Part shown: one piece after another, positions 1 to 64,000 of the stretch
Numbering within the stretch: the first letter of the stretch is position 1
How the letters are laid out: the number at the start of each line of letters is the position of its first letter
Assembly: GCA_965213705.1 (NCBI GenBank)
Contig: OZ243913.1
Span: forward strand, 2,176,001 to 2,240,000
Reading direction: 5' to 3'
DNA from: Trueperaceae bacterium
GTDB taxonomy: Bacteria; Deinococcota; Deinococci; Deinococcales; Trueperaceae
DNA: 64,000 nucleotides
Program-made: the position numbers and the translations under genes
The notes under the pieces: generated by a model
Told to the model about the DNA's origin: nothing
Database searches by the model: none
The model's input: the letters and a program-made list of their open reading frames with translations, nothing else

Positions 1-51
1 TTTGCAACCCTTGCCCCCAATTTGAACCGGTCTAACTGTACCAATTAGACC

Positions 52-525
52 ATGGCACGTGGCACTGTCCGTCACCCCTTTGTGTCTGCTTTAATACTTA
101 CAGCGGACAAACCGTCCGCGCTTCGGGGGGAGCAATACCTGCAGCCTTATCAGCTTCGGCAAGCGTTGCAGGTATTTTTTGCTCTTGTTCAGGGGGTAGA
201 GGGTAAAGAGCGACACAACACCGGGACGCGGGGCCGCAGGTCGCCGTTGAACAAGCCTTTACGTGAGGAGCGTGGCGTGAGCCTACCCAAACGGTGCTGC
301 AACGCCGACTTGGACTGCGCTTTGAGACGGTTCGAGACGCACCTTGGCGACTACCGAACGCTGGCCGACCCCGCCTCGTACCATTACGCTGCAAACACGC
401 TTGCCACACTGAGGCTCGAGGCTGAAGCGGCCACCGACGCGCGACACACGCTGAAAAGGGTTGAAAGGTTGGCCCTGGCGTTGCACCGTGCGGTGCGTGA
501 GTGGCAAGACGCCACAGTGCCCTGA
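52..525 (+). CDS. hypothetical protein
   Basis: 157-aa ORF converging on hisS; no recognisable motif. Confidence 0.4.
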   Translation: MARGTVRHPFVSALILTADKPSALRGEQYLQPYQLRQALQVFFALVQGVEGKERHNTGTRGRRSPLNKPLREERGVSLPKRCCNADLDCALRRFETHLGDYRTLADPASYHYAANTLATLRLEAEAATDARHTLKRVERLALALHRAVREWQDATVP

Positions 526-583
526 CCCGCGGGAAAACCGTCGACCGTTCTTTTCAACTTGTAAAAGTGTGAAAGCTTCAGAC

Positions 584-1921
584 TCACCCTCCCGCCGAGA
601 GTTCAACTTGCGTGCGGTAGTCGTCTTCGGCCGGCGTCCAAGCGTCCGGGTCCGCCGCACTTTGCGCGCCGCTGCGAATGTCCTTGACCTCGTGCGCAGT
701 TGGGTCGTCGGGGTTGAAAAACCACACGTAGGGAATGCCCCGGCGCTCGGCGGCGCGAATCTGCTTGCCGAACTTTTGCGGCGCGGGGTGGACGTCGGCG
801 GGAACGCCCCGCGCCCGCAACGCCTTGACGACCCCCGCGGCTGCCGCGCGCGTCTCCTCACTCGGCAACGCGACGAGGACGACGACCGGCGTCGAGCGCT
901 TAGGTTTGAGAAGGCCGCGCCCGAACAGGTAGCCGAGCATCCGCGTCACCCCGAAGGACACGCCGACGCCGGGAAGTTTTATTTTATCATCGCTCGCCAA
1001 GTTGTCGTAACGCCCGCCGCCGCAGACCGAGCCCAAAGCTTCGTGCCCGACGAACTGGCACTCGAGAACCGTCCCCGTGTAGTAGTCCAGCCCGCGCGCC
1101 ACGCTGAGGTCGGCGACGAGGCTGCCCACGGGCAGGTCGGCGTTCGAAGTCATCAAAACCTCGAGTTCAATCAAACCTTCCTGCAACAGCTCGTGCTTTA
1201 GGCCCAACGCCTCGACCCGTCTCACAAACGAAGTGTCGGGCGTTTGAATGTTGCCAAGCTCGAGGCACAAACCGGCGTCCTTTTCGCTCAGCCCGACGTC
1301 CGTTTGCAACAGCCGCGCGACCTCACGAGGGCCGATTTTCTCTATCTTGTCGACGATTCGCAGCACGTTTCCAGCGTCCTCGACGCCCAACGCCTTGTAA
1401 AAACCCGACAGGAGCTTACGGTTGTTCACCCGAATCCGTGTGTTCGGCACCGGCAGACTCGTCATAATTTCGTGGATGAGTTGCGGAAACTCGGCGTCGT
1501 AGCCGAGCGGCAGTTCGCCCTCACCTATCACGTCGATGTCGGCCTGGTAAAACTCGCGGTAGCGGCCCTCCTGCGGGCGCTCGCCGCGCCAGGCTTTCTG
1601 GATTTGGTAGCGCTTGAACGGGAAAGAAAGTTGCCCTCTAAACTGCTGCACGTACCTTGCGAACGGCACCGTCATGTCGAAGTGCAAACCGAACTCGGGC
1701 GGCGCGGCGGGGTCTTCCTCACCCAACCGGCGCAGCGTGTAAATCTCTTTGTCGTCGCCCTTGCTCAGGAGCACGTCCAGCGGCTCGACCGCTCTAGGCT
1801 CGACGGGCGCGAAGCCGTACAGCTCGAACTTGCGGCGCAGCGTGTCCAGGAAAGTTTGCTCGAGCAGCTTTTCTTCCGGCAGCCACTCGGGAAAGCCGCT
1901 GACGGGCGTGATTTTTGCCAT
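584..1921 (-). CDS. hisS: histidine--tRNA ligase
   Basis: class II aaRS motifs: GLHFDMTVPFAR, WRGERPQEGRYREFYQADID, ARGLDYYTG, GGGRYD; C-terminal anticodon-binding domain. Confidence 0.97.
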   Translation of the reverse strand: MAKITPVSGFPEWLPEEKLLEQTFLDTLRRKFELYGFAPVEPRAVEPLDVLLSKGDDKEIYTLRRLGEEDPAAPPEFGLHFDMTVPFARYVQQFRGQLSFPFKRYQIQKAWRGERPQEGRYREFYQADIDVIGEGELPLGYDAEFPQLIHEIMTSLPVPNTRIRVNNRKLLSGFYKALGVEDAGNVLRIVDKIEKIGPREVARLLQTDVGLSEKDAGLCLELGNIQTPDTSFVRRVEALGLKHELLQEGLIELEVLMTSNADLPVGSLVADLSVARGLDYYTGTVLECQFVGHEALGSVCGGGRYDNLASDDKIKLPGVGVSFGVTRMLGYLFGRGLLKPKRSTPVVVLVALPSEETRAAAAGVVKALRARGVPADVHPAPQKFGKQIRAAERRGIPYVWFFNPDDPTAHEVKDIRSGAQSAADPDAWTPAEDDYRTQVELSAGG

Positions 1922-2196
1922 GAACGTCTCCTAAGTTTTGAGGGAAAATGTGCTGTGGGAACGGCAGGCCGGCGGCTACGAATGCCGTCCGTACCTGACC
2001 CGGTGATAAAAAACCTTGTGGAAAATAACCTTGTGCGTTGGCAACTTCATCGGGATGATTATAAGGGAGCGCAGTCCGGCGCGTCACCCCTCGGCTTGCC
2101 GGCTTGCAGCGCTTGGCGTGGCAGCTTGCAGCGCTTGGCGGGTCAGCTTACGGTTGCGCACACCTTGTAGGGCTAAAACTGACACAGGAGGCAGTT

Positions 2197-2367
2197 ATGG
2201 ACGAAGACCAGAGGCTCGAGTACCAGTCACTCATCCGCAGCATCGTCGACCAGGCCGAAGCGATGGAAGACCCGGACCAAGAAGACGAAATGCTCTTCGA
2301 CAAGGTCGAAGCGCTCTCAGTCCGGGTGGAAGAGTTGCGCGACCTGATTGATTTAGTTTACGGGTAA
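2197..2367 (+). CDS. small acidic hypothetical protein (56 aa)
   Basis: AGGAGG RBS 5 nt before ATG at 2197. Confidence 0.6.
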   Translation: MDEDQRLEYQSLIRSIVDQAEAMEDPDQEDEMLFDKVEALSVRVEELRDLIDLVYG

Positions 2368-2400
2368 CTTTCGGCAGTTAGCTGACGGCTGAACACAGGT

Positions 2401-2430
2401 GTAGAAAAGGGCGGGTTCGAACCCGCCCTC
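2401..2430. repeat. REP-like palindrome or terminator
   Basis: GTAG..AGGGCGGGTTCGAACCCGCCCT hairpin between convergent genes; resembles the palindrome at 6581-6611. Confidence 0.45.
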
Positions 2431-2447
2431 AAACGTCCGTGGAGAAT

Positions 2448-3314
2448 TCAAACCGGCTTGGCGGATTCCAAACCTTCCAGTTCGTGCGACAGCTCGAGCT
2501 GGCCCTGGGGCGCTTTTTTGAGTTCTTCGGGTACCTCTTCGCCTATGTTTCCGTGCGCGATGGTAATTCCGCCGTCGGCCAGAAAGAGCGCGCCAGTCAC
2601 GTAACTCGCCTCGTCGGAGGCTAAAAAGGCGTAGACGTTCGCCATCTCTTCCGTCGTGCCGCGCCGGGCCAGCGGCGTCGCCTTGACGACCATCTTCGCC
2701 GTTTTCTCACTCATCGCGCCGTGCTCGGGCCGGGTCATCTCGGTGTCGATGGGGCCGGGGCAAACGCAGTTGGCGCGCACGCCGTGTTTGGCCTGCTCGA
2801 CCGCCACGCCCTTCATAAAAGCGTGCATAAAACCCTTGGTGCCGCCGTAGGGCGTGAACGTCGGCGTGCCGTTCAGCCCCGCCTCGCTGCCCGCCGAGAC
2901 GATGTTGCCGCGCGTTTTGTGCAACTCGGGCAGCGCCGCGCGCGTCATCATGAAAGCACTCTGGACGTTGTTGTGCAGCAGTTTCTTAAACGCCTCGAGC
3001 GGGTAGTTTTGCGTCTCGGCGGTGTCGGGAATGGTGCCCGCGTTGTTCACGAGCACATCGAGCTTGCCAAAGGCGTCCAGGGCTTTTTGCACGCAGGCTT
3101 GCGCCTGGTCCTCTTCGGCGACGTCGCCGGTAAACGCGACCGCCGTGCCCGGATGCCCGTGTTGTTTTATCTTGCTCACCACGTCGTCCACCGGGTCGCC
3201 GGGCAGACCTGCGACGACCACGTTCGCGCCCTCGAGCGCAAACTTGTGCGCAATCGCCTCACCGATGCCGGTTCCTGCACCGGTTATGACAGCTACTTTG
3301 CCTTTAAGTCTCAT
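2448..3314 (-). CDS. SDR family oxidoreductase
   Basis: TGAGTGIG Rossmann motif, NNAG, YGGTK catalytic motif, PGPIDT. Confidence 0.93.
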   Translation of the reverse strand: MRLKGKVAVITGAGTGIGEAIAHKFALEGANVVVAGLPGDPVDDVVSKIKQHGHPGTAVAFTGDVAEEDQAQACVQKALDAFGKLDVLVNNAGTIPDTAETQNYPLEAFKKLLHNNVQSAFMMTRAALPELHKTRGNIVSAGSEAGLNGTPTFTPYGGTKGFMHAFMKGVAVEQAKHGVRANCVCPGPIDTEMTRPEHGAMSEKTAKMVVKATPLARRGTTEEMANVYAFLASDEASYVTGALFLADGGITIAHGNIGEEVPEELKKAPQGQLELSHELEGLESAKPV

Positions 3315-3589
3315 TTCTCCCCCTTCGTCTTGCCCTGCTATTTTCGACCCCGCCCGTTTTTCGCTGCTACCGCGTGGCTTACAGTTGGTGAGCGGGCACT
3401 GCCCGAAACCCGGTCCAAAAGGCGTGCTACGAGTCGAACTCTGTGCCGCAGAGGCAAGGCGACCGAAGCCGTGAAGGCTCGAGCCCGCCGGACTCGGAGT
3501 GAAACTTGCCTCTGCAGGGCTGGTTTAAGGCGGCTCGCGTCGTCGGTTTGAAGCTCGAGCGCGCGACCGACGCGGTTCCGGTGGGCGCG

Positions 3590-4648
3590 CTAGGCTTCAG
3601 CTTCAACTTTGGTTTCTTTGAGGTACTCCAAGACCGCCGCCTCACTCTCAGACATGCGTTTCAACTTGCGGCGGCGGACTTTTTTGACGATACGCTCGAA
3701 CTTGCTTTGCAGTTCGCCGCCCTCGAACGTCTCGATGATGAGCGGATGGACGTACGACGAGCGGCACACCGCGGGCGTGTTACCTAGGTGCTCGGCGACT
3801 TCTTTGATGGCCGTCGAGACGACCTTCTGGCGACCCTTGACCTCGGCGGGACACTCGTTCTGGCAGAGGGTTTCGGCGGCCAACACCGTCGCCGCCCAGG
3901 TACGAAAGTCCTTGGCGGTAAAGTCCTGGCCGGTCGTTTCTTGCAAGTAGGCGTTCACGTCGGCGGAGTCGACGACGTGTTTTTCGCCGTCCGCGTCCAG
4001 GTACTTGAACAGCTCGTAACCAGGCAGCTCGTAAGCCTCTTTGACGACCCTGGCAAGCTGTCTGTCCTCCAACGAGATGTGGTGCTCCTTGCCCGACTTG
4101 CCGACGAAGTCGAACGCCAAGTGACTGCCCTCGATGTCGACGTGTTTGCGGCGCATGGTGGTCAGTCCGTAGGAGTGGTTCTGCTTAGCGTATTCGCGGT
4201 TGCCGATGCGGATGAGGGTGGTTTCCAACAGCTTGACGATGGCCGCGACGAGCTTTTCTTTGGGCAGCCCCTGACGGCGCAGGTCACGCTCCAACCGCTC
4301 ACGCAACTCGGGCAGCGCCTCGCCGAAAGGCACGAGCGAGTCGAACTTGGCGCGGTCGCGCACCTCGCGCCACTTCTCGTGGTAGACGTACTGTTTGCGC
4401 TCTTTAGCGTCGTAGCCGGTCGCCTGGATGTGGCCGGCGGCGTCCCTGCAAATCCACACGTCTTCCCACATCGGCGGGATGACGAGGGCGTCGAAACGCT
4501 CTCGCAAACGTTTGTCCTTGACGTGTTTGTCGTCCGGGTCGTAGTAAGCGAAGCCCTTGCCGCTACGCTTGCGCGTGTAGCCGGGTTCCTCGTCGGAGAC
4601 GTAACGCAGACGGGCCTGGGCGGCGGCTTCGACGGGGTCGCTCAGCAC
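3590..4648 (-). CDS. DNA topoisomerase IB (bacterial, poxvirus-like type)
   Basis: IRIGNREY, FVGKSGKEH, KDFRTW and LGNTPAVCRSSYVHP catalytic motifs. Confidence 0.93.
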   Translation of the reverse strand: MLSDPVEAAAQARLRYVSDEEPGYTRKRSGKGFAYYDPDDKHVKDKRLRERFDALVIPPMWEDVWICRDAAGHIQATGYDAKERKQYVYHEKWREVRDRAKFDSLVPFGEALPELRERLERDLRRQGLPKEKLVAAIVKLLETTLIRIGNREYAKQNHSYGLTTMRRKHVDIEGSHLAFDFVGKSGKEHHISLEDRQLARVVKEAYELPGYELFKYLDADGEKHVVDSADVNAYLQETTGQDFTAKDFRTWAATVLAAETLCQNECPAEVKGRQKVVSTAIKEVAEHLGNTPAVCRSSYVHPLIIETFEGGELQSKFERIVKKVRRRKLKRMSESEAAVLEYLKETKVEAEA

Positions 4649-4684
4649 AGGTGTACTTTCGGGTATAGGTTCATTCGTTTCCCT

Positions 4685-5743
4685 TCAGGCGGTGTGGTTG
4701 CGGACAGAATGGTCTCGGGCGGGGCTCGAGCCCTTGTACAAGTAGCGCACGCCGCCGCGCCGCACGCGGTTTTTGCGAATCTCGTCGCCGCGCTCTAAAA
4801 TCTTTACAATCGTGTCGGCGGTGTGGGCCAAGTGGGACTTGCCGCTGGGCAAAAAGCTCGAGTCGTCTAGGTAGTTGCCCGCGCCGTTGTGGTGAACCGG
4901 CCCCATCGGGATGTAGGTGAACTTGCCGCGGCGTTTGGCGCGGTTCCAGCTCGAGCTTGCTACCCAGGGCCAGCGGCCCGGAAAGAGCAGCGTGCTGAAC
5001 TTTTCAACCGGGTCTTTACTCCCCGCCAGGTGGTACAAGTAGCGCACGTCCAGCAGTCCGGCGTCCGCACTTATCACCCCGCCGAGCGAGACGAGGTCGA
5101 CGGGCGCGCTCAGCAAGCGCTTTAAAAACGGTGTCACCCCCGCTGCCACCTGCGCGCCGCCGCTGAAACCGATTAAAGTGATAGGCACGCCCGAGCCGGC
5201 CCGGTAGCCGTGCTCGAGCAGGTCTTTCATAACGGCCTGCGCCTCGCCGAGGTGGTAAATCGGACCGTAGCGCTTGTCGGCCGAGACGAGCACCTGGAAA
5301 ATGTTGCGCAGGTTGATGAGAAAGCCGAACGGGTGACGAGCGTCCTTGAGCTTGCGCTCGCGCGCGTAACGCCAGAAGCGCGACAAGGGCCGCGACGTGG
5401 TCAGCGGCGCGCCCGAGACCGCGTAGGGCAGCACGTCGCCCAAGACGGCCGCGTCGGGCAGCGCGGCGCTTAAATAGTCGAGCAAACTTTGCACGTCGCT
5501 GTAGTTTTCGGGCGTGGCCTTGGCGACGCCGTCTAAAAAAACCACGTAGTGCGCTTTTGGTGCAGTGCCCGAGTTCCCCTCGAGCAAACTCAACCCGCCC
5601 GGCACCGACGGGTGGGCGTCGTACCAGTCGTTGTACCAGCCCGCCCACCAGCCCAAAGCTTCCAAGGGCGCCAGCAACATCGCCGCCGACACGCCCACAA
5701 ACAAGACAAGCAGGAGTGCCAAAACCTCGGCTAAGCCCGGCAT
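4685..5743 (-). CDS. membrane-anchored alpha/beta-hydrolase-like protein
   Basis: N-terminal hydrophobic helix and GFSGG nucleophile-elbow motif; start overlaps the upstream stop (TGATG). Confidence 0.65.
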   Translation of the reverse strand: MPGLAEVLALLLVLFVGVSAAMLLAPLEALGWWAGWYNDWYDAHPSVPGGLSLLEGNSGTAPKAHYVVFLDGVAKATPENYSDVQSLLDYLSAALPDAAVLGDVLPYAVSGAPLTTSRPLSRFWRYARERKLKDARHPFGFLINLRNIFQVLVSADKRYGPIYHLGEAQAVMKDLLEHGYRAGSGVPITLIGFSGGAQVAAGVTPFLKRLLSAPVDLVSLGGVISADAGLLDVRYLYHLAGSKDPVEKFSTLLFPGRWPWVASSSWNRAKRRGKFTYIPMGPVHHNGAGNYLDDSSFLPSGKSHLAHTADTIVKILERGDEIRKNRVRRGGVRYLYKGSSPARDHSVRNHTA

Positions 5744-6402
5744 CACACCACCCGCCCCGAAGCGTCCTCGTACAGCCCGCGTTCCGCAAGCATTTCCTGG
5801 ACCAAGTCGTCGGTGCCCAGCACCTCGCGGATGCGCTCCACCCCGGCAGCTCTTGCCCGCAACCACTTCGACAGCGTGACGAGCGGGCGGCCCACCGTGC
5901 GCTGCACGGTTTGGAGCATCAGCCAACCCAAACCGCCGCACAGTGCGGCCTGCCACAGCCCCAACTCCAAACCCACCTGCGCCCCGACCACGATGGCGAG
6001 CAAACTCCACAGCGACAACAGCGACCCCAACCCCACCCCGAAAAATGGCACGAAAGCCAAAAAACTAAAGAGCAGCGGCGCGTAGCCCAAACCCACGGTG
6101 CGCACCGTTTGCTCCAGCGGCACGTCGCTTCCGAACAAGCCGTGGCCGATGCCCCACAAACTGAGCGCCCACACGAGGTAGTTAAAGACATAAAGCGCCG
6201 ACGACACCAACACCGTAAACCCAAAGCGCCGGGGTGAGACCTGGTTGATAAAAAGCGTTACGCTCTGCCCGAGCGCCGTCGACACCCCGGCCAACAACAC
6301 GGTGAGCAACGCCGAAAGCAGGCCGTTTGGCGCTTCGTAAATCGCCAAAAAGGCATTTTTGTCGAGCAGCAAGGCTGGTAGTAAAAGTTCGTGTAGGTCC
6401 AT
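5743..6402 (-). CDS. YIP1-like multi-pass membrane protein
   Basis: about 5 TM segments and a RTVGLGYAP motif; coupled to the downstream gene. Confidence 0.65.
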   Translation of the reverse strand: MDLHELLLPALLLDKNAFLAIYEAPNGLLSALLTVLLAGVSTALGQSVTLFINQVSPRRFGFTVLVSSALYVFNYLVWALSLWGIGHGLFGSDVPLEQTVRTVGLGYAPLLFSFLAFVPFFGVGLGSLLSLWSLLAIVVGAQVGLELGLWQAALCGGLGWLMLQTVQRTVGRPLVTLSKWLRARAAGVERIREVLGTDDLVQEMLAERGLYEDASGRVV

Positions 6403-6580
6403 AGTCTCTGGGGCTTGCCACGGGAGACTGACGACGGCCGCCCCCCTAAAGTCTAGTGGACTTCGGCAAAACAAACCGTGACGGAAGGCGGTCTTGCAGT
6501 AGCAGAAAAGGCTCGCGGCCACGCTGCAGGTTTGACCTACCGGCTGTTTGGTTCCCCAACACATGACGAGTGTCGCGTCC

Positions 6581-6611
6581 TGTAGGGGTGGGTTCTGAAC
6601 CCACCCCTACA
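6581..6611. repeat. GTAG-type REP palindrome
   Basis: TGTAGGGGTGGGTTC-T-GAACCCACCCCTACA perfect palindrome downstream of icd. Confidence 0.6.
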
Positions 6612-6660
6612 GGACGGCGAAAAAGGACGTTTTGAGCGGCAGTTTTGATACCCTCTTTGT

Positions 6661-7923
6661 CTACATATTCTCAATCAGCGCCGAGCCGAACTCGCTCGTT
6701 TTGAGCAGGGTCGCGTTATCCATCAAACGTTCGAAGTCGTACGTCACGCGCTTTTGCGAAATCGTCTTGCTCATGCTGGTCAGGATGAGGTCGGCGGCGT
6801 CGTTCCAGCCCATGTAGCGCAACATCATCTCGCCGGACAAGATGACCGAGGAAGGGTTCACCTTGTCCTGACCGGCGTACTTCGGCGCGGTGCCGTGGGT
6901 CGCCTCGAACACGGCGTGACCCGAGACGTAGTTGATGTTCGCGCCCGGCGCGATGCCTATGCCGCCCACTTGCGCGGCGAGCGCGTCCGAGATGTAGTCA
7001 CCGTTTAGGTTCATAGTCGCGAGCACGCTGTACTCGGCGGGGCGCAGGATGATTTGCTGGAGCATGGCGTCGGCGATGACGTCTTTGACGGTGATGGTGG
7101 TGCCTGTCGCAGGGTTTTTCAGGGTGTGCCAGGGGCCGCCGTCGAGGGGCGTCGCGCCGAACTCACGCGCGGCCAACTCATAACCCCAGTCGCGGAACGC
7201 GCCCTCGGTAAACTTCATGATGTTGCCCTTGTGAACCAGGGTGACGCTGTCTTTGTCGTTGGCAATCGCGTAGTTGATGGCGGCGCGTACGAGTCGGTCG
7301 GTACCCTCGCGTGAAGTCGGCTTAATCCCAATCCCCGCCGTGTCGGGAAAGCGGATTTTTTCGTAGGATTCGGGGAAGTTTTCTTTGAGCAGCTCGAGAA
7401 ACTTTTCAGCCTCCTTTGAGCCCTCTTTGTATTCGATGCCCGCGTAGATGTCCTCGGTGTTCTCGCGGAAAATTATCATGTCGACGGCCTCGGGATTTTT
7501 GACCGGGCTCGGCACGCCCTGGAAATACTGCACCGGGCGCACGCAGGCGTATAAGTCCATCCGTTGCCGAATCGCCACGTTGATACTTCTGATGCCGCCG
7601 CCGACCGGGGTGGTCAAGGGTCCTTTGATACCGACGAGGTACTCGTCGAGCGCGTCGATCGTCTCGTCCGGCAGCCACACGACCTCGCCGTAAACGTCGT
7701 TCGCCTTGTCGCCCGCGTAGACCTCCATCCAGGCGATTTCTTTCTGGCCGCCGTAGGCCTTTTTAACGGCCGCGTCGAGCACGCGTTTGGAAGCCGCCCA
7801 AATGTCCGGCCCGGTGCCGTCGCCCTCGATAAAACCGACGATGGGCCGGTCGGAAACCTGCAGGTGGCCGTCTTGAATGGTGATTTTGTCGCCTTCGGGG
7901 ACCGTAATGTGTTGGTAGCTCAT
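6661..7923 (-). CDS. icd: NADP-dependent isocitrate dehydrogenase
   Basis: [57 protein letters not shown]. Confidence 0.97.
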
Positions 7924-8145
7924 AGTTCTCCTTCATACGTGCTGGCACGAATTTTGTTTGCGGTTCGACACGAAAGTTGGTCTCGAAATCTTAGGGTCGA
8001 CCCAAAGCTTCTACAGGCCTCTAACTATACACTCGAGCTTCGTGGGTTCTACATGGACTTTGCCGTTTGAGATTTTTAGGGGTACGGACGGGGTCGCAAC
8101 GCACAAGAAAACGCGGCCCTCACCTGAGAACCGCGTTCTGAAAAC

Positions 8146-8192
8146 TGGTAGCGACGGAGAGACTTGAACTCTCGACCTCACAATTATGAGTC
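8146..8192 (-). repeat. att site: duplicated 3' part of the tRNA-CAU
   Basis: TGGTAGCGACGGAGAGACTTGAACTCTCGACCTCACAATTATGAGTC matches 34086-34132 with one mismatch. Confidence 0.93.
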
Positions 8193-8318
8193 ATTCCGGG
8201 GGCAATTTCACCTGTTTTGGCTCCGTTATATTTAGTGTGATTAGTTGCGTTCCAGACGGTGCTTCTACGCTTTTGCTCTCGAACCTTGTTTGGGCACGTT
8301 TGGGCCTGTTTTGAACAG

Positions 8319-8342
8319 TTGGCACACTTTTGGCACACAAAT
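8319..8342. promoter_or_regulatory. putative integrase arm-type sites (tandem TGGCACAC)
   Basis: TTGGCACACTTTTGGCACACAAAT recurs almost identically at 33997-34020, inside the other island end. Confidence 0.7.
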
Positions 8343-8867
8343 CTGAGCCTCGTTTTGCCCTCCAGCAGCGAAAATTTGGTTTGTAGGCGTGTAGACTCGA
8401 GCTTGTTTATCACGAGGCGATTCTGTCGGTGTCAGGCGCGTTTCGACAAGGAACCCCCAGCGAACGCTGCCCGAACCGCCAAGGTTCACTCACCTTTGTT
8501 CTGATTCCTCTGGTCGCTTCTCGGCACTTTGAAGCCTGTTTTCTTTCGTACTGTTCCTTTAGCCTGCACTGTCAAAAGCCAAGTTGAACCGAACCTGCCC
8601 CCTGAGTTTAGACTCGCTTCGAGAACGGAAGGGCGTGTTTGGGTGAGGTATACTGAGTCATTATTTGGATAATTGGCTTGGGGGGCCGATGGGGGATCCA
8701 ACTAAAAAGCAGTTAAACCTTTCTTTCGCCAACGACATTTGCGCTCAAAAAGAGCGCGCCACTGCGCTCAAGCAACAGCTTCTGATCGACCTTTGGTGTC
8801 TTTATCCAGACTTGTACCGGCGCCTGCAACGTAGGTGTTTCCGTCGTTTGCAGCCAGTAGTTGTTTG

Positions 8868-9848
8868 ATGAACCCCAGCGTAGGCAGCTACCTGAGTTCG
8901 TATCTGGTTGTCGCCCACGCCCTCAGTGTGAAAGACGCCTACCGTTTGGCGCGCATCTTTTTGCACCGCACGAGGCGATACCGAACCCCGCGCTTCGAAT
9001 TTTACTACCAGCGCTATCGACGCACTCACGTTGACCCGTTGGAGGAACGCTCTCTAGCTGCCTTTGACACCTTCGTCGCCACTGCCAAGCTTCAAGTTGT
9101 TGTCGACGAACTCTGGCACGTCCTCGACAACTGGATGACAAACGTCTTTGTCTACCGCGACGCATTCCCCGTCTTGCCGCCCACGATGTTCTACCCGCCG
9201 CTGCAGGTCGTTGTTCTCGAGGAGCATCCCGACCTCGCCGTCGTCCCGGAACTCAAAGACGCGATGCGGGTCTCGCAGTGGTTGGCCTTGTCAGATGAGT
9301 TGGTGGAAGCGTACCAAGTCGCCATCGACCAGTGGCGGCGTGAGTTTGACGTAGAAGTCACCTGGTCTCGCGAGTTCGAACGCCTCCGCGACGTTTACCT
9401 GCGCGAGGTAACGGCGAGCTGGGACTGGGGCAAGTATAAAAAGACCGAGCACGCCACCGTCTTATTTGCGCTGCGTGAGGTCGAGGGGGTCGGCAACGAC
9501 ATCCTCGCCGAGGCGTTCTCGTTGGCGAAGTCCACTGTTCAGGGCCACATACGCGATATTGAGACGACGATTGGCTACAAACGTAAGCTATTTGGCGGTC
9601 ACCGGGGCGGCAGACACAGCCAAGACCGCAAGGACGCCTTGAAAACGCTCGAGCGCCGCCTGGCAGCCTACGACGCACGCCGAGAGCAGGCGCAGCGGTT
9701 GGCCCAACGGTGGGTGCCGGTGCGAGGCTACGACCTGGAAGCGTACGAAGCCACCGCCGAACCGCTCCGGCAAATCGTAGCACCACCCCCCGACCAGGCA
9801 CTTCCTTTCGTGCCTCGCCTGCGTGCCAAAGGCGATGAGTGGGCATGA
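8868..9848 (+). CDS. hypothetical protein with C-terminal HTH-like segment
   Basis: long ORF; NDILAEAFSLAKSTVQGHIRDI resembles an HTH; overlaps upstream ORF 8665-8868 (TGATG). Confidence 0.6.
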   Translation: MNPSVGSYLSSYLVVAHALSVKDAYRLARIFLHRTRRYRTPRFEFYYQRYRRTHVDPLEERSLAAFDTFVATAKLQVVVDELWHVLDNWMTNVFVYRDAFPVLPPTMFYPPLQVVVLEEHPDLAVVPELKDAMRVSQWLALSDELVEAYQVAIDQWRREFDVEVTWSREFERLRDVYLREVTASWDWGKYKKTEHATVLFALREVEGVGNDILAEAFSLAKSTVQGHIRDIETTIGYKRKLFGGHRGGRHSQDRKDALKTLERRLAAYDARREQAQRLAQRWVPVRGYDLEAYEATAEPLRQIVAPPPDQALPFVPRLRAKGDEWA

Positions 9849-10003
9849 TGGCGGTTGGGCGACCGACCCATTTAGCCAGACGGCCCGACCCCATTTGTCA
9901 CGGCAGCCGAACCTTTTAACCGAGCCGACCGGCTCTATGTAAGTTGGTGACCCCTTGCTAGGCTCTGGACGGGTCCGGACCCAAGCCAGCAAAAGGGAGT
10001 CAC

Positions 10004-10213
10004 ATGATGTCTAACAAGCTCGAAGGAATCGACTACGTGACAAAACGCACGGGGTGGTGCGTTTACGACCTCGTCGCTCAAGGGCTGCTCCCGGCAGTGA
10101 GGGCGGGGCGACGCCTTTACTTCGACCCGCAGCAGCTCGAAGCTTGGATCGAACAAGGCGGCCGCGCGAGTACATCAGAAGGCGTTGCTGAACCGTGGGT
10201 ATCCGGGCCATGA
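10004..10213 (+). CDS. excisionase-like HTH protein
   Basis: 69 aa; VYDLVAQGLLPAVRAGRRLYFDPQQLEAWI is a typical Xis/HTH_17 pattern; AAGGGAG RBS. Confidence 0.8.
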   Translation: MMSNKLEGIDYVTKRTGWCVYDLVAQGLLPAVRAGRRLYFDPQQLEAWIEQGGRASTSEGVAEPWVSGP

Positions 10214-10713
10214 GGTGGGCCTGGACCTGGCCCTTGTCGCCGACCCAAAAGCTCACCCTCGTCGCCCTCGCCTGGCACAGCGACGGCCACGGCCACTGCT
10301 GGCCCAGCCAGGCGCGCCTCGCCCGGCTTTCGGGACTCAGCGAGCGCACCGTGCGTCGAGCGGTGAGAGACCTCGAGACCCAGCAGCTTCTCCGCCGCCA
10401 CAAGCGCACCACCGAAGCCGGGGCCGCAACGAGCGACCTCTACGTTCTGCAGCTCACGACCCACCCCCCGGACACGGTGACCGCCCCCAGCGGACAGGCT
10501 GACCTCCCGGTGCGGACAGACAAGGTCGCGCCCCCCGGACAGGGTGACCGCCAAAAGGGTTTGAAAGGTCATCTAAAGGGTTGGGAAAAAATCGAACAAG
10601 ACCGCCAACGCGCTGAAGAAGCCGCTGACGTGTTCTGGAGCGACCAAGAACCTGCCCAAGACCGAGAGCGGTGGCTGCGGCTCCTCAAGGGCACACCCCC
10701 GGAGACAAGCTGA
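10195..10713 (+). CDS. winged-HTH replication-initiator-like protein
   Basis: AMRWAW...KLTLVALA...CWPSQARLARLSGLSERTVRRAVRDLE resembles the N-terminus of phage/MGE replication proteins. Confidence 0.75.
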   Translation: MGIRAMRWAWTWPLSPTQKLTLVALAWHSDGHGHCWPSQARLARLSGLSERTVRRAVRDLETQQLLRRHKRTTEAGAATSDLYVLQLTTHPPDTVTAPSGQADLPVRTDKVAPPGQGDRQKGLKGHLKGWEKIEQDRQRAEEAADVFWSDQEPAQDRERWLRLLKGTPPETS

Positions 10714-10865
10714 CGCTGAGGCCACGTCAACCCCGAACCACCCTGTAGGCAGGATAAGCGTCCGCGCTCGCGCCTGGCCTAAGTCGCAACAAACTTGTCT
10801 ACCACCCATTTCAACCGCTTTGCCACACAGCGCGGACCGTGTACCTTCCGCGCGGAAGGAAACTT

Positions 10866-11244
10866 ATGCCCAAACAACCCATCACCACCTGGCTGCGGCC
10901 GCACATTTACAAGCACCTTCAAGACCTCGCCGGGGCCAAAGGCTTGACCGTCACGCCCGCTCCTGACCTCGGACCAGGTGCGAATGCTGCCGCGAGACAA
11001 GACCGTCATTTTCAGCGACAACTACCCACCCATCCTCGCGGACCGGCTGGGGTATCAGAACATGCGGGTGTTGAAGGCGCGGAGTGAGTTCGGTCCGACG
11101 AGCATCCCCAAGGCTTCCCTACGCCCTACAACCAAGCCTTTGACGCTATTGGGAGACGGAACGTTCACCAAACCCGAGAAGAGCAAACCACTTTCAGAGG
11201 AAGCAGAGCAAGGAAGGTACATCGATCCGGAAACGCAGGCTTGA
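10866..11244 (+). pseudogene. fused relics: RHH-type N-terminus plus VirD4/TraG coupling-protein C-terminus
   Basis: MPKQPITTWLRPHIYKHLQDLAGAKGLTV joined out of frame near 10950 to SRPLLTSDQVRMLPRDKTVIFSDNYPPILADRLGY. Confidence 0.6.
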
Positions 11245-11321
11245 GTCGCGCAGTTAAAAAAGTCTCAACCGGCCACAGTGGGAGTAGCCAGTCAACCGTC
11301 CCGCTGTGGCTGCTCTCTAGT

Positions 11322-12570
11322 TCGTTCATCCCCACGCACGTGGGGAATAGGTCATCCTTTTCCTTCCTTGTCTTCGCTTTTACGGTTCATCCCCACGTGC
11401 GTGGGGAACAGCTCCTAACACAACCGACTTGTTGGCCCAAAGACGGTTCATCCCCACGTGCGTGGGGAACAGGTTCGCGTGGCAATGGCCCGAGTAGCGC
11501 CACTCGGTTCATCCCCACGTGCGTGGGGAACAGTCTTTTGGTTTGTAAGTTTGTAGTGCTGTCTACGGTTCATCCCCACGTGCGTGGGGAACAGATTACC
11601 AGCCCCAGGCTGCTAGAGTTGTCTTGCGGTTCATCCCCACGTGCGTGGGGAACAGCGTCGTCTAAATCCTTGCGCTGCTTGAAGGCGCGGTTCATCCCCA
11701 CGTGCGTGGGGAACAGACTTGTACCGATGCTCGCCAAAGCAAGCTCGGCGGTTCATCCCCACGTGCGTGGGGAACAGGTTGAAGGCGTCCATCGCGCCCG
11801 ACGTGACGGCGGTTCATCCCCACGTGCGTGGGGAACAGGTCTCGCGTGGCGGGCTGCTGGGCTTCTTAGGCGGTTCATCCCCACGTGCGTGGGGAACAGG
11901 TCCTCTACTATCGGCAGCTGCGGCAGGTTGGCGGTTCATCCCCACGTGCGTGGGGAACAGGGGTCGGGTGGGTCGGAAGGCAAGGGCAACTTCGGTTCAT
12001 CCCCACGTGCGTGGGGAACAGGGTAGCGGAAAGCGGGCCGCTGTGAATTGTTCCGGTTCATCCCCACGTGCGTGGGGAACAGCCCACCAAGAACGAACGC
12101 GGCACTCGCGTCTGCGGTTCATCCCCACGTGCGTGGGGAACAGGTTGGCGAGCACCGGGTCGACCTCGGTCGGGTCGGTTCATCCCCACGTGCGTGGGGA
12201 ACAGGCGGGTGTACTTGCTTGCGGCTGGTGCCATTACGGTTCATCCCCACGTGCGTGGGGAACAGAACAGGGTCACACCAATAACTTCGAACTCCCACGG
12301 TTCATCCCCACGTGCGTGGGGAACAGGACACGGTAGTTGCGGCGGTTCCCCAGTATCTCGGTTCATCCCCACGTGCGTGGGGAACAGTGAACGACATAAA
12401 AAACAAACTCGAACACGCTCGGTTCATCCCCACGTGCGTGGGGAACAGCTTGCTGTTGTGGTCGGCGTGGTCGTACTTCTCGGTTCATCCCCACGTGCGT
12501 GGGGAACAGGGCGTCGTTTATGCTATTTAGGACGGTTCCGACGGTTCATCCCCACGTGCGTGGGGAACAG
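11322..12570 (-). CRISPR. type I-E CRISPR array 1: 21 repeats (1 degenerate trailer), 20 spacers of 32 nt
   Basis: 29-nt repeat CTGTTCCCCACGCACGTGGGGATGAACCG (minus strand) with 61-nt period; degenerate repeat at 11322; leader on the cas2 side. Confidence 0.98.
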
Positions 12571-12632
12571 ACTAGACCAGCACGTAAAAACTAGCCTTCG
12601 GAGGCCCCTATGTCTCCTTTAGAGTTGTCATG
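12571..12632 (-). promoter_or_regulatory. leader of CRISPR array 1 (overlaps the cas2 3' end)
   Basis: shares ACTAGACC...AAAAACTA...AGTTGTCA blocks with the array 2 leader. Confidence 0.7.
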
Positions 12633-12944
12633 GTCCTCAGCGGGTTCGACGAACATCTGTTCCCAGGCTGCATTTTTCACCGCCACCAATTGTACGCCAT
12701 CCAAGTCGATGACGCTTCGCTCGACATCGCCCGCCATACGAATGGCGAACCCTTGTTCGTTGTTGACTCGGTAAACCTGACAGCAGCGGCCTGTGCGCTT
12801 ACTCTCTTCGCACTTTTCCCACAGTAGGTCGCGCACGAGCGCGCTCAACTTGCCGACGAACACGCCGGTGGACACCTCAATCATCCAGCGGCTCAACTCG
12901 CCCCGCAAACTCGCCGGCACCTTCTCTAAAGTCATTACCACCAT
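12591..12944 (-). CDS. cas2: type I-E Cas2
   Basis: MVVMTLEKVPASLRGELSRWMIEVSTGVFVG, NEQGF, IDLDG. Confidence 0.95.
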   Translation of the reverse strand: MVVMTLEKVPASLRGELSRWMIEVSTGVFVGKLSALVRDLLWEKCEESKRTGRCCQVYRVNNEQGFAIRMAGDVERSVIDLDGVQLVAVKNAAWEQMFVEPAEDHDNSKGDIGASEG

Positions 12945-13860
12945 AGCTCACACCTCCTTTCACATCGCCGCCCGGGTCCCACAGCTCGCCGGGAGCTGCG
13001 CCGTCCGCCGCGAAACGTTCACCGTTTTCAGAATCGCCGCTGAACAGGCTGTGCAGGTCGCTGACGACGCGCTCGAGCAGCCGACTCTCGCGCATGGCGT
13101 CCCGAAGCCGGTGGCGGATGCGGCTTTCGACGCCTTCAGCGGATTCGCCCACCGTTTCGAACGCGGCGGGCACGACCACCTCGGTTTTGTACAGGTCGGC
13201 GATGTCGTAGACGAAAGAAAGTTGCTTGCCGGTGTGGACGAAGCCGAGCGCGGGGCTGTAGCCCGCCGAGACGATGCCCGCGTGGCAGACGCCGTACAAA
13301 CAGGCCGCCCCCGCCGAAAGCGCCCGGTTGATGGGGTCGGCGTTGCCCCAACTGCCGCGGCGGTACGAGCGGCCCGACCACGCCACGCCCGCTTCGGCGC
13401 TCGCTCTAGCGTAAATGGTGCGCACCCGCACACCTTCCTTGCCGCGAATCTGTTGCAGGGTGAGGCCGGGCTCGAGGCCGTCCGTAAAACGCATGGTGTA
13501 CATCTGCCGGACGACGTTCAGGTGTTTAACCGGGTCGGCCCACCACTGGGCTTGCCGCATGAGGTTGGCGCTGCTGCGCGTTTCACCCAAACCGCTCGCG
13601 TAGAAGCGCACGCCTTCCTCGCCGACCCAATTGACCAAGCAGCCGTTGTCGGCCAGCGCCTTGACGGCTTCGTGCGTGATGCTGGTGCCGGGGCCGAGCA
13701 TGAGGACGCCCAAGCTGGATACCGGCACGCTGACCTTGCCCTCCGCGCCGTACCAGGCAACGGCTTTGGCTTCTTGTTCGATGCGCCCGCGTTCGATGTA
13801 GAGGTACGAGAGGCTGTCGCGGAACTTGGGGAGTTCGCGGAGGTTTTTCGACGTTGCCAT
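12877..13860 (-). CDS. cas1: type I-E Cas1
   Basis: LGPGTSITHEA, WVGEEGVRFY, IRGKEGVRVR, PALGFVHTG, SFVYDIADLYK. Confidence 0.96.
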   Translation of the reverse strand: MATSKNLRELPKFRDSLSYLYIERGRIEQEAKAVAWYGAEGKVSVPVSSLGVLMLGPGTSITHEAVKALADNGCLVNWVGEEGVRFYASGLGETRSSANLMRQAQWWADPVKHLNVVRQMYTMRFTDGLEPGLTLQQIRGKEGVRVRTIYARASAEAGVAWSGRSYRRGSWGNADPINRALSAGAACLYGVCHAGIVSAGYSPALGFVHTGKQLSFVYDIADLYKTEVVVPAAFETVGESAEGVESRIRHRLRDAMRESRLLERVVSDLHSLFSGDSENGERFAADGAAPGELWDPGGDVKGGVSYGGNDFREGAGEFAGRVEPLDD

Positions 13861-13861
13861 G

Positions 13862-14470
13862 TCAGCCTTTCGCAATCGAAAGGAGGCCCATACCGAAACC
13901 CTTGGCAGAACCGACGCCCGCTTTGAGAGTTGCTAAAAAAGCTGCCGGTTCCTCCACCACCAACCGCCCTTGGAAGGTAACGGCGTGAAGCGTCATAGTT
14001 TGGCTGTCCCGCTTTGCTTGAAGAGTTTCTTGTTGTAAGGGCGTGACGGACAAGAGGGCAAAACCACCCTGTTCCGCTTTGCGCTGAAGCCACTCGAGCT
14101 GCTCGTCTAAGTCGTATAAGGCCAGCCGCTTTTTCTTGTTCCCGACAGTACGCTTGACTGTGGGATTGGCTCGCAGGTGAAACGTGAGGGTCTGACCTTG
14201 CGCAAAAGCGAGGTCTACAGCTTTAGACGCTGGAGCTTCTTTCAAGTAACTGGGGGGCACATCTTCGACAAGATACGACCAGTCCGGTTTGTGGAGCGTC
14301 TGCACTATAATGTTGATTTGGTTTTGTCCGTCGACCCGCCACAACAGCCGCTCATCCTCCTGCGCTACGCCCCGGCTCAGTGTGCGGTGAAGGTCGTAAG
14401 GGTTTTCTAGGTCACGGCGGGCTTTGGCGCTGCGCAGGTTCGGCGTGAGTTTGGAGAGGTACAGACTCAT
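13862..14470 (-). CDS. cas6e: Cas6e (Cse3/CasE) crRNA-processing endonuclease
   Basis: YDLHRTL, LRANPT and C-terminal G-loop GVGSAKGFGMGLL. Confidence 0.95.
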   Translation of the reverse strand: MSLYLSKLTPNLRSAKARRDLENPYDLHRTLSRGVAQEDERLLWRVDGQNQINIIVQTLHKPDWSYLVEDVPPSYLKEAPASKAVDLAFAQGQTLTFHLRANPTVKRTVGNKKKRLALYDLDEQLEWLQRKAEQGGFALLSVTPLQQETLQAKRDSQTMTLHAVTFQGRLVVEEPAAFLATLKAGVGSAKGFGMGLLSIAKG

Positions 14471-15132
14471 GCGGCGTCCTCGAAAGGGTTGGGGCGGCTC
14501 TCGACGAGCACGCGGCGCTGCCCGAACTTGCGTGTTGAGAACGGCCCGAGCGGCTGGTCGGCGCGGAGGTGTGTGCCCCGCGGGTCCTCGGTGGCAAAGC
14601 GCAGGGTCGCGCGCCCCGACGCCGCGGGGTGAAGGGGTGGAAAAGTCGTGAGAGCCGCGCCGAGGGGTTCGTCTCTCAGTCCTTTGGGCAAGTAAACGCC
14701 GGGGCTAGGTACGAAGGATTTACGACCCAGAGAGAGCGGCCAGTGAGGCGTTTTGAGGACTCGGTGGAGGGTAGCTAAAAAAGACTTATCGGGATGCTCG
14801 AGTCCGACCAGAAAAACTGCGTCCGCTAAGTAAAAGCGCTCGCTTACCGAGTTGCGCATGTTTCGGTTGCTGTTCAACCTGCCATCCGCCTGTACAATTT
14901 CTTGGGCGGTGTGGTAATCGCGTTTCAAAACACCTTCTTTATCCACCCGCACACCCATTTTGAGCGCCGCCAAGTCGCTCACGTCCTCGCTGCGGTCGCG
15001 CCCCAGGGCGGCGGCCAACAGCCCCACAACTCCGCTCTTACTGGGCTCTAGGTGTGTATCTCGCTGCTCGAAGCGGCTGCTCGTGCCCCAGGCCTGCATG
15101 GGTCCGGCGAGACGTAGTAGAAGCGTCGGCAT
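14467..15132 (-). CDS. cas5e: Cas5e (CasD)
   Basis: LLLRLAGPMQAWG, PSKSGVVGLLAAALG, DYHT, YLADA, LGRKS. Confidence 0.96.
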   Translation of the reverse strand: MPTLLLRLAGPMQAWGTSSRFEQRDTHLEPSKSGVVGLLAAALGRDRSEDVSDLAALKMGVRVDKEGVLKRDYHTAQEIVQADGRLNSNRNMRNSVSERFYLADAVFLVGLEHPDKSFLATLHRVLKTPHWPLSLGRKSFVPSPGVYLPKGLRDEPLGAALTTFPPLHPAASGRATLRFATEDPRGTHLRADQPLGPFSTRKFGQRRVLVESRPNPFEDAA

Positions 15133-16289
15133 TACGCACCCACAGCACGTTTGGCTGCCGCGACGCTTGAGGTGACAACGTCCTCTAAGCTCTCGCGTAC
15201 GTTAGCCGCCAAGTGCGCCAAGTCGCCCGTCAACTTGAGCACCGCGACCTCGTTTGCGTCGCCCACACCGAGCGCTTTATCGAAGGCAGCCCACTGCTCG
15301 TCCAAACGCGCTACCGACGCCTCTGTAAGAGAATACTTCCGGTCCGGGCGCACAGGTTTTTCAAAGGCGTTGGCGAGGTTGCGCGGTGCGGCATCGGAGC
15401 GCACGCTCACGGCGAAAAAACCGGGCGGGTTGTGGGCTGCAAAGCTGTTCTGTTTGCCCGAAGGCGCGGCGAAGTAGCTCGCCTCGAGAAAAGCTTTGAG
15501 CCCCTTTTCTAAAAGCTGGCTGTCACCCTGTAAGTTGTCAGCCAGCTTTTCTAAGTCGAGCGCGATGTAGCGATAGTAGCAGGCGCTGTTGAATTCGACC
15601 GTGCCGAGCATGTCCGCGCCCGCGTTGTCCTCCGGTTTTAGGTCGTCTACAGCGGTGTAAAAATCGAACTCGCGCTGCACCGCGTTGGTGCTGATGGCGT
15701 GGGCTACCTGGCAGGCGGCGTCACGGTTTTTTTCGGGCAGGTCGGCGAGCATCCGCCCAAAGAGGGCCAAGTCTACGGCCTTGCCGCCGTCCAAACTTTT
15801 CTCGAGGGCGGCAACGAGGTCTTTCTGAACATTACCCTTCGCGTCCTTTTTCGACTTTTTCTTGTCATCTTCCGCTGGGATAGCTTTGCGCAGCTCATCC
15901 CAATATGCGTCGATGCTGTTTGCCATATCTCGGATTTCGCTTTTGCCCAGGTAAAGAAGATACTGCGTCTTGCCCTCGTCCACGCTGAGCGACAGGCCCG
16001 CCAACGCGAGTTCGACTACCTTCCCAGCTTCGGCCATGTTCCGGCCCTTTTGCTCGAGTTGCCCGACCAGCTCGGCGGTTATGCGTTTGGTACGCACGGC
16101 CAGCGCGTCATCCTCAAGAAGTTTCTCGGCGCGAACATAGGTCCGCATGGCTCGCTTCAAGCTTTGCGAACTGATGCGGGCGCGGCGGTAGCCGCCGAAC
16201 TCGCAGTCTTTGGGGCTGCCGGTGTCGTCACGGTTCAAGTTGCTGGGGGCGAAGTTTTGCAGGGCGTGGATTTCTAGGAGTGCTTTCAT
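15132..16289 (-). CDS. cas7e: Cas7e (Cse4/CasC)
   Basis: [50 protein letters not shown]. Confidence 0.97.
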
Positions 16290-16867
16290 CGGGGTCCTTT
16301 CTGGTTTTCTTTTGTGTCGGAGGTGTCGGGAACATCGGGGTTAAAGCCGTAGTACTGTTGCGCCCAGCGGCGCTGAACATAGCGGCTCTGGTTTTGCCAG
16401 CCAAAGAGGTCGCGGAGTAGTGCCGCGTAGTTTAGGCCGATGCCCTCAGCTTTTAGCAGGCTGACGAGTTGGCGCAAGTGGTAGACGAGCTGTTTCTCTT
16501 CTTCCGCAGCCAAGAGCGCGAGAAAACGTTTCTCCAGGCTCCCGCTCTCGCGCCTGTGACTAAGAACCGCCATTGCCTTGCCGAAACCCCCCTGAGAGGC
16601 GGACTCTGGATGAGAGGCGTAGAGCCCCGCGACGAGGTAGAACATGGCGCGTCGCCAGTAGCCTGTGCTTTCGTCCAGCGTTGCGACGAACGGCTCGACG
16701 TAGGGGAATGCTGGAACATGCGTGCCCAGGTCGAAGCTGAGACTTTTTCTAAGCTCGGCCAAGTGTTGCCGTTTGGCTCCCCGCGTTTTGGCCGGGTTGA
16801 GCTTATCCAGGCGATGAATAAAGCGTTCGGCTACATCTGTTCGTGTGCTCGAGGGCGTGTCTGTCAT
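16286..16867 (-). CDS. cse2: Cas11e (Cse2/CasB)
   Basis: helical protein with [35 protein letters not shown]; lies between cas8e and cas7e. Confidence 0.93.
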
Positions 16868-18378
16868 GCTGCCTCCTGTGGGGCTGGCCCAGTGGTTTCT
16901 TCGCGCAGGCGTTTGAGGTAGGTGTTGACGACCTTGCTCGCCTCAGCCCCGGCCCGCCAGGCGCGCTCGTTTTCCCCGGCGCTCTTTAAGGCAAGCTCCC
17001 AGGCTTCGCGCGTCACGGCGGTGATTTGCCCCAACCACCAACTGAACCGCTCCTCAAAGGTTTGAGTCTCGAAGCGCTCCAGCAGTTCGGGAAAGCGGGT
17101 CTCGAGCCTGCTCCAGTAGTGCATACTGGCGGGAAAGCTCGAGGCTAAGTTGCGAACATCTGCCGGGTCGGGTTTGCGTTCGCCGACGCTCAGTAACTTC
17201 TCCGCCAGGCGCTGCGTCGCGCCGTAGAGGGTGCGCCCGCCGTCGTCGGCGTACTCGAGCAGCCGCTTCATACCGGCGTAAGCTCCCGGTTGGAGGAGCA
17301 CCTGCGGTACATTGAACTGCTCGGTGCGCCACAGCACGATTTTGGCTTTGTCGTTGCTCAGGCCGGAAATTAATAGGGTGAGGGGGTCGCTGCGCTCGAG
17401 GACTGCGTACAGATTGCTCGCGTGTTTTACTGTCTGAGGCGCAAAAAACTTTTTGCCTTCAGGATCATCAGGATGAGGTATAAGTGCGTGAAAGTCCCGC
17501 CAGAATGCCTTGTATTTGTTGAAGGATACCGGCAGAAGCCCCCGCTTGTCGTCCCTGCGGTAGGCCAGCATGGGGTCGAGACTGCCTTCACTATCAAACT
17601 TGATTCCTGCCGCATAATGCAGCGCCGACACGGGCTTGCCTTCCTCGGGTTCTTGCAACTTAACGATGCGCGTCAGCCAGGTGTAACGCTCGGTGAGCCC
17701 TCTCGCGCCGCGCGGTTTGGCGGCTTTTACCGCCGCGCTCTTTGGTGTTCCTTGCTCCCAAATAGGCGCGTCATCCTCATTCGCCTCTTCAAAGTAAGGA
17801 ACGAGGTTGAGAACCAGTGTCTCGAACAGATTGCGACCTTGCGGCAGCACGAACGCCGCGCCGCCTGCCGGGCTGGGGCTGTAGCCCGCGCCCTCGGGGA
17901 TGGCGGTCATCTGCCGGGTCACGAGCAGTTGCGCGATTTCGGCGTGCGTCAACTCCGGCGGGTCGGCCTCCGCGGTGTGGTCGAAGAGGAGTTTGTTCGT
18001 GCCGCTGGCGAGTTCGGCTGCGAGCCGGGCGACCCCAGACACCTTATCTTCCGAGTCTGGCACCTGATAGAAGGGCCTTTCAGGGTGGAACAGGTCGAAG
18101 CGGTCTTGCCAGTGCTTGAGATAAGCGCCGACGCGCTCCGCCGGGAACCGACCCTGTTCGAACAACTCGACCCCTTCGTCGGTAGTGCGTGGCCCGTCCA
18201 GCGCCCGGTACAGCACAGCTAATAAAAAGCGGTGCAGCGCCGGGAGTACGGCGGGGGAGGAGTGGACTAGCCGCGCGTAGCGGTGGGCGTTTAACAAAAC
18301 CCCCTTTAGCGAGTCCTGGCCTAGCGAGCCGTCTGAGTTTTCGACCGGCAGCCAAGGTTCATGGACGAGGTTAAACAT
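16864..18378 (-). CDS. cas8e: Cas8e (Cse1/CasA)
   Basis: FNLVHEPWLPV, RFDLFHPERPFYQ, G.NLFETLVLN, AFWRDF; AAGGAGG RBS. Confidence 0.94.
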   Translation of the reverse strand: MFNLVHEPWLPVENSDGSLGQDSLKGVLLNAHRYARLVHSSPAVLPALHRFLLAVLYRALDGPRTTDEGVELFEQGRFPAERVGAYLKHWQDRFDLFHPERPFYQVPDSEDKVSGVARLAAELASGTNKLLFDHTAEADPPELTHAEIAQLLVTRQMTAIPEGAGYSPSPAGGAAFVLPQGRNLFETLVLNLVPYFEEANEDDAPIWEQGTPKSAAVKAAKPRGARGLTERYTWLTRIVKLQEPEEGKPVSALHYAAGIKFDSEGSLDPMLAYRRDDKRGLLPVSFNKYKAFWRDFHALIPHPDDPEGKKFFAPQTVKHASNLYAVLERSDPLTLLISGLSNDKAKIVLWRTEQFNVPQVLLQPGAYAGMKRLLEYADDGGRTLYGATQRLAEKLLSVGERKPDPADVRNLASSFPASMHYWSRLETRFPELLERFETQTFEERFSWWLGQITAVTREAWELALKSAGENERAWRAGAEASKVVNTYLKRLREETTGPAPQEAA

Positions 18379-18413
18379 TTCGGCCTCCTTTCAAAAGTAG
18401 TGTAAGAGGGGGG

Positions 18414-18432
18414 TGCGTCATGTAGTGACGTC
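18414..18432. promoter_or_regulatory. palindromic operator-like site at the cas8e promoter
   Basis: GCGTCA-N5-TGACGT just upstream of a minus-strand TACACT -10 box (18399-18404). Confidence 0.5.
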
Positions 18433-18435
18433 GCC

Positions 18436-18470
18436 AAAATAAAGAAGTGAGGCGCGGGATGCGCCTCACT
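18436..18470 (-). terminator. rho-independent terminator
   Basis: minus strand AGTGAGGCGC-ATCCC-GCGCCTCACT followed by TCTTTATTTT. Confidence 0.8.
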
Positions 18471-18474
18471 ACGG

Positions 18475-18657
18475 CTAACGGTCTACGTCATTATCGAACG
18501 AGCTTGTCAGCATCAACTTTTGCCACTCTCCGTGTCGAAGGTTCAAGGCCGACTGAAAGTGGGGCCAGAACTTCCATAGCACGGGGCGGTCTCGCTCATC
18601 AACCTGGTATAGGCTGTCTCTAAAGGCTTGATAGGTTGCGTCATCTATGTCAAGCAG
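18475..18657 (-). CDS. candidate 60-aa small protein (CTG start); possible Cascade-repressed toxin
   Basis: open frame LLDIDDATYQAFRDSLYQVDERDRPVLWKFWPHF... ending just before the terminator; GAGGA 9 nt upstream of CTG, inside a hairpin; not in the ORF track. Confidence 0.4.
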   Translation of the reverse strand: MLDIDDATYQAFRDSLYQVDERDRPVLWKFWPHFQSALNLRHGEWQKLMLTSSFDNDVDR

Positions 18658-18826
18658 AGCACCACATCCTCACTTTGGTGAGAGGATGCCCTTCACGCTT
18701 GACCCCCACGTGACCAAGATTTAGAGCGGGGGTGGTAGATTAAGGTGAAGGACATATTCCTTCGGTGAAGAGCGAGATGACTATTGGAGTAGGAGTCTCG
18801 CTCTTCTCGTTTGCGGTCACGAGCTT

Positions 18827-18855
18827 ACAGTAGCTCGAGTTCTTTCGAAAGTCAA
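18827..18855 (-). promoter_or_regulatory. sigma70-type promoter
   Basis: minus strand TTGACT-17 nt-TACTGT. Confidence 0.7.
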
Positions 18856-18860
18856 TGATA

Positions 18861-18888
18861 TTTATCCTCTTGCAGAGGAGTTGTACTT
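18861..18888 (-). promoter_or_regulatory. AAG-PAM target site of the mini-array spacer
   Basis: AAG-TACAACTCCTCTGCAAGAGGATAAA versus spacer TACAAGTCCTTTGCATAAGGTAAAA (19/25 identical). Confidence 0.75.
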
Positions 18889-18908
18889 AACTTCATCAGG
18901 TGACGTCA

Positions 18909-18991
18909 AATATAAACCCCACATTAGTGGGGAAGTTTTTTACCTTATGCAAAGGACTTGTATGGTTCATCCCAACGTTGTCGGGAAAATA
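18909..18991 (-). ncRNA. crRNA-like regulatory RNA (creA/creR-like): degenerate repeat, 25-nt spacer, degenerate repeat
   Basis: minus strand TATTTTCCCGACAACGTTGGG|ATGAACCA, spacer, AACTTCCCCACTAATGTGGGG; hairpins retained (one G-U pair) and handle 7/8 identical to ATGAACCG. Confidence 0.75.
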
Positions 18992-19051
18992 CTTCATTAT
19001 CTATTCTACCCATAACCGTTGTACCTACGTGGTGCAGGACTATCTTTTGGG

Positions 19052-19450
19052 CTACCCTGTTACTCCCTCTGCTTTTTCATCGGGCTTTATGCTGAGCGGT
19101 TTTGGCGCGGTAGCTTCAAGCATTGGTACAAACAGCGTAGCGACCTCATCACGGGTCTCGGCATCTTGCAAGGTGATGTCAAGACGGCACCCTACCGCGT
19201 GGGCGTAGCGGCTGAGCACCTCGAGCGCTAATGCCGTACCCTCGACACTTTCAATCTGCGATACGCGTGGACGCGTCACGCCCATGCGCTCGGCAACCTC
19301 ACGCTGGCTCAAACCCTTAGCCTCACGCATAGCGCGCAGCGCCGCTCCAATCTCTTCGTTAGCGACCTCACGGTACAGAGCAGCGTAACCGGGGTCTTGC
19401 AAAAACTCTTTGCTTAGGTCGCTCGCTCGTTTCAAGGGACGTTTTGGCAT
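19052..19450 (-). CDS. XRE/HigA-type HTH antitoxin
   Basis: LRAMREAKGLSQREVAERMGVTRPRVSQIES cro/C1 HTH; lies downstream of a RelE-like toxin gene. Confidence 0.85.
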   Translation of the reverse strand: MPKRPLKRASDLSKEFLQDPGYAALYREVANEEIGAALRAMREAKGLSQREVAERMGVTRPRVSQIESVEGTALALEVLSRYAHAVGCRLDITLQDAETRDEVATLFVPMLEATAPKPLSIKPDEKAEGVTG

Positions 19451-19454
19451 GGCG

Positions 19455-19814
19455 TTACTCCTTGTTATATTCCTCGTAAGCTGCCAAAGCTTTCCTAATA
19501 AGCTTACGGTCAGCTTGGTTCTGCTGCTTCACCTCTCCCGCGGCGGCGATGAATATATTTTTGTCCTGTTGCCAGTAATAAATGCGTACGGCGTTACGTC
19601 CGGTTTTGCCGCGCAGTTCGTAAATCGGCCCATCTATATGACTGACGTAGGGAAACGACAGTGTTTTACCTTTGTCCTCGAGCAGCGCGATGAGCCAATC
19701 GACTTTCGCAGAAGCTTTAGGATTGGAGCGTCTAAGCACCTTGCGCCACTCCCGGAACTCGGAGTAACCGTTTTCGTCCTCGTACTCATAAACAATGTAC
19801 GGTGTAGAACTCAC
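19455..19814 (-). CDS. RelE/HigB (Gp49-like) toxin
   Basis: FPYVSHIDGPIYELR...VRIYY pattern; toxin-first gene order. Confidence 0.85.
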   Translation of the reverse strand: MSSTPYIVYEYEDENGYSEFREWRKVLRRSNPKASAKVDWLIALLEDKGKTLSFPYVSHIDGPIYELRGKTGRNAVRIYYWQQDKNIFIAAAGEVKQQNQADRKLIRKALAAYEEYNKE

Positions 19815-19915
19815 TACGTCCTCAATAGCATAGTAGTTGAAATAGTGGGGTTAGTCAAGGCTAACTTCCGCGCTTGCACAGCAAGCCCAGTTGTTTGTAA
19901 GGCTTCTGGGCAAAG

Positions 19916-22900
19916 CTACTCATACACAATTCCCAACGCATCGTCATAGCGAACAGTCAATTTCCCAACCACCGCCACCCCCCCCTCAAAAATGAGCGGG
20001 AAACAGTAGCGCAGCAGCGGCTGCTTCTGCCAAGCGGGTACTGGATGTTTAACAAGCTCGAACACAAGCCCTTTACGGCTCAGCTTGAGGTGTTGCAGAT
20101 AGAGGGTTCTCGCCGCTTGCCATGAGGGTTCCTTGTTCAACACGATTTCGGTTTCGTAGGAGGGCTCGAGGTAAAGCTTGTCATCCTTTTTGTGTAAGGG
20201 GATGACCGTGACGCTGGGATCGCCTAAACGGGTCATGGGCCGGTAATGTTCATGAATGCTGGGGTCTTCGTCGTCCTCCGCTAAAATATCTTTTGCGACA
20301 CCGTCGATACCTGCATAATCTTTGGGCAACGCTACTACAGTCTTATTATCGTGTGCCTTTCGTTTGTGAAGTTGCACCACCTCTTCTTGATTGGCGCGGC
20401 TTTGCTCAACCACCTCACGGGCAAAACCCGGCAGCGCCGTCACATCGGGCTCGCCGTATACGGCTTTGACAAGCGGCTCAAAGTCTTCAGGTAACGCAAT
20501 AACTTCCTTATCAGCCAAGGTCCACCACGTCATGTACAGAGTGAACGCTTCGTAAATTCGGTCGAAATATTCGCCGCTTTCGCCGCTGATGTCCGGGAGC
20601 GTCTCGGCGTCGGTCAGCCCTGCCACGTAGAGGACGGGCGACGCGTGGGTGGCGGAACGTTCGCGCTCGTGGCGGTGCATCCGTCCGGCACGCTGCAAGA
20701 GTAGATCGACAGGTGCTAAGTCACTCACCATCACGTCGAAGTCCAAGTCCAGGCTCTGCTCGACCACCTGCGTGGCGATGAGAATAGCTTTGGCTGGGCG
20801 CTCCCCATTCTTGCCGAACTTCTCCAGCACCGCTTGTTCTCGCTTTTGCCGTTCCGCCGCAGGATAACGAGCGTGAAACAAATAAACCTCGGTGTCGTCA
20901 GGCAAACGCTTTCCGGTCTCGAGACTTTCACCTTCTCCCAACAAGCTGTAAAGAGCCTGTGCCCGCTGCACTGTGTTTAGAATAGCCACCGCACAACCGC
21001 CGTCCGTTACTAAATTTGTGAGGAGGTTTGCGACTGTCTCGAGTCCCAAGCTGACCCTTTTCAAATCTATAGGCTTCTGCTCTCTCACCGAGAACGAATA
21101 CTCCTTGGTCTTTCCGCCCAGCACCTGCGTGATGCGCGGGTAGGAGACAGACTCCTCGGCCTCGCCACCCCCAAAAGCCTTGACTAAATCTAAACGCTTG
21201 GCGGCGGGCAACGTCGCGCTCATGATGATGACCGACGAGCCGAGCGCGTGCAGCCAGCGCACGAGGCGCTCGATGAGTTTGCTCGTGTAAAGCTCGTAGG
21301 CGTGAACTTCGTCTAAAACAACCGTGCGGTTGCCCAACCCCCACAGGCGGACAAACTGGTGCTTGATGTTGAGAACGCTCAAAAGCGCCTGGTCGACCGT
21401 GCCCACCCCGTTTTCAGACAGCAGCGCTCGCTTTTTACTTGTGAACCAGGTTCTGGCCCACACCTCGCCCTCTTTGTTGTCCACCCCATCTACATCCTTA
21501 ACTTGGATGGTGGCGTAAGCGTCGTTGAGCAGGCTTGCGCCGTGCAAAAGCTGCAAGTCGGGTGGCGCGTCGCGCTCGAAGGTGCCGAGCAGGTCTTTGG
21601 TGCGCTCGAACATGGCATTACCCGTTGCTTGTGTGGGCAGCGCCACGTATAAGCCTCGGTGTCCCAACTGCCGCTGTAAAGTGACGTGAGCGTAGAAGGC
21701 AGCCTCCGTTTTACCTTCACCCATCGGTGCTTCGATGATGATGAGGGAGGGTTTATGAGTTTTCTCAACAAGGTCGACGATGTGCGCCTGAAGACCGTTG
21801 GGCTCAAAAGAAAAAATGGTGTTGAAGGCTCGCGGTTCCGCCGCTAAAGGCTCACGGCGCTCCCAGCCTATCTTGTCTAGGGCCTTACGCGCTTTTAGCA
21901 GTGAATCGAGAAAGTGTTCTCGCAGATTTATTACTTTTCGGTCGGTAGGAAAAAAGTCGACCGTTGAGCCAATCCAATCGGCGAAGCTGGTCAAGCCTGC
22001 CAACCTGATAAAGCCTTGCCCTGTGAGTGCGGTGGTGGTCGGCGGCGAGATTTGAACGACTTCTACTGCTTTCAGGAACTCAGTTAGAACCTCCTGCCGG
22101 GTCTCTTGCCAAGCGTCGTCGCCCATATCTTGCTTTGGAATTACGTTGTCTGACAAGTCACCCTTTGCAGTTCGCAGGCCGTGATGTGCGCCTACGGCGT
22201 CGGCAACTTGAGCGACGAGATTCCTGCCTAAGCCGTAGGTTTTAAGTTCGGTCTGCAAGATTTTCTGTGAGAGTTTTCCGTGTGCAGTGCCCTTGTCACC
22301 CTTACTAAAAGTAAGCCCCGCCGCCTCGACCACCAGTCGTCCTGGTTCCCATTGCCGCTGGAAGGCCGGGGTCGCCTTGCCGATGTCGTGCAAACCGGTG
22401 AGCGCGGCTATCCACCGTTTAGCGTCGCCGGGCTCGAGCCCCAAATCCTCCGCGTAAAGCCGCAAAGTCTGCGGGGGTTCGCGCTCGAGCAACACTTGCG
22501 CCACCGCCGCCACATCCAACAGATGTCCCACGAGGCTGTAGCCCTGCTCGTCTTCGCCACTTTTGGCCCACAGGGCCGCCGCCTTTGCTGAAAGATTGGT
22601 CATGGGTTCAGTGTGTCCTTTTGGTGCGTCATTTACTGACGCGAGCCTCGTTTTTAGGTGGGGATGCTGTAAGGCGACGGCGCTGGCTTCACTCAACCAG
22701 CGTTCGCGCAAAGCTTTGGGCGCTAGAACGTCAACTCGTGGCCCCCAGCTTTGCACCCAAGGGAGAATTTCTCTTGGAAAGCCTGCGTTGTCGGTGCCCA
22801 CCTTGATTTCGACCTCGAGCGAGCCGTCCGCGAGTTCTTCTTTTAAAACCAAGTTGGGATAACCGCCTTCTCTAATACGCGCAGCAGCCTCTGGCTTGAA

Positions 22901-23617
22901 GCGCAGATACACCGTAGCAACCTCAGCTTCTTGCCCGCCCATCACGCCCCAGGCAGCGCTCAGATATTCACTCGGCACAAAGGTTTCAGGAACAATGTAG
23001 CTGGTTTCCAAAATCCGAACATCGCTCATCCGCGAGAGCTTGAAGGTGAGGACTCGGTCGAAGCTACATTCTTTGCCGATGGCGTACAAAGCCAAGTTGT
23101 CGCGACTGACCTCGATCAAATAAGTTTCCAGCTCGCGCCACTCTGCACGGTTGGGCTTGTCAGCCGTAGTGTATTTGAAACGCAGAACTCTGCTCTCAAA
23201 CCAAGCCCGCGCCACAAACTCCAAGGCTCGGTCGTCGCTGGAACGCACTTTCAGGTCTTGCGCACTTGCCGCCGCGATTCCCTTGGCAGGTTCGGGTAGC
23301 AGTGACGCCAGCTTCTCCAACGCCGAGCGGTAGTAAAGGTTTCGAGTGGGTGAGTGGTGATACAAAAGCCTTACCGCCGCGTGGACTGCAAGCCCTTCGA
23401 CAGCGTTGAGCGACGAACCCGTCGGCGTGAGACGGTGGCGGAAATCCTCTGAGGTTTCGATAGCACAACCGCTCTCACGCAGCGTCTGAATGTCGCGCTG
23501 GATGGTTCTGACCGGCACGCCGTAGCGCTGGGCAAGTTCCTTGATGGTGTACGGCTTTAGCCGCAACAGTTCAGGCAACTCCGCCAAGCGCCGAGCTTTA
23601 CTCTGCGTCCGCGTCAC
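19916..23617 (-). CDS. cas3: HTH-WYL-Cas3 fusion (HD nuclease plus SF2 helicase)
   Basis: N-terminal HTH (KELAQRYGVPVRTIQRDI) and WYL-type region (LYAIG...TFKLSRM...SAAWG; WVQSWGPRVDVLAP); then LWAKS, HLLDV, HDIGK, HHG, ADWIGS, APMGEGKT, DEVH, SAT, QVVEQSLDLDFD, QRAGRMHRH. Confidence 0.93.
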   Translation of the reverse strand: MTRTQSKARRLAELPELLRLKPYTIKELAQRYGVPVRTIQRDIQTLRESGCAIETSEDFRHRLTPTGSSLNAVEGLAVHAAVRLLYHHSPTRNLYYRSALEKLASLLPEPAKGIAAASAQDLKVRSSDDRALEFVARAWFESRVLRFKYTTADKPNRAEWRELETYLIEVSRDNLALYAIGKECSFDRVLTFKLSRMSDVRILETSYIVPETFVPSEYLSAAWGVMGGQEAEVATVYLRFKPEAAARIREGGYPNLVLKEELADGSLEVEIKVGTDNAGFPREILPWVQSWGPRVDVLAPKALRERWLSEASAVALQHPHLKTRLASVNDAPKGHTEPMTNLSAKAAALWAKSGEDEQGYSLVGHLLDVAAVAQVLLEREPPQTLRLYAEDLGLEPGDAKRWIAALTGLHDIGKATPAFQRQWEPGRLVVEAAGLTFSKGDKGTAHGKLSQKILQTELKTYGLGRNLVAQVADAVGAHHGLRTAKGDLSDNVIPKQDMGDDAWQETRQEVLTEFLKAVEVVQISPPTTTALTGQGFIRLAGLTSFADWIGSTVDFFPTDRKVINLREHFLDSLLKARKALDKIGWERREPLAAEPRAFNTIFSFEPNGLQAHIVDLVEKTHKPSLIIIEAPMGEGKTEAAFYAHVTLQRQLGHRGLYVALPTQATGNAMFERTKDLLGTFERDAPPDLQLLHGASLLNDAYATIQVKDVDGVDNKEGEVWARTWFTSKKRALLSENGVGTVDQALLSVLNIKHQFVRLWGLGNRTVVLDEVHAYELYTSKLIERLVRWLHALGSSVIIMSATLPAAKRLDLVKAFGGGEAEESVSYPRITQVLGGKTKEYSFSVREQKPIDLKRVSLGLETVANLLTNLVTDGGCAVAILNTVQRAQALYSLLGEGESLETGKRLPDDTEVYLFHARYPAAERQKREQAVLEKFGKNGERPAKAILIATQVVEQSLDLDFDVMVSDLAPVDLLLQRAGRMHRHERERSATHASPVLYVAGLTDAETLPDISGESGEYFDRIYEAFTLYMTWWTLADKEVIALPEDFEPLVKAVYGEPDVTALPGFAREVVEQSRANQEEVVQLHKRKAHDNKTVVALPKDYAGIDGVAKDILAEDDEDPSIHEHYRPMTRLGDPSVTVIPLHKKDDKLYLEPSYETEIVLNKEPSWQAARTLYLQHLKLSRKGLVFELVKHPVPAWQKQPLLRYCFPLIFEGGVAVVGKLTVRYDDALGIVYE

Positions 23618-24038
23618 CCACCCTCTTTTCTCCCCCCTTTACCTCCCACAGCACCGTGACCCCTGCAAACTTCTCAAATTCCGAGTCACGGCTGACGAGC
23701 GGTAAGTCCTCGACCAGCGCCTGCGCCGCCAAAGCTCGGTCAAAGGGGTCGCTGTGCTCGTGGGCCAACTCTCCTTCTTTCAGCGCGTGAACGCTGCTGA
23801 AAGGCAAGTCCGTAAAGCTGTACTGCGCCAGGCGACGATGGTAGTTGTGCCACAAGGATTCAGCTTGGGGCAGTTTGCCAATCCGCACCTTGATAGATAG
23901 CTCCCAAGCGGTAATAGCTGAGGTGTACACTTGTCGGTCACGTTCACGGAGCAAGGCTAGAATGCTCTCCGGCAACATTTCAGGGCTTACGCTGTACCAC
24001 AGCAGCACGTGGGTGTCGAGCAAAACCCCTTTACTCAT
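23598..24038 (-). CDS. VapC PIN-domain toxin
   Basis: LLDTHVLLW, SAITAWE, HSDPFDR, SRD. Confidence 0.92.
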   Translation of the reverse strand: MSKGVLLDTHVLLWYSVSPEMLPESILALLRERDRQVYTSAITAWELSIKVRIGKLPQAESLWHNYHRRLAQYSFTDLPFSSVHALKEGELAHEHSDPFDRALAAQALVEDLPLVSRDSEFEKFAGVTVLWEVKGGEKRVGDADAE

Positions 24039-24046
24039 TGAGCGAC

Positions 24047-24301
24047 TTACTCATCGCTGCGCAGTTTGGGGTTGTGCCAAGCGTCCAGATTTTCCAATGG
24101 GCGCAAAGACTCTTCGACAAACGTCTCATCGACGTCTTGCCGGTCGAGACCGACCGGCCGCAACGCCCCCGGTCCCTCAACCGGCACGAGCCGCACGAGG
24201 GGTTTGCCGTTACGGGCCACGACGACCTCGTCACCGGCAAGAGCCTGCTCGATAAGTTTAGAGAACTGCGTTTTAGCTTCGTGCATGTTGACTTGGGTCA
24301 C
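24047..24301 (-). CDS. Phd/YefM-family antitoxin
   Basis: VNMHEAKTQFSKLIEQALAGDEVVVARNGKP. Confidence 0.92.
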   Translation of the reverse strand: MTQVNMHEAKTQFSKLIEQALAGDEVVVARNGKPLVRLVPVEGPGALRPVGLDRQDVDETFVEESLRPLENLDAWHNPKLRSDE

Positions 24302-24311
24302 AGGAGCCTCC

Positions 24312-24337
24312 TAGTCCAGTTTAGCATAAGTGGACTA
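24312..24337. promoter_or_regulatory. inverted repeat upstream of the antitoxin-vapC-cas3 operon (probable TA operator)
   Basis: TAGTCCA-N12-TGGACTA next to the AGGAGG RBS. Confidence 0.5.
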
Positions 24338-24396
24338 AATAGCTGGGTGGCTAAGAATAGACTCATCCCCATGTGCGTGGGGCCGTCCGCGTATCC

Positions 24397-26376
24397 CGGT
24401 TCATCCCCACGTGCGTGGGAAACAGAGCGCTAGCGCGTCGGAAATGGAGAGCTGCAACGGTTCATCCCCACGGGTGTGGGGAGTAGCGCATCAGCACGCA
24501 GAAATTGCTTATCGGCAACGGTTCATCCCCACGGGTGTGGGGAGTAGGTGCAGGGTAGACTTCATATCGGTTTCCTTCCGGTTCATCCCCACGGGTGTGG
24601 GGAGTAGCGGAGGCGGGAGAAGTGGGGCAGGGTCCAGACCGGTTCATCCCCACGGGTGTGGGGAGTAGGGCGAGTACGCCGCGGCTGCCGAGACGCTGCC
24701 CGGTTCATCCCCACGGGTGTGGGGAGTAGCCGGGTGCCGGCCAGCAAGCTCGGCATCGACACGGTTCATCCCCACGGGTGTGGGGAGTAGTCAGGAGCAA
24801 GCCTTCTGGCTGTGGCTGTCCTCGGTTCATCCCCACGGGTGTGGGGAGTAGTTTGCGAGGATGGCTTTTCTCTAGCCAGACACCGGTTCATCCCCACGGG
24901 TGTGGGGAGTAGGACGATGTTGGCCGACGACTTTGCCGCGGTCGCGGTTCATCCCCACGGGTGTGGGGAGTAGCAGATATGGTTGAACCAGCTCTCTATC
25001 CCGTACGGTTCATCCCCACGGGTGTGGGGAGTAGTTCGACAGCATTCACCGTCACGAAAAACGGCGCGGTTCATCCCCACGGGTGTGGGGAGTAGGTCCT
25101 TTAGATTAACGGTCTAAAGGTAACGCCCGGTTCATCCCCACGGGTGTGGGGAGTAGAAACCGTTCCCGACATGGGCGCGCTGTGGGCGCGGTTCATCCCC
25201 ACGGGTGTGGGGAGTAGTTTGGCCTGGGTCTCAGTGAAGGCCTCCCTTGCGGTTCATCCCCACGGGTGTGGGGAGTAGCGCCGACGCGAGTTTGCGAAAT
25301 TGTTCGATAACGGTTCATCCCCACGGGTGTGGGGAGTAGGGGGTGTTGACACCTGAGCCCGCCCCGGTCTACGGTTCATCCCCACGGGTGTGGGGAGTAG
25401 CTTATGGACTTCTCACACTCCGCGCATGACGCCGGTTCATCCCCACGGGTGTGGGGAGTAGGGCATCGACACCAGCCGCTCTCAGGCCGACGCCGGTTCA
25501 TCCCCACGGGTGTGGGGAGTAGGACGAGACCAAGCTCAATACGCTGCACGAGGACGGTTCATCCCCACGGGTGTGGGGAGTAGCCCTACACCGAGCACAT
25601 GCTCGAGCGCACCCGCGGTTCATCCCCACGGGTGTGGGGAGTAGTCAAGTTTCGACATGTTGCGCGCTGCTGATGTCGGTTCATCCCCACGGGTGTGGGG
25701 AGTAGGTGGCTGCTCATGGGCGTGGTCGCCTCGCTGACGGTTCATCCCCACGGGTGTGGGGAGTAGCTTTGGTCGTGCGCGTCCTCTCGCTCTTTTAGCG
25801 GTTCATCCCCACGGGTGTGGGGAGTAGGCCCAAAGCGCCCTGCCGCCTGACGTGACCACGGGTTCATCCCCACGGGTGTGGGGAGTAGGGCAAGAATTTC
25901 GGCTTTGTGCTCGGCGGTCTCGGTTCATCCCCACGGGTGTGGGGAGTAGATGTCATACTGGTAATCGCTCATCCCCGCAGCCGGTTCATCCCCACGGGTG
26001 TGGGGAGTAGAAGGGTGAGCTTGCCGAGTATGTCCAGGATGACGGTTCATCCCCACGGGTGTGGGGAGTAGGTGGGCGCGGCTTTTCTTGTCCATCACCT
26101 CGGCGGTTCATCCCCACGGGTGTGGGGAGTAGCGTATCCGCTCCCCGCGTCGTAGCCTCTAAAACGGTTCATCCCCACGGGTGTGGGGAGTAGGCAGGGC
26201 TTCGTAGAGTTCAGCCCAATTCATACGGTTCATCCCCACGGGTGTGGGGAGTAGCTCCTTCCGGGGTTGCTGACGCAAATGCGCGACGGTTCATCCCCAC
26301 GGGTGTGGGGAGTAGCAGGGCGGGGCAGGGCTGAAAGTCTTTTTCACCGGTTCATCCCCACGGGTGTGGGGAGTAG
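24397..26376 (-). CRISPR. type I-E CRISPR array 2: 33 repeats, 32 spacers
   Basis: 32 copies of CTACTCCCCACACCCGTGGGGATGAACCG plus an array-1-type trailer repeat at 24397; 61-nt period with one 31-nt spacer; further repeat fragment at ~24360-24382. Confidence 0.98.
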
Positions 26377-26442
26377 ACTAGACCCAGACAGAAAAACTAA
26401 GGCTTGATGCTACCTAAGTATCTTTCTAAAGTTGTCAATGTG
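26377..26442 (-). promoter_or_regulatory. leader of CRISPR array 2
   Basis: AT-rich and homologous to the array 1 leader. Confidence 0.75.
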
Positions 26443-26642
26443 CGCGAGGTAATCACTCTTCAAGATTATAGCCAGCTTCAACGGTTTTATGTGAATTCCT
26501 CATAAAGCCTAACAGGAACTCGAGAAAAATCCACGGTCTTACGGTGAAGGGACAGCAAAGGTAGCCGAGGCGAACCCCCCTCCTGGGGCGACCGCCGCTG
26601 GTCTCTTCATGGTCGCCTGAGGCAGCGGAGCCGTGTGACACG

Positions 26643-26770
26643 GTCAAGCCACCCCCGCGACGGCTTCAGTCCTGCACCTACCAAACAAAGAATTAGCTTA
26701 TCCCACACTTCATGAGGGACTGAAGCCGTCTTACCCCCTGCGCTGACGCCCAGGGGGACCCCGGCTTGAC
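26643..26770. other. nested inverted-repeat structure (ssDNA promoter/ssi-like)
   Basis: GTCAAGCC/GGCTTGAC enclose GACGGCTTCAGTCC/GGACTGAAGCCGTC and CCCCCTG/CAGGGGG; upstream of the ardC operon. Confidence 0.5.
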
Positions 26771-26968
26771 TCTCGTTCTCTGCGAGGGCCTTATCTCACT
26801 GTAGGAAAAGCAAAAAGGTCAACCAGCGGCGGGCGCTTCTAAAGGATTGTCGTTGAGTTCTTTTGGGAGGTTGTGGAAGGTTCAGCAAGCCCCGAGGCAA
26901 AAGTTAGACCCGCTGAATTCCCTGCCAGGAAAGCGGGTCGTTAGTCCTCTCTGCTAGGAGAAAACTGT

Positions 26969-27337
26969 ATGAACACAGTAGCACAAACATTCGAAGACTT
27001 AGTAGCCGTTGTTAGAACCTGTCCCGAGTCGGAACAAGCCGAAGTTCACGCTGTCAATTTAGTTTCATACCTCGCAGCCATGCCCGAACGCAAAGCCTGC
27101 GTAGCGCTTGTGTGTGCTAAGAACTTCGCGCGCTTTGCCGGACTCGAGCGGGCGGTGTTCGTCCTGGACCTGTACGGCGTGCAACTGCTCAAGAAGTGGC
27201 ATCCGAAGGGTGGGGCGTTCTTTGTGTTTGCTGAACTCACCGACTCTGACCCCGACCCCTTTGCCGGGGCAGTGGTGATTAGGCTCGAGCCGGACGACAC
27301 TTTGGTAACTGCCGTTGAATTGAAGGTTGCAGCATGA
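26969..27337 (+). CDS. hypothetical protein
   Basis: 122 aa, AGGAG RBS, first gene of the ardC operon. Confidence 0.65.
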   Translation: MNTVAQTFEDLVAVVRTCPESEQAEVHAVNLVSYLAAMPERKACVALVCAKNFARFAGLERAVFVLDLYGVQLLKKWHPKGGAFFVFAELTDSDPDPFAGAVVIRLEPDDTLVTAVELKVAA

Positions 27338-27611
27338 ACCGGGTCAGTATCCAATGCAGACTTTGCAACGGCGCGGGGCGGGTGGAGGAGTTCACCTGCC
27401 CTTGCTGTTTAGGGAGTGGTACATTCGAGAAGCCGGTGTGTGCCGAGCTGCCAGAGCGTCCAAGCACGCCAACCTGTTCAACACCACCCCTGAGTACGCC
27501 ATGCGGAAGAAGCGCCTTCTCAAGACCAAACGCCAACGCAACACCGTGGCGCTTGGCATCTTGGGGCTGAGCGACTTTCACCTAGAGTCCGACGAACGGG
27601 AGGGGGCGTAA
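27334..27611 (+). pseudogene. small CxxCxGxG zinc-finger protein, probably frameshifted
   Basis: CRLCNGAG and CPCCLGSG motifs; a second frame continues to a stop overlapping the ardC start. Confidence 0.5.
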
Positions 27612-28492
27612 TGCCCCCCTTTACTTCCAACACCAATAAAGCCGCCGAGCTGCTGGCCGAGAACGTCGCTAAGCTGATGGACGCGAGCACCTTTAAGGAG
27701 GCGCTCAAGTTCAAGAGCCGTTTCTACCGCTACAGCTTCAACAACTGCCTGCTCATCTACCTCCAGTGCCCGACCGCGACTTACGTGGCCGGGTACAAGA
27801 CCTGGCAGCAGTTGGGGCGGCAGGTGCGTAAGGGTGAGAAGGGAATAGCGATTCTTGCACCTATCGTTAAGAAGCTCGAGGAAAATGGACAGGAAGAGAA
27901 GCGCCTGGTCGGGTTCAAGTCGGCAAGCGTGTTCGACGTGCAGCAGACGGACGGTGAACCTCTACCCGAGCTGCCGAGGCCGCAGCGGTTGACGGGCGAC
28001 TCCGAAGCAATTCAACTCACTATCAAAGCCCTCGAGACCTACGCCACCGACCGAGGCTTTCCCGTCCGCAGAGAGCCCTTGCAAGGCAACGCGCTGGGCA
28101 AGTTCTCGCTTCAAAGCAAGACCATCACGCTGAGAGACGACCTCGAGCCCCTGCAAGAACTCAAAACGCTCGTTCACGAACTCGCTCATGCCCTGATGCA
28201 CCGGGAGATTACACCCGTCACGATGAAACGCCACCTGTGTGAACTTGAGGCGGAGAGTTGTGCGTTTCTGGTCTGCCACGCCCTCGGCCTGGACACCTCG
28301 AGATATTCGTTTGCCTACCTCGCCAACTGGGCCGACGAGCCCGCCGAACTCTTACCCGCGGCTGAGAAAGCTTCTCGGACGGCCGACGCGATTGTGGAGA
28401 CCCTTCGGGGTTTCTTTTCTTCTAACCCACAGGGTCAGCCGCTGCCAAACGCCCAGCTTCGCTCTCAACCTGTTTTGATGGCTGGAAGGTAG
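27611..28492 (+). CDS. ArdC-like ssDNA-binding / metallopeptidase anti-restriction protein
   Basis: YSFNNCLLI, YKTWQQLGRQVRKGEKG, VFDVQQTDG, HELAH, ELEAES. Confidence 0.88.
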   Translation: MPPFTSNTNKAAELLAENVAKLMDASTFKEALKFKSRFYRYSFNNCLLIYLQCPTATYVAGYKTWQQLGRQVRKGEKGIAILAPIVKKLEENGQEEKRLVGFKSASVFDVQQTDGEPLPELPRPQRLTGDSEAIQLTIKALETYATDRGFPVRREPLQGNALGKFSLQSKTITLRDDLEPLQELKTLVHELAHALMHREITPVTMKRHLCELEAESCAFLVCHALGLDTSRYSFAYLANWADEPAELLPAAEKASRTADAIVETLRGFFSSNPQGQPLPNAQLRSQPVLMAGR

Positions 28493-28499
28493 ATGCGAG

Positions 28500-28802
28500 A
28501 TGGAAGGCTTACCCAAGACGATTCAAGGCCGCGCCTCGTTAGCCCTGCGGATGATTGCCCAGGCTCAACACAACAGCGGTTTGCTCGAGACGAAGGTCTT
28601 CACTCTGCTGTTCGAAGGCGAGGGGGGAAGACAAGTGCTCGCTCGAGTGAACGAACGGCTCGGCAGAGACGTGACTCTAGCAAGAGTGGCGCTTTCCCCG
28701 CCGGTGAGTTCTTACCTCAACTCGAGTACCCTGACCGCTGCAAGGCAGGCGCAAGCTGGCGACAAGCAGCCTTCGCTGTTCCCGTGGCTGGAGGCGACTT
28801 GA
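28500..28802 (+). CDS. hypothetical protein
   Basis: 100-aa ORF ending just before a terminator. Confidence 0.5.
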   Translation: MEGLPKTIQGRASLALRMIAQAQHNSGLLETKVFTLLFEGEGGRQVLARVNERLGRDVTLARVALSPPVSSYLNSSTLTAARQAQAGDKQPSLFPWLEAT

Positions 28803-28809
28803 GGTTCGA

Positions 28810-28832
28810 GGCCCTTCGGGGCCTTTTTTTTT
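28810..28832 (+). terminator. rho-independent terminator
   Basis: GGCCC-TTCG-GGGCC followed by a T9 tract. Confidence 0.85.
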
Positions 28833-28849
28833 GCGGTCGCGCGGGGATA

Positions 28850-28952
28850 GGGGTAGCTTCGCTACTTTTGAAGCATGAAGCACCGCTTCAATGGCTGCGC
28901 CTGAAGCAGCGGAGCCGTGGCCGCATCCAAAAACCTGCGTTTTTGTCGCGGC
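28850..28952 (+). repeat. conserved upstream repeat (second of three copies)
   Basis: GGGTAGC..GCTAC...CGCCTGAAGCAGCGGAGCCG...GCGTTTTTGTCGCGGC; also at 29704-29804, core only at 26614-26635. Confidence 0.75.
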
Positions 28953-29003
28953 CTCTGCTGCAAAACGCCAAGACAGATTTCTGTCACATGCTAGACTTGC
29001 TTT

Positions 29004-29258
29004 ATGCAAACGACCTTGCGTATCGATGACCACCTCTACCGCGAAGCCAAGGCAGAAGCCGCCCGCCAAGGCGTCACGATGACGCGCTTTATCGAAGAGG
29101 CCCTTGAGCTGAGGCTCAAACGCCGCCCGGTCGAAGGCGGTTCTGTGACACTGCCGACCTTTGGTTTTGGGGCGGGCTTCGACTTCGGCCCCGGCCAGCT
29201 CAAGCAACTTGGGCAAGAGAGTGAAGCTCAACACGACCTCGGCAAACTCACCCGCTGA
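29004..29258 (+). CDS. RHH-type (VapB-like) antitoxin
   Basis: MQTTLRIDDHLYREAKAEAARQGVTMTRFIEEAL. Confidence 0.85.
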   Translation: MQTTLRIDDHLYREAKAEAARQGVTMTRFIEEALELRLKRRPVEGGSVTLPTFGFGAGFDFGPGQLKQLGQESEAQHDLGKLTR

Positions 29259-29260
29259 CG

Positions 29261-29691
29261 TTGTATCTTCTCGACGCCAACGTCCTCATCCACGCCTTTC
29301 GAGAGGATGCGCCTTTTCATCGGGTTTGCTATGACTGGCTCACCAACGCCCTCGCACAAGGTGAAGAAGTTACGGCCCCGAGCGTGGTCGAGTTGGCGCT
29401 GTTCGAATCACGACCTTGCCCAGCTTGGGAGACGCCGCCACCCCTGAAGCGGTTTTCGCCTTCTTGCAAGCCCTTAGACAAACCAGTTACCGGCGGCTCG
29501 AGCCCGGTGCGGCGCATGACGGGCACTTGCGGCATTTGTGCAACTCCCTGAACCTGCGGGGCAACGATGTCAACGATGCGTTTTTAGCAGCCCTTGCTTT
29601 GGAGCGCAACGCGGTCCTAGTCAGTGCCGACCAGGGCTTTAGGCGCTTTCCCATGATTAGCGTGCTTGACCCGACGGACGCCGCCCAATAA
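29261..29691 (+). pseudogene. VapC PIN toxin with a 1-bp frameshift
   Basis: LLDANVLIHA in one frame and NDAFLAALA...SADQGF in another; shift near 29401. Confidence 0.8.
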
Positions 29692-29703
29692 ACCCGATGC
29701 AGG

Positions 29704-29804
29704 GGGTAGCGGCGCTACCTTATCAAAGCTAAAAGCTTTTCATCCACCACGCCTGAAGCAGCGGAGCCGAGGGCCGCGTCCAAGCACTTGCGTTTTTGTC
29801 GCGG
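29704..29804 (+). repeat. conserved upstream repeat (third copy)
   Basis: homologous to 28850-28952; precedes the Xre-RES pair. Confidence 0.75.
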
Positions 29805-29878
29805 CTTTCCTCTTTAACTTGCTGCTTTTCCACGACTGATGTTTACCCAAACGGGCTCACTCGTGCTATCATCTGGAC

Positions 29879-30292
29879 ATGGACGTATTTCGCCCCAACA
29901 CCCCTGAGGCTGCAACTCCTCGAGCCAAGCCGTTCCGTGAGATCGTCTCCCAGGTCGAACAGGGCTACCCCTTCGACGCTTTCTTAGACCTGAGTGAGCG
30001 GCTTGGCGTGGCGCAAAGTCTGCTCGCCTTGGTGCTCAACATCAGCAGCAGCACCTTGCAGCGGCGGCGTGGCGGCGCGTTCGACGTGGCGGAGTCGGGA
30101 AGAATTTACCAGTTGGAAAAACTCGTCGACCTGGCCGAAGCGACCATCGGCGACGAGGGAGACGCCCGGCGCTGGCTGACGACGCTCAACCCGAACCTGG
30201 GTGCTCCACCTTTAGAGTTGGCCCGAACAGCGCCTGGGATAGAGGCCGTCACGCGCTACTTGGAGCAAATTCAAGCCGGAGTTTATCTCTGA
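29879..30292 (+). CDS. Xre/MbcA/ParS-type antitoxin
   Basis: HTH (LNISSSTLQRR) plus WLTTLNPNLGAPPLELA...GIEAV. Confidence 0.88.
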   Translation: MDVFRPNTPEAATPRAKPFREIVSQVEQGYPFDAFLDLSERLGVAQSLLALVLNISSSTLQRRRGGAFDVAESGRIYQLEKLVDLAEATIGDEGDARRWLTTLNPNLGAPPLELARTAPGIEAVTRYLEQIQAGVYL

Positions 30293-30294
30293 AG

Positions 30295-30801
30295 GTGTTC
30301 CGGCTCAGCAGTGAGCCTTATCATCAGCCGAAAGACGCCTTCAGCGGTGTGGGCGCAGCCAGGTGGGGCGGTCGCTGGAACGGTCCCGGTGTGAGTCTCG
30401 TCTATACCTCTTCTTCTCCCTCGCTGGCGGCCCTCGAGCGCCTGGTTCACACCTTCTCGGTACGTGGATTGGCAGGCTTGTGGATTTACAGCGTCGAGGT
30501 CGACGAAGATAACAGCCTCTACCTGCCCGACGACGAGCTGCCGCCGGACTGGGACCGGGTACCGGTGCCCCCGGATTGGCACGCGCCGCCCTTAAAAGAG
30601 ACGCAGCTCATCGGGAACGACTGGTGCGAGCGCAGTGCTTCGCTGCTGTTGCGAGTGCCGAGCGCGGTGGTGCCGGGCGAGTACAACTACCTGCTCAACC
30701 CGGCCCATCCTGCTTGGGGAACGGTGCGCCTCGAGCCGCCTCAACAGTTTCATTTTGACGAGCGCCTAAAAGGTTTGGTCGGGGCTTATGAGGCTCGGTA
30801 G
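30295..30801 (+). CDS. RES-domain toxin (NAD+ phosphorylase family)
   Basis: FSGVGAARWGGRWN, YTSSSPSLAALE, VPSAVVP...NYLLNPAHP. Confidence 0.9.
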   Translation: MFRLSSEPYHQPKDAFSGVGAARWGGRWNGPGVSLVYTSSSPSLAALERLVHTFSVRGLAGLWIYSVEVDEDNSLYLPDDELPPDWDRVPVPPDWHAPPLKETQLIGNDWCERSASLLLRVPSAVVPGEYNYLLNPAHPAWGTVRLEPPQQFHFDERLKGLVGAYEAR

Positions 30802-30828
30802 AGCTGACCCATCACAAGGAGTTTTGAG

Positions 30829-31029
30829 GTGAGATTCGACTCGCCCCCCAAACAGCTTAAACAACTTGGGCAAGAGAGTGAAGCGCGACGGCAAACTCAC
30901 CCGCTGACTTTGTACATGCCCGCCGCCAACCTCCTCATCCACGCTGTTCGCACTGATTTGCCGTTTCAGCCGCTTTGTTGCACCTGGCTCACTCACGGCC
31001 TCGTGCCAGGAAGCGCTTGCTACCACTAA
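30829..31029 (+). pseudogene. degenerate duplicate of the vapB-vapC junction
   Basis: CAACTTGGGCAAGAGAGTGAAGC...GGCAAACTCACCCGCTGAC...CCTCATCCACGC matches the ~29180-29355 segment. Confidence 0.8.
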
Positions 31030-31160
31030 CCCTGTGTCCGGGCGGCAGCTGCCTCTAAAGGCGAGCAAGCTTTAGACTATGCTCCCGCCCTTGGAGCAGT
31101 TGGTGAATGCCCTGGTGTTTGCCAACTACGGGGTTTGGTCTGTAGTCGAAAACCGGTTAG

Positions 31161-31906
31161 GGTAGTGCTAAAGAGGTAATGATTGGTTGTAGTGGTGAAT
31201 GAAGGTCCAGATAGCGCCGATGTGATTGTCGAGCTTTTTGGAGAAGGAAAGCGTTTTCCGCACCAACCTGGAGCAGCGTTGCCTGAGCGTGTTGTTGAAG
31301 CGCTCTGTGTGGTTGGTTTGCCCCGAATCTTTGCCGACCTGATGCAGCTTGTCAGCATAGAAAATCGCTTCGTAGGCGTGCCAGAAGTCGGTGTAGGTGT
31401 CTGCGTCCAGGTAACACTCGGGCAAACTCTGCCACAAACGAACAGCACCGTCCTCGTCCCGTGAACCGACGTAGCAACCGACGATTTCGCGTGTCGCTCG
31501 GTCCATTGCCAACCACACCCACTGTTTGTTTTGCTTGCTGTCGACAAATGACCATAGTTCGTCACATTCGATGACTAGAGCCCTTTTTTAGCCTTGACCT
31601 GAACTTGCTTCTCGACAACTTCGTATTTCTCGTTGACGTAAGCTTGCAACCATGTCTCAGAAACGTCTTCAACACGCGCAATGCCTGCTAAAGAAAGTTT
31701 CTCCAAAAGCAGTTTGTCGATACGCGCTTTGGTTTCTTCGCTGATGGTTTTGTTCGTTGGGTTCAAGACAAACTGTCTGCCACAGTCTTTACACAGGTAA
31801 CGCTGCTTGCCGTTGTGGATATGGCCGTTCTTGATGGTTTGTTCGCTCTGACAGTTTGGACATGCGTTCATGCTTTAGCTTAAACCATTACCTGTGAGGC
31901 ACTACC
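31161..31906 (-). mobile_element. IS1-family insertion sequence
   Basis: terminal IRs GGTAGTGC....AGGTAATG; 8-bp target duplication CCGGTTAG (31153-31160 and 31907-31914); InsA zinc ribbon (31575-31871) and InsB joined by a -1 frameshift at an A6 run. Confidence 0.95.
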
Positions 31907-32039
31907 CCGGTTAGTCAGCCATCGACCTCCAGATACATATTTTTGTATCGAGCGTTTACACTGTCCTGAACGGGTTTTCTATTGACCTGTGTGCCGGAAG
32001 TGTACCAAACTGAGTCATTCGACTGAAGGAGGCAAGGCG

Positions 32040-33184
32040 GTGGCAGGTCAAATCATCGAACGCGGCAAAGGTAAGCACGTCGTCAGGGTGTTTTTAGGGC
32101 GCGACGCCGAGATGGGCAAGCGCAAGTACCTCAACAAAACGGTGGCGGGCACCAAGAAGGACGCGCAAAAAGTTTTGACCGCGCTGCTCCGCAACAAAGA
32201 CCTCGGCATGTTGACCGAGGTCACCCGTCTGACCCTAAAGGACTATCTCGAGCACTGGTTGGAAGTGGCGGCCAAGCCGAGTCTGACCGAACACACGCAC
32301 AAAGAATACAGCTCGCTGATGCGTCGCTACGTCTATCCGGACCTCGGGACGCGGCGGCTCACCGACCTCACGCCCACCGAGGTGCAGGCGCTCTACACCA
32401 CCATGCTTAAACCGGGCGGCTTCAACGCCAAAGGCTTGTCACCCAGAACAGTCCGCTACACCCACGCCGTGCTTCATAAGGCGCTCGGGCAGGCGGTCAA
32501 GTGGCGCATGACGGGCCAGAACGTGGCCCAACTCGTGGACTTGCCCAAACTTCGCAGGCAGGAAATGAAGGCGCTTTCGGAGGCGGAGGCCGGTCGGTTC
32601 CTGCAGCGGCGAAGGCTGACCTGCGCCACGCCTTTTTCGCTCTCCTAGTGGGCACAGGTCTCAGGTCCGGCGAGGCCTTGGGGCTGAAGTGGGCTGACCT
32701 CAACGTTGCCGACGGGTCGCTTCACATTCAGCGGGTGTGGGCGCGGGCACGGTCGGGCTACAAGTTTCAAGCCCCCAAAACCGCCAAAAGTCGCCAACGG
32801 CTCAAACTGCCCGTCGGGCTCGTAACGGTTCCTCTCGAGCACCGCAGCCGTCAAGCACCCAACGATTTGGACTTGGTTTTTGCAAGCGAGGTGGGCACCC
32901 CGCTCAACGAGCGAAACGTTTCCAACCGACATTTCAAACCGACGCTCGAGCGGGCGGGCTTGCCGCGTAGCTTGCGCCTCTACGACCTGCGCCACACCCA
33001 CGCTACCCTTTTGCTCATAGCCGGAACCCATCCCAAAATCGTGTCCGAGCGCTTGGGCCACGCCACCGTCACCCTGACCCTCGACACCTACAGCCACGTT
33101 CTCCCAGGTATGCAAACCGATTCCGCCCAAAAGCTCGACGAGATATTGTTCCAAGCCGAGCCCGAAGTGCGCGCTTACAACTAG
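32040..33184 (+). pseudogene. tyrosine integrase with a 1-bp frameshift near 32601
   Basis: arm/core domains in one frame; GTGLRSGE, YDLRHTHAT, SERLGHA, TYSH in the other; GAAGGAGG RBS. Confidence 0.88.
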
Positions 33185-33205
33185 GCTGGTCTTTAGGGTT
33201 TCCGC

Positions 33206-33601
33206 CTACGTGCGCCAGACATCGACGCCCAGCACGTCAAAGTCGGCGTCGAAGGTCCACACGGGCACCTTCAGGGTGTGCGACAGCACGGCAAGACAAG
33301 CGTCGAACAAACTGATGCGCTGGTCTGAAAAACGTTTGAGAAGGGCGCGGGCCCGTAGGTAGTCGTCAGTGGACGGGTTGATGAGGTCGCTGCCCCTGAG
33401 CAGGGCGTCCAAATACATGTGGCCGAACTGAGGCGTTTCGCGCCGCAACAGCAGGCTCTGCGTTTCGGTCAAGGTACTCGTGCTGACGACCAAGCGCATT
33501 TTCTGTCGTTTGAGGTCCGCTAGCTCGAGTTGGGCGCGCTCGTGCAGCGCGTCCCGCCGCATCGCGAGCGCGTATAGAGGTCCGGTATCGGCCAGGATCA
33601 C
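33206..33601 (-). CDS. PIN-domain (VapC-like) toxin
   Basis: ILADTGPLYA, DALH, SLFDAC, TFDADF. Confidence 0.85.
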   Translation of the reverse strand: MILADTGPLYALAMRRDALHERAQLELADLKRQKMRLVVSTSTLTETQSLLLRRETPQFGHMYLDALLRGSDLINPSTDDYLRARALLKRFSDQRISLFDACLAVLSHTLKVPVWTFDADFDVLGVDVWRT

Positions 33602-33837
33602 AGGTAAGCGTCATGGTTTAAGCTGACGTCCGGTTCGACCTCGCTGTCGGAGACCGGCAGCTCGAGCGCCCCTTCTGCCGTCCGGTGACCCCGCTTAGAC
33701 CACTTTTGCCGGTCTAAGTAATCTGCCAAGGCGGTGTTGACTAGGGTGCTAAGGCTGGGCGGGACATTCTCCCGCTCGAGGTACTCGAGAACCTTGGTTT
33801 CGACCTCGTCCGTAAAGGTGACCGACGCGCGTTTCAT
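33598..33837 (-). CDS. RHH-type antitoxin
   Basis: MKRASVTFTDE...LSTLVNTALADYL; ends SLNHDAYL and overlaps the PIN start (GTGA). Confidence 0.75.
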   Translation of the reverse strand: MKRASVTFTDEVETKVLEYLERENVPPSLSTLVNTALADYLDRQKWSKRGHRTAEGALELPVSDSEVEPDVSLNHDAYL

Positions 33838-33967
33838 ACCTACAAGTCTACACCACATGGTGCGTCTGGTGGAGATTTGGTGACCTTCCTGGCCGCCGGG
33901 CGCGTCTTAGTCGCGGTCCGTCTCGCAGCCCCGCCGTATGGCTCAACACCGTTTTGTAAGCTTTCGG

Positions 33968-34020
33968 TGGCACACAGGAGAACACCTTGGCTGATTTTGG
34001 CACACTATTGGCACACAAAT
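33968..34020. promoter_or_regulatory. putative integrase arm-type sites (three TGGCACAC)
   Basis: counterpart of 8319-8342. Confidence 0.7.
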
Positions 34021-34025
34021 AAAGA

Positions 34026-34057
34026 AAAAGTGGCCGGAATCGTTCCGGCCACTTTTT
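34026..34057. terminator. bidirectional terminator-like hairpin downstream of the tRNA
   Basis: AAAAGTGGCCGGAA-TCG-TTCCGGCCACTTTT. Confidence 0.75.
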
Positions 34058-34085
34058 ACTTTTGCCGTCTCTGACGGGTTTTCTT

Positions 34086-34162
34086 TGGTAGCGACGGAGA
34101 GACTTGAACTCTCGACCTCACGATTATGAGTCGTGCGCTCTAACCAGCTGAGCTACATCGCC
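34086..34162 (-). tRNA. tRNA with CAU anticodon (Ile2/lysidine or elongator Met)
   Basis: GGCGATGTAGCTCAGCTGGTTAGAGCGCACGACTCATAATCGTGAGGTCGAGAGTTCAAGTCTCTCCGTCGCTACCA folds as a cloverleaf with encoded CCA. Confidence 0.95.
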
Positions 34163-34365
34163 ACGCTGCGTAACAGCCTGCAAAGTATAGCACGCTCTTT
34201 GACGACAGGCGAGACCTACCGGCGCACATGCCCAAGCGAAGGGCGGGTCCGCCAAAGTTTCGCCGGTTCGGTTGCGCTGTCGGGCCGACGTGACATTTCT
34301 AACAACCCGCGTAGGCATGAAGAAAGTTGCAGTTTTTGTAAGAGCCCTCGACTATACTCAACCTC

Positions 34366-34863
34366 GTGTTAGAACCTTCCCTCGAGCTGTACGGTGAAAC
34401 CTTCGAGCAGGTCTGTGAGCTTTTGACCGAGCTGGTCAAAAACAGCTACGCCCGGTACGCCGTCATTATCGACCTAAAGGGGTTCGTTCTGGCTCACACC
34501 AAAGCTCTGTGGGCACCCAAACCGCCTTCGCTGGACTCGCTCGCGACCCTCATAGCCTCCAACTACTCGGCTAACCTGGCTATCGCCCACCTGTTCGGTG
34601 AGAACGGGTTCAAAGAGATGGTGCAACAAGGTGACGGGGTCGGCATGTACGTCGAGGAATTGGGTACCAAAGCCTTGCTAGTTACCGTGTTCGACGAGCG
34701 CGCGGTTTTAGGCCGGGTCAAGCTGTTTACAAAGAAGACGGTTTCCGCTATCGAACAAGCCCTGGCCGACAATACCGAACCGCCGCCCAAACTTGAGTTC
34801 GACGACACGTGGCAGGCTTCAAACCAAACGTTACTCGACGGCCTGTTCGGGGGTAAGTCATGA
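34366..34863 (+). CDS. mglB: roadblock/LC7 protein (MglB, GTPase-activating protein)
   Basis: [22 protein letters not shown]; directly upstream of mglA. Confidence 0.88.
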
Positions 34864-35450
34864 GCACCATCAACTTTTCGGCGCGTGAAATCAACTTCAA
34901 GGTCGTCTACTACGGTCCGGGCTTGTCGGGCAAAACGACCAACCTCAAGAAAATCTACGAGCAAGTGCCTGCGGGTGCCAAGGGCGAACTGGTCAGCTTG
35001 GCGACAGAGGACGAGCGCACCCTGTTTTTCGACTTTTTGCCGCTGGATCTAGGCCAAGTCAACGGTTTTAAGACGCGTTTTCACCTCTACACGGTGCCGG
35101 GTCAGGTGTTTTACAACTCGAGCCGCAAACTCATCTTGCGCGGGGTCGACGGGGTGGTCTTCGTCGCGGACTCCGCACCCAACCGCCTGCGCGCCAACGC
35201 CGAATCCTTGCGCAACCTGCGCGAAAACATGGCCGAGTACAACCTTCACTTGGGCGACATTCCCTACGTCGTCCAAATCAACAAACGCGACCTACCCGAC
35301 GCCGTCCCCGCCGAGATGATTCAAAAAATTCTCGACCCCAAAGGGCAAATTCAATTTTTCGAGGCCGTCGCCAACGACTTCAAAGGAGTTAGAGAGCCGC
35401 TTCAAGCCGTGTCGCAACTTGTGTTTGAAAAGCTGTCACAAAAGGCCTGA
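34860..35450 (+). CDS. mglA: Ras-like GTPase MglA
   Basis: [35 protein letters not shown]. Confidence 0.95.
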
Positions 35451-35743
35451 CGACCACACCTCGGTTCTGCTGGACGTTCGCCACACCGGTTCGCCACACC
35501 ACAAAGCGTTTCAGGACGAGCACGAAAACCGAGTTTCCGACGACTGTCAAAGGTAGCCGAATTCCGCCCGATTTCTGAAGTGGCCCTGGAAGAAGCGTTG
35601 CTCAGGAAAAGCGTCGGTGGTTTGTGGCGTATGTCTCAAGCCTACTCGCTTTGGGCTGAAGTGCTCGAGAATTCTGGTATCACCGTAGCTTGACCCTGAA
35701 AACAGCCGGCCTAGAACGTGCGCCGACCGTTTATACTTCGGTC

Positions 35744-35932
35744 ATGCCAAACGCGTTTCGTCAGTTTTTACTTCTAGCCGGGCTCGTCGCGATTGGGCTC
35801 GCGTTTTGGAGTGTCGTCGGGGACATCCGCGCGAGCAGCGCGGGCGTGGTGCAACAAAACTACGTGCGGCCGCTGCTGCTGTCCATTTTGGGCGGCGCGC
35901 TGCTGAGCGCGAGTCGCTACAAGAACTCCTGA
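35744..35932 (+). CDS. small two-TM membrane protein
   Basis: two hydrophobic helices. Confidence 0.5.
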   Translation: MPNAFRQFLLLAGLVAIGLAFWSVVGDIRASSAGVVQQNYVRPLLLSILGGALLSASRYKNS

Positions 35933-36018
35933 CGGCTCATCCTTCTGGCGGATGAGCTTTTTGTTGGTCCGCAGCATACTTGAACTAGGCGTCGCACCAC
36001 GAAAGGAGGGACGCAGCT

Positions 36019-36630
36019 ATGGTTTGGACGCAGCTTTCGACCTTGCAGCAGGTGTTTTGGGTGTTGGCCGTACTGGGGAGTGTTTTCTTCGGGGTCTCGA
36101 GCTTGCTCTCGTTCGCGGGCGTCGGCGACGCGGACGCAGGTCTCGACGCAGGTTTGGATGCGGACGTCAGCACGGACTTGGACACAAGCTCAAACGGAGC
36201 GGGGCACGAGGCGCTGGAATACCTGAGCTTGCGCAACCTCCTCGCCTTTGCGCTCGGCTTCGGCTGGACGGGCGTGCTGTTCGCACCGGCGCTGGGCGCG
36301 TTGTCGCTCCTTGTGGCGGTTCCGGCGGGCTTGGCGTTCGGTTGGGCGAACATTCGGTTGACGCGCTCGCTGCACGGGTTGGAGAGTTCCGGCAACGCCA
36401 ACCCCTACGACGCCATCGGCCAGGACGCGCGCGTGAGCGTGCGTATCGACCCCCGCCGCAGCAGTTCCGGCAAGGTCGTGGTGCGCGTCCGCGACCGCGA
36501 GTTGGAACTGCTCGCCGTGACCGAGGACGCCTCGGCGCTAAACCGCGGCGAGCGCGTGCAGGTTTACGGTGTCGAGAACGGGCATTTGCTCGTCTCGAGG
36601 GACGACAAACTCGGCATTCGCGCGCTTTAG
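36019..36630 (+). CDS. NfeD/YqiJ-like membrane protein (flotillin partner)
   Basis: TM helices plus a C-terminal OB-like domain; upstream of flotillin; AGGAGG RBS. Confidence 0.8.
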   Translation: MVWTQLSTLQQVFWVLAVLGSVFFGVSSLLSFAGVGDADAGLDAGLDADVSTDLDTSSNGAGHEALEYLSLRNLLAFALGFGWTGVLFAPALGALSLLVAVPAGLAFGWANIRLTRSLHGLESSGNANPYDAIGQDARVSVRIDPRRSSSGKVVVRVRDRELELLAVTEDASALNRGERVQVYGVENGHLLVSRDDKLGIRAL

Positions 36631-36767
36631 GTGCTGTCGCCTTGGGTGCTGCCGACATCGACCGTTTAAGAAACAGGCTTCACCTCTCGAGGAACGTGCA
36701 AGTGTCAGGATTTCGCAGACTTTCTACCGCAGACTTTCTACTTCCCGCTGGCGACACGGTAACTATT

Positions 36768-37844
36768 TAGGACTTACGCACACAACTGCATAGGAATAGC
36801 AGGATGTTTGAGCTGCTGTCTCATGTAGTTGTCGAGTTGTCCAAACTTAAGCTGATAAACAGTGGTGCCGAGTCGAGTAGCAAAGCGCTTAAGCTGCGCC
36901 CAGACCAAGAAAGAACAAGCGATGTGGTTTCTCAGGGCTCTGGACATGCGGCATTGACAACCTTCAAGACCCGTTACTTGTTTGGCTTCACGGTGAAACT
37001 GCTCAATCTTCCAGCGAACGCCGCAGTGATGTTTCACAACGTCCGAGTCGTCCTGAGTCATGTCATTGGTGACAATACAATCCGTGCGCTCGGTAGAGAC
37101 CGCTAGCCGGAACAGTTTCATACGGTGACCTTTGGGCATCTTTTTGAGGTGAATCGTCTTGCCTTCTCTCAGTTCTTCGTCGCTCCAGTCTAAGCTGTCA
37201 ACACGCTGATGTTTTCTCTCACCCTCGCTGTCATCAACGTGACGGTTCGTTTTGATGGGGCAGTAGTAGATTTTCTCTAACGACTCGATATATTTGATAA
37301 CTTGCATGGAGGCGTACCAGCTATCCATCAGCACCGTCTTGAAAGAGAGTCTCTTGCCGTGCAGAACGTTGTCGAGCATTTCCAGCATGTGCTTGATTTT
37401 GCTCTGCTCATCCCCCTCGGGGTCATACACCCGAAAGTCAATCACCCAGAACTGCTGCGTCTCAGGATTGACGTAGACGCACGTTACTACCCCGATGCCG
37501 TAGATGACCCGCTTTTCGTTCCCGCTCCACTGCCGCCTAACTAAGCGTGAATGGCGGCTATGGCGTTTGTCCAGCACCACATCGTCAAACAACACATAGC
37601 CCTGTTCGCTCAGCACCACATCCTCTCGCACGTTCTCCCACAGGGTTCTCGGTGTCAGCGTATCCAGCCGTAAAAAGCGATTCATGCTGTCGTGGCTATA
37701 ACGCTCGCTATGGTCTGCCAGGTACGTCTGTGTGTAGTTGATTTGGCTACTAATCAAAAACTGACAGTAGTCCAACCGGTGTTGCTGATAGTCCATAGCC
37801 CATGCCAGCAAGTCTTTTCATTTGAAGCGTGTGCGTAAGTCCTA
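36768..37844 (-). mobile_element. IS701-family insertion sequence with transposase (36774-~37811)
   Basis: IRs TAGGACTTACGCACAC / GTGTGCGTAAGTCCTA; 4-bp target duplication TATT; DDE motifs FDD, MDSWY, RWKIEQFHREAKQ. Confidence 0.93.
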
Positions 37845-37906
37845 TATTAAGGCAAGCGTCCTGAAACCTCAACAGCGCCCAATTCTCTCAGCCCCAAGGA
37901 GGCAGC

Positions 37907-39319
37907 ATGACGATTCTCGGCAACAGCGCCATCATTCTCGGCATCCTCGTCGTCTTCGCGATTTTGGTTCTGGTCTACTGGCTCAACCGTTACCGGCGCT
38001 GCCCCAGCAACAAGGTGTTGGTGGTTTACGGGCGGGTCGGCAGCGGCAAAAGTGCCAAGGTCGTCCACGGCGGCGGCACCTTCGTGTGGCCTATCGTCCA
38101 GGACTTCGCCTACCTCGACCTGACGCCCATGACCATCGACATCAACCTCAAAAACGCGCTCTCCAAGCAGAACATCCGCGTGGACGTGCCGAGCCGCTTC
38201 ACGGTCGCCATCAGCACCGACCAGCAGAGCATGATCAACGCCGCCGAGCGTTTGCTGGGCCAGCAGCGTGAAGAAATCGAGGACTTGGCTAAAGACATCA
38301 TCTTCGGTCAACTGCGCGCGACGATTGCCACGATGGACATCGAGGAAATCAACGCCGACCGCGAGCGCTTCGAGAAAAACGTGATGGACAACATCGAGAC
38401 CGAACTGCGCAAGGTGGGTTTGGGCGTCATCAACGTGAACATTTCCGACATCAGCGACGAGGGCGGTTACATCGAGGCTTTGGGCAAAAAGGCGAGCGCG
38501 CAAGCCGTCAACCAGGCGAAAATCGACGCGGCCGAGGCCGAGAAAAAGGGCGAGAGCGGTCGCGCCCTGGCGCTGCAAGACCAGCGCGTCGCCGTAGCTC
38601 AGGCCGAAGCACAGGCGCAACTCGGCGAGAACAGCTCTCGAGCCCGAATCGCCGACTCCGAGGCGCAACTTCAGGTGGCCGAGGCCGAAGCGCGTAAGCT
38701 CGCCACCGTCGCCGAACGCACCCGCGCCGCCCAGGCCGAGATGGAAGCCTACCGCGCAGAGCAGGCGGCGCAGTTAGAGCGCGCCAAGGCCGAAGAAGCC
38801 AAACTTCAGGCCGAGCGCATCGTCCCGACCCGCATCGCCCAGCAAAAGGCCGTCATCGACGCCGAGGCGACCGCCGAGAGCGAAAAACGCCTCGGCGCGG
38901 GCGAGGCCGAACGGCTCCGCGCCGTGCTGAGCGGCCAGGCCGCCGGTCTGGCCGAAATCGTCAAGGCGGCGGGCGGCGACGCTGCAGCCGCCGTGCAACT
39001 CCTCTACGTCCAGCAACTCCCCGAACTGTTGCGCATCCAGACCGAAGCCCTCAAGCAGGTGCATTTCGGCGACATTACCCTTATCGGCGGCGCGCAGGAA
39101 GGGCAGAGCGGCATCGCAAACGTGCTCAAAGAACTCACGGTCGGCATGGCCGGGGCGGGCGCCATCGGTGACCAACTCGGCATCCCGTTTTTGCAAAAAT
39201 TGAACGGCGAGACCGGCAAAGCGGCGCACAAGGCGGTGCTCGAGCCCAAACCGCCTCGGGTGTCGGCCGGCCACCCGCCAGCGGATATTCCGCGAGAAAT
39301 CGTCGAGGTGGGGGACTAG
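37907..39319 (+). CDS. flotillin / SPFH-domain protein
   Basis: N-terminal TM, GGGTFVWP, GQLRATIATMDIEEIN, AE-rich coiled coil. Confidence 0.92.
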   Translation: MTILGNSAIILGILVVFAILVLVYWLNRYRRCPSNKVLVVYGRVGSGKSAKVVHGGGTFVWPIVQDFAYLDLTPMTIDINLKNALSKQNIRVDVPSRFTVAISTDQQSMINAAERLLGQQREEIEDLAKDIIFGQLRATIATMDIEEINADRERFEKNVMDNIETELRKVGLGVINVNISDISDEGGYIEALGKKASAQAVNQAKIDAAEAEKKGESGRALALQDQRVAVAQAEAQAQLGENSSRARIADSEAQLQVAEAEARKLATVAERTRAAQAEMEAYRAEQAAQLERAKAEEAKLQAERIVPTRIAQQKAVIDAEATAESEKRLGAGEAERLRAVLSGQAAGLAEIVKAAGGDAAAAVQLLYVQQLPELLRIQTEALKQVHFGDITLIGGAQEGQSGIANVLKELTVGMAGAGAIGDQLGIPFLQKLNGETGKAAHKAVLEPKPPRVSAGHPPADIPREIVEVGD

Positions 39320-39368
39320 GCCGTTGTAGACCGGTAGCGAAAAACTGACCAGACACTGCCCGGACAAC

Positions 39369-39398
39369 AAAAGCCCCCTCGAGCCGGCTCGAGGGGGC
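39369..39398. terminator. terminator hairpin between convergent genes
   Basis: AAAAGCCCCCTCGAGCCGGCTCGAGGGGGCT. Confidence 0.65.
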
Positions 39399-39415
39399 TA
39401 CACTCGCCTTAACTG

Positions 39416-39922
39416 CTATCCCTGGGTGTTTGCGCAGCTTTCCAAAATGGGCACAGGGTCGGACAAGAGCCTGTAGTTGTAGGTGCCGAACTGTAAGAAA
39501 AGTCGAGTTTTACCCGCTAGCGTGGGATTAACGACGATCGCCTGCGGCGCGGCGTTGGCCCGAATTTCGTAGTTGACGGTTACACGGTTGGTTGCAGCGT
39601 TGTAGTCGACAAAAGCACTGTTGAGGTCGAGCGAGATACGGCCCGCTATCCTGTCCGTCTCGACGCCTTTGAGGTAAGATTCCCAGCTTTGCAAGTTGCC
39701 GTTGAAAGTGAACGAGTAGGTAAAGTTGGTCGTGCGGTCGTTGCAGATGACGTCTTGAAGTTCACCGTCCACTGTGGCTTCAAAGTCCGTTCCGTAGGTG
39801 GCGTTGGAAATAGTCAGGCCGGGCGGTAAACCGACTTCGCCTTCGAAGTTACCACTGAAGGTACAAGAAGCGAGCAGCGTAGTTATCAAGACAACAAGCG
39901 ACAATGCTAAACGTTTTTTCAT
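39416..39922 (-). CDS. putative lipoprotein
   Basis: signal peptide with an LASC lipobox. Confidence 0.75.
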   Translation of the reverse strand: MKKRLALSLVVLITTLLASCTFSGNFEGEVGLPPGLTISNATYGTDFEATVDGELQDVICNDRTTNFTYSFTFNGNLQSWESYLKGVETDRIAGRISLDLNSAFVDYNAATNRVTVNYEIRANAAPQAIVVNPTLAGKTRLFLQFGTYNYRLLSDPVPILESCANTQG

Positions 39923-40056
39923 TTCCCCTCCTCATGGGTTATCAGGCCCAGTGTATGAGACTGGGGTGAACGCAGCCTAGCAGGTTCATGAAGGCGTCTT
40001 TAAGGCTTATTTCACTTTATACAGGTGAGACAGGCGCTTTAGGTACACTGGCCCGC

Positions 40057-40548
40057 ATGGACGATTATATAAAGAGGCTTCTCAACCTTTTGGGCCGGCG
40101 CGACCCTATCACCGTTTTGGAAACCACCCCGCAACGCCTGGAAGGTTACCTGCTCGGCTTTTTCGACCCTGACTTCGAGCGCTCCTACGCGCCCGGAAAG
40201 TGGACGGCGCGCGAGATTTTGGCCCATTTTGCAGATGTCGAACTCGCTTTAGGTTTTCGCTTGCGGCAGGCGGTGGCTGAAGAAAACTACCGGCCGCAGC
40301 CCTTCGACCAAGACCTGTGGGCGCGGCGCTATGTAAAGCTCGAGCCCTCGCTCGCCGTCGAGACCTTTCGCGCCCTGCGCGCTTGGAACCTGGCGCTGCT
40401 CGTCACCTTTGACCTGCAAGACTGGAACGCGCACGTCGACTATCCTTTTAAAGGTATCGCCACCGTCGACGACATGGTGCGTTTTCTGGCCGGGCACGAC
40501 CTGAATCATTTGGGGCAGCTCGAGACCATCGCTCAGGAGAAACTGTAA
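40057..40548 (+). CDS. DinB-family protein
   Basis: YAPGKWTAREILAHFADVE, GHDLNHLGQ. Confidence 0.85.
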   Translation: MDDYIKRLLNLLGRRDPITVLETTPQRLEGYLLGFFDPDFERSYAPGKWTAREILAHFADVELALGFRLRQAVAEENYRPQPFDQDLWARRYVKLEPSLAVETFRALRAWNLALLVTFDLQDWNAHVDYPFKGIATVDDMVRFLAGHDLNHLGQLETIAQEKL

Positions 40549-40683
40549 GAAGTACCGAGGACCAATTGGAAAGTACCGAGCAAAACACTTTCGACTCGGT
40601 ACCGGGTGCTGTCTATTTGCTTTACAAAAGATGTCAATACATAAACGTTTCCCGACACCGCTCCTGTGGTATTGTCGTCCCTT

Positions 40684-41097
40684 ATGGCAACCGAACGTAC
40701 TTTTGCAATGGTCAAACCCGACGGCGTCAAGCGCGGTCTGGTCGGTGAAGTGGTTTCGCGGCTCGAGCGCAAGGGTTTCAAAATCCGGGAACTCAAGATG
40801 ATGCAAATCCCGCGTGAAACCGCCGAGCGCCACTACGGCGAGCACCAGGGGAAGCCCTTTTTCGACAGCTTGGTGAGCTTCATCACCAGCGGCCCGGTCG
40901 TGGCGATGATCGTCGAGGGCGAAAACGCGATTTCAGAATGGCGCAAGATGATGGGCGCGACCAACCCCGCCGACGCCGCGCCGGGCACGATTCGCGGCGA
41001 CTTCGCCAGCACCATCGACGAAAACGTCGCCCACGGCTCGGACGCTGCTGACACGGCTGAGCGTGAAATCGGCATCTTTTTCAGCGAGGCTAGCTGA
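40684..41097 (+). CDS. ndk: nucleoside-diphosphate kinase
   Basis: [23 protein letters not shown]. Confidence 0.97.
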
Positions 41098-41209
41098 AGG
41101 CGGTCTCGAGCGCCGTCACCGGTAAGCCCATAAGGTACAGCTGAATGGTTCTGCGAAGACAGTTGCTACGTTGGACGTGTGCCTGGTCTCACTTTGGAGG
41201 GCCTTCACG

Positions 41210-41410
41210 GTGACGACAAACGGTACGTCTAGGTCGACTATCCGGCCCGGCTTGCGCGTCGCCGTGGTGCAAAAGCAAAACCAGCGTAGCGGCCAGCTTA
41301 CTGAAGGCATAGTGCAGACCATCCTTACTAAAAGCGCCACGCACCCGCACGGGATTAAGGTAAGGCTCGAGACGGGCGAGGTGGGGCGGGTTAAGGAGAT
41401 TTTGGGGTAA
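41210..41410 (+). CDS. YwbE-family small protein
   Basis: LTEGIVQTILTKSATHPHGIKVRLETGEVGRVKEI; GGAGG RBS. Confidence 0.88.
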   Translation: MTTNGTSRSTIRPGLRVAVVQKQNQRSGQLTEGIVQTILTKSATHPHGIKVRLETGEVGRVKEILG

Positions 41411-42104
41411 AACTTGTGTGCGCAAATACTTTGAATTCAGGAAAATGCTTTAACTCAGCATAAATTTCATCGGGTGGCTCTTTGTGCTCGAGGGCTTTCT
41501 CGAGCAGGATTGCTAGTTTGTTCTCGTTCACTTCCCGCAACTGCTTCGCCAATTCTGGACGAGAAATCGGAAAAACACCATGTTTGACCAAACGCGCTCT
41601 TGCCAGGTGAGTCAGGAGCGTTAGTAATTGCTCACGGCTTGCATTGGTGTCTCTGACAGCTAAGAGCATTCCAAGTAACTCGTCGGTCTTCTTGGCCCTT
41701 TCGAGTGCGATTTCGGCTGACGGTAGCGGCACAGCCGAAGATAAAATCTGAACGAGGTTGCTCCAGGTGTTGTTTTTATCCAGCAGGGGTTGACCTAACT
41801 TTATCGTCCATCCGAGCAAGTCGTTACCTTCTTGAACAAGAGTGACAACGTCACACACTTTAAACGTTCGTAAGTCTACATCCGTCGGGGGCGTTTCAAA
41901 AGCGTTTGCCGCTCGCTCTTGTAGGACGACCAAATCTAAATCTGCACTGGCTACACCTTCACGTACCGAAGACCCGATAGCAACGACGCTGCTTATGTTC
42001 GGGTCGGCCTCTGCCGCGACCATGAATTCTCGAAGCCAAGTTTTTGCTTCTTTACTGGGCCAGCGAAGAATGGGCTCGAGCGTAAATTTTGAACTTGAAA
42101 CCAT
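41391..42104 (-). CDS. nucleotidyltransferase (MNT)-domain protein
   Basis: GSSVR...ADLDL motif plus a helical C-terminus. Confidence 0.75.
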   Translation of the reverse strand: MVSSSKFTLEPILRWPSKEAKTWLREFMVAAEADPNISSVVAIGSSVREGVASADLDLVVLQERAANAFETPPTDVDLRTFKVCDVVTLVQEGNDLLGWTIKLGQPLLDKNNTWSNLVQILSSAVPLPSAEIALERAKKTDELLGMLLAVRDTNASREQLLTLLTHLARARLVKHGVFPISRPELAKQLREVNENKLAILLEKALEHKEPPDEIYAELKHFPEFKVFAHTSFTPKSP

Positions 42105-42112
42105 AGGAGAGT

Positions 42113-42490
42113 TTACGTCCCGACCAAGTTTCTAACTGCAGCTACATACCTCTCGACGTCAGTTACCAAGGCTCCGGCGTCAAGTTCTGGTGCTTCAACG
42201 TCTCCGTAGGCGGCTGCTTTCCGTGCAACGTTGAGATTTCGCATAAGGGTCGCAACGTTGGGTAAGCCATATTTTTTGTGAAGCTCTTCAGCGTATTTTG
42301 CTTTCTCACCGTGCTGACGCGTTTGCGGAAATCCTGAATGGCTTGCAGCCGTCATGACGGCGGCCTCGAGGCAGTACAGACCGAAACTTGCCAAAATTGC
42401 CCAGTCGATTGGGTCGTTCCCAGCACTTTGCACACGCTTCAAGTGCTCTTCAGCCAACCTCAGATAATCCTCTGGAGCTTGCTCCGCCAT
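42113..42490 (-). CDS. HEPN-like protein
   Basis: YLRLAEEHL, LEAAV, RKAAAYG; paired with the MNT gene. Confidence 0.65.
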   Translation of the reverse strand: MAEQAPEDYLRLAEEHLKRVQSAGNDPIDWAILASFGLYCLEAAVMTAASHSGFPQTRQHGEKAKYAEELHKKYGLPNVATLMRNLNVARKAAAYGDVEAPELDAGALVTDVERYVAAVRNLVGT

Positions 42491-42543
42491 TTGTCAAGTT
42501 TAGCACGTAGCAAATCCCGGTTTGGAAAGCGTTATTTGAGTTC

Positions 42544-42591
42544 AGGCTCGAGACGGGCGAGGTGGGGCGGGTCAAGGAGATTCTGGGGTGA
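42544..42591 (+). repeat. 48-bp direct repeat of the ywbE 3' end (41363-41410)
   Basis: 3 mismatches, all synonymous or stop-preserving. Confidence 0.85.
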
Positions 42592-42632
42592 GGCGCGGGC
42601 CGTGCTAAAATGTAGGTGTCTCGAGGTGAACC

Positions 42633-42875
42633 GTGCAAACCAAACTCACGCTGAGGTTGGAAAAGGCGCTCGTCGAAAAAGCGAAATTGTACGCTGAACA
42701 AAGCGGTAAATCGGTTTCGCAGATGGTGGCAGATTATTTTTCGACACTGGACGAAGATGTGTCCACTGAGCTTTCCGACCTGCCCCCGATAACGCGCTCT
42801 TTAAGTGGAATTTTGAAAAATACGAGTGTGACCGAGCAAGATTACTATGACTACCTGGAAACAAAACATCTTTAA
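42633..42875 (+). CDS. RHH antitoxin-like protein (DUF6364-like), no adjacent toxin
   Basis: TKLTLRLE...AKLYA...SVSQMVADYF...PPITRSLSGIL...YLETKH. Confidence 0.75.
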   Translation: MQTKLTLRLEKALVEKAKLYAEQSGKSVSQMVADYFSTLDEDVSTELSDLPPITRSLSGILKNTSVTEQDYYDYLETKHL

Positions 42876-42923
42876 GAATTCTTTTTAATTTCGAGGCGAG
42901 CTGACTTTTTCCTTATTTACCGT

Positions 42924-44925
42924 TTACTGGCCGCTTTCAAACCAGTTTTGCAACCAAACTTCAGCCGCCATAATAACGGGGTCGTCTGGTTTGCCGTACA
43001 AGGACCAGTCTATGGGCACCGTCGTATCAGGTTGAATAGCTTCGTCGTAAACATGCCTCAACCTGTCTGCGCCTAAATGTGCTTTGAGGAGTAACTCGGA
43101 ACCGTCTGCGAGGGCGTGCAAGCTGTTCGAACTCGTCAGCCCACCTGTTGGCAGGCCAAAGGTTCGGGTTTGCGGTCTACCCAGGAAAGCTATGACTATG
43201 AATTCTCCAGGGTAGTGGCCCACCATCAACTGACAGCAGCACGCTCAAGATTGTAGCGGACCAAGAACAGATGCAAGCAAATGAGGTGCATGTGTTCGGA
43301 CTTGGAGAAGGATAAGGTCTTTCTGACAAAGCGCGCTAGGCGTTGGCGGATAGTATTGTTAAAGCGCTCGACGTGTGCTGTAAGCCCTGAGTCTTTACCA
43401 ACAGCTTGATGCTGTTCATCGGGAACGACGGCCTGATAAGCTTCCCAGAAGTCACTAAACACCGTGCCTTGTTTATAAGCATCTGGGATGTTACGCCAAA
43501 GTTTTTGACAAGTAGCAATGCCACGTCCACCTACAACACAAGCGACCACCTGGCGTGTCTGCTTACAAAGCGCTATCCAGGCCCACCGTTTGTTACGTCT
43601 ACATCGAACAAATGACCACATCTCGTCGAGTTCGAGTTGCACCGCTTCAGGGTTCTCGGGCGTAACCAGTGTGGCGCTAAGCGGCGGTGTCGTCGCGGCT
43701 TTTTTTGAGCCATTTCGCTATTGTGGTGCGGGACACGCCGAATGTTCTGGTCAGCCCACGCATACTAGAGCGCTCCTGATACGACTTCAGTATCTCATCT
43801 TTCTTCGCTTCGCTGTACCCTTTAGTGCTCGCGTTCTCGCGACTGGACTTGCCGCACGCTCGACACAGGTACTTTTGCTTGCCGTTTGGTGCATGACCGT
43901 TCTTGACAAGCTCTTCGCTCTCGCAGTGGCAGCAACGTACAACTTTGGTGACCATTCCTTAGCTTATCAGTCTTTGCTAAACCACTACCTTCTCCAGAAC
44001 TCGAGGTTACCTCACTGGTCAGAACGGCTACGGGTGCGTCCGGCTTTTTGAGAGGCAGAAAATCCGGTATCTTAACGATGTAGTCGCCCTTCTGCTCGTT
44101 TTGGTGAGCGCGGACTTCGACCCCGTCGAAACCCCATACCCAATCGTTCGAGTCTACGATGTCAACGAAAGACCCGTAGTCACCTATACCGAGTAAGGGC
44201 GTCAGGCCCGCGAGCATCGGCCACATATTGCCACCGTCGCAGCGTCTCAAGTCGATGATCCACGCGCTGACGCTTTCGGCTTCGAGCGCATAAAACGCCT
44301 TTCTGACCTCGCTCGCGTAGTCTAGTCCACCGGGCAACTCACCATCGCCCATGTGACCAGGTAAATCTATCAAGCCGTAACCCGCAGGTGTTTTGAAACT
44401 GTTGGGCAGGGGATTGAGCGCCGCAAAGCCCAGAGCCAAAGTAACGCGGCGCTCCTGCTGGTCGAGCGGGCTGTAAAGGGTCAGCTCATGGCCCGTTCTA
44501 TAAACGGAACGGTAATGCTCAGCCCAATTTTCGACCGTGACAGCCTCGTCACCGACCTTCAAGACTCGGTCGCCGATTTTCACCCCTTGCTTGTGGGCGG
44601 GGCCGTCGGGAAAAATGTCGATGACGGTGGGTTCACTCTGGTGCAGACGCATACCGGCATGGTCGGGGCTCGCGAACGACTCAAAGGTTTCGGGCGTGTG
44701 TAGAAAGCTGTGCCCGTCGTTGAGCAGCTCGAGCAGGTCCCGAATAGCTGTGTGCGCGTCGTCGAGCGATTCGAAAGCTCGTGCCTGCGGCAACATTTCG
44801 TCTCGGATAGTCTGCCAATCGAACTCAGCGCGTTTTATCGAATGGGCCTCGATAAAGTTTAGCGCGTCCATTACCAGCTCGAGGGGCGTGGGGTGTTGAG
44901 AGGTGAGTTGAGTCATTCTCTCCAA
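42924..44925 (-). pseudogene. S41 peptidase with PDZ domain, interrupted by IS1
   Basis: DGHSFL, IIDLRRCDGGNM, TSSSGE cut by the IS; the frame resumes at GEFIVIAF...TFGLPTGG. Confidence 0.88.
43211..43989 (-). mobile_element. IS1-family insertion sequence
   Basis: ends GGTAGTGG / CCACTACC; 8-bp target duplication TTCTCCAG; InsA 43677-43955, InsB with LELDEMWSFV. Confidence 0.95.
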
Positions 44926-44968
44926 ACTGACGAAAAGGGGTAAGCGGCAACCTCAGTGCTTCGCCTGT

Positions 44969-45145
44969 TTAGCAATCAAAGCCCGAACGTTTGCAACCAG
45001 TTCGACAGGAACCTGCACGCGTTTCTTTGACGGCAAAGGCCTCTTCGTCTTTGGTGACAGCCTCGTTCTCACTTTGGGTTTCGTAGTGGTTGATGACTTG
45101 CTTGACTTTGTCTTCGCTCCAACCGGCGGGAAGTTTGTTTTTCAT
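44969..45145 (-). CDS. small hypothetical protein, possibly truncated
   Basis: MKNKLPAGWSEDKVKQVINHYE...DEEAF. Confidence 0.45.
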   Translation of the reverse strand: MKNKLPAGWSEDKVKQVINHYETQSENEAVTKDEEAFAVKETRAGSCRTGCKRSGFDC

Positions 45146-45182
45146 CTTAATTTGAGGAAGGCTCGAGCCTCCCTCCAACCCT

Positions 45183-46493
45183 CTACCCAATATCTTTAAA
45201 CGCCTTCTCAATCAACTCACACCCCGCGTCCATGTCCTGCGCCGACACGTTCAGGTGCGGCGCAATCCGAATCACGTTCCCGTAGCGCCCACCCTTGCCG
45301 ATTAAGAGCCCGTGCTTGCGCGCCGCGTTGACGAGCGCGCCGGCCTTGGCCGGGTTGGGGTCTTTGGTTCCCGGCTCGACCATCTCGAACGCTTGCATCA
45401 AGCCCATACCACGCACGTCGCCGACGAAGTCGTATTGCTTTCCCATTTCCTCCATGCGCTCACGCAACTTCGCGCCCATCGTGGCAGCATTCTCCCAGAG
45501 CTTGTTTTTCTCGATGTAGTTAATCGTCGCGTAGGCCTGCGCCATCGACACGGGGTTGCCGCCGTAGGTCGAGAGGGTGAGGCCGTCCAGCGCTCTAGCG
45601 ACCTCCGCCGTCATGACGGTACAGCCGACCGGCGCACCGTTGGCGATGCCTTTAGCAAAGGTGATGATGTCCGGCTCGACGCCCCAGTGTTCGATGCCGC
45701 ACCAGTAGTCGCCGGTCCGGCCCCAGGCGGTCTGCACCTCGTCGATGATGAGGATTCCGCCTGCCGCGCGCACAACCGGCAAGATGCGTTTAAAGTAGTC
45801 CTTCGGCGCGACCGCGAAGCCGCCGACGCCTTGGATGGGCTCGGCCATGAAGGCGGCAATTTTTCCGCTCGTACTGGTGTCGATAAAGTCTCGCAAATCC
45901 TCGACCAAAAAGTCTAAGTATTGCTCTTCACTCATGCCGTCAGGCATCCGGTAGAGGTTGGGACTGCGCACGTGTTTGATGGCTCCGTCGAACACGCCGC
46001 CCAAGCGCCAGGTCGAGTGGGCGGTCATCGACATCATGCTCATGCTGCGGCCGCTGTAGGCGTGGCGGAGCGCAATCACGTCGGTGTTGCCCGTAAACAT
46101 ACGCGCCGCCATCACGGCGGTCTCGTCGGCCTCGGTGCCGGAGTTGGTGAAGAAGCTGTACTGGAGCTTGCCGGGGGTAAGCTCGGCGATTTTCTCGGCG
46201 ACTTTGAGGGTGATTTCGTTTAGGTAGAGCGTGCTGGTGTGGCCGGTGGTGCGCAGTTGTTCGATGGTCGCTTCGACCACCTCGTCGTTGCAGTGTCCGA
46301 CCGACACGGTGAGGATGCCGCCGAAAAAGTCCAAATATTTGTTGCCCTCGACGTCCCAGAGGTACTGGTCTTTGGCGCGCTCGACCGCTAGGGGTTCGTC
46401 GCCGTAATAGAGCATCTTGCTCTGGATGGGCGGGAGGACGCGCTTTTGGCGCTCGAGCAGTTCTTGCGTTTTGGTAGGGGTGGTGACGGCCAT
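45183..46493 (-). CDS. class III aminotransferase (probably beta-alanine/AGXT2-like)
   Basis: YLDFFGGI, NSGTEA, EPIQGVGG, DEVQT, FAKGIANG; near the pyrimidine-catabolism cluster. Confidence 0.9.
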   Translation of the reverse strand: MAVTTPTKTQELLERQKRVLPPIQSKMLYYGDEPLAVERAKDQYLWDVEGNKYLDFFGGILTVSVGHCNDEVVEATIEQLRTTGHTSTLYLNEITLKVAEKIAELTPGKLQYSFFTNSGTEADETAVMAARMFTGNTDVIALRHAYSGRSMSMMSMTAHSTWRLGGVFDGAIKHVRSPNLYRMPDGMSEEQYLDFLVEDLRDFIDTSTSGKIAAFMAEPIQGVGGFAVAPKDYFKRILPVVRAAGGILIIDEVQTAWGRTGDYWCGIEHWGVEPDIITFAKGIANGAPVGCTVMTAEVARALDGLTLSTYGGNPVSMAQAYATINYIEKNKLWENAATMGAKLRERMEEMGKQYDFVGDVRGMGLMQAFEMVEPGTKDPNPAKAGALVNAARKHGLLIGKGGRYGNVIRIAPHLNVSAQDMDAGCELIEKAFKDIG

Positions 46494-46785
46494 GTTCAAC
46501 CTTTCTTTGCTGAGCTGTTCGTGTAACCTTGGCAAACAGTCTACTCCAAAGCAGGTGGTAGACGCAGCGACACACTTGTGTAGGAGGTCTGTGAGCTGGT
46601 GGTGGGCACTCTTAACACCATTGAGCCTTGCACACCGGAGCGACGCTTCACAAACGCTTCACCGTGAGCGCGCCTACTTGCAAAAGCCGCGGGCGCAACG
46701 TTACACTCGGCTCCAGACATCAAGTTTATACAGGTTTAAGTTTATACAGGGTTTGCGGGCGCTTCGTCCGAAGAAGGGGATTACG

Positions 46786-48549
46786 ATACCTGCATTTGTC
46801 AGCTTGCCCGCCTTGCTCCAAAGCCGCAAAGACGACCCCGGTTTGGCCCAGCGGGTCAAACGCTTCGGGTTGTGGCAGCGCGTGACTTGGGCCGAGCACG
46901 TCGCAAAAGTCAACGCGCTCGCGGCCTACCTCGTCGACCAAGGTTTAAAGAAGGGCGAGAAAATTGCCGTCCTGAGCGAGAACCGGCCCGAGTGGCTGGT
47001 CAGCGACCTCGCTATCCAGTCGGCGGGCGGGGTGAGCGTCGGGGTTTACACGACGAGCAGCCCCAAGCAGGTGAAGTACGTCCTTGAGCATTCCGACGCG
47101 GTAGGCCTGATTTTAGAGAACGCCGAACAGCTCGAGAAGTGGGCGGAAATTCGCGCCAGTTTGCCGGGGGTGCGCTTCGTGCTCGCCGTAGAGCCCGAAG
47201 GCTACGACGAGGTTCGGACCTTCCAGGACGCGTTGGCGACGGGCTCCAAGCTTTACCAGCAGAACCCGGACGCCGTTCAGGACCGCGTCGCCACCCTCGC
47301 CGAAGACGATACCGCCCTGATCATGTACACCTCCGGCACCACGGGCGACCCCAAGGGGGTCATGCTGAGTCACGGCAACCTGGCGTGGCTGGTCGACACC
47401 CTCATAACGACGCTTGATTACACGGCCGAGGACGAGATTGTGTCCTACTTGCCGCTGTCGCACATCGTCGAGCGGGGTGGCAGCTACGCGCACCTCAAGG
47501 CGGGCTACGTCATCAACTTCGTCGAGAACCTGGATACCTTCGCCCAGAACTTGCAAGAGATTCGCCCGACGGTGCTGTTCGCCGTGCCGCGCATCTGGGA
47601 AAAGATGCACTCGCTGGTCGAGCTTCACATGCGCGAGAACCACTTTTTCAAGCGCGCCGTGTACGACTGGGCCATGCGGGCGGTCGGGGGCCGGTTGGGG
47701 GGAAGTAAGCAGGGCGGCGGGACGAGCGCCGCCGCACCCATCGCCCACCTCACCGTCGTGCGCTGGCTCAAGCAGCGGCTCGGTTTGGACCGGCTGCGCG
47801 TCGCTATTTCGGGGGCCGCGCCCATCAGCCCGCAGATTTTGGGTTACTTTCGCGCGCTGGGCGTCGACCTGCGCGAGGGCTACGGCATGACCGAGAACGC
47901 GGGCGTCGCCAGCATCCACCAGGAGGTGTTCAAGTACGGCACCGTCGGCACGCCCTTTCCCGGCGTGGAGCTAAAAATAGCGCCCGACGGCGAAGTCTTG
48001 ACCCGGTCGGGCGGCACCTTCCAGGGTTACTACAAAGACGCCGCGGCGACCACCGCGACGATGCACGGCGACTGGCTCCTCACGGGCGACGTCGGCGTGT
48101 TGGACGAGGACGGACACCTGCGCATCACTGACCGCAAAAAAGACATCATCATCACCGCGGGCGGCAAAAACATCGCGCCGCAAAAAATCGAGAACCTGCT
48201 CAAAGCTTCCGTCTTTGTCAACGACGCTGTCGTCATCGGCGACAAGCGCAAGTATCTGGTGGCGCTCCTTGTCTTGGATGAGGACAACATCACCACCTGG
48301 GCGCGCGACCACCAAATCACCTACACGACCTACAGCGACTTAGCCACGCACGAGGCGGTCGAAAAGTTGCTCGAGGCCGAGGTCGCCGCGGCGAACAAGC
48401 AACTCGCGCGGGTCGAGACCGTCAAGCGTTTCGCCGTCTTGCCCAAGCGCCTCCACTTTGAAGACGGCGAGGTCACCGCGACCCTGAAGGTCAAGCGCTC
48501 CGCGGTCGCCAACAAGTACGCTGGGCTGATAGAGGGGCTGTACCGGTGA
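46786..48549 (+). CDS. long-chain acyl-CoA ligase (AMP-binding); start uncertain
   Basis: YTSGTTGDPKG, YLPLSH, EGYGMTE, TGDVG, DRKKD; no ATG near the RBS (ATA at 46786 or TTG at 46804). Confidence 0.9.
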   Translation: MPAFVSLPALLQSRKDDPGLAQRVKRFGLWQRVTWAEHVAKVNALAAYLVDQGLKKGEKIAVLSENRPEWLVSDLAIQSAGGVSVGVYTTSSPKQVKYVLEHSDAVGLILENAEQLEKWAEIRASLPGVRFVLAVEPEGYDEVRTFQDALATGSKLYQQNPDAVQDRVATLAEDDTALIMYTSGTTGDPKGVMLSHGNLAWLVDTLITTLDYTAEDEIVSYLPLSHIVERGGSYAHLKAGYVINFVENLDTFAQNLQEIRPTVLFAVPRIWEKMHSLVELHMRENHFFKRAVYDWAMRAVGGRLGGSKQGGGTSAAAPIAHLTVVRWLKQRLGLDRLRVAISGAAPISPQILGYFRALGVDLREGYGMTENAGVASIHQEVFKYGTVGTPFPGVELKIAPDGEVLTRSGGTFQGYYKDAAATTATMHGDWLLTGDVGVLDEDGHLRITDRKKDIIITAGGKNIAPQKIENLLKASVFVNDAVVIGDKRKYLVALLVLDEDNITTWARDHQITYTTYSDLATHEAVEKLLEAEVAAANKQLARVETVKRFAVLPKRLHFEDGEVTATLKVKRSAVANKYAGLIEGLYR

Positions 48550-49523
48550 TCCTGCGCGAACGCTTCGAGCAGGACCTGGCGCACATCGAATACCGGCACG
48601 GGCGGGCGCTGTTCGCGCTGCTCCTCGGGGCTTTCGCCCTACTGCCCTTCGTCGCGCCGGGTTACATCGTCTACAACGCCACGCTGTTTTTTATCTTCGC
48701 GCTTGTGGCGGTGGCGCTCATGGTGCTGGTGGGCTTGACCGGGCAGGTATCGCTCGGGCACGCGGGCTTCTTGGCGGCGGGGGCGTACACGACGGCGGTG
48801 CTGGTGGGGTTGGGCTGGCCCTTTTTGCTGGCGTTGCTGGCGGCGATAGCTGTGAGCGGCCTGTTGGGCCTCGTCATCGGGGTGCCTTCGTTGCGGCTCG
48901 AGGGCCCTTACCTCGCCATCGCCACGCTGGGCTTCGGGCTCGCCATCCAGCAGGTCTTGAACAATTGGAGGTTCGTGGGCGCCTCGAGCGGCACCCTCGC
49001 CGATAGGCCCGAGCTGTTCGGCATCGACTTTTACAGGGACACGCCGTACTACTTTTTCGTCTTCGTCATCGCTCTGGTATTCATCTGGACCATGTTCAAC
49101 TTGAAACGCTCGCACGTCGGGCGCGCTTTTTTGGCGGTGCGCGACGCCGAACTCGCCGCCCAGATGAGCGGCGTGAACCTCGCCTACTACAAGACGCTCG
49201 CCTTCGTCGTCTCGGCGGGTCTGACGGGCCTGGCGGGCGGGCTCTACGGCGCGCTTTTGGGCTACATCACGCCGGAGAGTTTCAACCTGCTCCTCAGCAT
49301 CAAGTTTTTACTCATGATCGTGGTGGGCGGTCTGGGCTTTTTGCCGGGCGCGATCATCGGGGCGGGCTTTGTGACGGGCCTGGAGGTCTGGCTCTCGGCG
49401 CAGGCGAACCGTTCGCAGCTCATCTTCGGGGTGCTGGTGATTCTGCTGATGCTGCTCGAGCCCACTGGCATCTACGGGCGCTGGCAGAAAATCCGCCGCT
49501 ACTGGAACACATGGCCGATGTGA
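48546..49523 (+). CDS. branched-chain-type ABC permease (LivM-like)
   Basis: GQVSLGHAGF, YLAIATL, GRAFLAVRD. Confidence 0.9.
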   Translation: MILRERFEQDLAHIEYRHGRALFALLLGAFALLPFVAPGYIVYNATLFFIFALVAVALMVLVGLTGQVSLGHAGFLAAGAYTTAVLVGLGWPFLLALLAAIAVSGLLGLVIGVPSLRLEGPYLAIATLGFGLAIQQVLNNWRFVGASSGTLADRPELFGIDFYRDTPYYFFVFVIALVFIWTMFNLKRSHVGRAFLAVRDAELAAQMSGVNLAYYKTLAFVVSAGLTGLAGGLYGALLGYITPESFNLLLSIKFLLMIVVGGLGFLPGAIIGAGFVTGLEVWLSAQANRSQLIFGVLVILLMLLEPTGIYGRWQKIRRYWNTWPM

Positions 49524-49632
49524 GGGGGCTGCGTTTGCGACACCTTGACAGAACAGCGTCCCAAACCAGCGAAGGGCCAGAGAGAAAAAGCCTTTCCCCT
49601 TTCTCCTTTCCCCTTTCTCCTGGGTTTTTTTG

Positions 49633-50643
49633 ATGGAGCAACTCTTACAAGCCCTGGTCAGCGGGCTCGCCACCGGCAGCATCTACGCGCTCATCGCGCT
49701 GGGGCTGGTGCTGCTTTACCGCACCACCCACATCCTCAACTTCGCCCACGGGGAACTCGGGCTGTTCGGCACCTTTTTGGCGTTCGTGTTTTTCAACGCG
49801 CTGGCGCTTCCCTACGCCCTCAGCTTCGTGCTGTCGCTCGTCGCGGCGCTGCTGCTCGGCGGTTTCGTCTCGCTGCTGATCATGAAACCCGGCAAGGTCG
49901 CGCTGAGCGCGGGCCTGGCGGTGCTGGTGGGGGCGCTCGCCTACGGGATTTTCCCCGTCCTCGTGGTCGCGGCGCTCGTCGGGGTACTGACCGGCTTGGC
50001 CGCCTACTTTTTTCTCGAAACCACCCCAAGCACGCCGGGTGAACTCGGGCTCATCATCCTGACGCTCGGGGTGAACTTGGGGTTGCAGGGGGTTTACGCA
50101 CTGACTTTCGGGACGAGCAACAAAAACTTGCCGCCCATCGTCGCCGACAGCATTTTTCGGCTCGGCGGCGCGGCGCTGAGCCGGACCTCGGTCATCACCT
50201 CGCTGGTCGGCGTGCTCATCATGGTGGCGCTGTGGCTGCTCCTCAACCGCACCAAAATCGGGCTCGCCATGCGGGCCGTGGCGCAACGCGAGGACGTGGC
50301 GAGGGCGCTGGGCATCCCGGTCAAGACGGTGCTGTTCGCCACCTGGGGCGTGTCGGCCTTGCTCGCCGCCGCCGCCGCGCTGCTGCTCGCGCCGACGACG
50401 CTGCTGTCGCCCACCATGATGTTCGACCCGCTGTCCAAAGGCTTCGTCGCCGCGGTCATCGGCGGCATGAACTCGCTGCCGGGGGCGATCCTGGGAGGGT
50501 ATATACTGGGGGTGCTCGAGCTGCTGGTCGGGGTGTACGTGTCGAACGAGTTCAAGGCCTCGTTCGCGTTCTTGGTCGTGATTCTCGTGCTGGTCTTCCG
50601 GCCCCACGGGCTTCTCGGTAAGCCGGAGGTCAGGCGTGTTTAG
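49633..50643 (+). CDS. branched-chain-type ABC permease (LivH-like)
   Basis: GSIYALIALG, NFAHG, GLAMRAVA, RPHGLLG. Confidence 0.9.
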   Translation: MEQLLQALVSGLATGSIYALIALGLVLLYRTTHILNFAHGELGLFGTFLAFVFFNALALPYALSFVLSLVAALLLGGFVSLLIMKPGKVALSAGLAVLVGALAYGIFPVLVVAALVGVLTGLAAYFFLETTPSTPGELGLIILTLGVNLGLQGVYALTFGTSNKNLPPIVADSIFRLGGAALSRTSVITSLVGVLIMVALWLLLNRTKIGLAMRAVAQREDVARALGIPVKTVLFATWGVSALLAAAAALLLAPTTLLSPTMMFDPLSKGFVAAVIGGMNSLPGAILGGYILGVLELLVGVYVSNEFKASFAFLVVILVLVFRPHGLLGKPEVRRV

Positions 50644-50728
50644 TGCGCCGCACCTCCCAAGCGCACGTCTTACGAAAAAGGGTTACCGGGGCGAAAGTTC
50701 AGCCACCCCGCACCCTGAAAGGAGAAAC

Positions 50729-51907
50729 ATGAAAAAACTCGCCCTCCTACTCGCCCTGGGGATTTTCAGCCTCAGCCTCGCCCAGACGCCCGGCGTCACG
50801 GACAGCGAAATCCGCATCGGCACCTGGGGGCCGCAGTCGGGCCCGGCCGCGGCCTGGGGCACGGTCACCACGGCCATCGACGCTTACTTTCAGTGGGTCA
50901 ACGACAACGGCGGCGTCAACGGGCGCGACCTGGTGCTCGTCTCTCGCGACGACGGTTACGACCCGGCGCGCAGCGTGGCGGCGGCGCGTGAACTGAACGA
51001 CCGCGAAAACGTCTTCGCCTTTGTGGCCGGCATCGGCACCGCGCCGGGCCTGGCAGTCATGCCCATCGTGCAGCGCAACGGCATCCCCTGGGTCAGCCCG
51101 GCGACGGGCTCGGGCGAATTCGCCGAGCAGTCGGAGGGTTTGGTGTTCGCGACCTTTACCGACTACGAGGTCGAGGCGGCGCTGATGACGCGCTACGCGG
51201 CCGAAGAACTCGGCAACAGCCGTGTCGCCGTGTTCTACCAAAACGACGACTACGGCGGCGAAGGCCTCGCCGGGGTCGAGAGCGAAATAGCCAAGCTGCA
51301 AGAGGCCGGCGAGGACGTGTCCGTTGTGGACACCGTGTCTTACGAGCGCGGCGAAACCAACATGGCGGTGCAGGCGTTGCGCTTAAGCGGCAGCGGCGCC
51401 GACGCGGTCGTCATGTACAGCACGCCTGCCGCGGCGGCCGCCCTCGTCAACGAGTTCCAAAAGCTCGAGTACAGCCCGCGCATCCTGGCCTCGACCACGC
51501 TGCTCGACCCCAGCCTGCTCGCCAACCCCGGCATGCAGGGCGCGCTGCTGTCGACCTTTTTGCGACTGCCCACCGCCATCGTCGGCGAGGGTAACGGCGA
51601 CCCCATCGCCGACGACGTGCTCGCCAACATCATCGTGGCCTACGCGCCCGAAGCGGCCCAGGACCCGTTTCGCTCGCTCGCGGGCGTCGCCTTCGCACAG
51701 CCGCTCGTCGAAGGCCTGCGGGCCGCCGGCCCCGACCTGACGCGCGAGAACTTTCTCGCGGCCATGAAAACCATCAGCGGCTATGACCAGGGCATGTTCG
51801 CCAACCTCGACTTTACCGAGGGCTACCAGGGCAACAACTCCATCGTCTTGTTGCAGATGACCCCGGAGGGCTTGCGGCCCGCCTCGGACGGGTTTATCAC
51901 CTATTGA
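50729..51907 (+). CDS. ABC substrate-binding protein (Liv family)
   Basis: signal peptide, GVTDSEIRIG, GGVNGR, DDGYDP. Confidence 0.9.
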   Translation: MKKLALLLALGIFSLSLAQTPGVTDSEIRIGTWGPQSGPAAAWGTVTTAIDAYFQWVNDNGGVNGRDLVLVSRDDGYDPARSVAAARELNDRENVFAFVAGIGTAPGLAVMPIVQRNGIPWVSPATGSGEFAEQSEGLVFATFTDYEVEAALMTRYAAEELGNSRVAVFYQNDDYGGEGLAGVESEIAKLQEAGEDVSVVDTVSYERGETNMAVQALRLSGSGADAVVMYSTPAAAAALVNEFQKLEYSPRILASTTLLDPSLLANPGMQGALLSTFLRLPTAIVGEGNGDPIADDVLANIIVAYAPEAAQDPFRSLAGVAFAQPLVEGLRAAGPDLTRENFLAAMKTISGYDQGMFANLDFTEGYQGNNSIVLLQMTPEGLRPASDGFITY

Positions 51908-51981
51908 GTCACGTGAGGGAGCGGAAGACCTCCGCTCCCCCTTTTTGTTTTTTAGGATTTTATTTTGCCAGGATTATTTCG

Positions 51982-52764
51982 GTGACCAAACCTCTGCTCG
52001 AGCTTGCCGACGTCACGTTGCGCTTCGGCGGTATCAGGGCGCTCTCCGGGGTCAGCTTTACCCTGGGCGACGACGAGGTGGTCGCCCTCATCGGGCCGAA
52101 CGGGGCGGGCAAGACGAGCATCTTCAACTGCATTTGCGGCTTTTACGAGCCGCAAGCGGGCGAGATTCGTTACAAAGGCGAGTCGATTCGCGGCCGCTCG
52201 CCCCACGCCGTGGCGCGGCTCGGGGTGGGGCGGGGCTTTCAAAACATCGAGCTGTTCGGCACGCTAACCTGTCTCGACAACCTCTTGCTGGGGCGACACC
52301 TGCACGTTCGCGCCGGCTTGCTGGGCGCGCTGCTCGGCACCGGGGCGTGGCGGCGCGACGAGGTGAGGCAGCGCCAGCGCGCCGAAGAAATCATGGACCT
52401 GCTCGACCTCCAAGCCTACCGCTCGACCCCCGTCGCGGCGCTGCCCTACGGCGTCCAAAAGCTCGTCGAGGTGGCGCGCGCCCTCGCCGCCGAGCCCGAA
52501 CTGCTGCTCCTCGACGAACCCACCGCCGGGATGACCGCCGAGGAAAAGGACGAGATGATGTTCCGGCTGTTGCGCCTGCGCCAGGACTTGGGCATCACCC
52601 TGCTGGTGGTCGAACACGACCTGCGCGTGGTCAGCCGGCTCGCCGAGCGCATCGTCGTCCTCGACTACGGCGTAAAAATCGCCGACGGCACGCCGCAAGA
52701 GGTGCAGCGCAACCCCGAGGTTATCAAAGCTTACCTGGGCGAGACACAGCTGGAGAAAGCGTGA
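51982..52764 (+). CDS. ABC ATPase (LivG-like)
   Basis: GPNGAGKT, LLLLDEP, VIKAYLG. Confidence 0.92.
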   Translation: MTKPLLELADVTLRFGGIRALSGVSFTLGDDEVVALIGPNGAGKTSIFNCICGFYEPQAGEIRYKGESIRGRSPHAVARLGVGRGFQNIELFGTLTCLDNLLLGRHLHVRAGLLGALLGTGAWRRDEVRQRQRAEEIMDLLDLQAYRSTPVAALPYGVQKLVEVARALAAEPELLLLDEPTAGMTAEEKDEMMFRLLRLRQDLGITLLVVEHDLRVVSRLAERIVVLDYGVKIADGTPQEVQRNPEVIKAYLGETQLEKA

Positions 52765-53528
52765 TTTTAGAACTCGCCAACGTCGAGTCGGGCTACCACA
52801 AGCGGCTGCCCGTCTTAAAAGGCGTGTCGATAGAGGTTGGCGAGGGCCAATGCGTCACTATTCTCGGCTCGAACGGGGCGGGCAAGAGCACGCTCCTAAA
52901 AACCATCATGAACCTCATCGACGACGAGCCGCGCAAGGGCGAGGTCACAGTGATGGGGGAGAGGGTGCAGGACGACTCCACCGAGCGCGTGGCGCGCTTG
53001 GGCATCGCCTACGTCGTCGAGGGGCGCGGCATGTTTCCCGAACTCACCGTGACCGAAAACTTGCAACTCGGCGCGTTTCACCGCCGTGACCGGGCGGGCG
53101 TCACCGAAGATTTGGACAAGGTCTACAGCCTGTTCCCGCGCCTCAAAGAGCGCGCGCGCCAGCAGTGCGGCACCATGTCGGGCGGCGAACAGCAAATGCT
53201 CGCCATCGCGCGGGCGCTCATGAGCCGGCCCAAGCTGATGATGCTGGACGAGCCCAGCCTCGGGCTCGCGCCGCTGCTGGTCGCGGAGATTTTCGACGTC
53301 ATCCGGGGCATCAACCGCGAGGGCGTGGGCGTGCTGCTGGTTGAGCAGAACGCGGCGCAGGCCCTGCGGATTGCAGACTACGGCTACGTGCTCGAGGGCG
53401 GCCGCATCGTCTTGGAGGGCACGGCTGAGGACCTCAGCGAAAACGAGAACGTGCAAGAGCTTTACCTCGGGGTGAACGCCCAGGCCGACAGCCGGATGTT
53501 CGTGCGGCGCAAACGGCGCTGGAACTGA
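52761..53528 (+). CDS. ABC ATPase (LivF-like)
   Basis: GSNGAGKS, SGGEQQM, DEPSLGLAP, EQNA. Confidence 0.92.
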   Translation: MILELANVESGYHKRLPVLKGVSIEVGEGQCVTILGSNGAGKSTLLKTIMNLIDDEPRKGEVTVMGERVQDDSTERVARLGIAYVVEGRGMFPELTVTENLQLGAFHRRDRAGVTEDLDKVYSLFPRLKERARQQCGTMSGGEQQMLAIARALMSRPKLMMLDEPSLGLAPLLVAEIFDVIRGINREGVGVLLVEQNAAQALRIADYGYVLEGGRIVLEGTAEDLSENENVQELYLGVNAQADSRMFVRRKRRWN

Positions 53529-53558
53529 GCGGGCCGTCTCAACCCCGACCTCCGTCAA

Positions 53559-53595
53559 CAAAAAGGGCCGGGCGCAACGTTGTGCCCGGCCCTTC
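53559..53595. terminator. bidirectional terminator
   Basis: AAAAAGGGCCGGGC...GCCCGGCCCTT between convergent operons. Confidence 0.7.
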
Positions 53596-53610
53596 TCTTG
53601 TCCGTTGGCG

Positions 53611-54666
53611 CTACTGCATCATGCTTTCGTGCACAGCTTCGTAGACACTTCCGTCGACAATCTCGTCGAACGTCACGGCCTCGTCGATAAGCCCGACCTG
53701 CACGAGCAAGTCGACCGAGCGCTCGAACGCCTCTTGACTAATCGCGCCGACTTGCGTGTTCGCGTCCGGCTTGACGAGTTCGGCGACCCGCGCCATCTGC
53801 CAGGTCTGGTGAACCTGCGGACTCTGGGTCGAGCCGGAGCCGTTGCAGGTGTCGCCGCATTGGGAAATCACGATTTCGACGGCCTCTTCCTGGTTGTCCA
53901 CGGCGTACTGCCAGCCTTTGATGGTCGCGCGTAAAAACCGCTCGGCGACCTCTTGGCCGGACAAACCGGAGCCTTTGAAGTCTTCGCTCGAGAGCAGTTC
54001 GGGCGTGGTGAAGATGAGGTCTTCGAGCAGGTTCGCACCTATTTCCGCCGGGTCGAGGACGTTGAGCGTGTCAAGCCCGTAGCCCAAGCCGACGATTTGG
54101 TCAAGTTCGTTGTAGGTCATCGCCGAGGCCACGTCAACCTCATTCGGGAACACGAGCGCCGGGTCGAAGGCGTAGACGACCGCGTTCACGTCGGGGTTCG
54201 TCACTGTCGGGTCGAGGTTCGAGGTCATCCCTTCGACGTCGAAAATCGCCTGCGAGACGAACTCGTTGCCGAAGCCCCAAACGCCCACCGTCCGCCCGGC
54301 CAGGTCGGGAAACTGCTCGATGCCCGAGTCTTTTAAGGCCACCATCCGGTAACCCGAGTCCTGGTAAATCTGCGCGATTTGCACGACCTCCAAACCCTGT
54401 GCCCGCTGCACGAGCATGTTGGCAATCCAGTCAGTACCGAAGTCGCAGTTGCCGCTGGCGACCTGCACCGTCGGGTTGACGTTGCCGCCGTCCAAAATGG
54501 TGACGTTCAAACCTTCTTCTTCGTAAAAACCTTTGGCCTGCGCGACGAAGTAACCCGCGAACTGCGCCTGCGGGAACCATTTGGACTGAAAGCACACGTC
54601 AACGAGGTCTTGCGCGAAGCCGAGGGAGAGGAGGGTGGCGGCGAGGGTGAACAGCAGTTTTTTCAT
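53611..54666 (-). CDS. NMT1/THI5-type ABC substrate-binding protein
   Basis: KWFPQAQFAGYFVA, GFYEEEGL, AMTYNE. Confidence 0.9.
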   Translation of the reverse strand: MKKLLFTLAATLLSLGFAQDLVDVCFQSKWFPQAQFAGYFVAQAKGFYEEEGLNVTILDGGNVNPTVQVASGNCDFGTDWIANMLVQRAQGLEVVQIAQIYQDSGYRMVALKDSGIEQFPDLAGRTVGVWGFGNEFVSQAIFDVEGMTSNLDPTVTNPDVNAVVYAFDPALVFPNEVDVASAMTYNELDQIVGLGYGLDTLNVLDPAEIGANLLEDLIFTTPELLSSEDFKGSGLSGQEVAERFLRATIKGWQYAVDNQEEAVEIVISQCGDTCNGSGSTQSPQVHQTWQMARVAELVKPDANTQVGAISQEAFERSVDLLVQVGLIDEAVTFDEIVDGSVYEAVHESMMQ

Positions 54667-54794
54667 GATTTCTCCTTTGGGGTGGGGGAGTAGGGGACGG
54701 AGTAGGGGAGAAAAGGCTCGTGACTCTACTTTCTCCTTTTTCCACTTTCTCCTCAATGCTTGTGACCGAGACAAAATACCCACTGAAGCTTACC

Positions 54795-55922
54795 TCATCT
54801 TCCCTCCTCTCTGAACGACGGATGCCAACTCGTAAGCAGGCGCTCGAGCGCCGAAAGTAGGCCGTAGAGCAGAATCGAGAAAAAGCTCGAGACGAAAATC
54901 GCCGCGAACACCACGTCGTAAGCCCCGCGCCGCGCTGACAAGGAAATGCGCTGGCCCAAACCGATAGGCGGCCCCGGAATTAAGAACTCCGCGACGATGA
55001 CGCTGATGACCGAGAGCACGGCGGCGAGCTTGAGCGCGTTGAACAGGTAGGGCAGCGCGTTCGGCAGGCGCAGTTTGAAAAAGATGTCGCGCGGCCCGGC
55101 GGCGTAGGCTCTTAAAAGCTCGAGCTTCAGCGGGTCAACAAGCGTCAACCCCTGGACCGTGTTCAGCACGACCGGAAAAAAGGTGACGATGACGACGACC
55201 GCCGCCTTGGACTCCCAATCGACCCCGAAGGCCCGGCCCAGCACCGGCGCGAGCCCCACAATCGGCACCGCCCCGAACGCCGCCGCGAGCGGCAAAAAGC
55301 CGCGCTGCAAAAAAGGCGAGTAGGCGATAGCGACGCCGACCAGAAAGCCCGCGGCGAGACCGAGCGTAAAGCCGAAGGCGACCTCTTTGACAAAAGTGAC
55401 GTAGCTGTCGTTGAGCAGCACCGGCAGGCTCGCGGTGAGTTGGTCATAAACGTTCGTGACGCTCGGAAAAATCCCTTTTGGCACGCGGTAGCCCACGACC
55501 AGACCTTGCCAAACGAGCAGCAGCAGAAAAGGTACGGTGGCGGGCGGTAAACCTCGGCGCAGACGTTTGAGAAAAGAGGATTCGCCCGACTTTTCTTCGA
55601 CGAGGCTCACGCGACCCGTCGCAAACACAGCCGCGAGGAGAGTGCCCCAAAAGAGCGCCCAGTAGCCCCAGGCACCGCTCGAGGTTAGCGGCTCGAGCCC
55701 CCGCACCGCCCAAAACGACCCCAGCAGCCCGAGCGGAACGGTAAGCGTTAGGGTCCACACGTTGCCGACCAAAGCCAGCACGAGCATCGCTAAAACGACG
55801 GCGAGACCGGGAAAGCCGACAACCTCGAGCGTCGTCACGCCTCCCGCACCGAACGGCCCGAATATGCCGACCAACGCGACGACGGCGCACGCCACGACAA
55901 ACAGCGCGGGTCTGAACCTCAC
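54795..55922 (-). CDS. NitT/TauT-family ABC permease
   Basis: FFPVVLNTVQG, LRLPNALPYLF, IVAEF; extra N-terminal TM segments. Confidence 0.85.
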   Translation of the reverse strand: MRFRPALFVVACAVVALVGIFGPFGAGGVTTLEVVGFPGLAVVLAMLVLALVGNVWTLTLTVPLGLLGSFWAVRGLEPLTSSGAWGYWALFWGTLLAAVFATGRVSLVEEKSGESSFLKRLRRGLPPATVPFLLLLVWQGLVVGYRVPKGIFPSVTNVYDQLTASLPVLLNDSYVTFVKEVAFGFTLGLAAGFLVGVAIAYSPFLQRGFLPLAAAFGAVPIVGLAPVLGRAFGVDWESKAAVVVIVTFFPVVLNTVQGLTLVDPLKLELLRAYAAGPRDIFFKLRLPNALPYLFNALKLAAVLSVISVIVAEFLIPGPPIGLGQRISLSARRGAYDVVFAAIFVSSFFSILLYGLLSALERLLTSWHPSFREEGR

Positions 55923-57223
55923 GCCCGCTCCCAGGGTGCTATGACACGTTGCAAAAACGACACGAGCGCGACCAGGCCAATGCCGAGCAAACCCGAGATG
56001 ATGAGCAAAATCCACACGTCGGCCACGTTGCCCGACTGCACCTGCCCCAAAATCTGAAAGCCCAAGCCCCGCCGGTTGTTCGACTCGGTCTCGGCGACGA
56101 GCGCGCCGACCAGCGCCGCGGCGGTGCCAAGCTTCAGGCCGGTGAAAAAGAAGGGCACCGCCGCCGGAAACCGCACCTTGAAAAAGACTTGCAACGGCGT
56201 CGCCGCGTAGGACTTCATCAGGTCGAGCGCGAGCGGGTCGACCGCGCGCAACCCCTTCACCGTGCTCACCACGACCGGAAAAAAGCAGATGTACGCGCCG
56301 ATGATCGCCGTCGGCAGCAAACTCGTCTGGATGGTGATGCCGAAGTTGCCGAGCACGAGCAGCAGCACCGGCACGAGCGCGATGATGGGAATGGTTTGCG
56401 AGGCAATCGTCCAGGGCAATAGCGCGCGTTCAAGCGGCCGAAACAACACGAACAGCGCCGCCAACACGATGCCCACTGCCCCACCGAGTGCGAGCGCGGC
56501 GAGCGTCCCGAGCGTCGTGTAGAGCGTCGCCCGCACCACGTTACGCTCATCATAAAGCGCATATTTTGAGAAAAACGGCCCCACCCGCGCGGCTATCCAA
56601 TGGGGAAACGGCACCGGATGCTGCGGCAGCGCGTAGAAACACTCGAGCACCGTCGCCCCGCAACTCGGTCGGGAATAAACCGTGTACTGCTTCGTCCACA
56701 GCGTTGCGCCCACACTCGGCGCTTCGGCCAGCAAAACTTGGCCCTTGGCCGGACTGTTTACGAAATAATCCCGGTACTGCCGCACCTGCGCGTTGCGCGG
56801 CGGCGGTCTTGCAAAGGTGACGACGTTGCCGTTGCGGTTATAGTCTACGCCGTCCTCGAGCACGCTCCCATCCACTACGACGAGTCCTTTGCTGCTCTCA
56901 AAAGTAAAAGCATTCTGCACGCCGTCCACCCGCTCCTGCGGGCGCTCCGAAATGTCGGTAAGTTGAAGATTGTCGAGATAGAGTTCTCGAGCCCCGTCGT
57001 TCTCCACCACGTTTTTCTGCGGAAACGCAAACACCCGGTTTTCGCCGTCGATTTCACCGTCGAGTTGTCCACTCGCCACGTCCGCGCTCACCGTTTCTTT
57101 GCTCCACTTGCGCAAGTCGTTTCGGTCGCGCAGCGCCAGCGGCAACCCGAACAGCAGCGCCAGCGGATAGCCGAGCAGGATGAGGACGACGAGGGTGATG
57201 AGAATTGGAAGGTAGCGGTTCAT
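55919..57223 (-). CDS. NitT/TauT-family ABC permease with a large inserted beta-rich domain
   Basis: QTIPIIAL, FFPVVV, VRFPAAVP, ALVAE; soluble insert of roughly 190 aa. Confidence 0.85.
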   Translation of the reverse strand: MNRYLPILITLVVLILLGYPLALLFGLPLALRDRNDLRKWSKETVSADVASGQLDGEIDGENRVFAFPQKNVVENDGARELYLDNLQLTDISERPQERVDGVQNAFTFESSKGLVVVDGSVLEDGVDYNRNGNVVTFARPPPRNAQVRQYRDYFVNSPAKGQVLLAEAPSVGATLWTKQYTVYSRPSCGATVLECFYALPQHPVPFPHWIAARVGPFFSKYALYDERNVVRATLYTTLGTLAALALGGAVGIVLAALFVLFRPLERALLPWTIASQTIPIIALVPVLLLVLGNFGITIQTSLLPTAIIGAYICFFPVVVSTVKGLRAVDPLALDLMKSYAATPLQVFFKVRFPAAVPFFFTGLKLGTAAALVGALVAETESNNRRGLGFQILGQVQSGNVADVWILLIISGLLGIGLVALVSFLQRVIAPWERA

Positions 57224-57303
57224 AGAAGGGAGGAGAAAGGAAAAAGGAAAAAGTGAACAGTAAAAGCCTCTTTCTCCTTTCTCCTTTTCCCTTTCTCCTG
57301 CAT

Positions 57304-58095
57304 CTAATGCACCCCCCGCAACGCTTCTCTGACTTCCGTGGCGAGGTCGAAAAACGCTCGCGATTCCCTCGTATCGTTGTCGCGCGGGTAGGGAAGACCG
57401 ACGGGGATGATGCGCTCGATTTTGCCGGGGCGCGGCGTCATCACCACGATACGGCTGCTTAAGAAAACGGCTTCGGGAATCGAGTGAGTGACGAAGACGA
57501 CCGTCTTGCGAGTTTCCTGCCAGATGCGCAGGAGTTCCAAGTTCATCGTCTCGCGGGTGATTTCGTCGAGCGCGCCGAAGGGCTCGTCCATGAGGAGGAG
57601 TTTCGGGTCGAAGGCAAGGGCTCGAGCGATGGAAACGCGCTGCTGCATCCCGCCGGAGAGTTGCCAGGGGTACTGTTTGTGAAAATCTTGCAAACCGACC
57701 ATTTCGAGCAGGTGCGCCGCTTTTGAGCGCCGCTCGGCCTTGGAAAAGCCCATAATTTCTAGCGGCAGCATCACGTTTTTAATGACCGTGCGCCAGTCGT
57801 AGAGCACCGGGGCTTGAAACACGTAGCCGTACTCGCGGCTGAGGCGAGCTTCTCGAGGCGTCTTGCCCGCGACCAACAACTCGCCCGAGGTCGGCTCGAG
57901 GAGGTCGGCGATTAAGCGCAACAGCGTCGTCTTACCGCAGCCCGACGGCCCGATGAGGCTGATGAACTCACCCTCGCCAATCTTGAGATTCGCGTCTTTC
58001 AGCGCCACCGTCTCGGTGCCGCGGCCCCGGTAGACCATGTTGAGCTTGCGAATGGCGATGACGGTTTGGGTGCGAGTCGGTGAGGCGGTCGTCAT
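57304..58095 (-). CDS. NitT/TauT-family ABC ATPase
   Basis: [33 protein letters not shown]. Confidence 0.93.
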
Positions 58096-58158
58096 AAGGT
58101 TGCTTCGTATCTTATCTTTTTACGGCGGGCGCTGCCCGGTTGCGCTAAACTTTCAATT

Positions 58159-58851
58159 ATGGTCGAAGTTAAAGCACGGGCAACTGCTCTCGAGACTCCC
58201 GAACTCATGAACGGCGACAAACTGACCCGGCACGAGTTCGAGCGGCGCTATCACGCCATGCCGGAACTAAAGAAAGCTGAACTGCTCGAGGGAGTTGTCT
58301 ATATGGGTTCGCCCGTCAGTTTTGAAAGACATGCCGGACCTCACGCTGATTTGATGACGTGGTTAGGTTTTTATCGCGCCATGACGCCTGGTGTTCTCTC
58401 GGGTGACAACGGCACGGTGCGTTTGGACAACGACAACGAGCCTCAACCGGACGCCTTTTTGTTCATCGTGTCGGGTGGGCAAGCCCATATCGGGGAAGAC
58501 GGTTACTTGGAGGGTGCGCCGGAGCTAGCTGCTGAGATTGCCGCCAGCAGCGTCTCCTACGACCTGCACGTCAAGCTGGATGTTTACCGCCGCAGTGGAG
58601 TACGAGAGTATCTGGTTTGGCGTATAGATGATGAAGCCTTCGACTGGTTCGTGCTGAACGAGGGAAGGTACGAAAGGCTCGAGCCCGCAACAAGCATTCT
58701 GACAAGCCGAACCTTTCCCGGTCTCCAGTTGGACGCAGAGGCTTTGCTCAGGGGTGATACGGCTCGAGTTTTGAACGTCCTGCAAGAAGGCATTGGAACA
58801 AAAGAGCATGAGGCGTTTGTGAAAGGGTTGGGGGCTCGAAGTAAAGGCTGA
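58159..58851 (+). CDS. Uma2-family (PD-(D/E)xK) endonuclease
   Basis: ELLEGVVYM, EPQPD, PELAAEIAASS, K.DVYRRSGVREY. Confidence 0.88.
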   Translation: MVEVKARATALETPELMNGDKLTRHEFERRYHAMPELKKAELLEGVVYMGSPVSFERHAGPHADLMTWLGFYRAMTPGVLSGDNGTVRLDNDNEPQPDAFLFIVSGGQAHIGEDGYLEGAPELAAEIAASSVSYDLHVKLDVYRRSGVREYLVWRIDDEAFDWFVLNEGRYERLEPATSILTSRTFPGLQLDAEALLRGDTARVLNVLQEGIGTKEHEAFVKGLGARSKG

Positions 58852-58937
58852 GTAGTCGTTGGCTAAGCTCAATACGATTTAAGTTTATATTGGGCCTTTG
58901 GTAGAGAAGTTCAACACTCATTGACATTTACTGCAAT

Positions 58938-59462
58938 TTACCAAGACCAAACTTCTCCACGAAAGCTAACCGAAACACCAATCTGCCGTATAGTTTCTGT
59001 GTCGAAGTAAGTTTCACCGTCAACAGTTACGCCCAAAGCTTCGTTGAGGTCCGAGTACCTGACGTGCTTAACTACAAAGTTGCTGTCTTGCCCATTAAAA
59101 ATCCACCTTTCTCTCACTGTTGAATAGTTGGTTATGGTGGTGAAGTGATAGTAGTAGGCATCGCCTACACTTCTGATTTCCCTTCGTAGGTCTTCATCTG
59201 AAACATATTCATCGTGCCAAGTCTGGATTATAAGAACAAATGCAGTATTAGGGTCAGAAGAAGGATTAAACGATATAAGGTTAAAAGAGTTAATATTGTC
59301 GCTATCAGGGCGGCCCATTTGGATTTCAAACTGCATAGTCAGAAACTCTGCTATTGTTATATCTGCTGAACTCCCGCTCCAACTGGGCGATTGAGCTATA
59401 CCAAAGGCAAAAAATGTAAAAAGGAGTAGGCTGACACAGGTATTGACTGCTTTCCATCTCAT
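58938..59462 (-). CDS. AT-rich secreted hypothetical protein
   Basis: signal peptide; visibly lower GC than its flanks. Confidence 0.6.
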   Translation of the reverse strand: MRWKAVNTCVSLLLFTFFAFGIAQSPSWSGSSADITIAEFLTMQFEIQMGRPDSDNINSFNLISFNPSSDPNTAFVLIIQTWHDEYVSDEDLRREIRSVGDAYYYHFTTITNYSTVRERWIFNGQDSNFVVKHVRYSDLNEALGVTVDGETYFDTETIRQIGVSVSFRGEVWSW

Positions 59463-59637
59463 AACAGATTGTCACCTTACCTCATCGTTACTGTTACGTG
59501 TTGAGCATTTGCCAAGCATCTTGCGCTTTAACGACTGTACGATTTCTCTTTTCCTACAAACTTATCTTCTCGCACTGTTACCTCAATCTGCGAGCGCGAG
59601 TTTTTCCTCGAGCCACACCGGTTTACAAGCTTGTTGG

Positions 59638-61011
59638 TTACATGCTCACATCCCGCCTCAACAGCTTGCCGCGCCCTTCTTCACCGACAAACTCCCCATC
59701 CCGCGCCGCCACCTTGCCCCGCACCGTGACCACGCTCGGGCGGCCGTCGATTTCAAAGCCTTCAAAGGCGCTGTAGTCGTTGTTCATGTGCTGCGTCTCG
59801 ACTGAAATTTTGCCGCGGTAGCTCGGGTCGTAGACAACCAAATCAGCATCCTTGCCGACCGCGACCTCACCTTTTTGCGTGAGGCCGAAGAGTTGCGCGA
59901 CCCTCGTCGAAGCCGCGTCCACAAAGCGGTGGATGTCCAAATTCCCCCGGCTCACGCCGTAGGTATAGAGGAGGTTGATGCGGTCTTCAATTGCGGGCAT
60001 TCCGTTGGGAATTTGGGTAAAGTCGTTTTTGCCCAGAGCTTTTTGCTTCACGTCGAAGGGGCAGTGGTCGGTGCCGACGGTGTCGATGTCGCCCCGGTTG
60101 AGCGCGTCCCAAAGCGCGCGTTGGTTCGCCTTGTCGCGCAGCGGCGGCGACATGACGTACTTGGCCCCCTCGACGCCGTCCCGCTCCGCGTAGGTTTTGT
60201 CGAGAACGAAGTGTGGGATGACCGCTTCGACAGCGAGACTGACGCCCCTCGCCTTGGCAGCAAGCGCCTCTTTCAGCGCGAGTTCGTTGCTGAGGTGGAC
60301 GACGTAGCCTCTGGCCCCGGTCGCCTCCAAAAACGTAGCGAAGTGATGCGTTCCGTCTGCCTCGACCGTCACCGGGCGGCTCGGCTCGTGCCATTCGGGG
60401 CCGGTCTTGCCCTCGTCGAGCAAGCGCTTTTGGAGTTGCGCCACGAGTTCGTCGTTCTCACAGTGCGCGGTGACGATGACGCCGAGTTCTTTGGCGAGCG
60501 TCAAGGTTTTGAAAAGCTCCTCGTCGTTCACGCCGAAAAAGTTTTTATAGGCCAAAAAGACCTTGAACGAGGTCATGCCCTCTTTGACGAGCTCGCGCAG
60601 TTGCCCTTCGGTGTCGTCATCAAACTTCGAAACGCCGATGTGAAAGGTGTAGTCGCAAGCGCTGTTGCCCTTAGCCTTGGAAGTCCACAGGTCGTAGCCT
60701 TCCATCAGGTCTTCGTTTCTCGAGGGCGCGAGCATCTCGATATAGGTCGTGGTGCCGCCGACGAGCGCCGCCTTGGAGGCCGTTTCGTGGGTGTCTTTAG
60801 CAAAAGTAGACATGAAGGGCAGGTAGATATGTACGTGCGGGTCGATAAAGCCGGGGAAGACGTACTTGCCCGAAGCGTCGATGACCTCGGCCCCCGGCGG
60901 CGCTTCTAAATCCGGCCCGATGCGGCTGACGGTTTCGTCCTCGACGTAGATGTCGGCTTTGGTGCGCGTGTCGGCGGTGATGATTTCGCCGTTTTTGATG
61001 AGCAAAGACAT
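59638..61011 (-). CDS. hydA: dihydropyrimidinase
   Basis: PGFIDPHVH, GGTTT, SFKVF, AHCEN, VMSPPLR, TDHCPF. Confidence 0.93.
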   Translation of the reverse strand: MSLLIKNGEIITADTRTKADIYVEDETVSRIGPDLEAPPGAEVIDASGKYVFPGFIDPHVHIYLPFMSTFAKDTHETASKAALVGGTTTYIEMLAPSRNEDLMEGYDLWTSKAKGNSACDYTFHIGVSKFDDDTEGQLRELVKEGMTSFKVFLAYKNFFGVNDEELFKTLTLAKELGVIVTAHCENDELVAQLQKRLLDEGKTGPEWHEPSRPVTVEADGTHHFATFLEATGARGYVVHLSNELALKEALAAKARGVSLAVEAVIPHFVLDKTYAERDGVEGAKYVMSPPLRDKANQRALWDALNRGDIDTVGTDHCPFDVKQKALGKNDFTQIPNGMPAIEDRINLLYTYGVSRGNLDIHRFVDAASTRVAQLFGLTQKGEVAVGKDADLVVYDPSYRGKISVETQHMNNDYSAFEGFEIDGRPSVVTVRGKVAARDGEFVGEEGRGKLLRRDVSM

Positions 61012-61032
61012 TGGAATAGACCTCTTCTTTCT

Positions 61033-61896
61033 TTAGTATCCAGGAGGTGTGCCGCTTTCGTGTTTTTCATAGATGTACTTGAGTTCATTTGTGGCGTGGT
61101 GATTTATCCAAGTCAACTCAATCAAATTACGGTGATTACCTGATTCAAAACTAAGTCTTCGAGGTCTAAAAACTAAGTCATCCGAAATACTTCCTCTATC
61201 CAGAATCAAAACGAAAGGAATTCCGTAAGTCCGAAACTTGAAGTTTGTCACACCTCCGGTTTCGGAAAATTCAATTATTGCTTGCGCACTATTAAAAAGA
61301 TTGGTAATTGCCTCTTGTCTAATGTACAAGCCATTATCTTTTCCAAATGAGGTAGTTTGACAAAGCCTATCAATCAGGTTTGGATGTATTTTATGATGGC
61401 GGTGATTACTGGAGAGGATAGAAAGAAGCGTTTTTAAAAGCCAAAGCTCTAAATCTTCTCCACAAACTATATTGAACGAGCTTGAATTATTACTTCCCTT
61501 ATATATTGAATCCAAAATTCTAAAAAAACGACCGGCCTCAGCGTCTAGAGGAGATAGCAAGTTGTTGTGATAGGTACACAAAACTTTTGATGTGAGATGT
61601 TCCGGGGTTAGGATTTTCACATTCCCATTTGCCCAAGGAAGCCCAGTAACTTTGAGAGATTCCCCCAGTGTTATTTCCTCCAAAATATTCCGCGAGATAA
61701 AATGCTCTTTCGAGATTTTGGTACTGCAGTCGTTAGTAGTATGGAGATAACACTTGTTGTGGCTATAGTTCTTTGGTTGAGGTTTATAGTTGTAGCGCGG
61801 AATTTTGAGCCACAAATTACCAACCAAACAACAATCCTGTGAACGTTTACCACTACCGCAAGGACACAAATCTGTTGGTTCAGAAATCAGCGTCAT
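61033..61896 (-). CDS. SEC-C-motif protein with an HNH-like Cys/His segment (AT-rich)
   Basis: CPCGSGKRSQDCC; CYL...SKEHFISRNIL...LCTYHNNLLSPLD. Confidence 0.7.
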   Translation of the reverse strand: MTLISEPTDLCPCGSGKRSQDCCLVGNLWLKIPRYNYKPQPKNYSHNKCYLHTTNDCSTKISKEHFISRNILEEITLGESLKVTGLPWANGNVKILTPEHLTSKVLCTYHNNLLSPLDAEAGRFFRILDSIYKGSNNSSSFNIVCGEDLELWLLKTLLSILSSNHRHHKIHPNLIDRLCQTTSFGKDNGLYIRQEAITNLFNSAQAIIEFSETGGVTNFKFRTYGIPFVLILDRGSISDDLVFRPRRLSFESGNHRNLIELTWINHHATNELKYIYEKHESGTPPGY

Positions 61897-61916
61897 AGGT
61901 ACAAAACTACTTTCTT

Positions 61917-63272
61917 TTAATGAATGTCAATGTCGTGCTCGTCGCGGTAGCGCTTCATCGCGTCCCACTCTACGGTCACTTCGGGCCGCTCCCGCGTAAT
62001 CTCGCCCCAGGTTGTGTGCGGAATGTCAGGCGGCACCTCAATCATGCTGATACAGCCGTCCACCGGACACACCAGCGAACAGAGGTTGCAGCCGACGCAG
62101 TCGTCCTCGCGCACCACCGGCTGCGGTTTCACAAAGCCCGTGTAGAGCGCCGGGTCGATTTTCACGCCGTCCACGCTCAGGTCGATGCACTGGTGCGCGC
62201 CCTCGTCGCAGGCCACGTAGCAGAGGTTGCAGTGAATGCACTTCGCCTCGTCGATGCGCGCCACGACTTTGTAAGCGAGGTCGAGTTCGTTGAACGACGA
62301 ATAGCGCGGCGCGCTGGCCCCGATAATCTCCGTGACCGAGGCCGCGCCCTTTTCGTCGAGCCAGTTCGACAATCCGTCGGTGAGGTCGTCGATGAGCCGG
62401 AAACCGTAGTGCATCACAGCGGTGCAAACCTGCAAGCTCGTCGCGCCGAGGAGCAAAAACTCCGCCGCGTCCCGCCAGGTCTGGATGCCGCCCATGCCCG
62501 AAACGGGAATTCGGAAGTCGCTCGTCTCGGGCAACTGCATCGTCTCGGAGAGCATACTGAGCGCGATGGGTTTGACCGCCGGCCCCGCGTAGCCGCCGTG
62601 CCCGCCCTTGCCGCCGACGTTGGGCCGCAGTTGAAACGAGTCCAAGTCCACCCCGACGACCGAGTTTATGGTGTTGATGAGGCTGAGCGCGTGGGCCTTG
62701 CCGTCGATGGCGGCCCTTGCCGGCTTCTTAATATCCGTGATGTTCGGCGTGAGCTTCACGATGACCGGAATTTGGGCGACGCTCGTCACCCACTCGGTAA
62801 TCATGGTGCAGTATTCGGGCACCTGCCCGACCGCCGAGCCCATGCCGCGCTCGCTCATGCCGTGCGGACAGCCGTAATTCAGTTCGATGGCGTCCGCGCC
62901 GGTATCCTCGATACGCCGCACCGCGTCTTGCCAGACTTGCGGGTCGGACTCGAACATCGCCGAGACGACCAGCACGCGCTCGGGCCAGAGGCGCTTGACC
63001 TCGGCGATTTCGCGCAGGTTAGTTTCCAAGGGTCTATCGGAAATCAGTTCGATGTTGTTGATGGCGGCGAGCTTGTTGCCGTTATATTCCCAGCCGCCGT
63101 AGCGCGACGACACGTTTAAGACCGGCGTGCCGATGGTTTTCCAGACCGCGCCGCCCCAGCCGTACTCGAACGCCTTACAAACCTGGTAAGCGCTGTTCGT
63201 CGGCGGGGCCGAGGCGAGCCAGAAGGGGTTGGGTGAGGTGACGCCTGCGAAGTTGATGGATAGGTCGGCCAT
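61917..63272 (-). CDS. preA: NAD-dependent dihydropyrimidine dehydrogenase subunit PreA
   Basis: NPFWLASAPPT, NNIELI, ELNYGCPHGMSERGMG, KLTPNI, two 4Fe-4S motifs. Confidence 0.95.
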   Translation of the reverse strand: MADLSINFAGVTSPNPFWLASAPPTNSAYQVCKAFEYGWGGAVWKTIGTPVLNVSSRYGGWEYNGNKLAAINNIELISDRPLETNLREIAEVKRLWPERVLVVSAMFESDPQVWQDAVRRIEDTGADAIELNYGCPHGMSERGMGSAVGQVPEYCTMITEWVTSVAQIPVIVKLTPNITDIKKPARAAIDGKAHALSLINTINSVVGVDLDSFQLRPNVGGKGGHGGYAGPAVKPIALSMLSETMQLPETSDFRIPVSGMGGIQTWRDAAEFLLLGATSLQVCTAVMHYGFRLIDDLTDGLSNWLDEKGAASVTEIIGASAPRYSSFNELDLAYKVVARIDEAKCIHCNLCYVACDEGAHQCIDLSVDGVKIDPALYTGFVKPQPVVREDDCVGCNLCSLVCPVDGCISMIEVPPDIPHTTWGEITRERPEVTVEWDAMKRYRDEHDIDIH

Positions 63273-63378
63273 AAAGGAGTTGTTAGTTGTTCGTTATTGG
63301 TTGTTCGTCAAAAAACTGAAAACCAAAAACTGAAAACTAAGAACGCTCACCTCCTGAGTTGAATGAATAGACCATAAG

Positions 63379-63843
63379 TCAGCCCTCCGGGAAAAAGTCT
63401 TCGTTTAGGATTTGCTCGAGCGTGTATGGGCAGGTTTCGGGAAAGGTCTCGAGACCTAAGCCTGTTTCTTCACTGGCGTCTTGGCTAGCATCTTCGTAAA
63501 CACCGTCGAGAACGGTGAGTACATAGGTTCTCTCGAGGCTCGGACTGTCTTTAAAGACGAGCCTCAACCGACGACGCTGTTCACGGATGGTTGAGCGCCA
63601 ACTGCGTGTGCGCTTGTCAGGTTGAAATTGGAGTTTGAGCAAGTGCATTATCAAAACCGTCAAGCGGTTGTAAGCCTCGCGTTTGTCGCTGCGTCCGATT
63701 GATTCGACCTCCTCGGCTAGGTTTTCCAAGTCGAGTTCGTCCACACGCCCCTGACGCAAAAGTTCCGCCTGCTCCATGAGCCACAGGTAAAAGTCCTCGT
63801 CATAGGGCGTTGCCTTGGGTTGCTCGAGAACTTTGCTGCTCAC
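63379..63843 (-). CDS. DUF29-family protein
   Basis: YDEDFYLW...LDLENLAEE...HLLK...RSWRSTI...FPETCPY. Confidence 0.9.
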   Translation of the reverse strand: MSSKVLEQPKATPYDEDFYLWLMEQAELLRQGRVDELDLENLAEEVESIGRSDKREAYNRLTVLIMHLLKLQFQPDKRTRSWRSTIREQRRRLRLVFKDSPSLERTYVLTVLDGVYEDASQDASEETGLGLETFPETCPYTLEQILNEDFFPEG

Positions 63844-64000
63844 CTCGAGTCCCCGCTCTTTTCAAGAGCAGACGTTTCGAGCCATGTCTGAATACTCCGC
63901 GCCGCAACCTTGCCGTCTTGCGCCGCCGTCACGGTCATGGCGTCACCGATGAGGCGGACACAGTCGCCGCCCGCGAAGACCTTGGGGTTCGAAGTGCGCA
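63840..64000 (-). CDS. preT: dihydropyrimidine dehydrogenase subunit PreT, C-terminal fragment (runs off the window)
   Basis: RTSNPKVFAGGDCV...TVTAAQDGKVAARSI; upstream of preA. Confidence 0.75.
   Translation of the reverse strand, partial: RTSNPKVFAGGDCVRLIGDAMTVTAAQDGKVAARSIQTWLETSALEKSGDSR

Follow-up and report, generated by a model that had tools for sequence, protein, structure and literature searches.

A type I-E CRISPR-Cas locus in a Trueperaceae genome carries, between cas3 and cas8e, a mini-array whose guide would direct Cascade to silence the promoter of a 60-codon gene. The best reading of this module, from its sequence and by analogy with published systems, is a Cascade-repressed protein toxin of the CrePA/CreTA type, to which we give a probability of roughly 0.6. 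The first-pass annotation of the window (the whole stretch of 64,000 nt analysed here) had proposed that a Cascade guide represses the adjacent promoter, and this proposal is strongly supported by the replacement of both spacer and target in the closest relative and by matching pairs in 20 of 102 homologous loci. The same account described the silenced transcript without a protein; the 60-codon ORF (18475-18657) had been overlooked, hence the leaning on RNA-toxin precedents.

The mini-array and its target are contained in a complete type I-E locus that lies entirely on the minus strand. The locus runs from a CRISPR array upstream of cas3 (24397..26376) through a Phd/PIN pair, an HTH-WYL-WCX module fused in frame to Cas3 (19916..23617), a Gp49/HTH pair and a 670-nt gap to cas8e, cas11, cas7, cas5, cas6e, cas1 and cas2 (12591..18378, every frame open and complete), and ends with a second array downstream of cas2 (11322..12571). 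The repeat variants of the two arrays differ at several positions, with the stem and handle common to both. The Gp49 (DUF891) and XRE HTH genes, located between the mini-array and cas3 (19052..19814), form a type II toxin-antitoxin-like pair that we take to be HigBA-like; together with Phd/PIN (23598-24301), two such pairs are present inside the CRISPR locus. Mobile-element-type genes on either side (8835-10713 and 27611-28492; HTH_36 protein, ArdC-N with M78 domain) suggest that the locus is part of an integrated element. G025 (locus L011, Cas8e 89% identical), which is the closest relative, belongs to the same family as the source of the window and also has the in-frame WYL-Cas3 fusion (1229 aa), while a genome of the same genus (G027) gave no Cas8e match.

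The mini-array would be transcribed, on the minus strand, from a candidate -10 element (TAGAAT, 19003..19008) whose sequence is identical in G025. Degenerate repeat 1 (R1, 18963..18991), the source of the 8-nt 5' handle, matches the two array repeats at 19/29 and 17/29 positions and, as had been claimed, forms a hairpin with one G-U pair (a 6-bp stem) and keeps the handle ATGAACCA. It is followed by a regulatory spacer of 25 nt (18938..18962), as against 32 nt for 47 of the 48 array spacers, and by degenerate repeat 2 (R2, 18909..18937), in which the 3'-handle stem is kept. A T-rich run follows R2, and R2 and this run may also end the mini-array transcript. Upstream of the mini-array, 19020-19027 holds a 5-nt seed match after AGG that is too short and is not conserved in G025.

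The guide target (18861..18885, minus strand) is flanked by an AAG PAM (18886..18888), as are targets in 20 loci described below, and matches the spacer at 19 of 25 positions (1-5, 7-10, 12-15, 18-20 and 23-25). It lies just upstream of the -35 of a sigma-70-type promoter on the same strand, TTGACT-N17-TACTGT (18827..18855; -35 at 18850-18855, -10 at 18827-18832). The target had been said to abut this promoter; it is indeed next to it, but the two are not in contact, the target ending 5 nt before the -35. We note that this promoter was not called by a consensus scan and rests on comparison with relatives: G025 has TTGACT and TATAGT at the positions of the two hexamers, and in a second relative, from the contigs of run X2, the -10 hexamer reads TATACT. 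In the 4.25-Mb genome, both strands considered, 18861-18885 is the single non-self site with 19/25 spacer matches (four sites reach 18), and only there are AAG and positions 1-5, 7-10 and 12-15 all matched. None of 300 shuffles of 18380-18908 reached 18 matches. The array spacers had no convincing protospacer in their own genome, and array protospacers give no confirmation of the PAM; AAG is the canonical type I-E PAM according to the accessible text of PMC10120712. The positions and sequences first assigned to the repeats, spacer, AAG, target, -35, -10 and terminator all proved correct.

The pairing of spacer and target was compared across 364 genomes of the class Deinococci, in which 120 match rows gave 102 cas8e-upstream regions (excluding second fragments and weak partial matches; four of the regions are short ends of contigs). 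AAG-flanked targets were scored by the number of matches over positions 1-11 without position 6 (maximum 10), with a cut-off of at least 9/10. A relaxed scan of the 102 regions returned 34 candidate mini-arrays, and 20 of these, including that of the window, have an AAG target at or above the cut-off, a score reached by 2 of 1094 non-cognate pairings. Most of the 14 candidates under 9/10 lie within coding sequence. Two loci missed by the relaxed scan (L072 and L075) were added by eye, giving 22 mini-array loci. The module is present in four of the six sampled families of the class.

The spacer/target covariation that the first-pass annotation had advised looking for in homologous loci was found. 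G025 has flanks 84-87% identical to the window and keeps AAG and TTGACT, and its spacer, target and leader have been replaced; the new pair differs from that of the window yet matches, with a 32-nt spacer and an AAG target of its own matched at 23 of the first 24 positions. Across the 20 loci, match rates were 98/100 at positions 1-5, 5/20 at position 6, 7/20 at position 12, 33/40 at positions 13-14 and 6/19 at position 18, and positions 6, 12-14 and 18 had played no part in selecting these loci. When similar spacers were collapsed to one locus per seed, position 6 was matched in 3/17 and position 12 in 7/17. Mismatches cluster at positions 6, 12 and 18, which is the Cascade R-loop pattern; in type I-E, every sixth position is non-pairing. 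The same periodicity is given for I-F1 in the accessible part of PMC10120712. Kin among the loci are not independent and the counts therefore overstate the case, yet 17 different seeds give the same pattern. The shortest mini-array spacer has 14 nt and the longest 33 nt. Six of the 20 targets are on the opposite strand, which tandem duplication would not produce. With covariation in 20 of 102 loci, chance is excluded and protein operators become a very unlikely reading, and on this comparative evidence the guide very probably directs Cascade to repress the adjacent promoter.

Two further loci differ in what lies beside the target. In L023 (genome G101), a mini-array has a weaker AAG target (8/10) beside the promoter of a gene that is presumably RelE-like. 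In L061 (G252), a target with an ATG PAM is found near cas8e with no convincing ORF, a CreR-like arrangement.

The silenced transcript had been described as ending at a terminator just before the cas8e promoter. The terminator (18436-18470) is there, but the transcript is not simply non-coding, as it holds both the 60-codon ORF and a 20-codon upstream ORF. The 60-codon ORF (18475..18657, minus strand) starts with CTG and encodes an acidic protein with three predicted helices, which we regard as the repressed cargo and a candidate protein toxin. Over 55 codons compared with G025 there are 19 synonymous and 12 non-synonymous changes (dN/dS 0.10, Fisher p 2e-8), and the ORF is very likely a real protein gene under purifying selection. 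Homologues P0003 and P0004 begin with M at the residue where the window ORF starts, and the start codon, CTG in the window allele, is ATG or GTG in homologues. Sequencing run X1, whose sequence is identical and from which the window may derive, has CTG as well. CTG is a weak start codon, and it is possible that the window allele is attenuated as a result. Predicted folding leaves the ribosome-binding site largely base-paired (0.24-0.28 unpaired); a weak start together with an occluded ribosome-binding site fits a gene that is kept low. We rejected a translation-coupled switch acting through the upstream ORF, as the accessibility of the ribosome-binding site was the same with or without the upstream ORF unwound. 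The structure model of the 60-residue protein has three helices (pLDDT 83), and neither a membrane helix nor a toxin motif was found in it.

A similar ORF of about 50-75 codons is present in 18 of the 22 mini-array loci (the G084 copy being frameshifted), and the other four have a different helical ORF (L071 and L086), a 26-codon stub (L048) or an open frame that lacks a canonical start (G028). With the G084 frameshift, L048 and G028 taken together, the ORF looks broken in 3/22. The different ORFs, at L071:255-395 and L086:1378-1515 in two f2 genomes, constitute a second small helical family behind targets, apparently unrelated to the first. Profile comparison indicated that the ORF groups of Deinococcus type (the f2 group, a label we infer from the names on homologous proteins) and Meiothermus type (the f5 group, for which Thermus- or Meiothermus-like is our guess) are homologous (83%, E 8e-6), and gave no significant link between the window-type group and the others (hhalign probability 2%). 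A leave-out profile searched against 3982 segments had the L052, G084 and G025 ORFs as its top non-training matches (E 0.004, 0.039 and 0.11), with the window ORF unlisted; the G084 ORF was matched weakly from both sides, by the window-type profile at E 0.005. It is probable that the window-type, Deinococcus-type and Meiothermus-type ORFs belong to one superfamily. A 24-sequence profile run over the 364 genomes gave 23 matches, made up of 16 training rows, G084 and six weak matches within long frames that were set aside as spurious. All 17 credible matches stand behind a mini-array with an AAG target, a count that is partly circular since 16 are the profile's own training rows, and the family profile found no copy away from a mini-array in these genomes.

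The ORF protein family is named by none of the libraries searched. In Pfam, the window ORF had no family at E 0.001, and 24 family members run at E 0.1 gave no KilAC match. NCBIfam, PHROGs, PDB sequences and the ESM Atlas returned nothing credible for the ORF or its alignment, and nor did PADLOC, in which weak DndF matches (E 0.003-0.013) were seen for 3 of 24 members. Foldseek gave no credible fold match to the ORF model, VIA-align reached a best Z of 5.9 with generic helices only, and tblastn against phages and plasmids gave no credible homologue. A search of a 50%-cluster library with the ORF produced one true match and four repeat-like ones; four metagenome loci matching the ORF were discarded as spurious. 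The name 'HEPN domain-containing' carried by one homologue was likewise rejected, as alignment A4 shows no conserved R-x4-6-H.

The leader of the transcript is strongly structured, and the transcript folds much better than its shuffles (z -4.95), with no Rfam match up to E 5. The stem sequence of 5' leader hairpin H1 (18767..18806, minus strand) differs in G025, where the fold and apex are kept, and in the second relative (run X2) the region is a 34-nt stretch with 3 differences. Between 18767-18806 of the window and L011:7574-7614, the leader hairpins have a conserved apex and swapped stems, and the f5 and G121 leaders share another conserved hairpin; leader hairpins are possibly protein-binding or protective elements. 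The 20-codon upstream ORF (18693..18755, minus strand) lies within a long hairpin; G025 has a 21-codon counterpart in this position, the peptide not being conserved. RNA CreT toxins of the tRNA-sequestering kind are defined by a Shine-Dalgarno sequence, a start, two rare codons and a hairpin. Of these, a Shine-Dalgarno-like run and a hairpin can be seen in the upstream ORF, whose codons 2-3 differ between the window and G025 and are not consistently rare.

Downstream, 3' of the 60-codon ORF, stands an intrinsic terminator-like hairpin (18436..18470, minus strand) of 10 bp with a U-rich tail, identical in G025. Beyond it, cas8e has a promoter motif of its own (18399..18430, minus strand), in which the palindrome CGTCA-N5-TGACG is followed after 11 nt by TACACT, the spacing of the PafBC consensus (tGTCgg-N10-tA-N3-T in the available text of PMC8635444). 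Of the 102 regions, 30 have this palindrome-N11-(-10) pattern no more than 170 nt from cas8e, whereas each of five control windows gave 0-1. The only places with the palindromic form in this genome are ahead of cas8e and inside the WYL-Cas3 gene (22627-22641, before an internal ATG). As the WYL-Cas3 junction holds a palindrome promoter motif together with an internal ATG, Cas3 may be made both alone and as the WYL fusion. Of 10 genomes checked, 8 have WYL genes at most about 7 kb from cas8e, namely 4/5 with the motif and 4/5 without, and a WYL-type activator of the cas8e palindrome promoter is accordingly put forward as a candidate. As far as PafBC-type WYL-activated promoters are described in the accessible text of PMC8635444, their spacing equals that of the motif before cas8e and within the WYL-Cas3 gene; the locus differs in having a full palindrome as the upstream element and in that the candidate activator is fused to Cas3. 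Between R2 and the PAM, 18891-18905 is a one-mismatch copy of the palindrome with no -10 at 11 nt, absent in G025.

Of the two outcomes entertained by the first-pass annotation, the terminator and the separate cas8e promoter motif between ORF and cas8e favour addiction, with the ORF as cargo, over read-through autoregulation, which is the weaker of the two in this locus. In several f5 loci, the spacing between ORF and cas8e is only 28-68 nt, with no strong hairpin between them. There, the same promoter can also drive Cascade, and autoregulation may add to the role of the module.

In the mechanism that we propose, Cas6e would cleave the mini-array transcript at the foot of the repeat stem, yielding a guide of about 54 nt. 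Loaded with this guide, Cascade would recognise AAG, open a partial R-loop across 18861-18885 and so stop RNA polymerase at the TTGACT promoter. Short or mismatched R-loops are not known to license Cas3, and the short spacer and five mismatches outside the flipped positions argue for repression without cleavage, as would be expected from the CreR/CreA precedent, the geometry itself being observed. The silenced transcript encodes the 60-residue helical protein; should Cascade be lost, titrated or inhibited by an anti-CRISPR, the protein would be made and growth arrested. The cas genes would be driven apart from the cargo by the WYL/PafBC-type promoter behind the terminator, where the motif is observed and the activator predicted. 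The toxin reading draws on three points: the ORF was never found without a guide, it is set up for low expression, and the two protein cargoes published for this position are both toxins. It is weakened by the absence of a toxin signature, by the three broken copies among 22 and by the partly circular co-occurrence count.

The broken copies also bear on an unlikely alternative of the CreR type, in which the guide sets the level of Cascade through a promoter reading into cas8e and the ORF is a harmless passenger or a decaying ex-toxin. Three of the 22 loci keep an intact guide-target pair despite a broken ORF, in several relatives ORF and cas8e are not parted by a strong hairpin, L061 combines a mini-array and a target near cas8e with the lack of a convincing ORF, and a I-E CreR is established in Salmonella (10.1101/2023.03.10.532045, accessible text). 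Such a role is harder to reconcile with the identical 10-bp hairpin and U-rich tail shared by the window and G025, with the promoter motif that cas8e has for itself, and with strong purifying selection on the ORF. A somewhat more doubtful proposal makes the repressed protein a regulator, one that relays the level of free Cascade to WYL-type cas promoters, or that makes a switch by inhibiting Cascade or Cas3 or by joining either as an accessory subunit; the outcome would be an RNA-plus-protein feedback. A small, acidic, helical protein found only in front of cas8e, with WYL genes within about 7 kb in 8 of 10 genomes checked and a one-mismatch palindrome copy at 18891-18905, is consistent with this idea; the palindrome copy is absent in G025, the protein has no similarity to any phage or defence family, and the published cargoes at this position are toxins (10.1101/2024.01.05.574328, PMC12055562, as far as accessible). 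A two-step Cascade feedback circuit of RNA plus protein was not found in the literature searched.

It is improbable that the active product is the RNA itself, a CreT-like molecule in which the structured leader with its Shine-Dalgarno sequence and upstream ORF is toxic and the 60-codon ORF secondary. The folding score of the transcript, the H1 fold kept with different stems in G025 and conserved in the relative from run X2, and the weak, occluded start of the 60-codon ORF are what such an RNA would lead one to expect. However, neither the upstream peptide nor its first codons show conservation, Rfam has no match, leaders from different loci are unrelated although nearly every target is followed by a small ORF, and selection acts on the protein. 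Least credible by far is the idea that a dimeric transcription factor, such as the adjacent HTH or WYL protein, uses spacer and target as a pair of operators, with the repeats incidental. A palindrome with 6-bp arms is present in the target of the window (shuffle p 0.008), of G028 (0.022) and, weakly, of G025 (0.082), and none was seen in 17 of the 20 targets; we rejected it as a general feature, as at most 3/20 targets have it. In addition, the HTH protein of G025 is near-identical while the target is different, and neither a PAM nor a 6-nt mismatch period has a meaning for a protein operator.

These observations add an unnamed family of small-protein cargo to CRISPR-guided gene silencing, and 17 distinct seed sequences yield the 6-nt R-loop period from natural variation alone. 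The locus would keep two control inputs apart, Cascade repression acting on the cargo and a WYL-type promoter serving the cas genes. Should the protein prove toxic, it would represent a new toxin class and likely an anti-anti-CRISPR layer, in genera with laboratory genetics. Our literature search, which took in few subscription papers or preprint supplements, found no published description of the module or the protein in Deinococcota, and published guide lists may include these loci. Prediction gives a mini-array to about 19% of I-E loci in bacteria (PMC10120712), and two supplementary files of that paper do not mention these genera.

The architecture as such is already known from Salmonella CreR, Citrobacter I-E CreT and Acinetobacter CrePA, which are compared here by their descriptions in the accessible portions of the cited sources; PMC12737573 was also drawn upon. 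Judged by its sequence, the mini-array has every sequence-testable feature of CreA/CreR guides: two degenerate repeats with handle and stem, a seed-anchored, PAM-flanked partial match, and a predicted promoter 5 nt from the target. The CreTA/CrePA feature of a distinct gene under the targeted promoter, within an intact cas locus, is found as well. Like CreR, for which autorepression has been demonstrated in Salmonella I-E, the module has a mini-array near cas3/cas8e, a 5' handle from R1 and a 3' handle from R2, an AAG PAM and a mismatch at position 6; CreR acts on the cas genes' own promoter and is not known to have a toxin, whereas the promoter targeted here leads into a selected ORF closed by a terminator (10.1101/2023.03.10.532045, PMC10120712). 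Cascade-guided repression of an adjacent small transcript is common to the haloarchaeal I-B and the Pseudomonas and Acinetobacter I-F CreTA systems, in which the toxins are RNAs, in contrast to the conserved element under selection here, which is a protein (PMC10120712, 10.1101/2024.01.05.574328, 10.1101/2024.10.29.618823).

Other close systems have protein cargoes. CrePA of Acinetobacter baylyi I-F similarly has two degenerate repeats, a PAM-flanked partial match at the promoter of a small protein and a place in the gap before the effector operon; CreP, encoded at the equivalent position, is a 103-aa protein with a KilAC domain, whereas the window protein, from a Deinococcota I-E locus, has 60 aa and no match to KilAC or any other Pfam family (10.1101/2024.01.05.574328). 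With its length of 60 aa and the KilAC domain missing, an identification as CreP was rejected. A further likeness is to CreTA of Citrobacter rodentium, also a I-E system in the gap between cas3 and casA, with a crRNA-like guide, a PAM-flanked partial target upstream of the -35 and a small ORF (PMC12055562). Its toxin ORF is translated, and translation is needed for toxicity. The two differ, by description, in that the Citrobacter ORF is 96 bp with an opposite-strand guide and an ATG PAM, and that of the window 183 bp with a same-strand guide and AAG. Toxicity has been demonstrated in Citrobacter, whereas the window locus presents a candidate toxin and adds a terminator and a separate cas8e promoter motif to the arrangement (PMC12055562).

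Follow-up and report, generated by a model that had tools for sequence, protein, structure and literature searches.

CRISPR-repressed toxins have been described for CreTA of Haloarcula and Halobacterium (type I-B), in which the toxin CreT is an RNA that needs strong initiation (PMC8501985), for CreTA of Pseudomonas (type I-F), with a CreT RNA built on proline codons (10.64898/2026.06.02.729485), and for CrePA of Acinetobacter baylyi ADP1 (type I-F), in which the toxin CreP, a 103-aa KilAC domain of phage origin, blocks division (10.1101/2024.01.05.574328). Within the accessible text of this literature the proven cases belong to types I-B and I-F, one alone of them being a protein, and the creA-creP plan is described only for I-B and I-F systems; a 2025 review, in the part available, lists as an open question whether further CRISPR types also have CrePA-like systems, and with other targets (PMC12737573). 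In type I-E, the regulatory counterpart CreR was established in Salmonella enterica, with AAG as the PAM and with the asymmetry between psiR1 and psiR2 that is typical of CreR and CreA (10.1101/2023.03.10.532045). Control of cargo genes by mini-arrays is reported mainly for type I-D, and annotated toxin-antitoxin genes are enriched, also in type I-E (10.1101/2023.03.03.530964). Our literature search returned neither a Cascade-repressed small protein in type I-E nor the proteins described below (supplements and subscription papers may list such mini-arrays), and no papers on the five protein accessions; two supplementary files of PMC10120712 mention no Meiothermus, Truepera or Deinococcus, although the large tables may list mini-arrays.

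Here we analyse a 64,000-nucleotide stretch of DNA from a Trueperaceae bacterium (the window; its genome is G000 below). The original prediction had named a structured short transcript (18440-18820) as a candidate effector, and the unit, which lies upstream of cas8e, indeed looks like the effector of a CreA-type guide, with mini-array, target, promoter and gene in that layout. The reading to which we give slightly better than even odds is that the conserved gene encodes a CreP-like guard toxin silenced by the guide, of which the local allele is attenuated.

The type I-E locus

The minus strand of the window carries a type I-E CRISPR-Cas locus (Table 1) with the one cas8e found in the whole genome. 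A gap of 670 nt separates the Gp49/RelE-HTH pair from cas8e, and the candidate unit is its cas8e-proximal half. Elsewhere in the phylum, the cas3-cas8e gap of locus L011 contains a mini-array-like element and different RelE/HTH-like genes. The repeat variants differ between the two arrays of the window. We also found a 47-nt direct repeat (98% identical, with a tRNA-like look) at 8146-8192 and 34086-34132; the stretch of about 26 kb between the copies takes in an ArdC-like gene and all of the CRISPR-Cas locus, and is probably an integrated element.

The palindrome upstream of cas8e occurs twice in the window (0.13 expected) and four times in the genome. Its second copy in the window (22627-22641) lies inside the WYL-Cas3 ORF, just before an internal ATG that opens the Cas3 part, and the palindrome is also present before cas8e in L010, L016 and L019. 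The copy upstream of cas8e is a probable operator of a separate cas8e promoter; the fused WYL regulator probably uses the palindrome as its operator, and cas3 would have an internal start.

Table 1. Positions of the features discussed (window coordinates unless a locus is given)
Feature	Position	Strand	Remarks
CRISPR arrays	11322-12571 and from 24397 onward
cas8e	18378	-	followed by cas11, cas7, cas5, cas6e, cas1, cas2
Palindrome CGTCA-N5-TGACG	18416-18430	.	upstream of cas8e, outside the 60-codon unit
Intrinsic terminator-like hairpin	18436-18470	-	10-bp stem and U-rich tail; z -6.68; separates the unit from cas8e
60-codon gene, candidate CreP-like toxin	18475-18657	-	CTG start
RBS hairpin	18655-18688	-	SD GAGGA 18671-18667; out-of-frame GTG 18662-18660; in-frame CTG 18657-18655
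Second long stem	18684-18763	-	holds the AUG of the 20-codon upstream ORF; z -3.08
20-codon upstream ORF	18755-18693	-	translation MSFTLIYHPRSKSWSRGGQA, then stop
5' hairpin	18767-18806	-	11-bp stem 18806-18796/18777-18767, 11/11 paired; 18-nt loop with inner stem
Predicted promoter TTGACT-17-TACTGT	18827-18855	-	read by eye; presumed start near 18820
AAG PAM (18888-18886) and protospacer	18866-18888	-	ends about 10 nt before the -35 box
psiR2, degenerate repeat	18909-18937	-	CCCCAC/GTGGGG hairpin
psiS, 25-nt guide spacer	18938-18962	-
psiR1, degenerate repeat of creA-like mini-array	18963-18991	-	ends in handle ATGAACCA
Gp49/RelE-like gene and HTH partner	19052-19814	-	between cas3 and mini-array; kept in G004
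HTH-WYL-WCX regulator fused in frame to Cas3	19916-23617	-	1233 aa
PIN-domain gene	23598-24038	-	upstream of cas3
Group D pair (46-47 aa)	L054:999-1136; L092:312-452	+; -	guide-controlled slot

A degenerate mini-array and the site it matches

The mini-array has the anatomy of CreA and CreR, with two degenerate repeats of which psiR1 carries the handle and psiR2 a hairpin. psiR1 is identical to the array repeat at 19 of 29 positions (7 of 8 in the handle, hairpin kept) and psiR2 at 17 of 29 (15 of the first 21). About 80 nt downstream, next to the predicted promoter, lies the site that the guide matches: psiS agrees with 18885-18866, directly after AAG, at 14 of the 17 scored positions (positions 6, 12 and 18 being omitted), including 7 of 7 in the seed. 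Among the six seed-perfect AAG sites in the 4.25-Mb genome this one is the best (14 versus 11 for the next), and none of 20,000 dinucleotide resamples (shuffles) of the gap equalled the match, even with four PAMs allowed. Seed, subtype PAM and partial match beside a predicted promoter are the marks of a CreA or CreR target. None of the array spacers matched the gap (best 19 of ~32).

One of 40 relatives (G004) has the region. Its spacer differs and fits its own site at 16 of 17 positions as against 6 of 17 for the site in G000, which indicates that guide and target have changed together. Two hairpins at 18724 and 18688 resemble further degenerate repeats (17/29 and 15/29 identical); since G004 keeps no repeats there, we read them as leader stems. 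A second spacer past psiR2, directed at the cas8e palindrome (common GACGTCAC), was dismissed, having no AAG PAM and not being kept in G004.

A small protein gene with an altered start

The 60-codon frame, said by the original prediction to open with CTG and end just before the terminator, is present, and its pattern of substitution indicates that it is a real small protein gene under purifying selection. Over 59 codons, comparison with the orthologue in G004 (a 61-aa ORF with a GTG start) gave 21 synonymous and 12 non-synonymous changes, 20 of the 33 at third positions (dN/dS 0.10, binomial P 3e-7). A homologue search, proposed at the outset as a check, retrieved besides this orthologue the proteins P0003 and P0004 (60 and 61 aa), which begin MLDLED and are 78-81% identical to the G004 protein. 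The suggestion of an unrecognised small protein is, toxicity aside, borne out by the dN/dS ratio and the homologues.

What became of the start is of particular interest. The G004 gene has GGGAG, 4 nt and GTG, and a third variant, found on sequencing contigs, whose C-terminal letters fit P0004, has AGGAG, 4 nt and ATG, in a hairpin clearly related to that of G000 (pairing by eye). The G000 gene has GAGGA, 4 nt and GTG at 18662, followed by five extra bases that put the GTG out of frame, so that it opens only a 5-codon VLCLT frame; for the long frame this leaves CTG, 9 nt from the SD, as the sole start. Among the 17 aligned rows G000 alone lacks the C-terminal glycine that belongs to a G[SD]LD-type motif, and its residue 25 is proline, against alanine in three homologues. 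As the frame is intact and 6 of the 8 listed G000-specific sites are synonymous (hand count; 17 rows not shown), the start change is recent or the CTG is used. The CTG is no apparent assembly slip, since a contig of depth 429 (possibly the window's own source) spans 18300-19150 without a difference. Over the same interval, sequencing runs X1/X2 showed three divergent versions of the module in one sample (G000, G004-like and P0004-like), conditions under which cassettes could be exchanged; runs X3 and X4 did not cover the interval. We consider it reasonably likely that the G000 allele is attenuated or freshly decaying, and judging from the start region this copy probably makes little or no protein.

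The damage raises the question of whether the unit in G000 now has no function, being either a dead relic or a piece left from an unrelated, longer gene. A decayed gene of about 90 codons starting at 18755 had been proposed, and of this idea the signs of decay at the start stand and the ancestor falls. The homologues are 60-61 aa and share the MLDLED start, the upstream ORFs show no evident likeness, and no longer form occurred among 449 candidates or in 1.84 billion representatives; the latter gave one full-length match and four weak multi-stretch matches (P0005-P0008). Two weak matches, G292 and G293 (E 0.003), fall within unrelated genes or on their opposite strand and were set aside as noise. 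The out-of-frame GTG, the lost glycine and the proline at position 25 fit a relic, as does a weak match of PADLOC DndF to three group-A rows (E 0.003-0.013), an identity to which the search of 1.84 billion representatives lent no support. Against it, promoter, guide match, hairpins and terminator are all intact, and we regard a functionless unit as improbable.

A model made from the 17-row alignment, some rows of which are weakly related, has a pLDDT of 82 and three helices (6-16, 21-29 and 31-57). The protein is predicted to be soluble and acidic (net charge -4), has no hydrophobic segment or transmembrane helix (maximum 19-residue hydropathy -0.16) and gave no KilAC match in Pfam, PHROGs and NCBIfam at E up to 0.1-5. 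Searches of Pfam, PHROGs, NCBIfam and PDB sequences returned nothing of note, the ESM Atlas no usable match for P0004 or P0009, and fold searches generic helices only (best Foldseek E 2.2; best VIA Z 6.0, rmsd 4.4 over 60); no significant match in these library and fold searches pointed to a toxin. Relatives of the group to which the G000 protein belongs (group A, see below) were absent from the metagenome contigs, viral contigs and phage records searched, relatives of group B from the viral contigs, and P0009 from plasmids.

ORFs behind putative guides upstream of cas8e in the phylum

A cas8e gene was found in 106 of the 364 genomes of the phylum, and 107 upstream regions (12 + 95) were examined, split or contig-edge matches being partly omitted and four regions being shortened. 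A mini-array with a PAM-flanked target was present in 25 of the 107, in 21 by a handle-spacer-PAM-target scan and in 4 by a relaxed scan. The diagonal of the 16-locus guide-target matrix (made from 16 of the 21 loci) is partly circular, the targets having been chosen for matching. In 20 of the 25 loci an ORF of 46-89 codons lies in the interval from the target to cas8e; of the others, L033 retains a stub of 26 codons, L015 has an open frame whose start is unclear, and no such ORF is present in L049, L070 and L084. By eye, no family-like ORF was seen among the SD-led ORFs listed for the other 82 regions.

The ORFs in this slot fall into groups A (that of G000), B (MLYG-L-ADD...), C (RRA...F...EL-LE-AE), D (two members) and E (...ERDR...GSLD). 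Groups B and C are homologous (hhalign 84%), and no profile link was found between groups D and A. The tie between group A and the wider family is much looser (hhalign probability ~2%): five out-of-sample profiles ranked the G000 ORF 20th, 373rd, 570th, 1241st and 3936th of ~46,900 segments (best E 37), and only that of group E ranked group A high, with G004 1st, P0003 7th, G000 20th and P0004 51st (best E 0.31). A frameshifted ORF in G019, which ranked 1st of 20,297 with the group-A profile (14.8 versus 8.4 bits), 2nd with that of group B and 13th with that of group C, bridges group A and groups B/C. A joint (A4) profile found 22 proteins, six of which have a name in their source, in each case hypothetical, one being also called HEPN in UniRef. 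In a scan with at most 17 candidates scored per genome, this profile found matches in 16 of the 364 genomes, only in the cas3-cas8e slot; 15 of these were its own rows and G019 was out of sample. In metagenomes all four out-of-sample matches of the group-B alignment lie just before cas8e, three with cas3 and a mini-array, and in the fourth (L133) other sequence replaces the guide, the promoter and the first 12 codons together.

We observed several lesions of the gene with the guide intact, namely the frameshift in G019, the stop at codon 26 in L033, the missing clear start in L015 and the altered start in G000, which fits a costly gene. The association with the cas3-cas8e gap of type I-E loci could also mean that the guide represses the promoter but that the protein serves the Cas system without being toxic, as an accessory or a feedback regulator; its gene might, for instance, once have headed a cas operon under CreR control and later have been insulated by a terminator in the G000 lineage. 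Restriction to this gap, the established type I-E CreR (10.1101/2023.03.10.532045) and the three of 25 mini-array loci without such an ORF agree with this. In groups B and E, moreover, the ORF ends ~10-50 nt before cas8e without a clear terminator and looks co-transcribed with it, so that the guide may there mainly regulate the cas operon. In G000 and G004, however, a strong terminator and a separate palindrome-bearing region precede cas8e, 82 of the 107 loci do without the ORF, and the presence of at least four dissimilar protein groups in the slot fits swappable cargo better than a single subunit. The dS of the ORF between G000 and G004 (0.95) also exceeds that of three flanking genes (0.14, 0.24 and 0.34), and the terminator and the region upstream of cas8e are almost identical between the two genomes, which suggests a cassette of guide, promoter, leader and gene that moves or evolves as one. 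An accessory role seems to us rather unlikely.

Predicted promoter, leader and terminator

The -35 box lies 30 nt after the start of the protospacer. The promoter agrees with the consensus at 8 of 12 positions, which is below the threshold of the promoter scan and explains its absence from the scan listing; G004 has TTGACT-18-TATAGT at the equal place and the third variant has TATACT. The RNA predicted from this promoter and the terminator (~385 nt; the transcript itself is a prediction from sequence) folds better than each of 100 shuffles (z -4.64), owing to the leader (alone z -5.31) rather than to the ORF (alone z -1.66); the leader of G004 has z -2.13. Terminator stem and tail are kept in G004.

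The 11-bp stem, the 20-codon ORF and the placement of GAGGA inside a hairpin were all found as the original prediction had them. The 5' hairpin (z -3.65 for 18760-18820) is kept at 31 of 34 nt in the third variant, the next 110 nt of which fail to align at 80%, and is rebuilt with other letters in G004, where CCTAC and AATAGTCA are kept. The stem holding the upstream AUG has its equivalent in an ATGYCCY/AGGGCRT stem in G004, together with a 21-codon ORF of unrelated sequence, so that the position of the upstream ORF is conserved and its sequence is not. The leaders of G000 and G004, mostly different in letters, share one fold, consisting of the 5' hairpin, the upstream-AUG stem and an SD-containing stem.

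The original prediction took occlusion of the RBS as typical of toxin mRNAs. GAGGA forms part of the 3' arm of the 18688-18665 hairpin, the local fold pairs both SD and CTG, and occlusion is predicted in all three readable group-A leaders; the opening energy of the RBS is 15.0 kcal/mol in G000, compared to 9.1 for cas8e, and is the highest of 18 small ORFs. The 61-nt RBS piece alone, on the other hand, shows no excess stability (z -1.28; 24 of 200 shuffles did as well), and in the 17 loci where ORF and cas8e could be compared the median opening energies were equal (10.0 versus 10.5, P 0.70). Occlusion was dropped as a family-wide sign of a toxin and is by itself no evidence of toxicity, being no stronger than at cas8e in these loci; nor are weak starts specific to toxins, since most of the surveyed cas8e genes also use TTG starts.

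Leader structure of this extent raises the possibility that the RNA or its leader is the effector, as a new CreT-like RNA toxin, and that the protein is secondary. The fold of the leader and the persistence of the 5' hairpin in all three variants would agree with this, as would the strong guide match in G000 despite the damaged start. In group B, too, the 5' hairpin covaries, with two-sided changes in 4 of 13 pairs around an invariant loop (6 sequences). The RNA toxin of CreT type that had been suggested nevertheless finds no support here. In the codon lists of the 20-codon ORF in G000 and the 21-codon ORF in G004 neither rare nor proline codons stand in tandem, the predicted fold pairs the upstream AUG where CreT needs strong initiation (PMC8501985), and the GTG frame reads VLCLT. 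The ORF is under protein-level selection, the predicted RNA has no Rfam match at E up to 5, and no single RNA motif spans the family: over 22 loci the group-B hairpin model matches L021, L076 and, weakly, L103, and misses the hairpins of G000 and G004, so that one motif for all 5' hairpins was rejected. We judge an RNA effector improbable.

Two loci, L049 and L070, retain the guide, a promoter-like target site and a hairpin-rich stretch that is apparently common to both, without an ORF. This counts in favour of an RNA effector, and the stretch is a candidate non-coding cargo RNA. An invariant CGCCGCCAAG loop occurs in the covarying 5' hairpin of the leaders of L014, L021, L076, L077, L080, L132, L134 and L135, and by eye NCCA is present in the first hairpin loop of several other loci and of G000.

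Proposed function of the unit

Returning to the guard toxin as the preferred reading, Cas6e would cut psiR1 and psiR2 to release a guide with an 8-nt handle and the 25-nt spacer, as the repeat anatomy suggests. By analogy with CreA and CreR, Cascade would very probably bind the AAG-flanked site by the -35 box via the partial match and block RNA polymerase there without cleaving the DNA. Loss or titration of Cascade, or its inhibition by an anti-CRISPR, would then allow the ~385-nt RNA to be transcribed, with the terminator keeping the output of the unit apart from cas8e. The leader may damp leakage, as the GGGCAUCC arm is common to the second stem and the RBS hairpin, which are predicted to form as alternatives, and the 20-codon ORF might act as a coupling leader. 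As the terminator makes the gene the apparent sole output in G000 and G004, an antitoxin guide fits better than CreR. From the layout shared with known guards we lean, by a little, towards a growth-arresting guard toxin as the product. Because it is soluble and helical and has no conserved catalytic set, the protein would most likely bind an essential host protein, and be neither a pore nor an enzyme.

With somewhat less than even confidence we extend this to the phylum, where small helical protein toxins repressed by Cascade may guard the type I-E systems of Deinococcus-Thermus, as a CreP-type plan outside type I-F with swapped guide-promoter-leader-gene cassettes, a structural lock in the leader and a new target. 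The survey yields about 20 type I-E candidates, spread over four or five protein groups; homologues of some are named hypothetical proteins in Thermus, Meiothermus and Deinococcus, genera with cultured strains. Type I-E mini-arrays filed as CreR may hide a missed cargo gene of 50-65 codons, and the G000 allele would exemplify a guard that loses its start while the guide persists.

Comparison with known systems

Type I toxin-antitoxin mRNAs such as hok/mok have an occluded RBS, an upstream ORF that ends by the RBS hairpin and about 60 codons, and are controlled by an antisense RNA. The G000 unit resembles these in its predicted RBS occlusion, its upstream ORF ending beside the RBS hairpin and its length of about 60 codons, but its protein has no membrane helix and the predicted control is a CRISPR guide at the promoter instead of an antisense RNA.

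With CreR of Salmonella the unit shares subtype, place, AAG PAM and the asymmetry of psiR1 and psiR2 (10.1101/2023.03.10.532045; type I-E mini-arrays in 10.1101/2023.03.03.530964). The target of CreR, in the available text, is the cas8/casA promoter, with no coupled toxin described, whereas the G000 target lies ~500 nt upstream of cas8e and precedes a cargo gene with a predicted terminator of its own. In G000 and G004 alike, target and cas8e are separated by a conserved gene and a terminator-like hairpin, which does not suit a standalone CreR.

With CreTA it has in common the plan of a degenerate mini-CRISPR antitoxin and, in the predicted repressed RNA, an SD, a short ORF and hairpins; in Pseudomonas the -35 box of CreT is also located ~30 bp downstream of the target (10.64898/2026.06.02.729485). 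The 4-6 codon mini-ORF of tandem rare or proline codons given for CreT in the accessible text is absent, and the conserved unit is the 60-codon gene.

CrePA has the same two-repeat creA in the cas3-cas8 gap, the same partial PAM-flanked match near a promoter and a small protein ORF downstream (10.1101/2024.01.05.574328). A protein-coding gene behind the creA target is present here too, with its start altered in G000. Unlike CrePA, as far as it is described in the available text, the G000 unit is of type I-E, encodes a 60-aa helical protein without KilAC and has a structured leader of ~160 nt; CreP is phage-derived, whereas viral contigs and phage records held no relative of the G000 protein. 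Without KilAC the protein is not CreP proper, and by its layout the G000 unit appears to be like CrePA.
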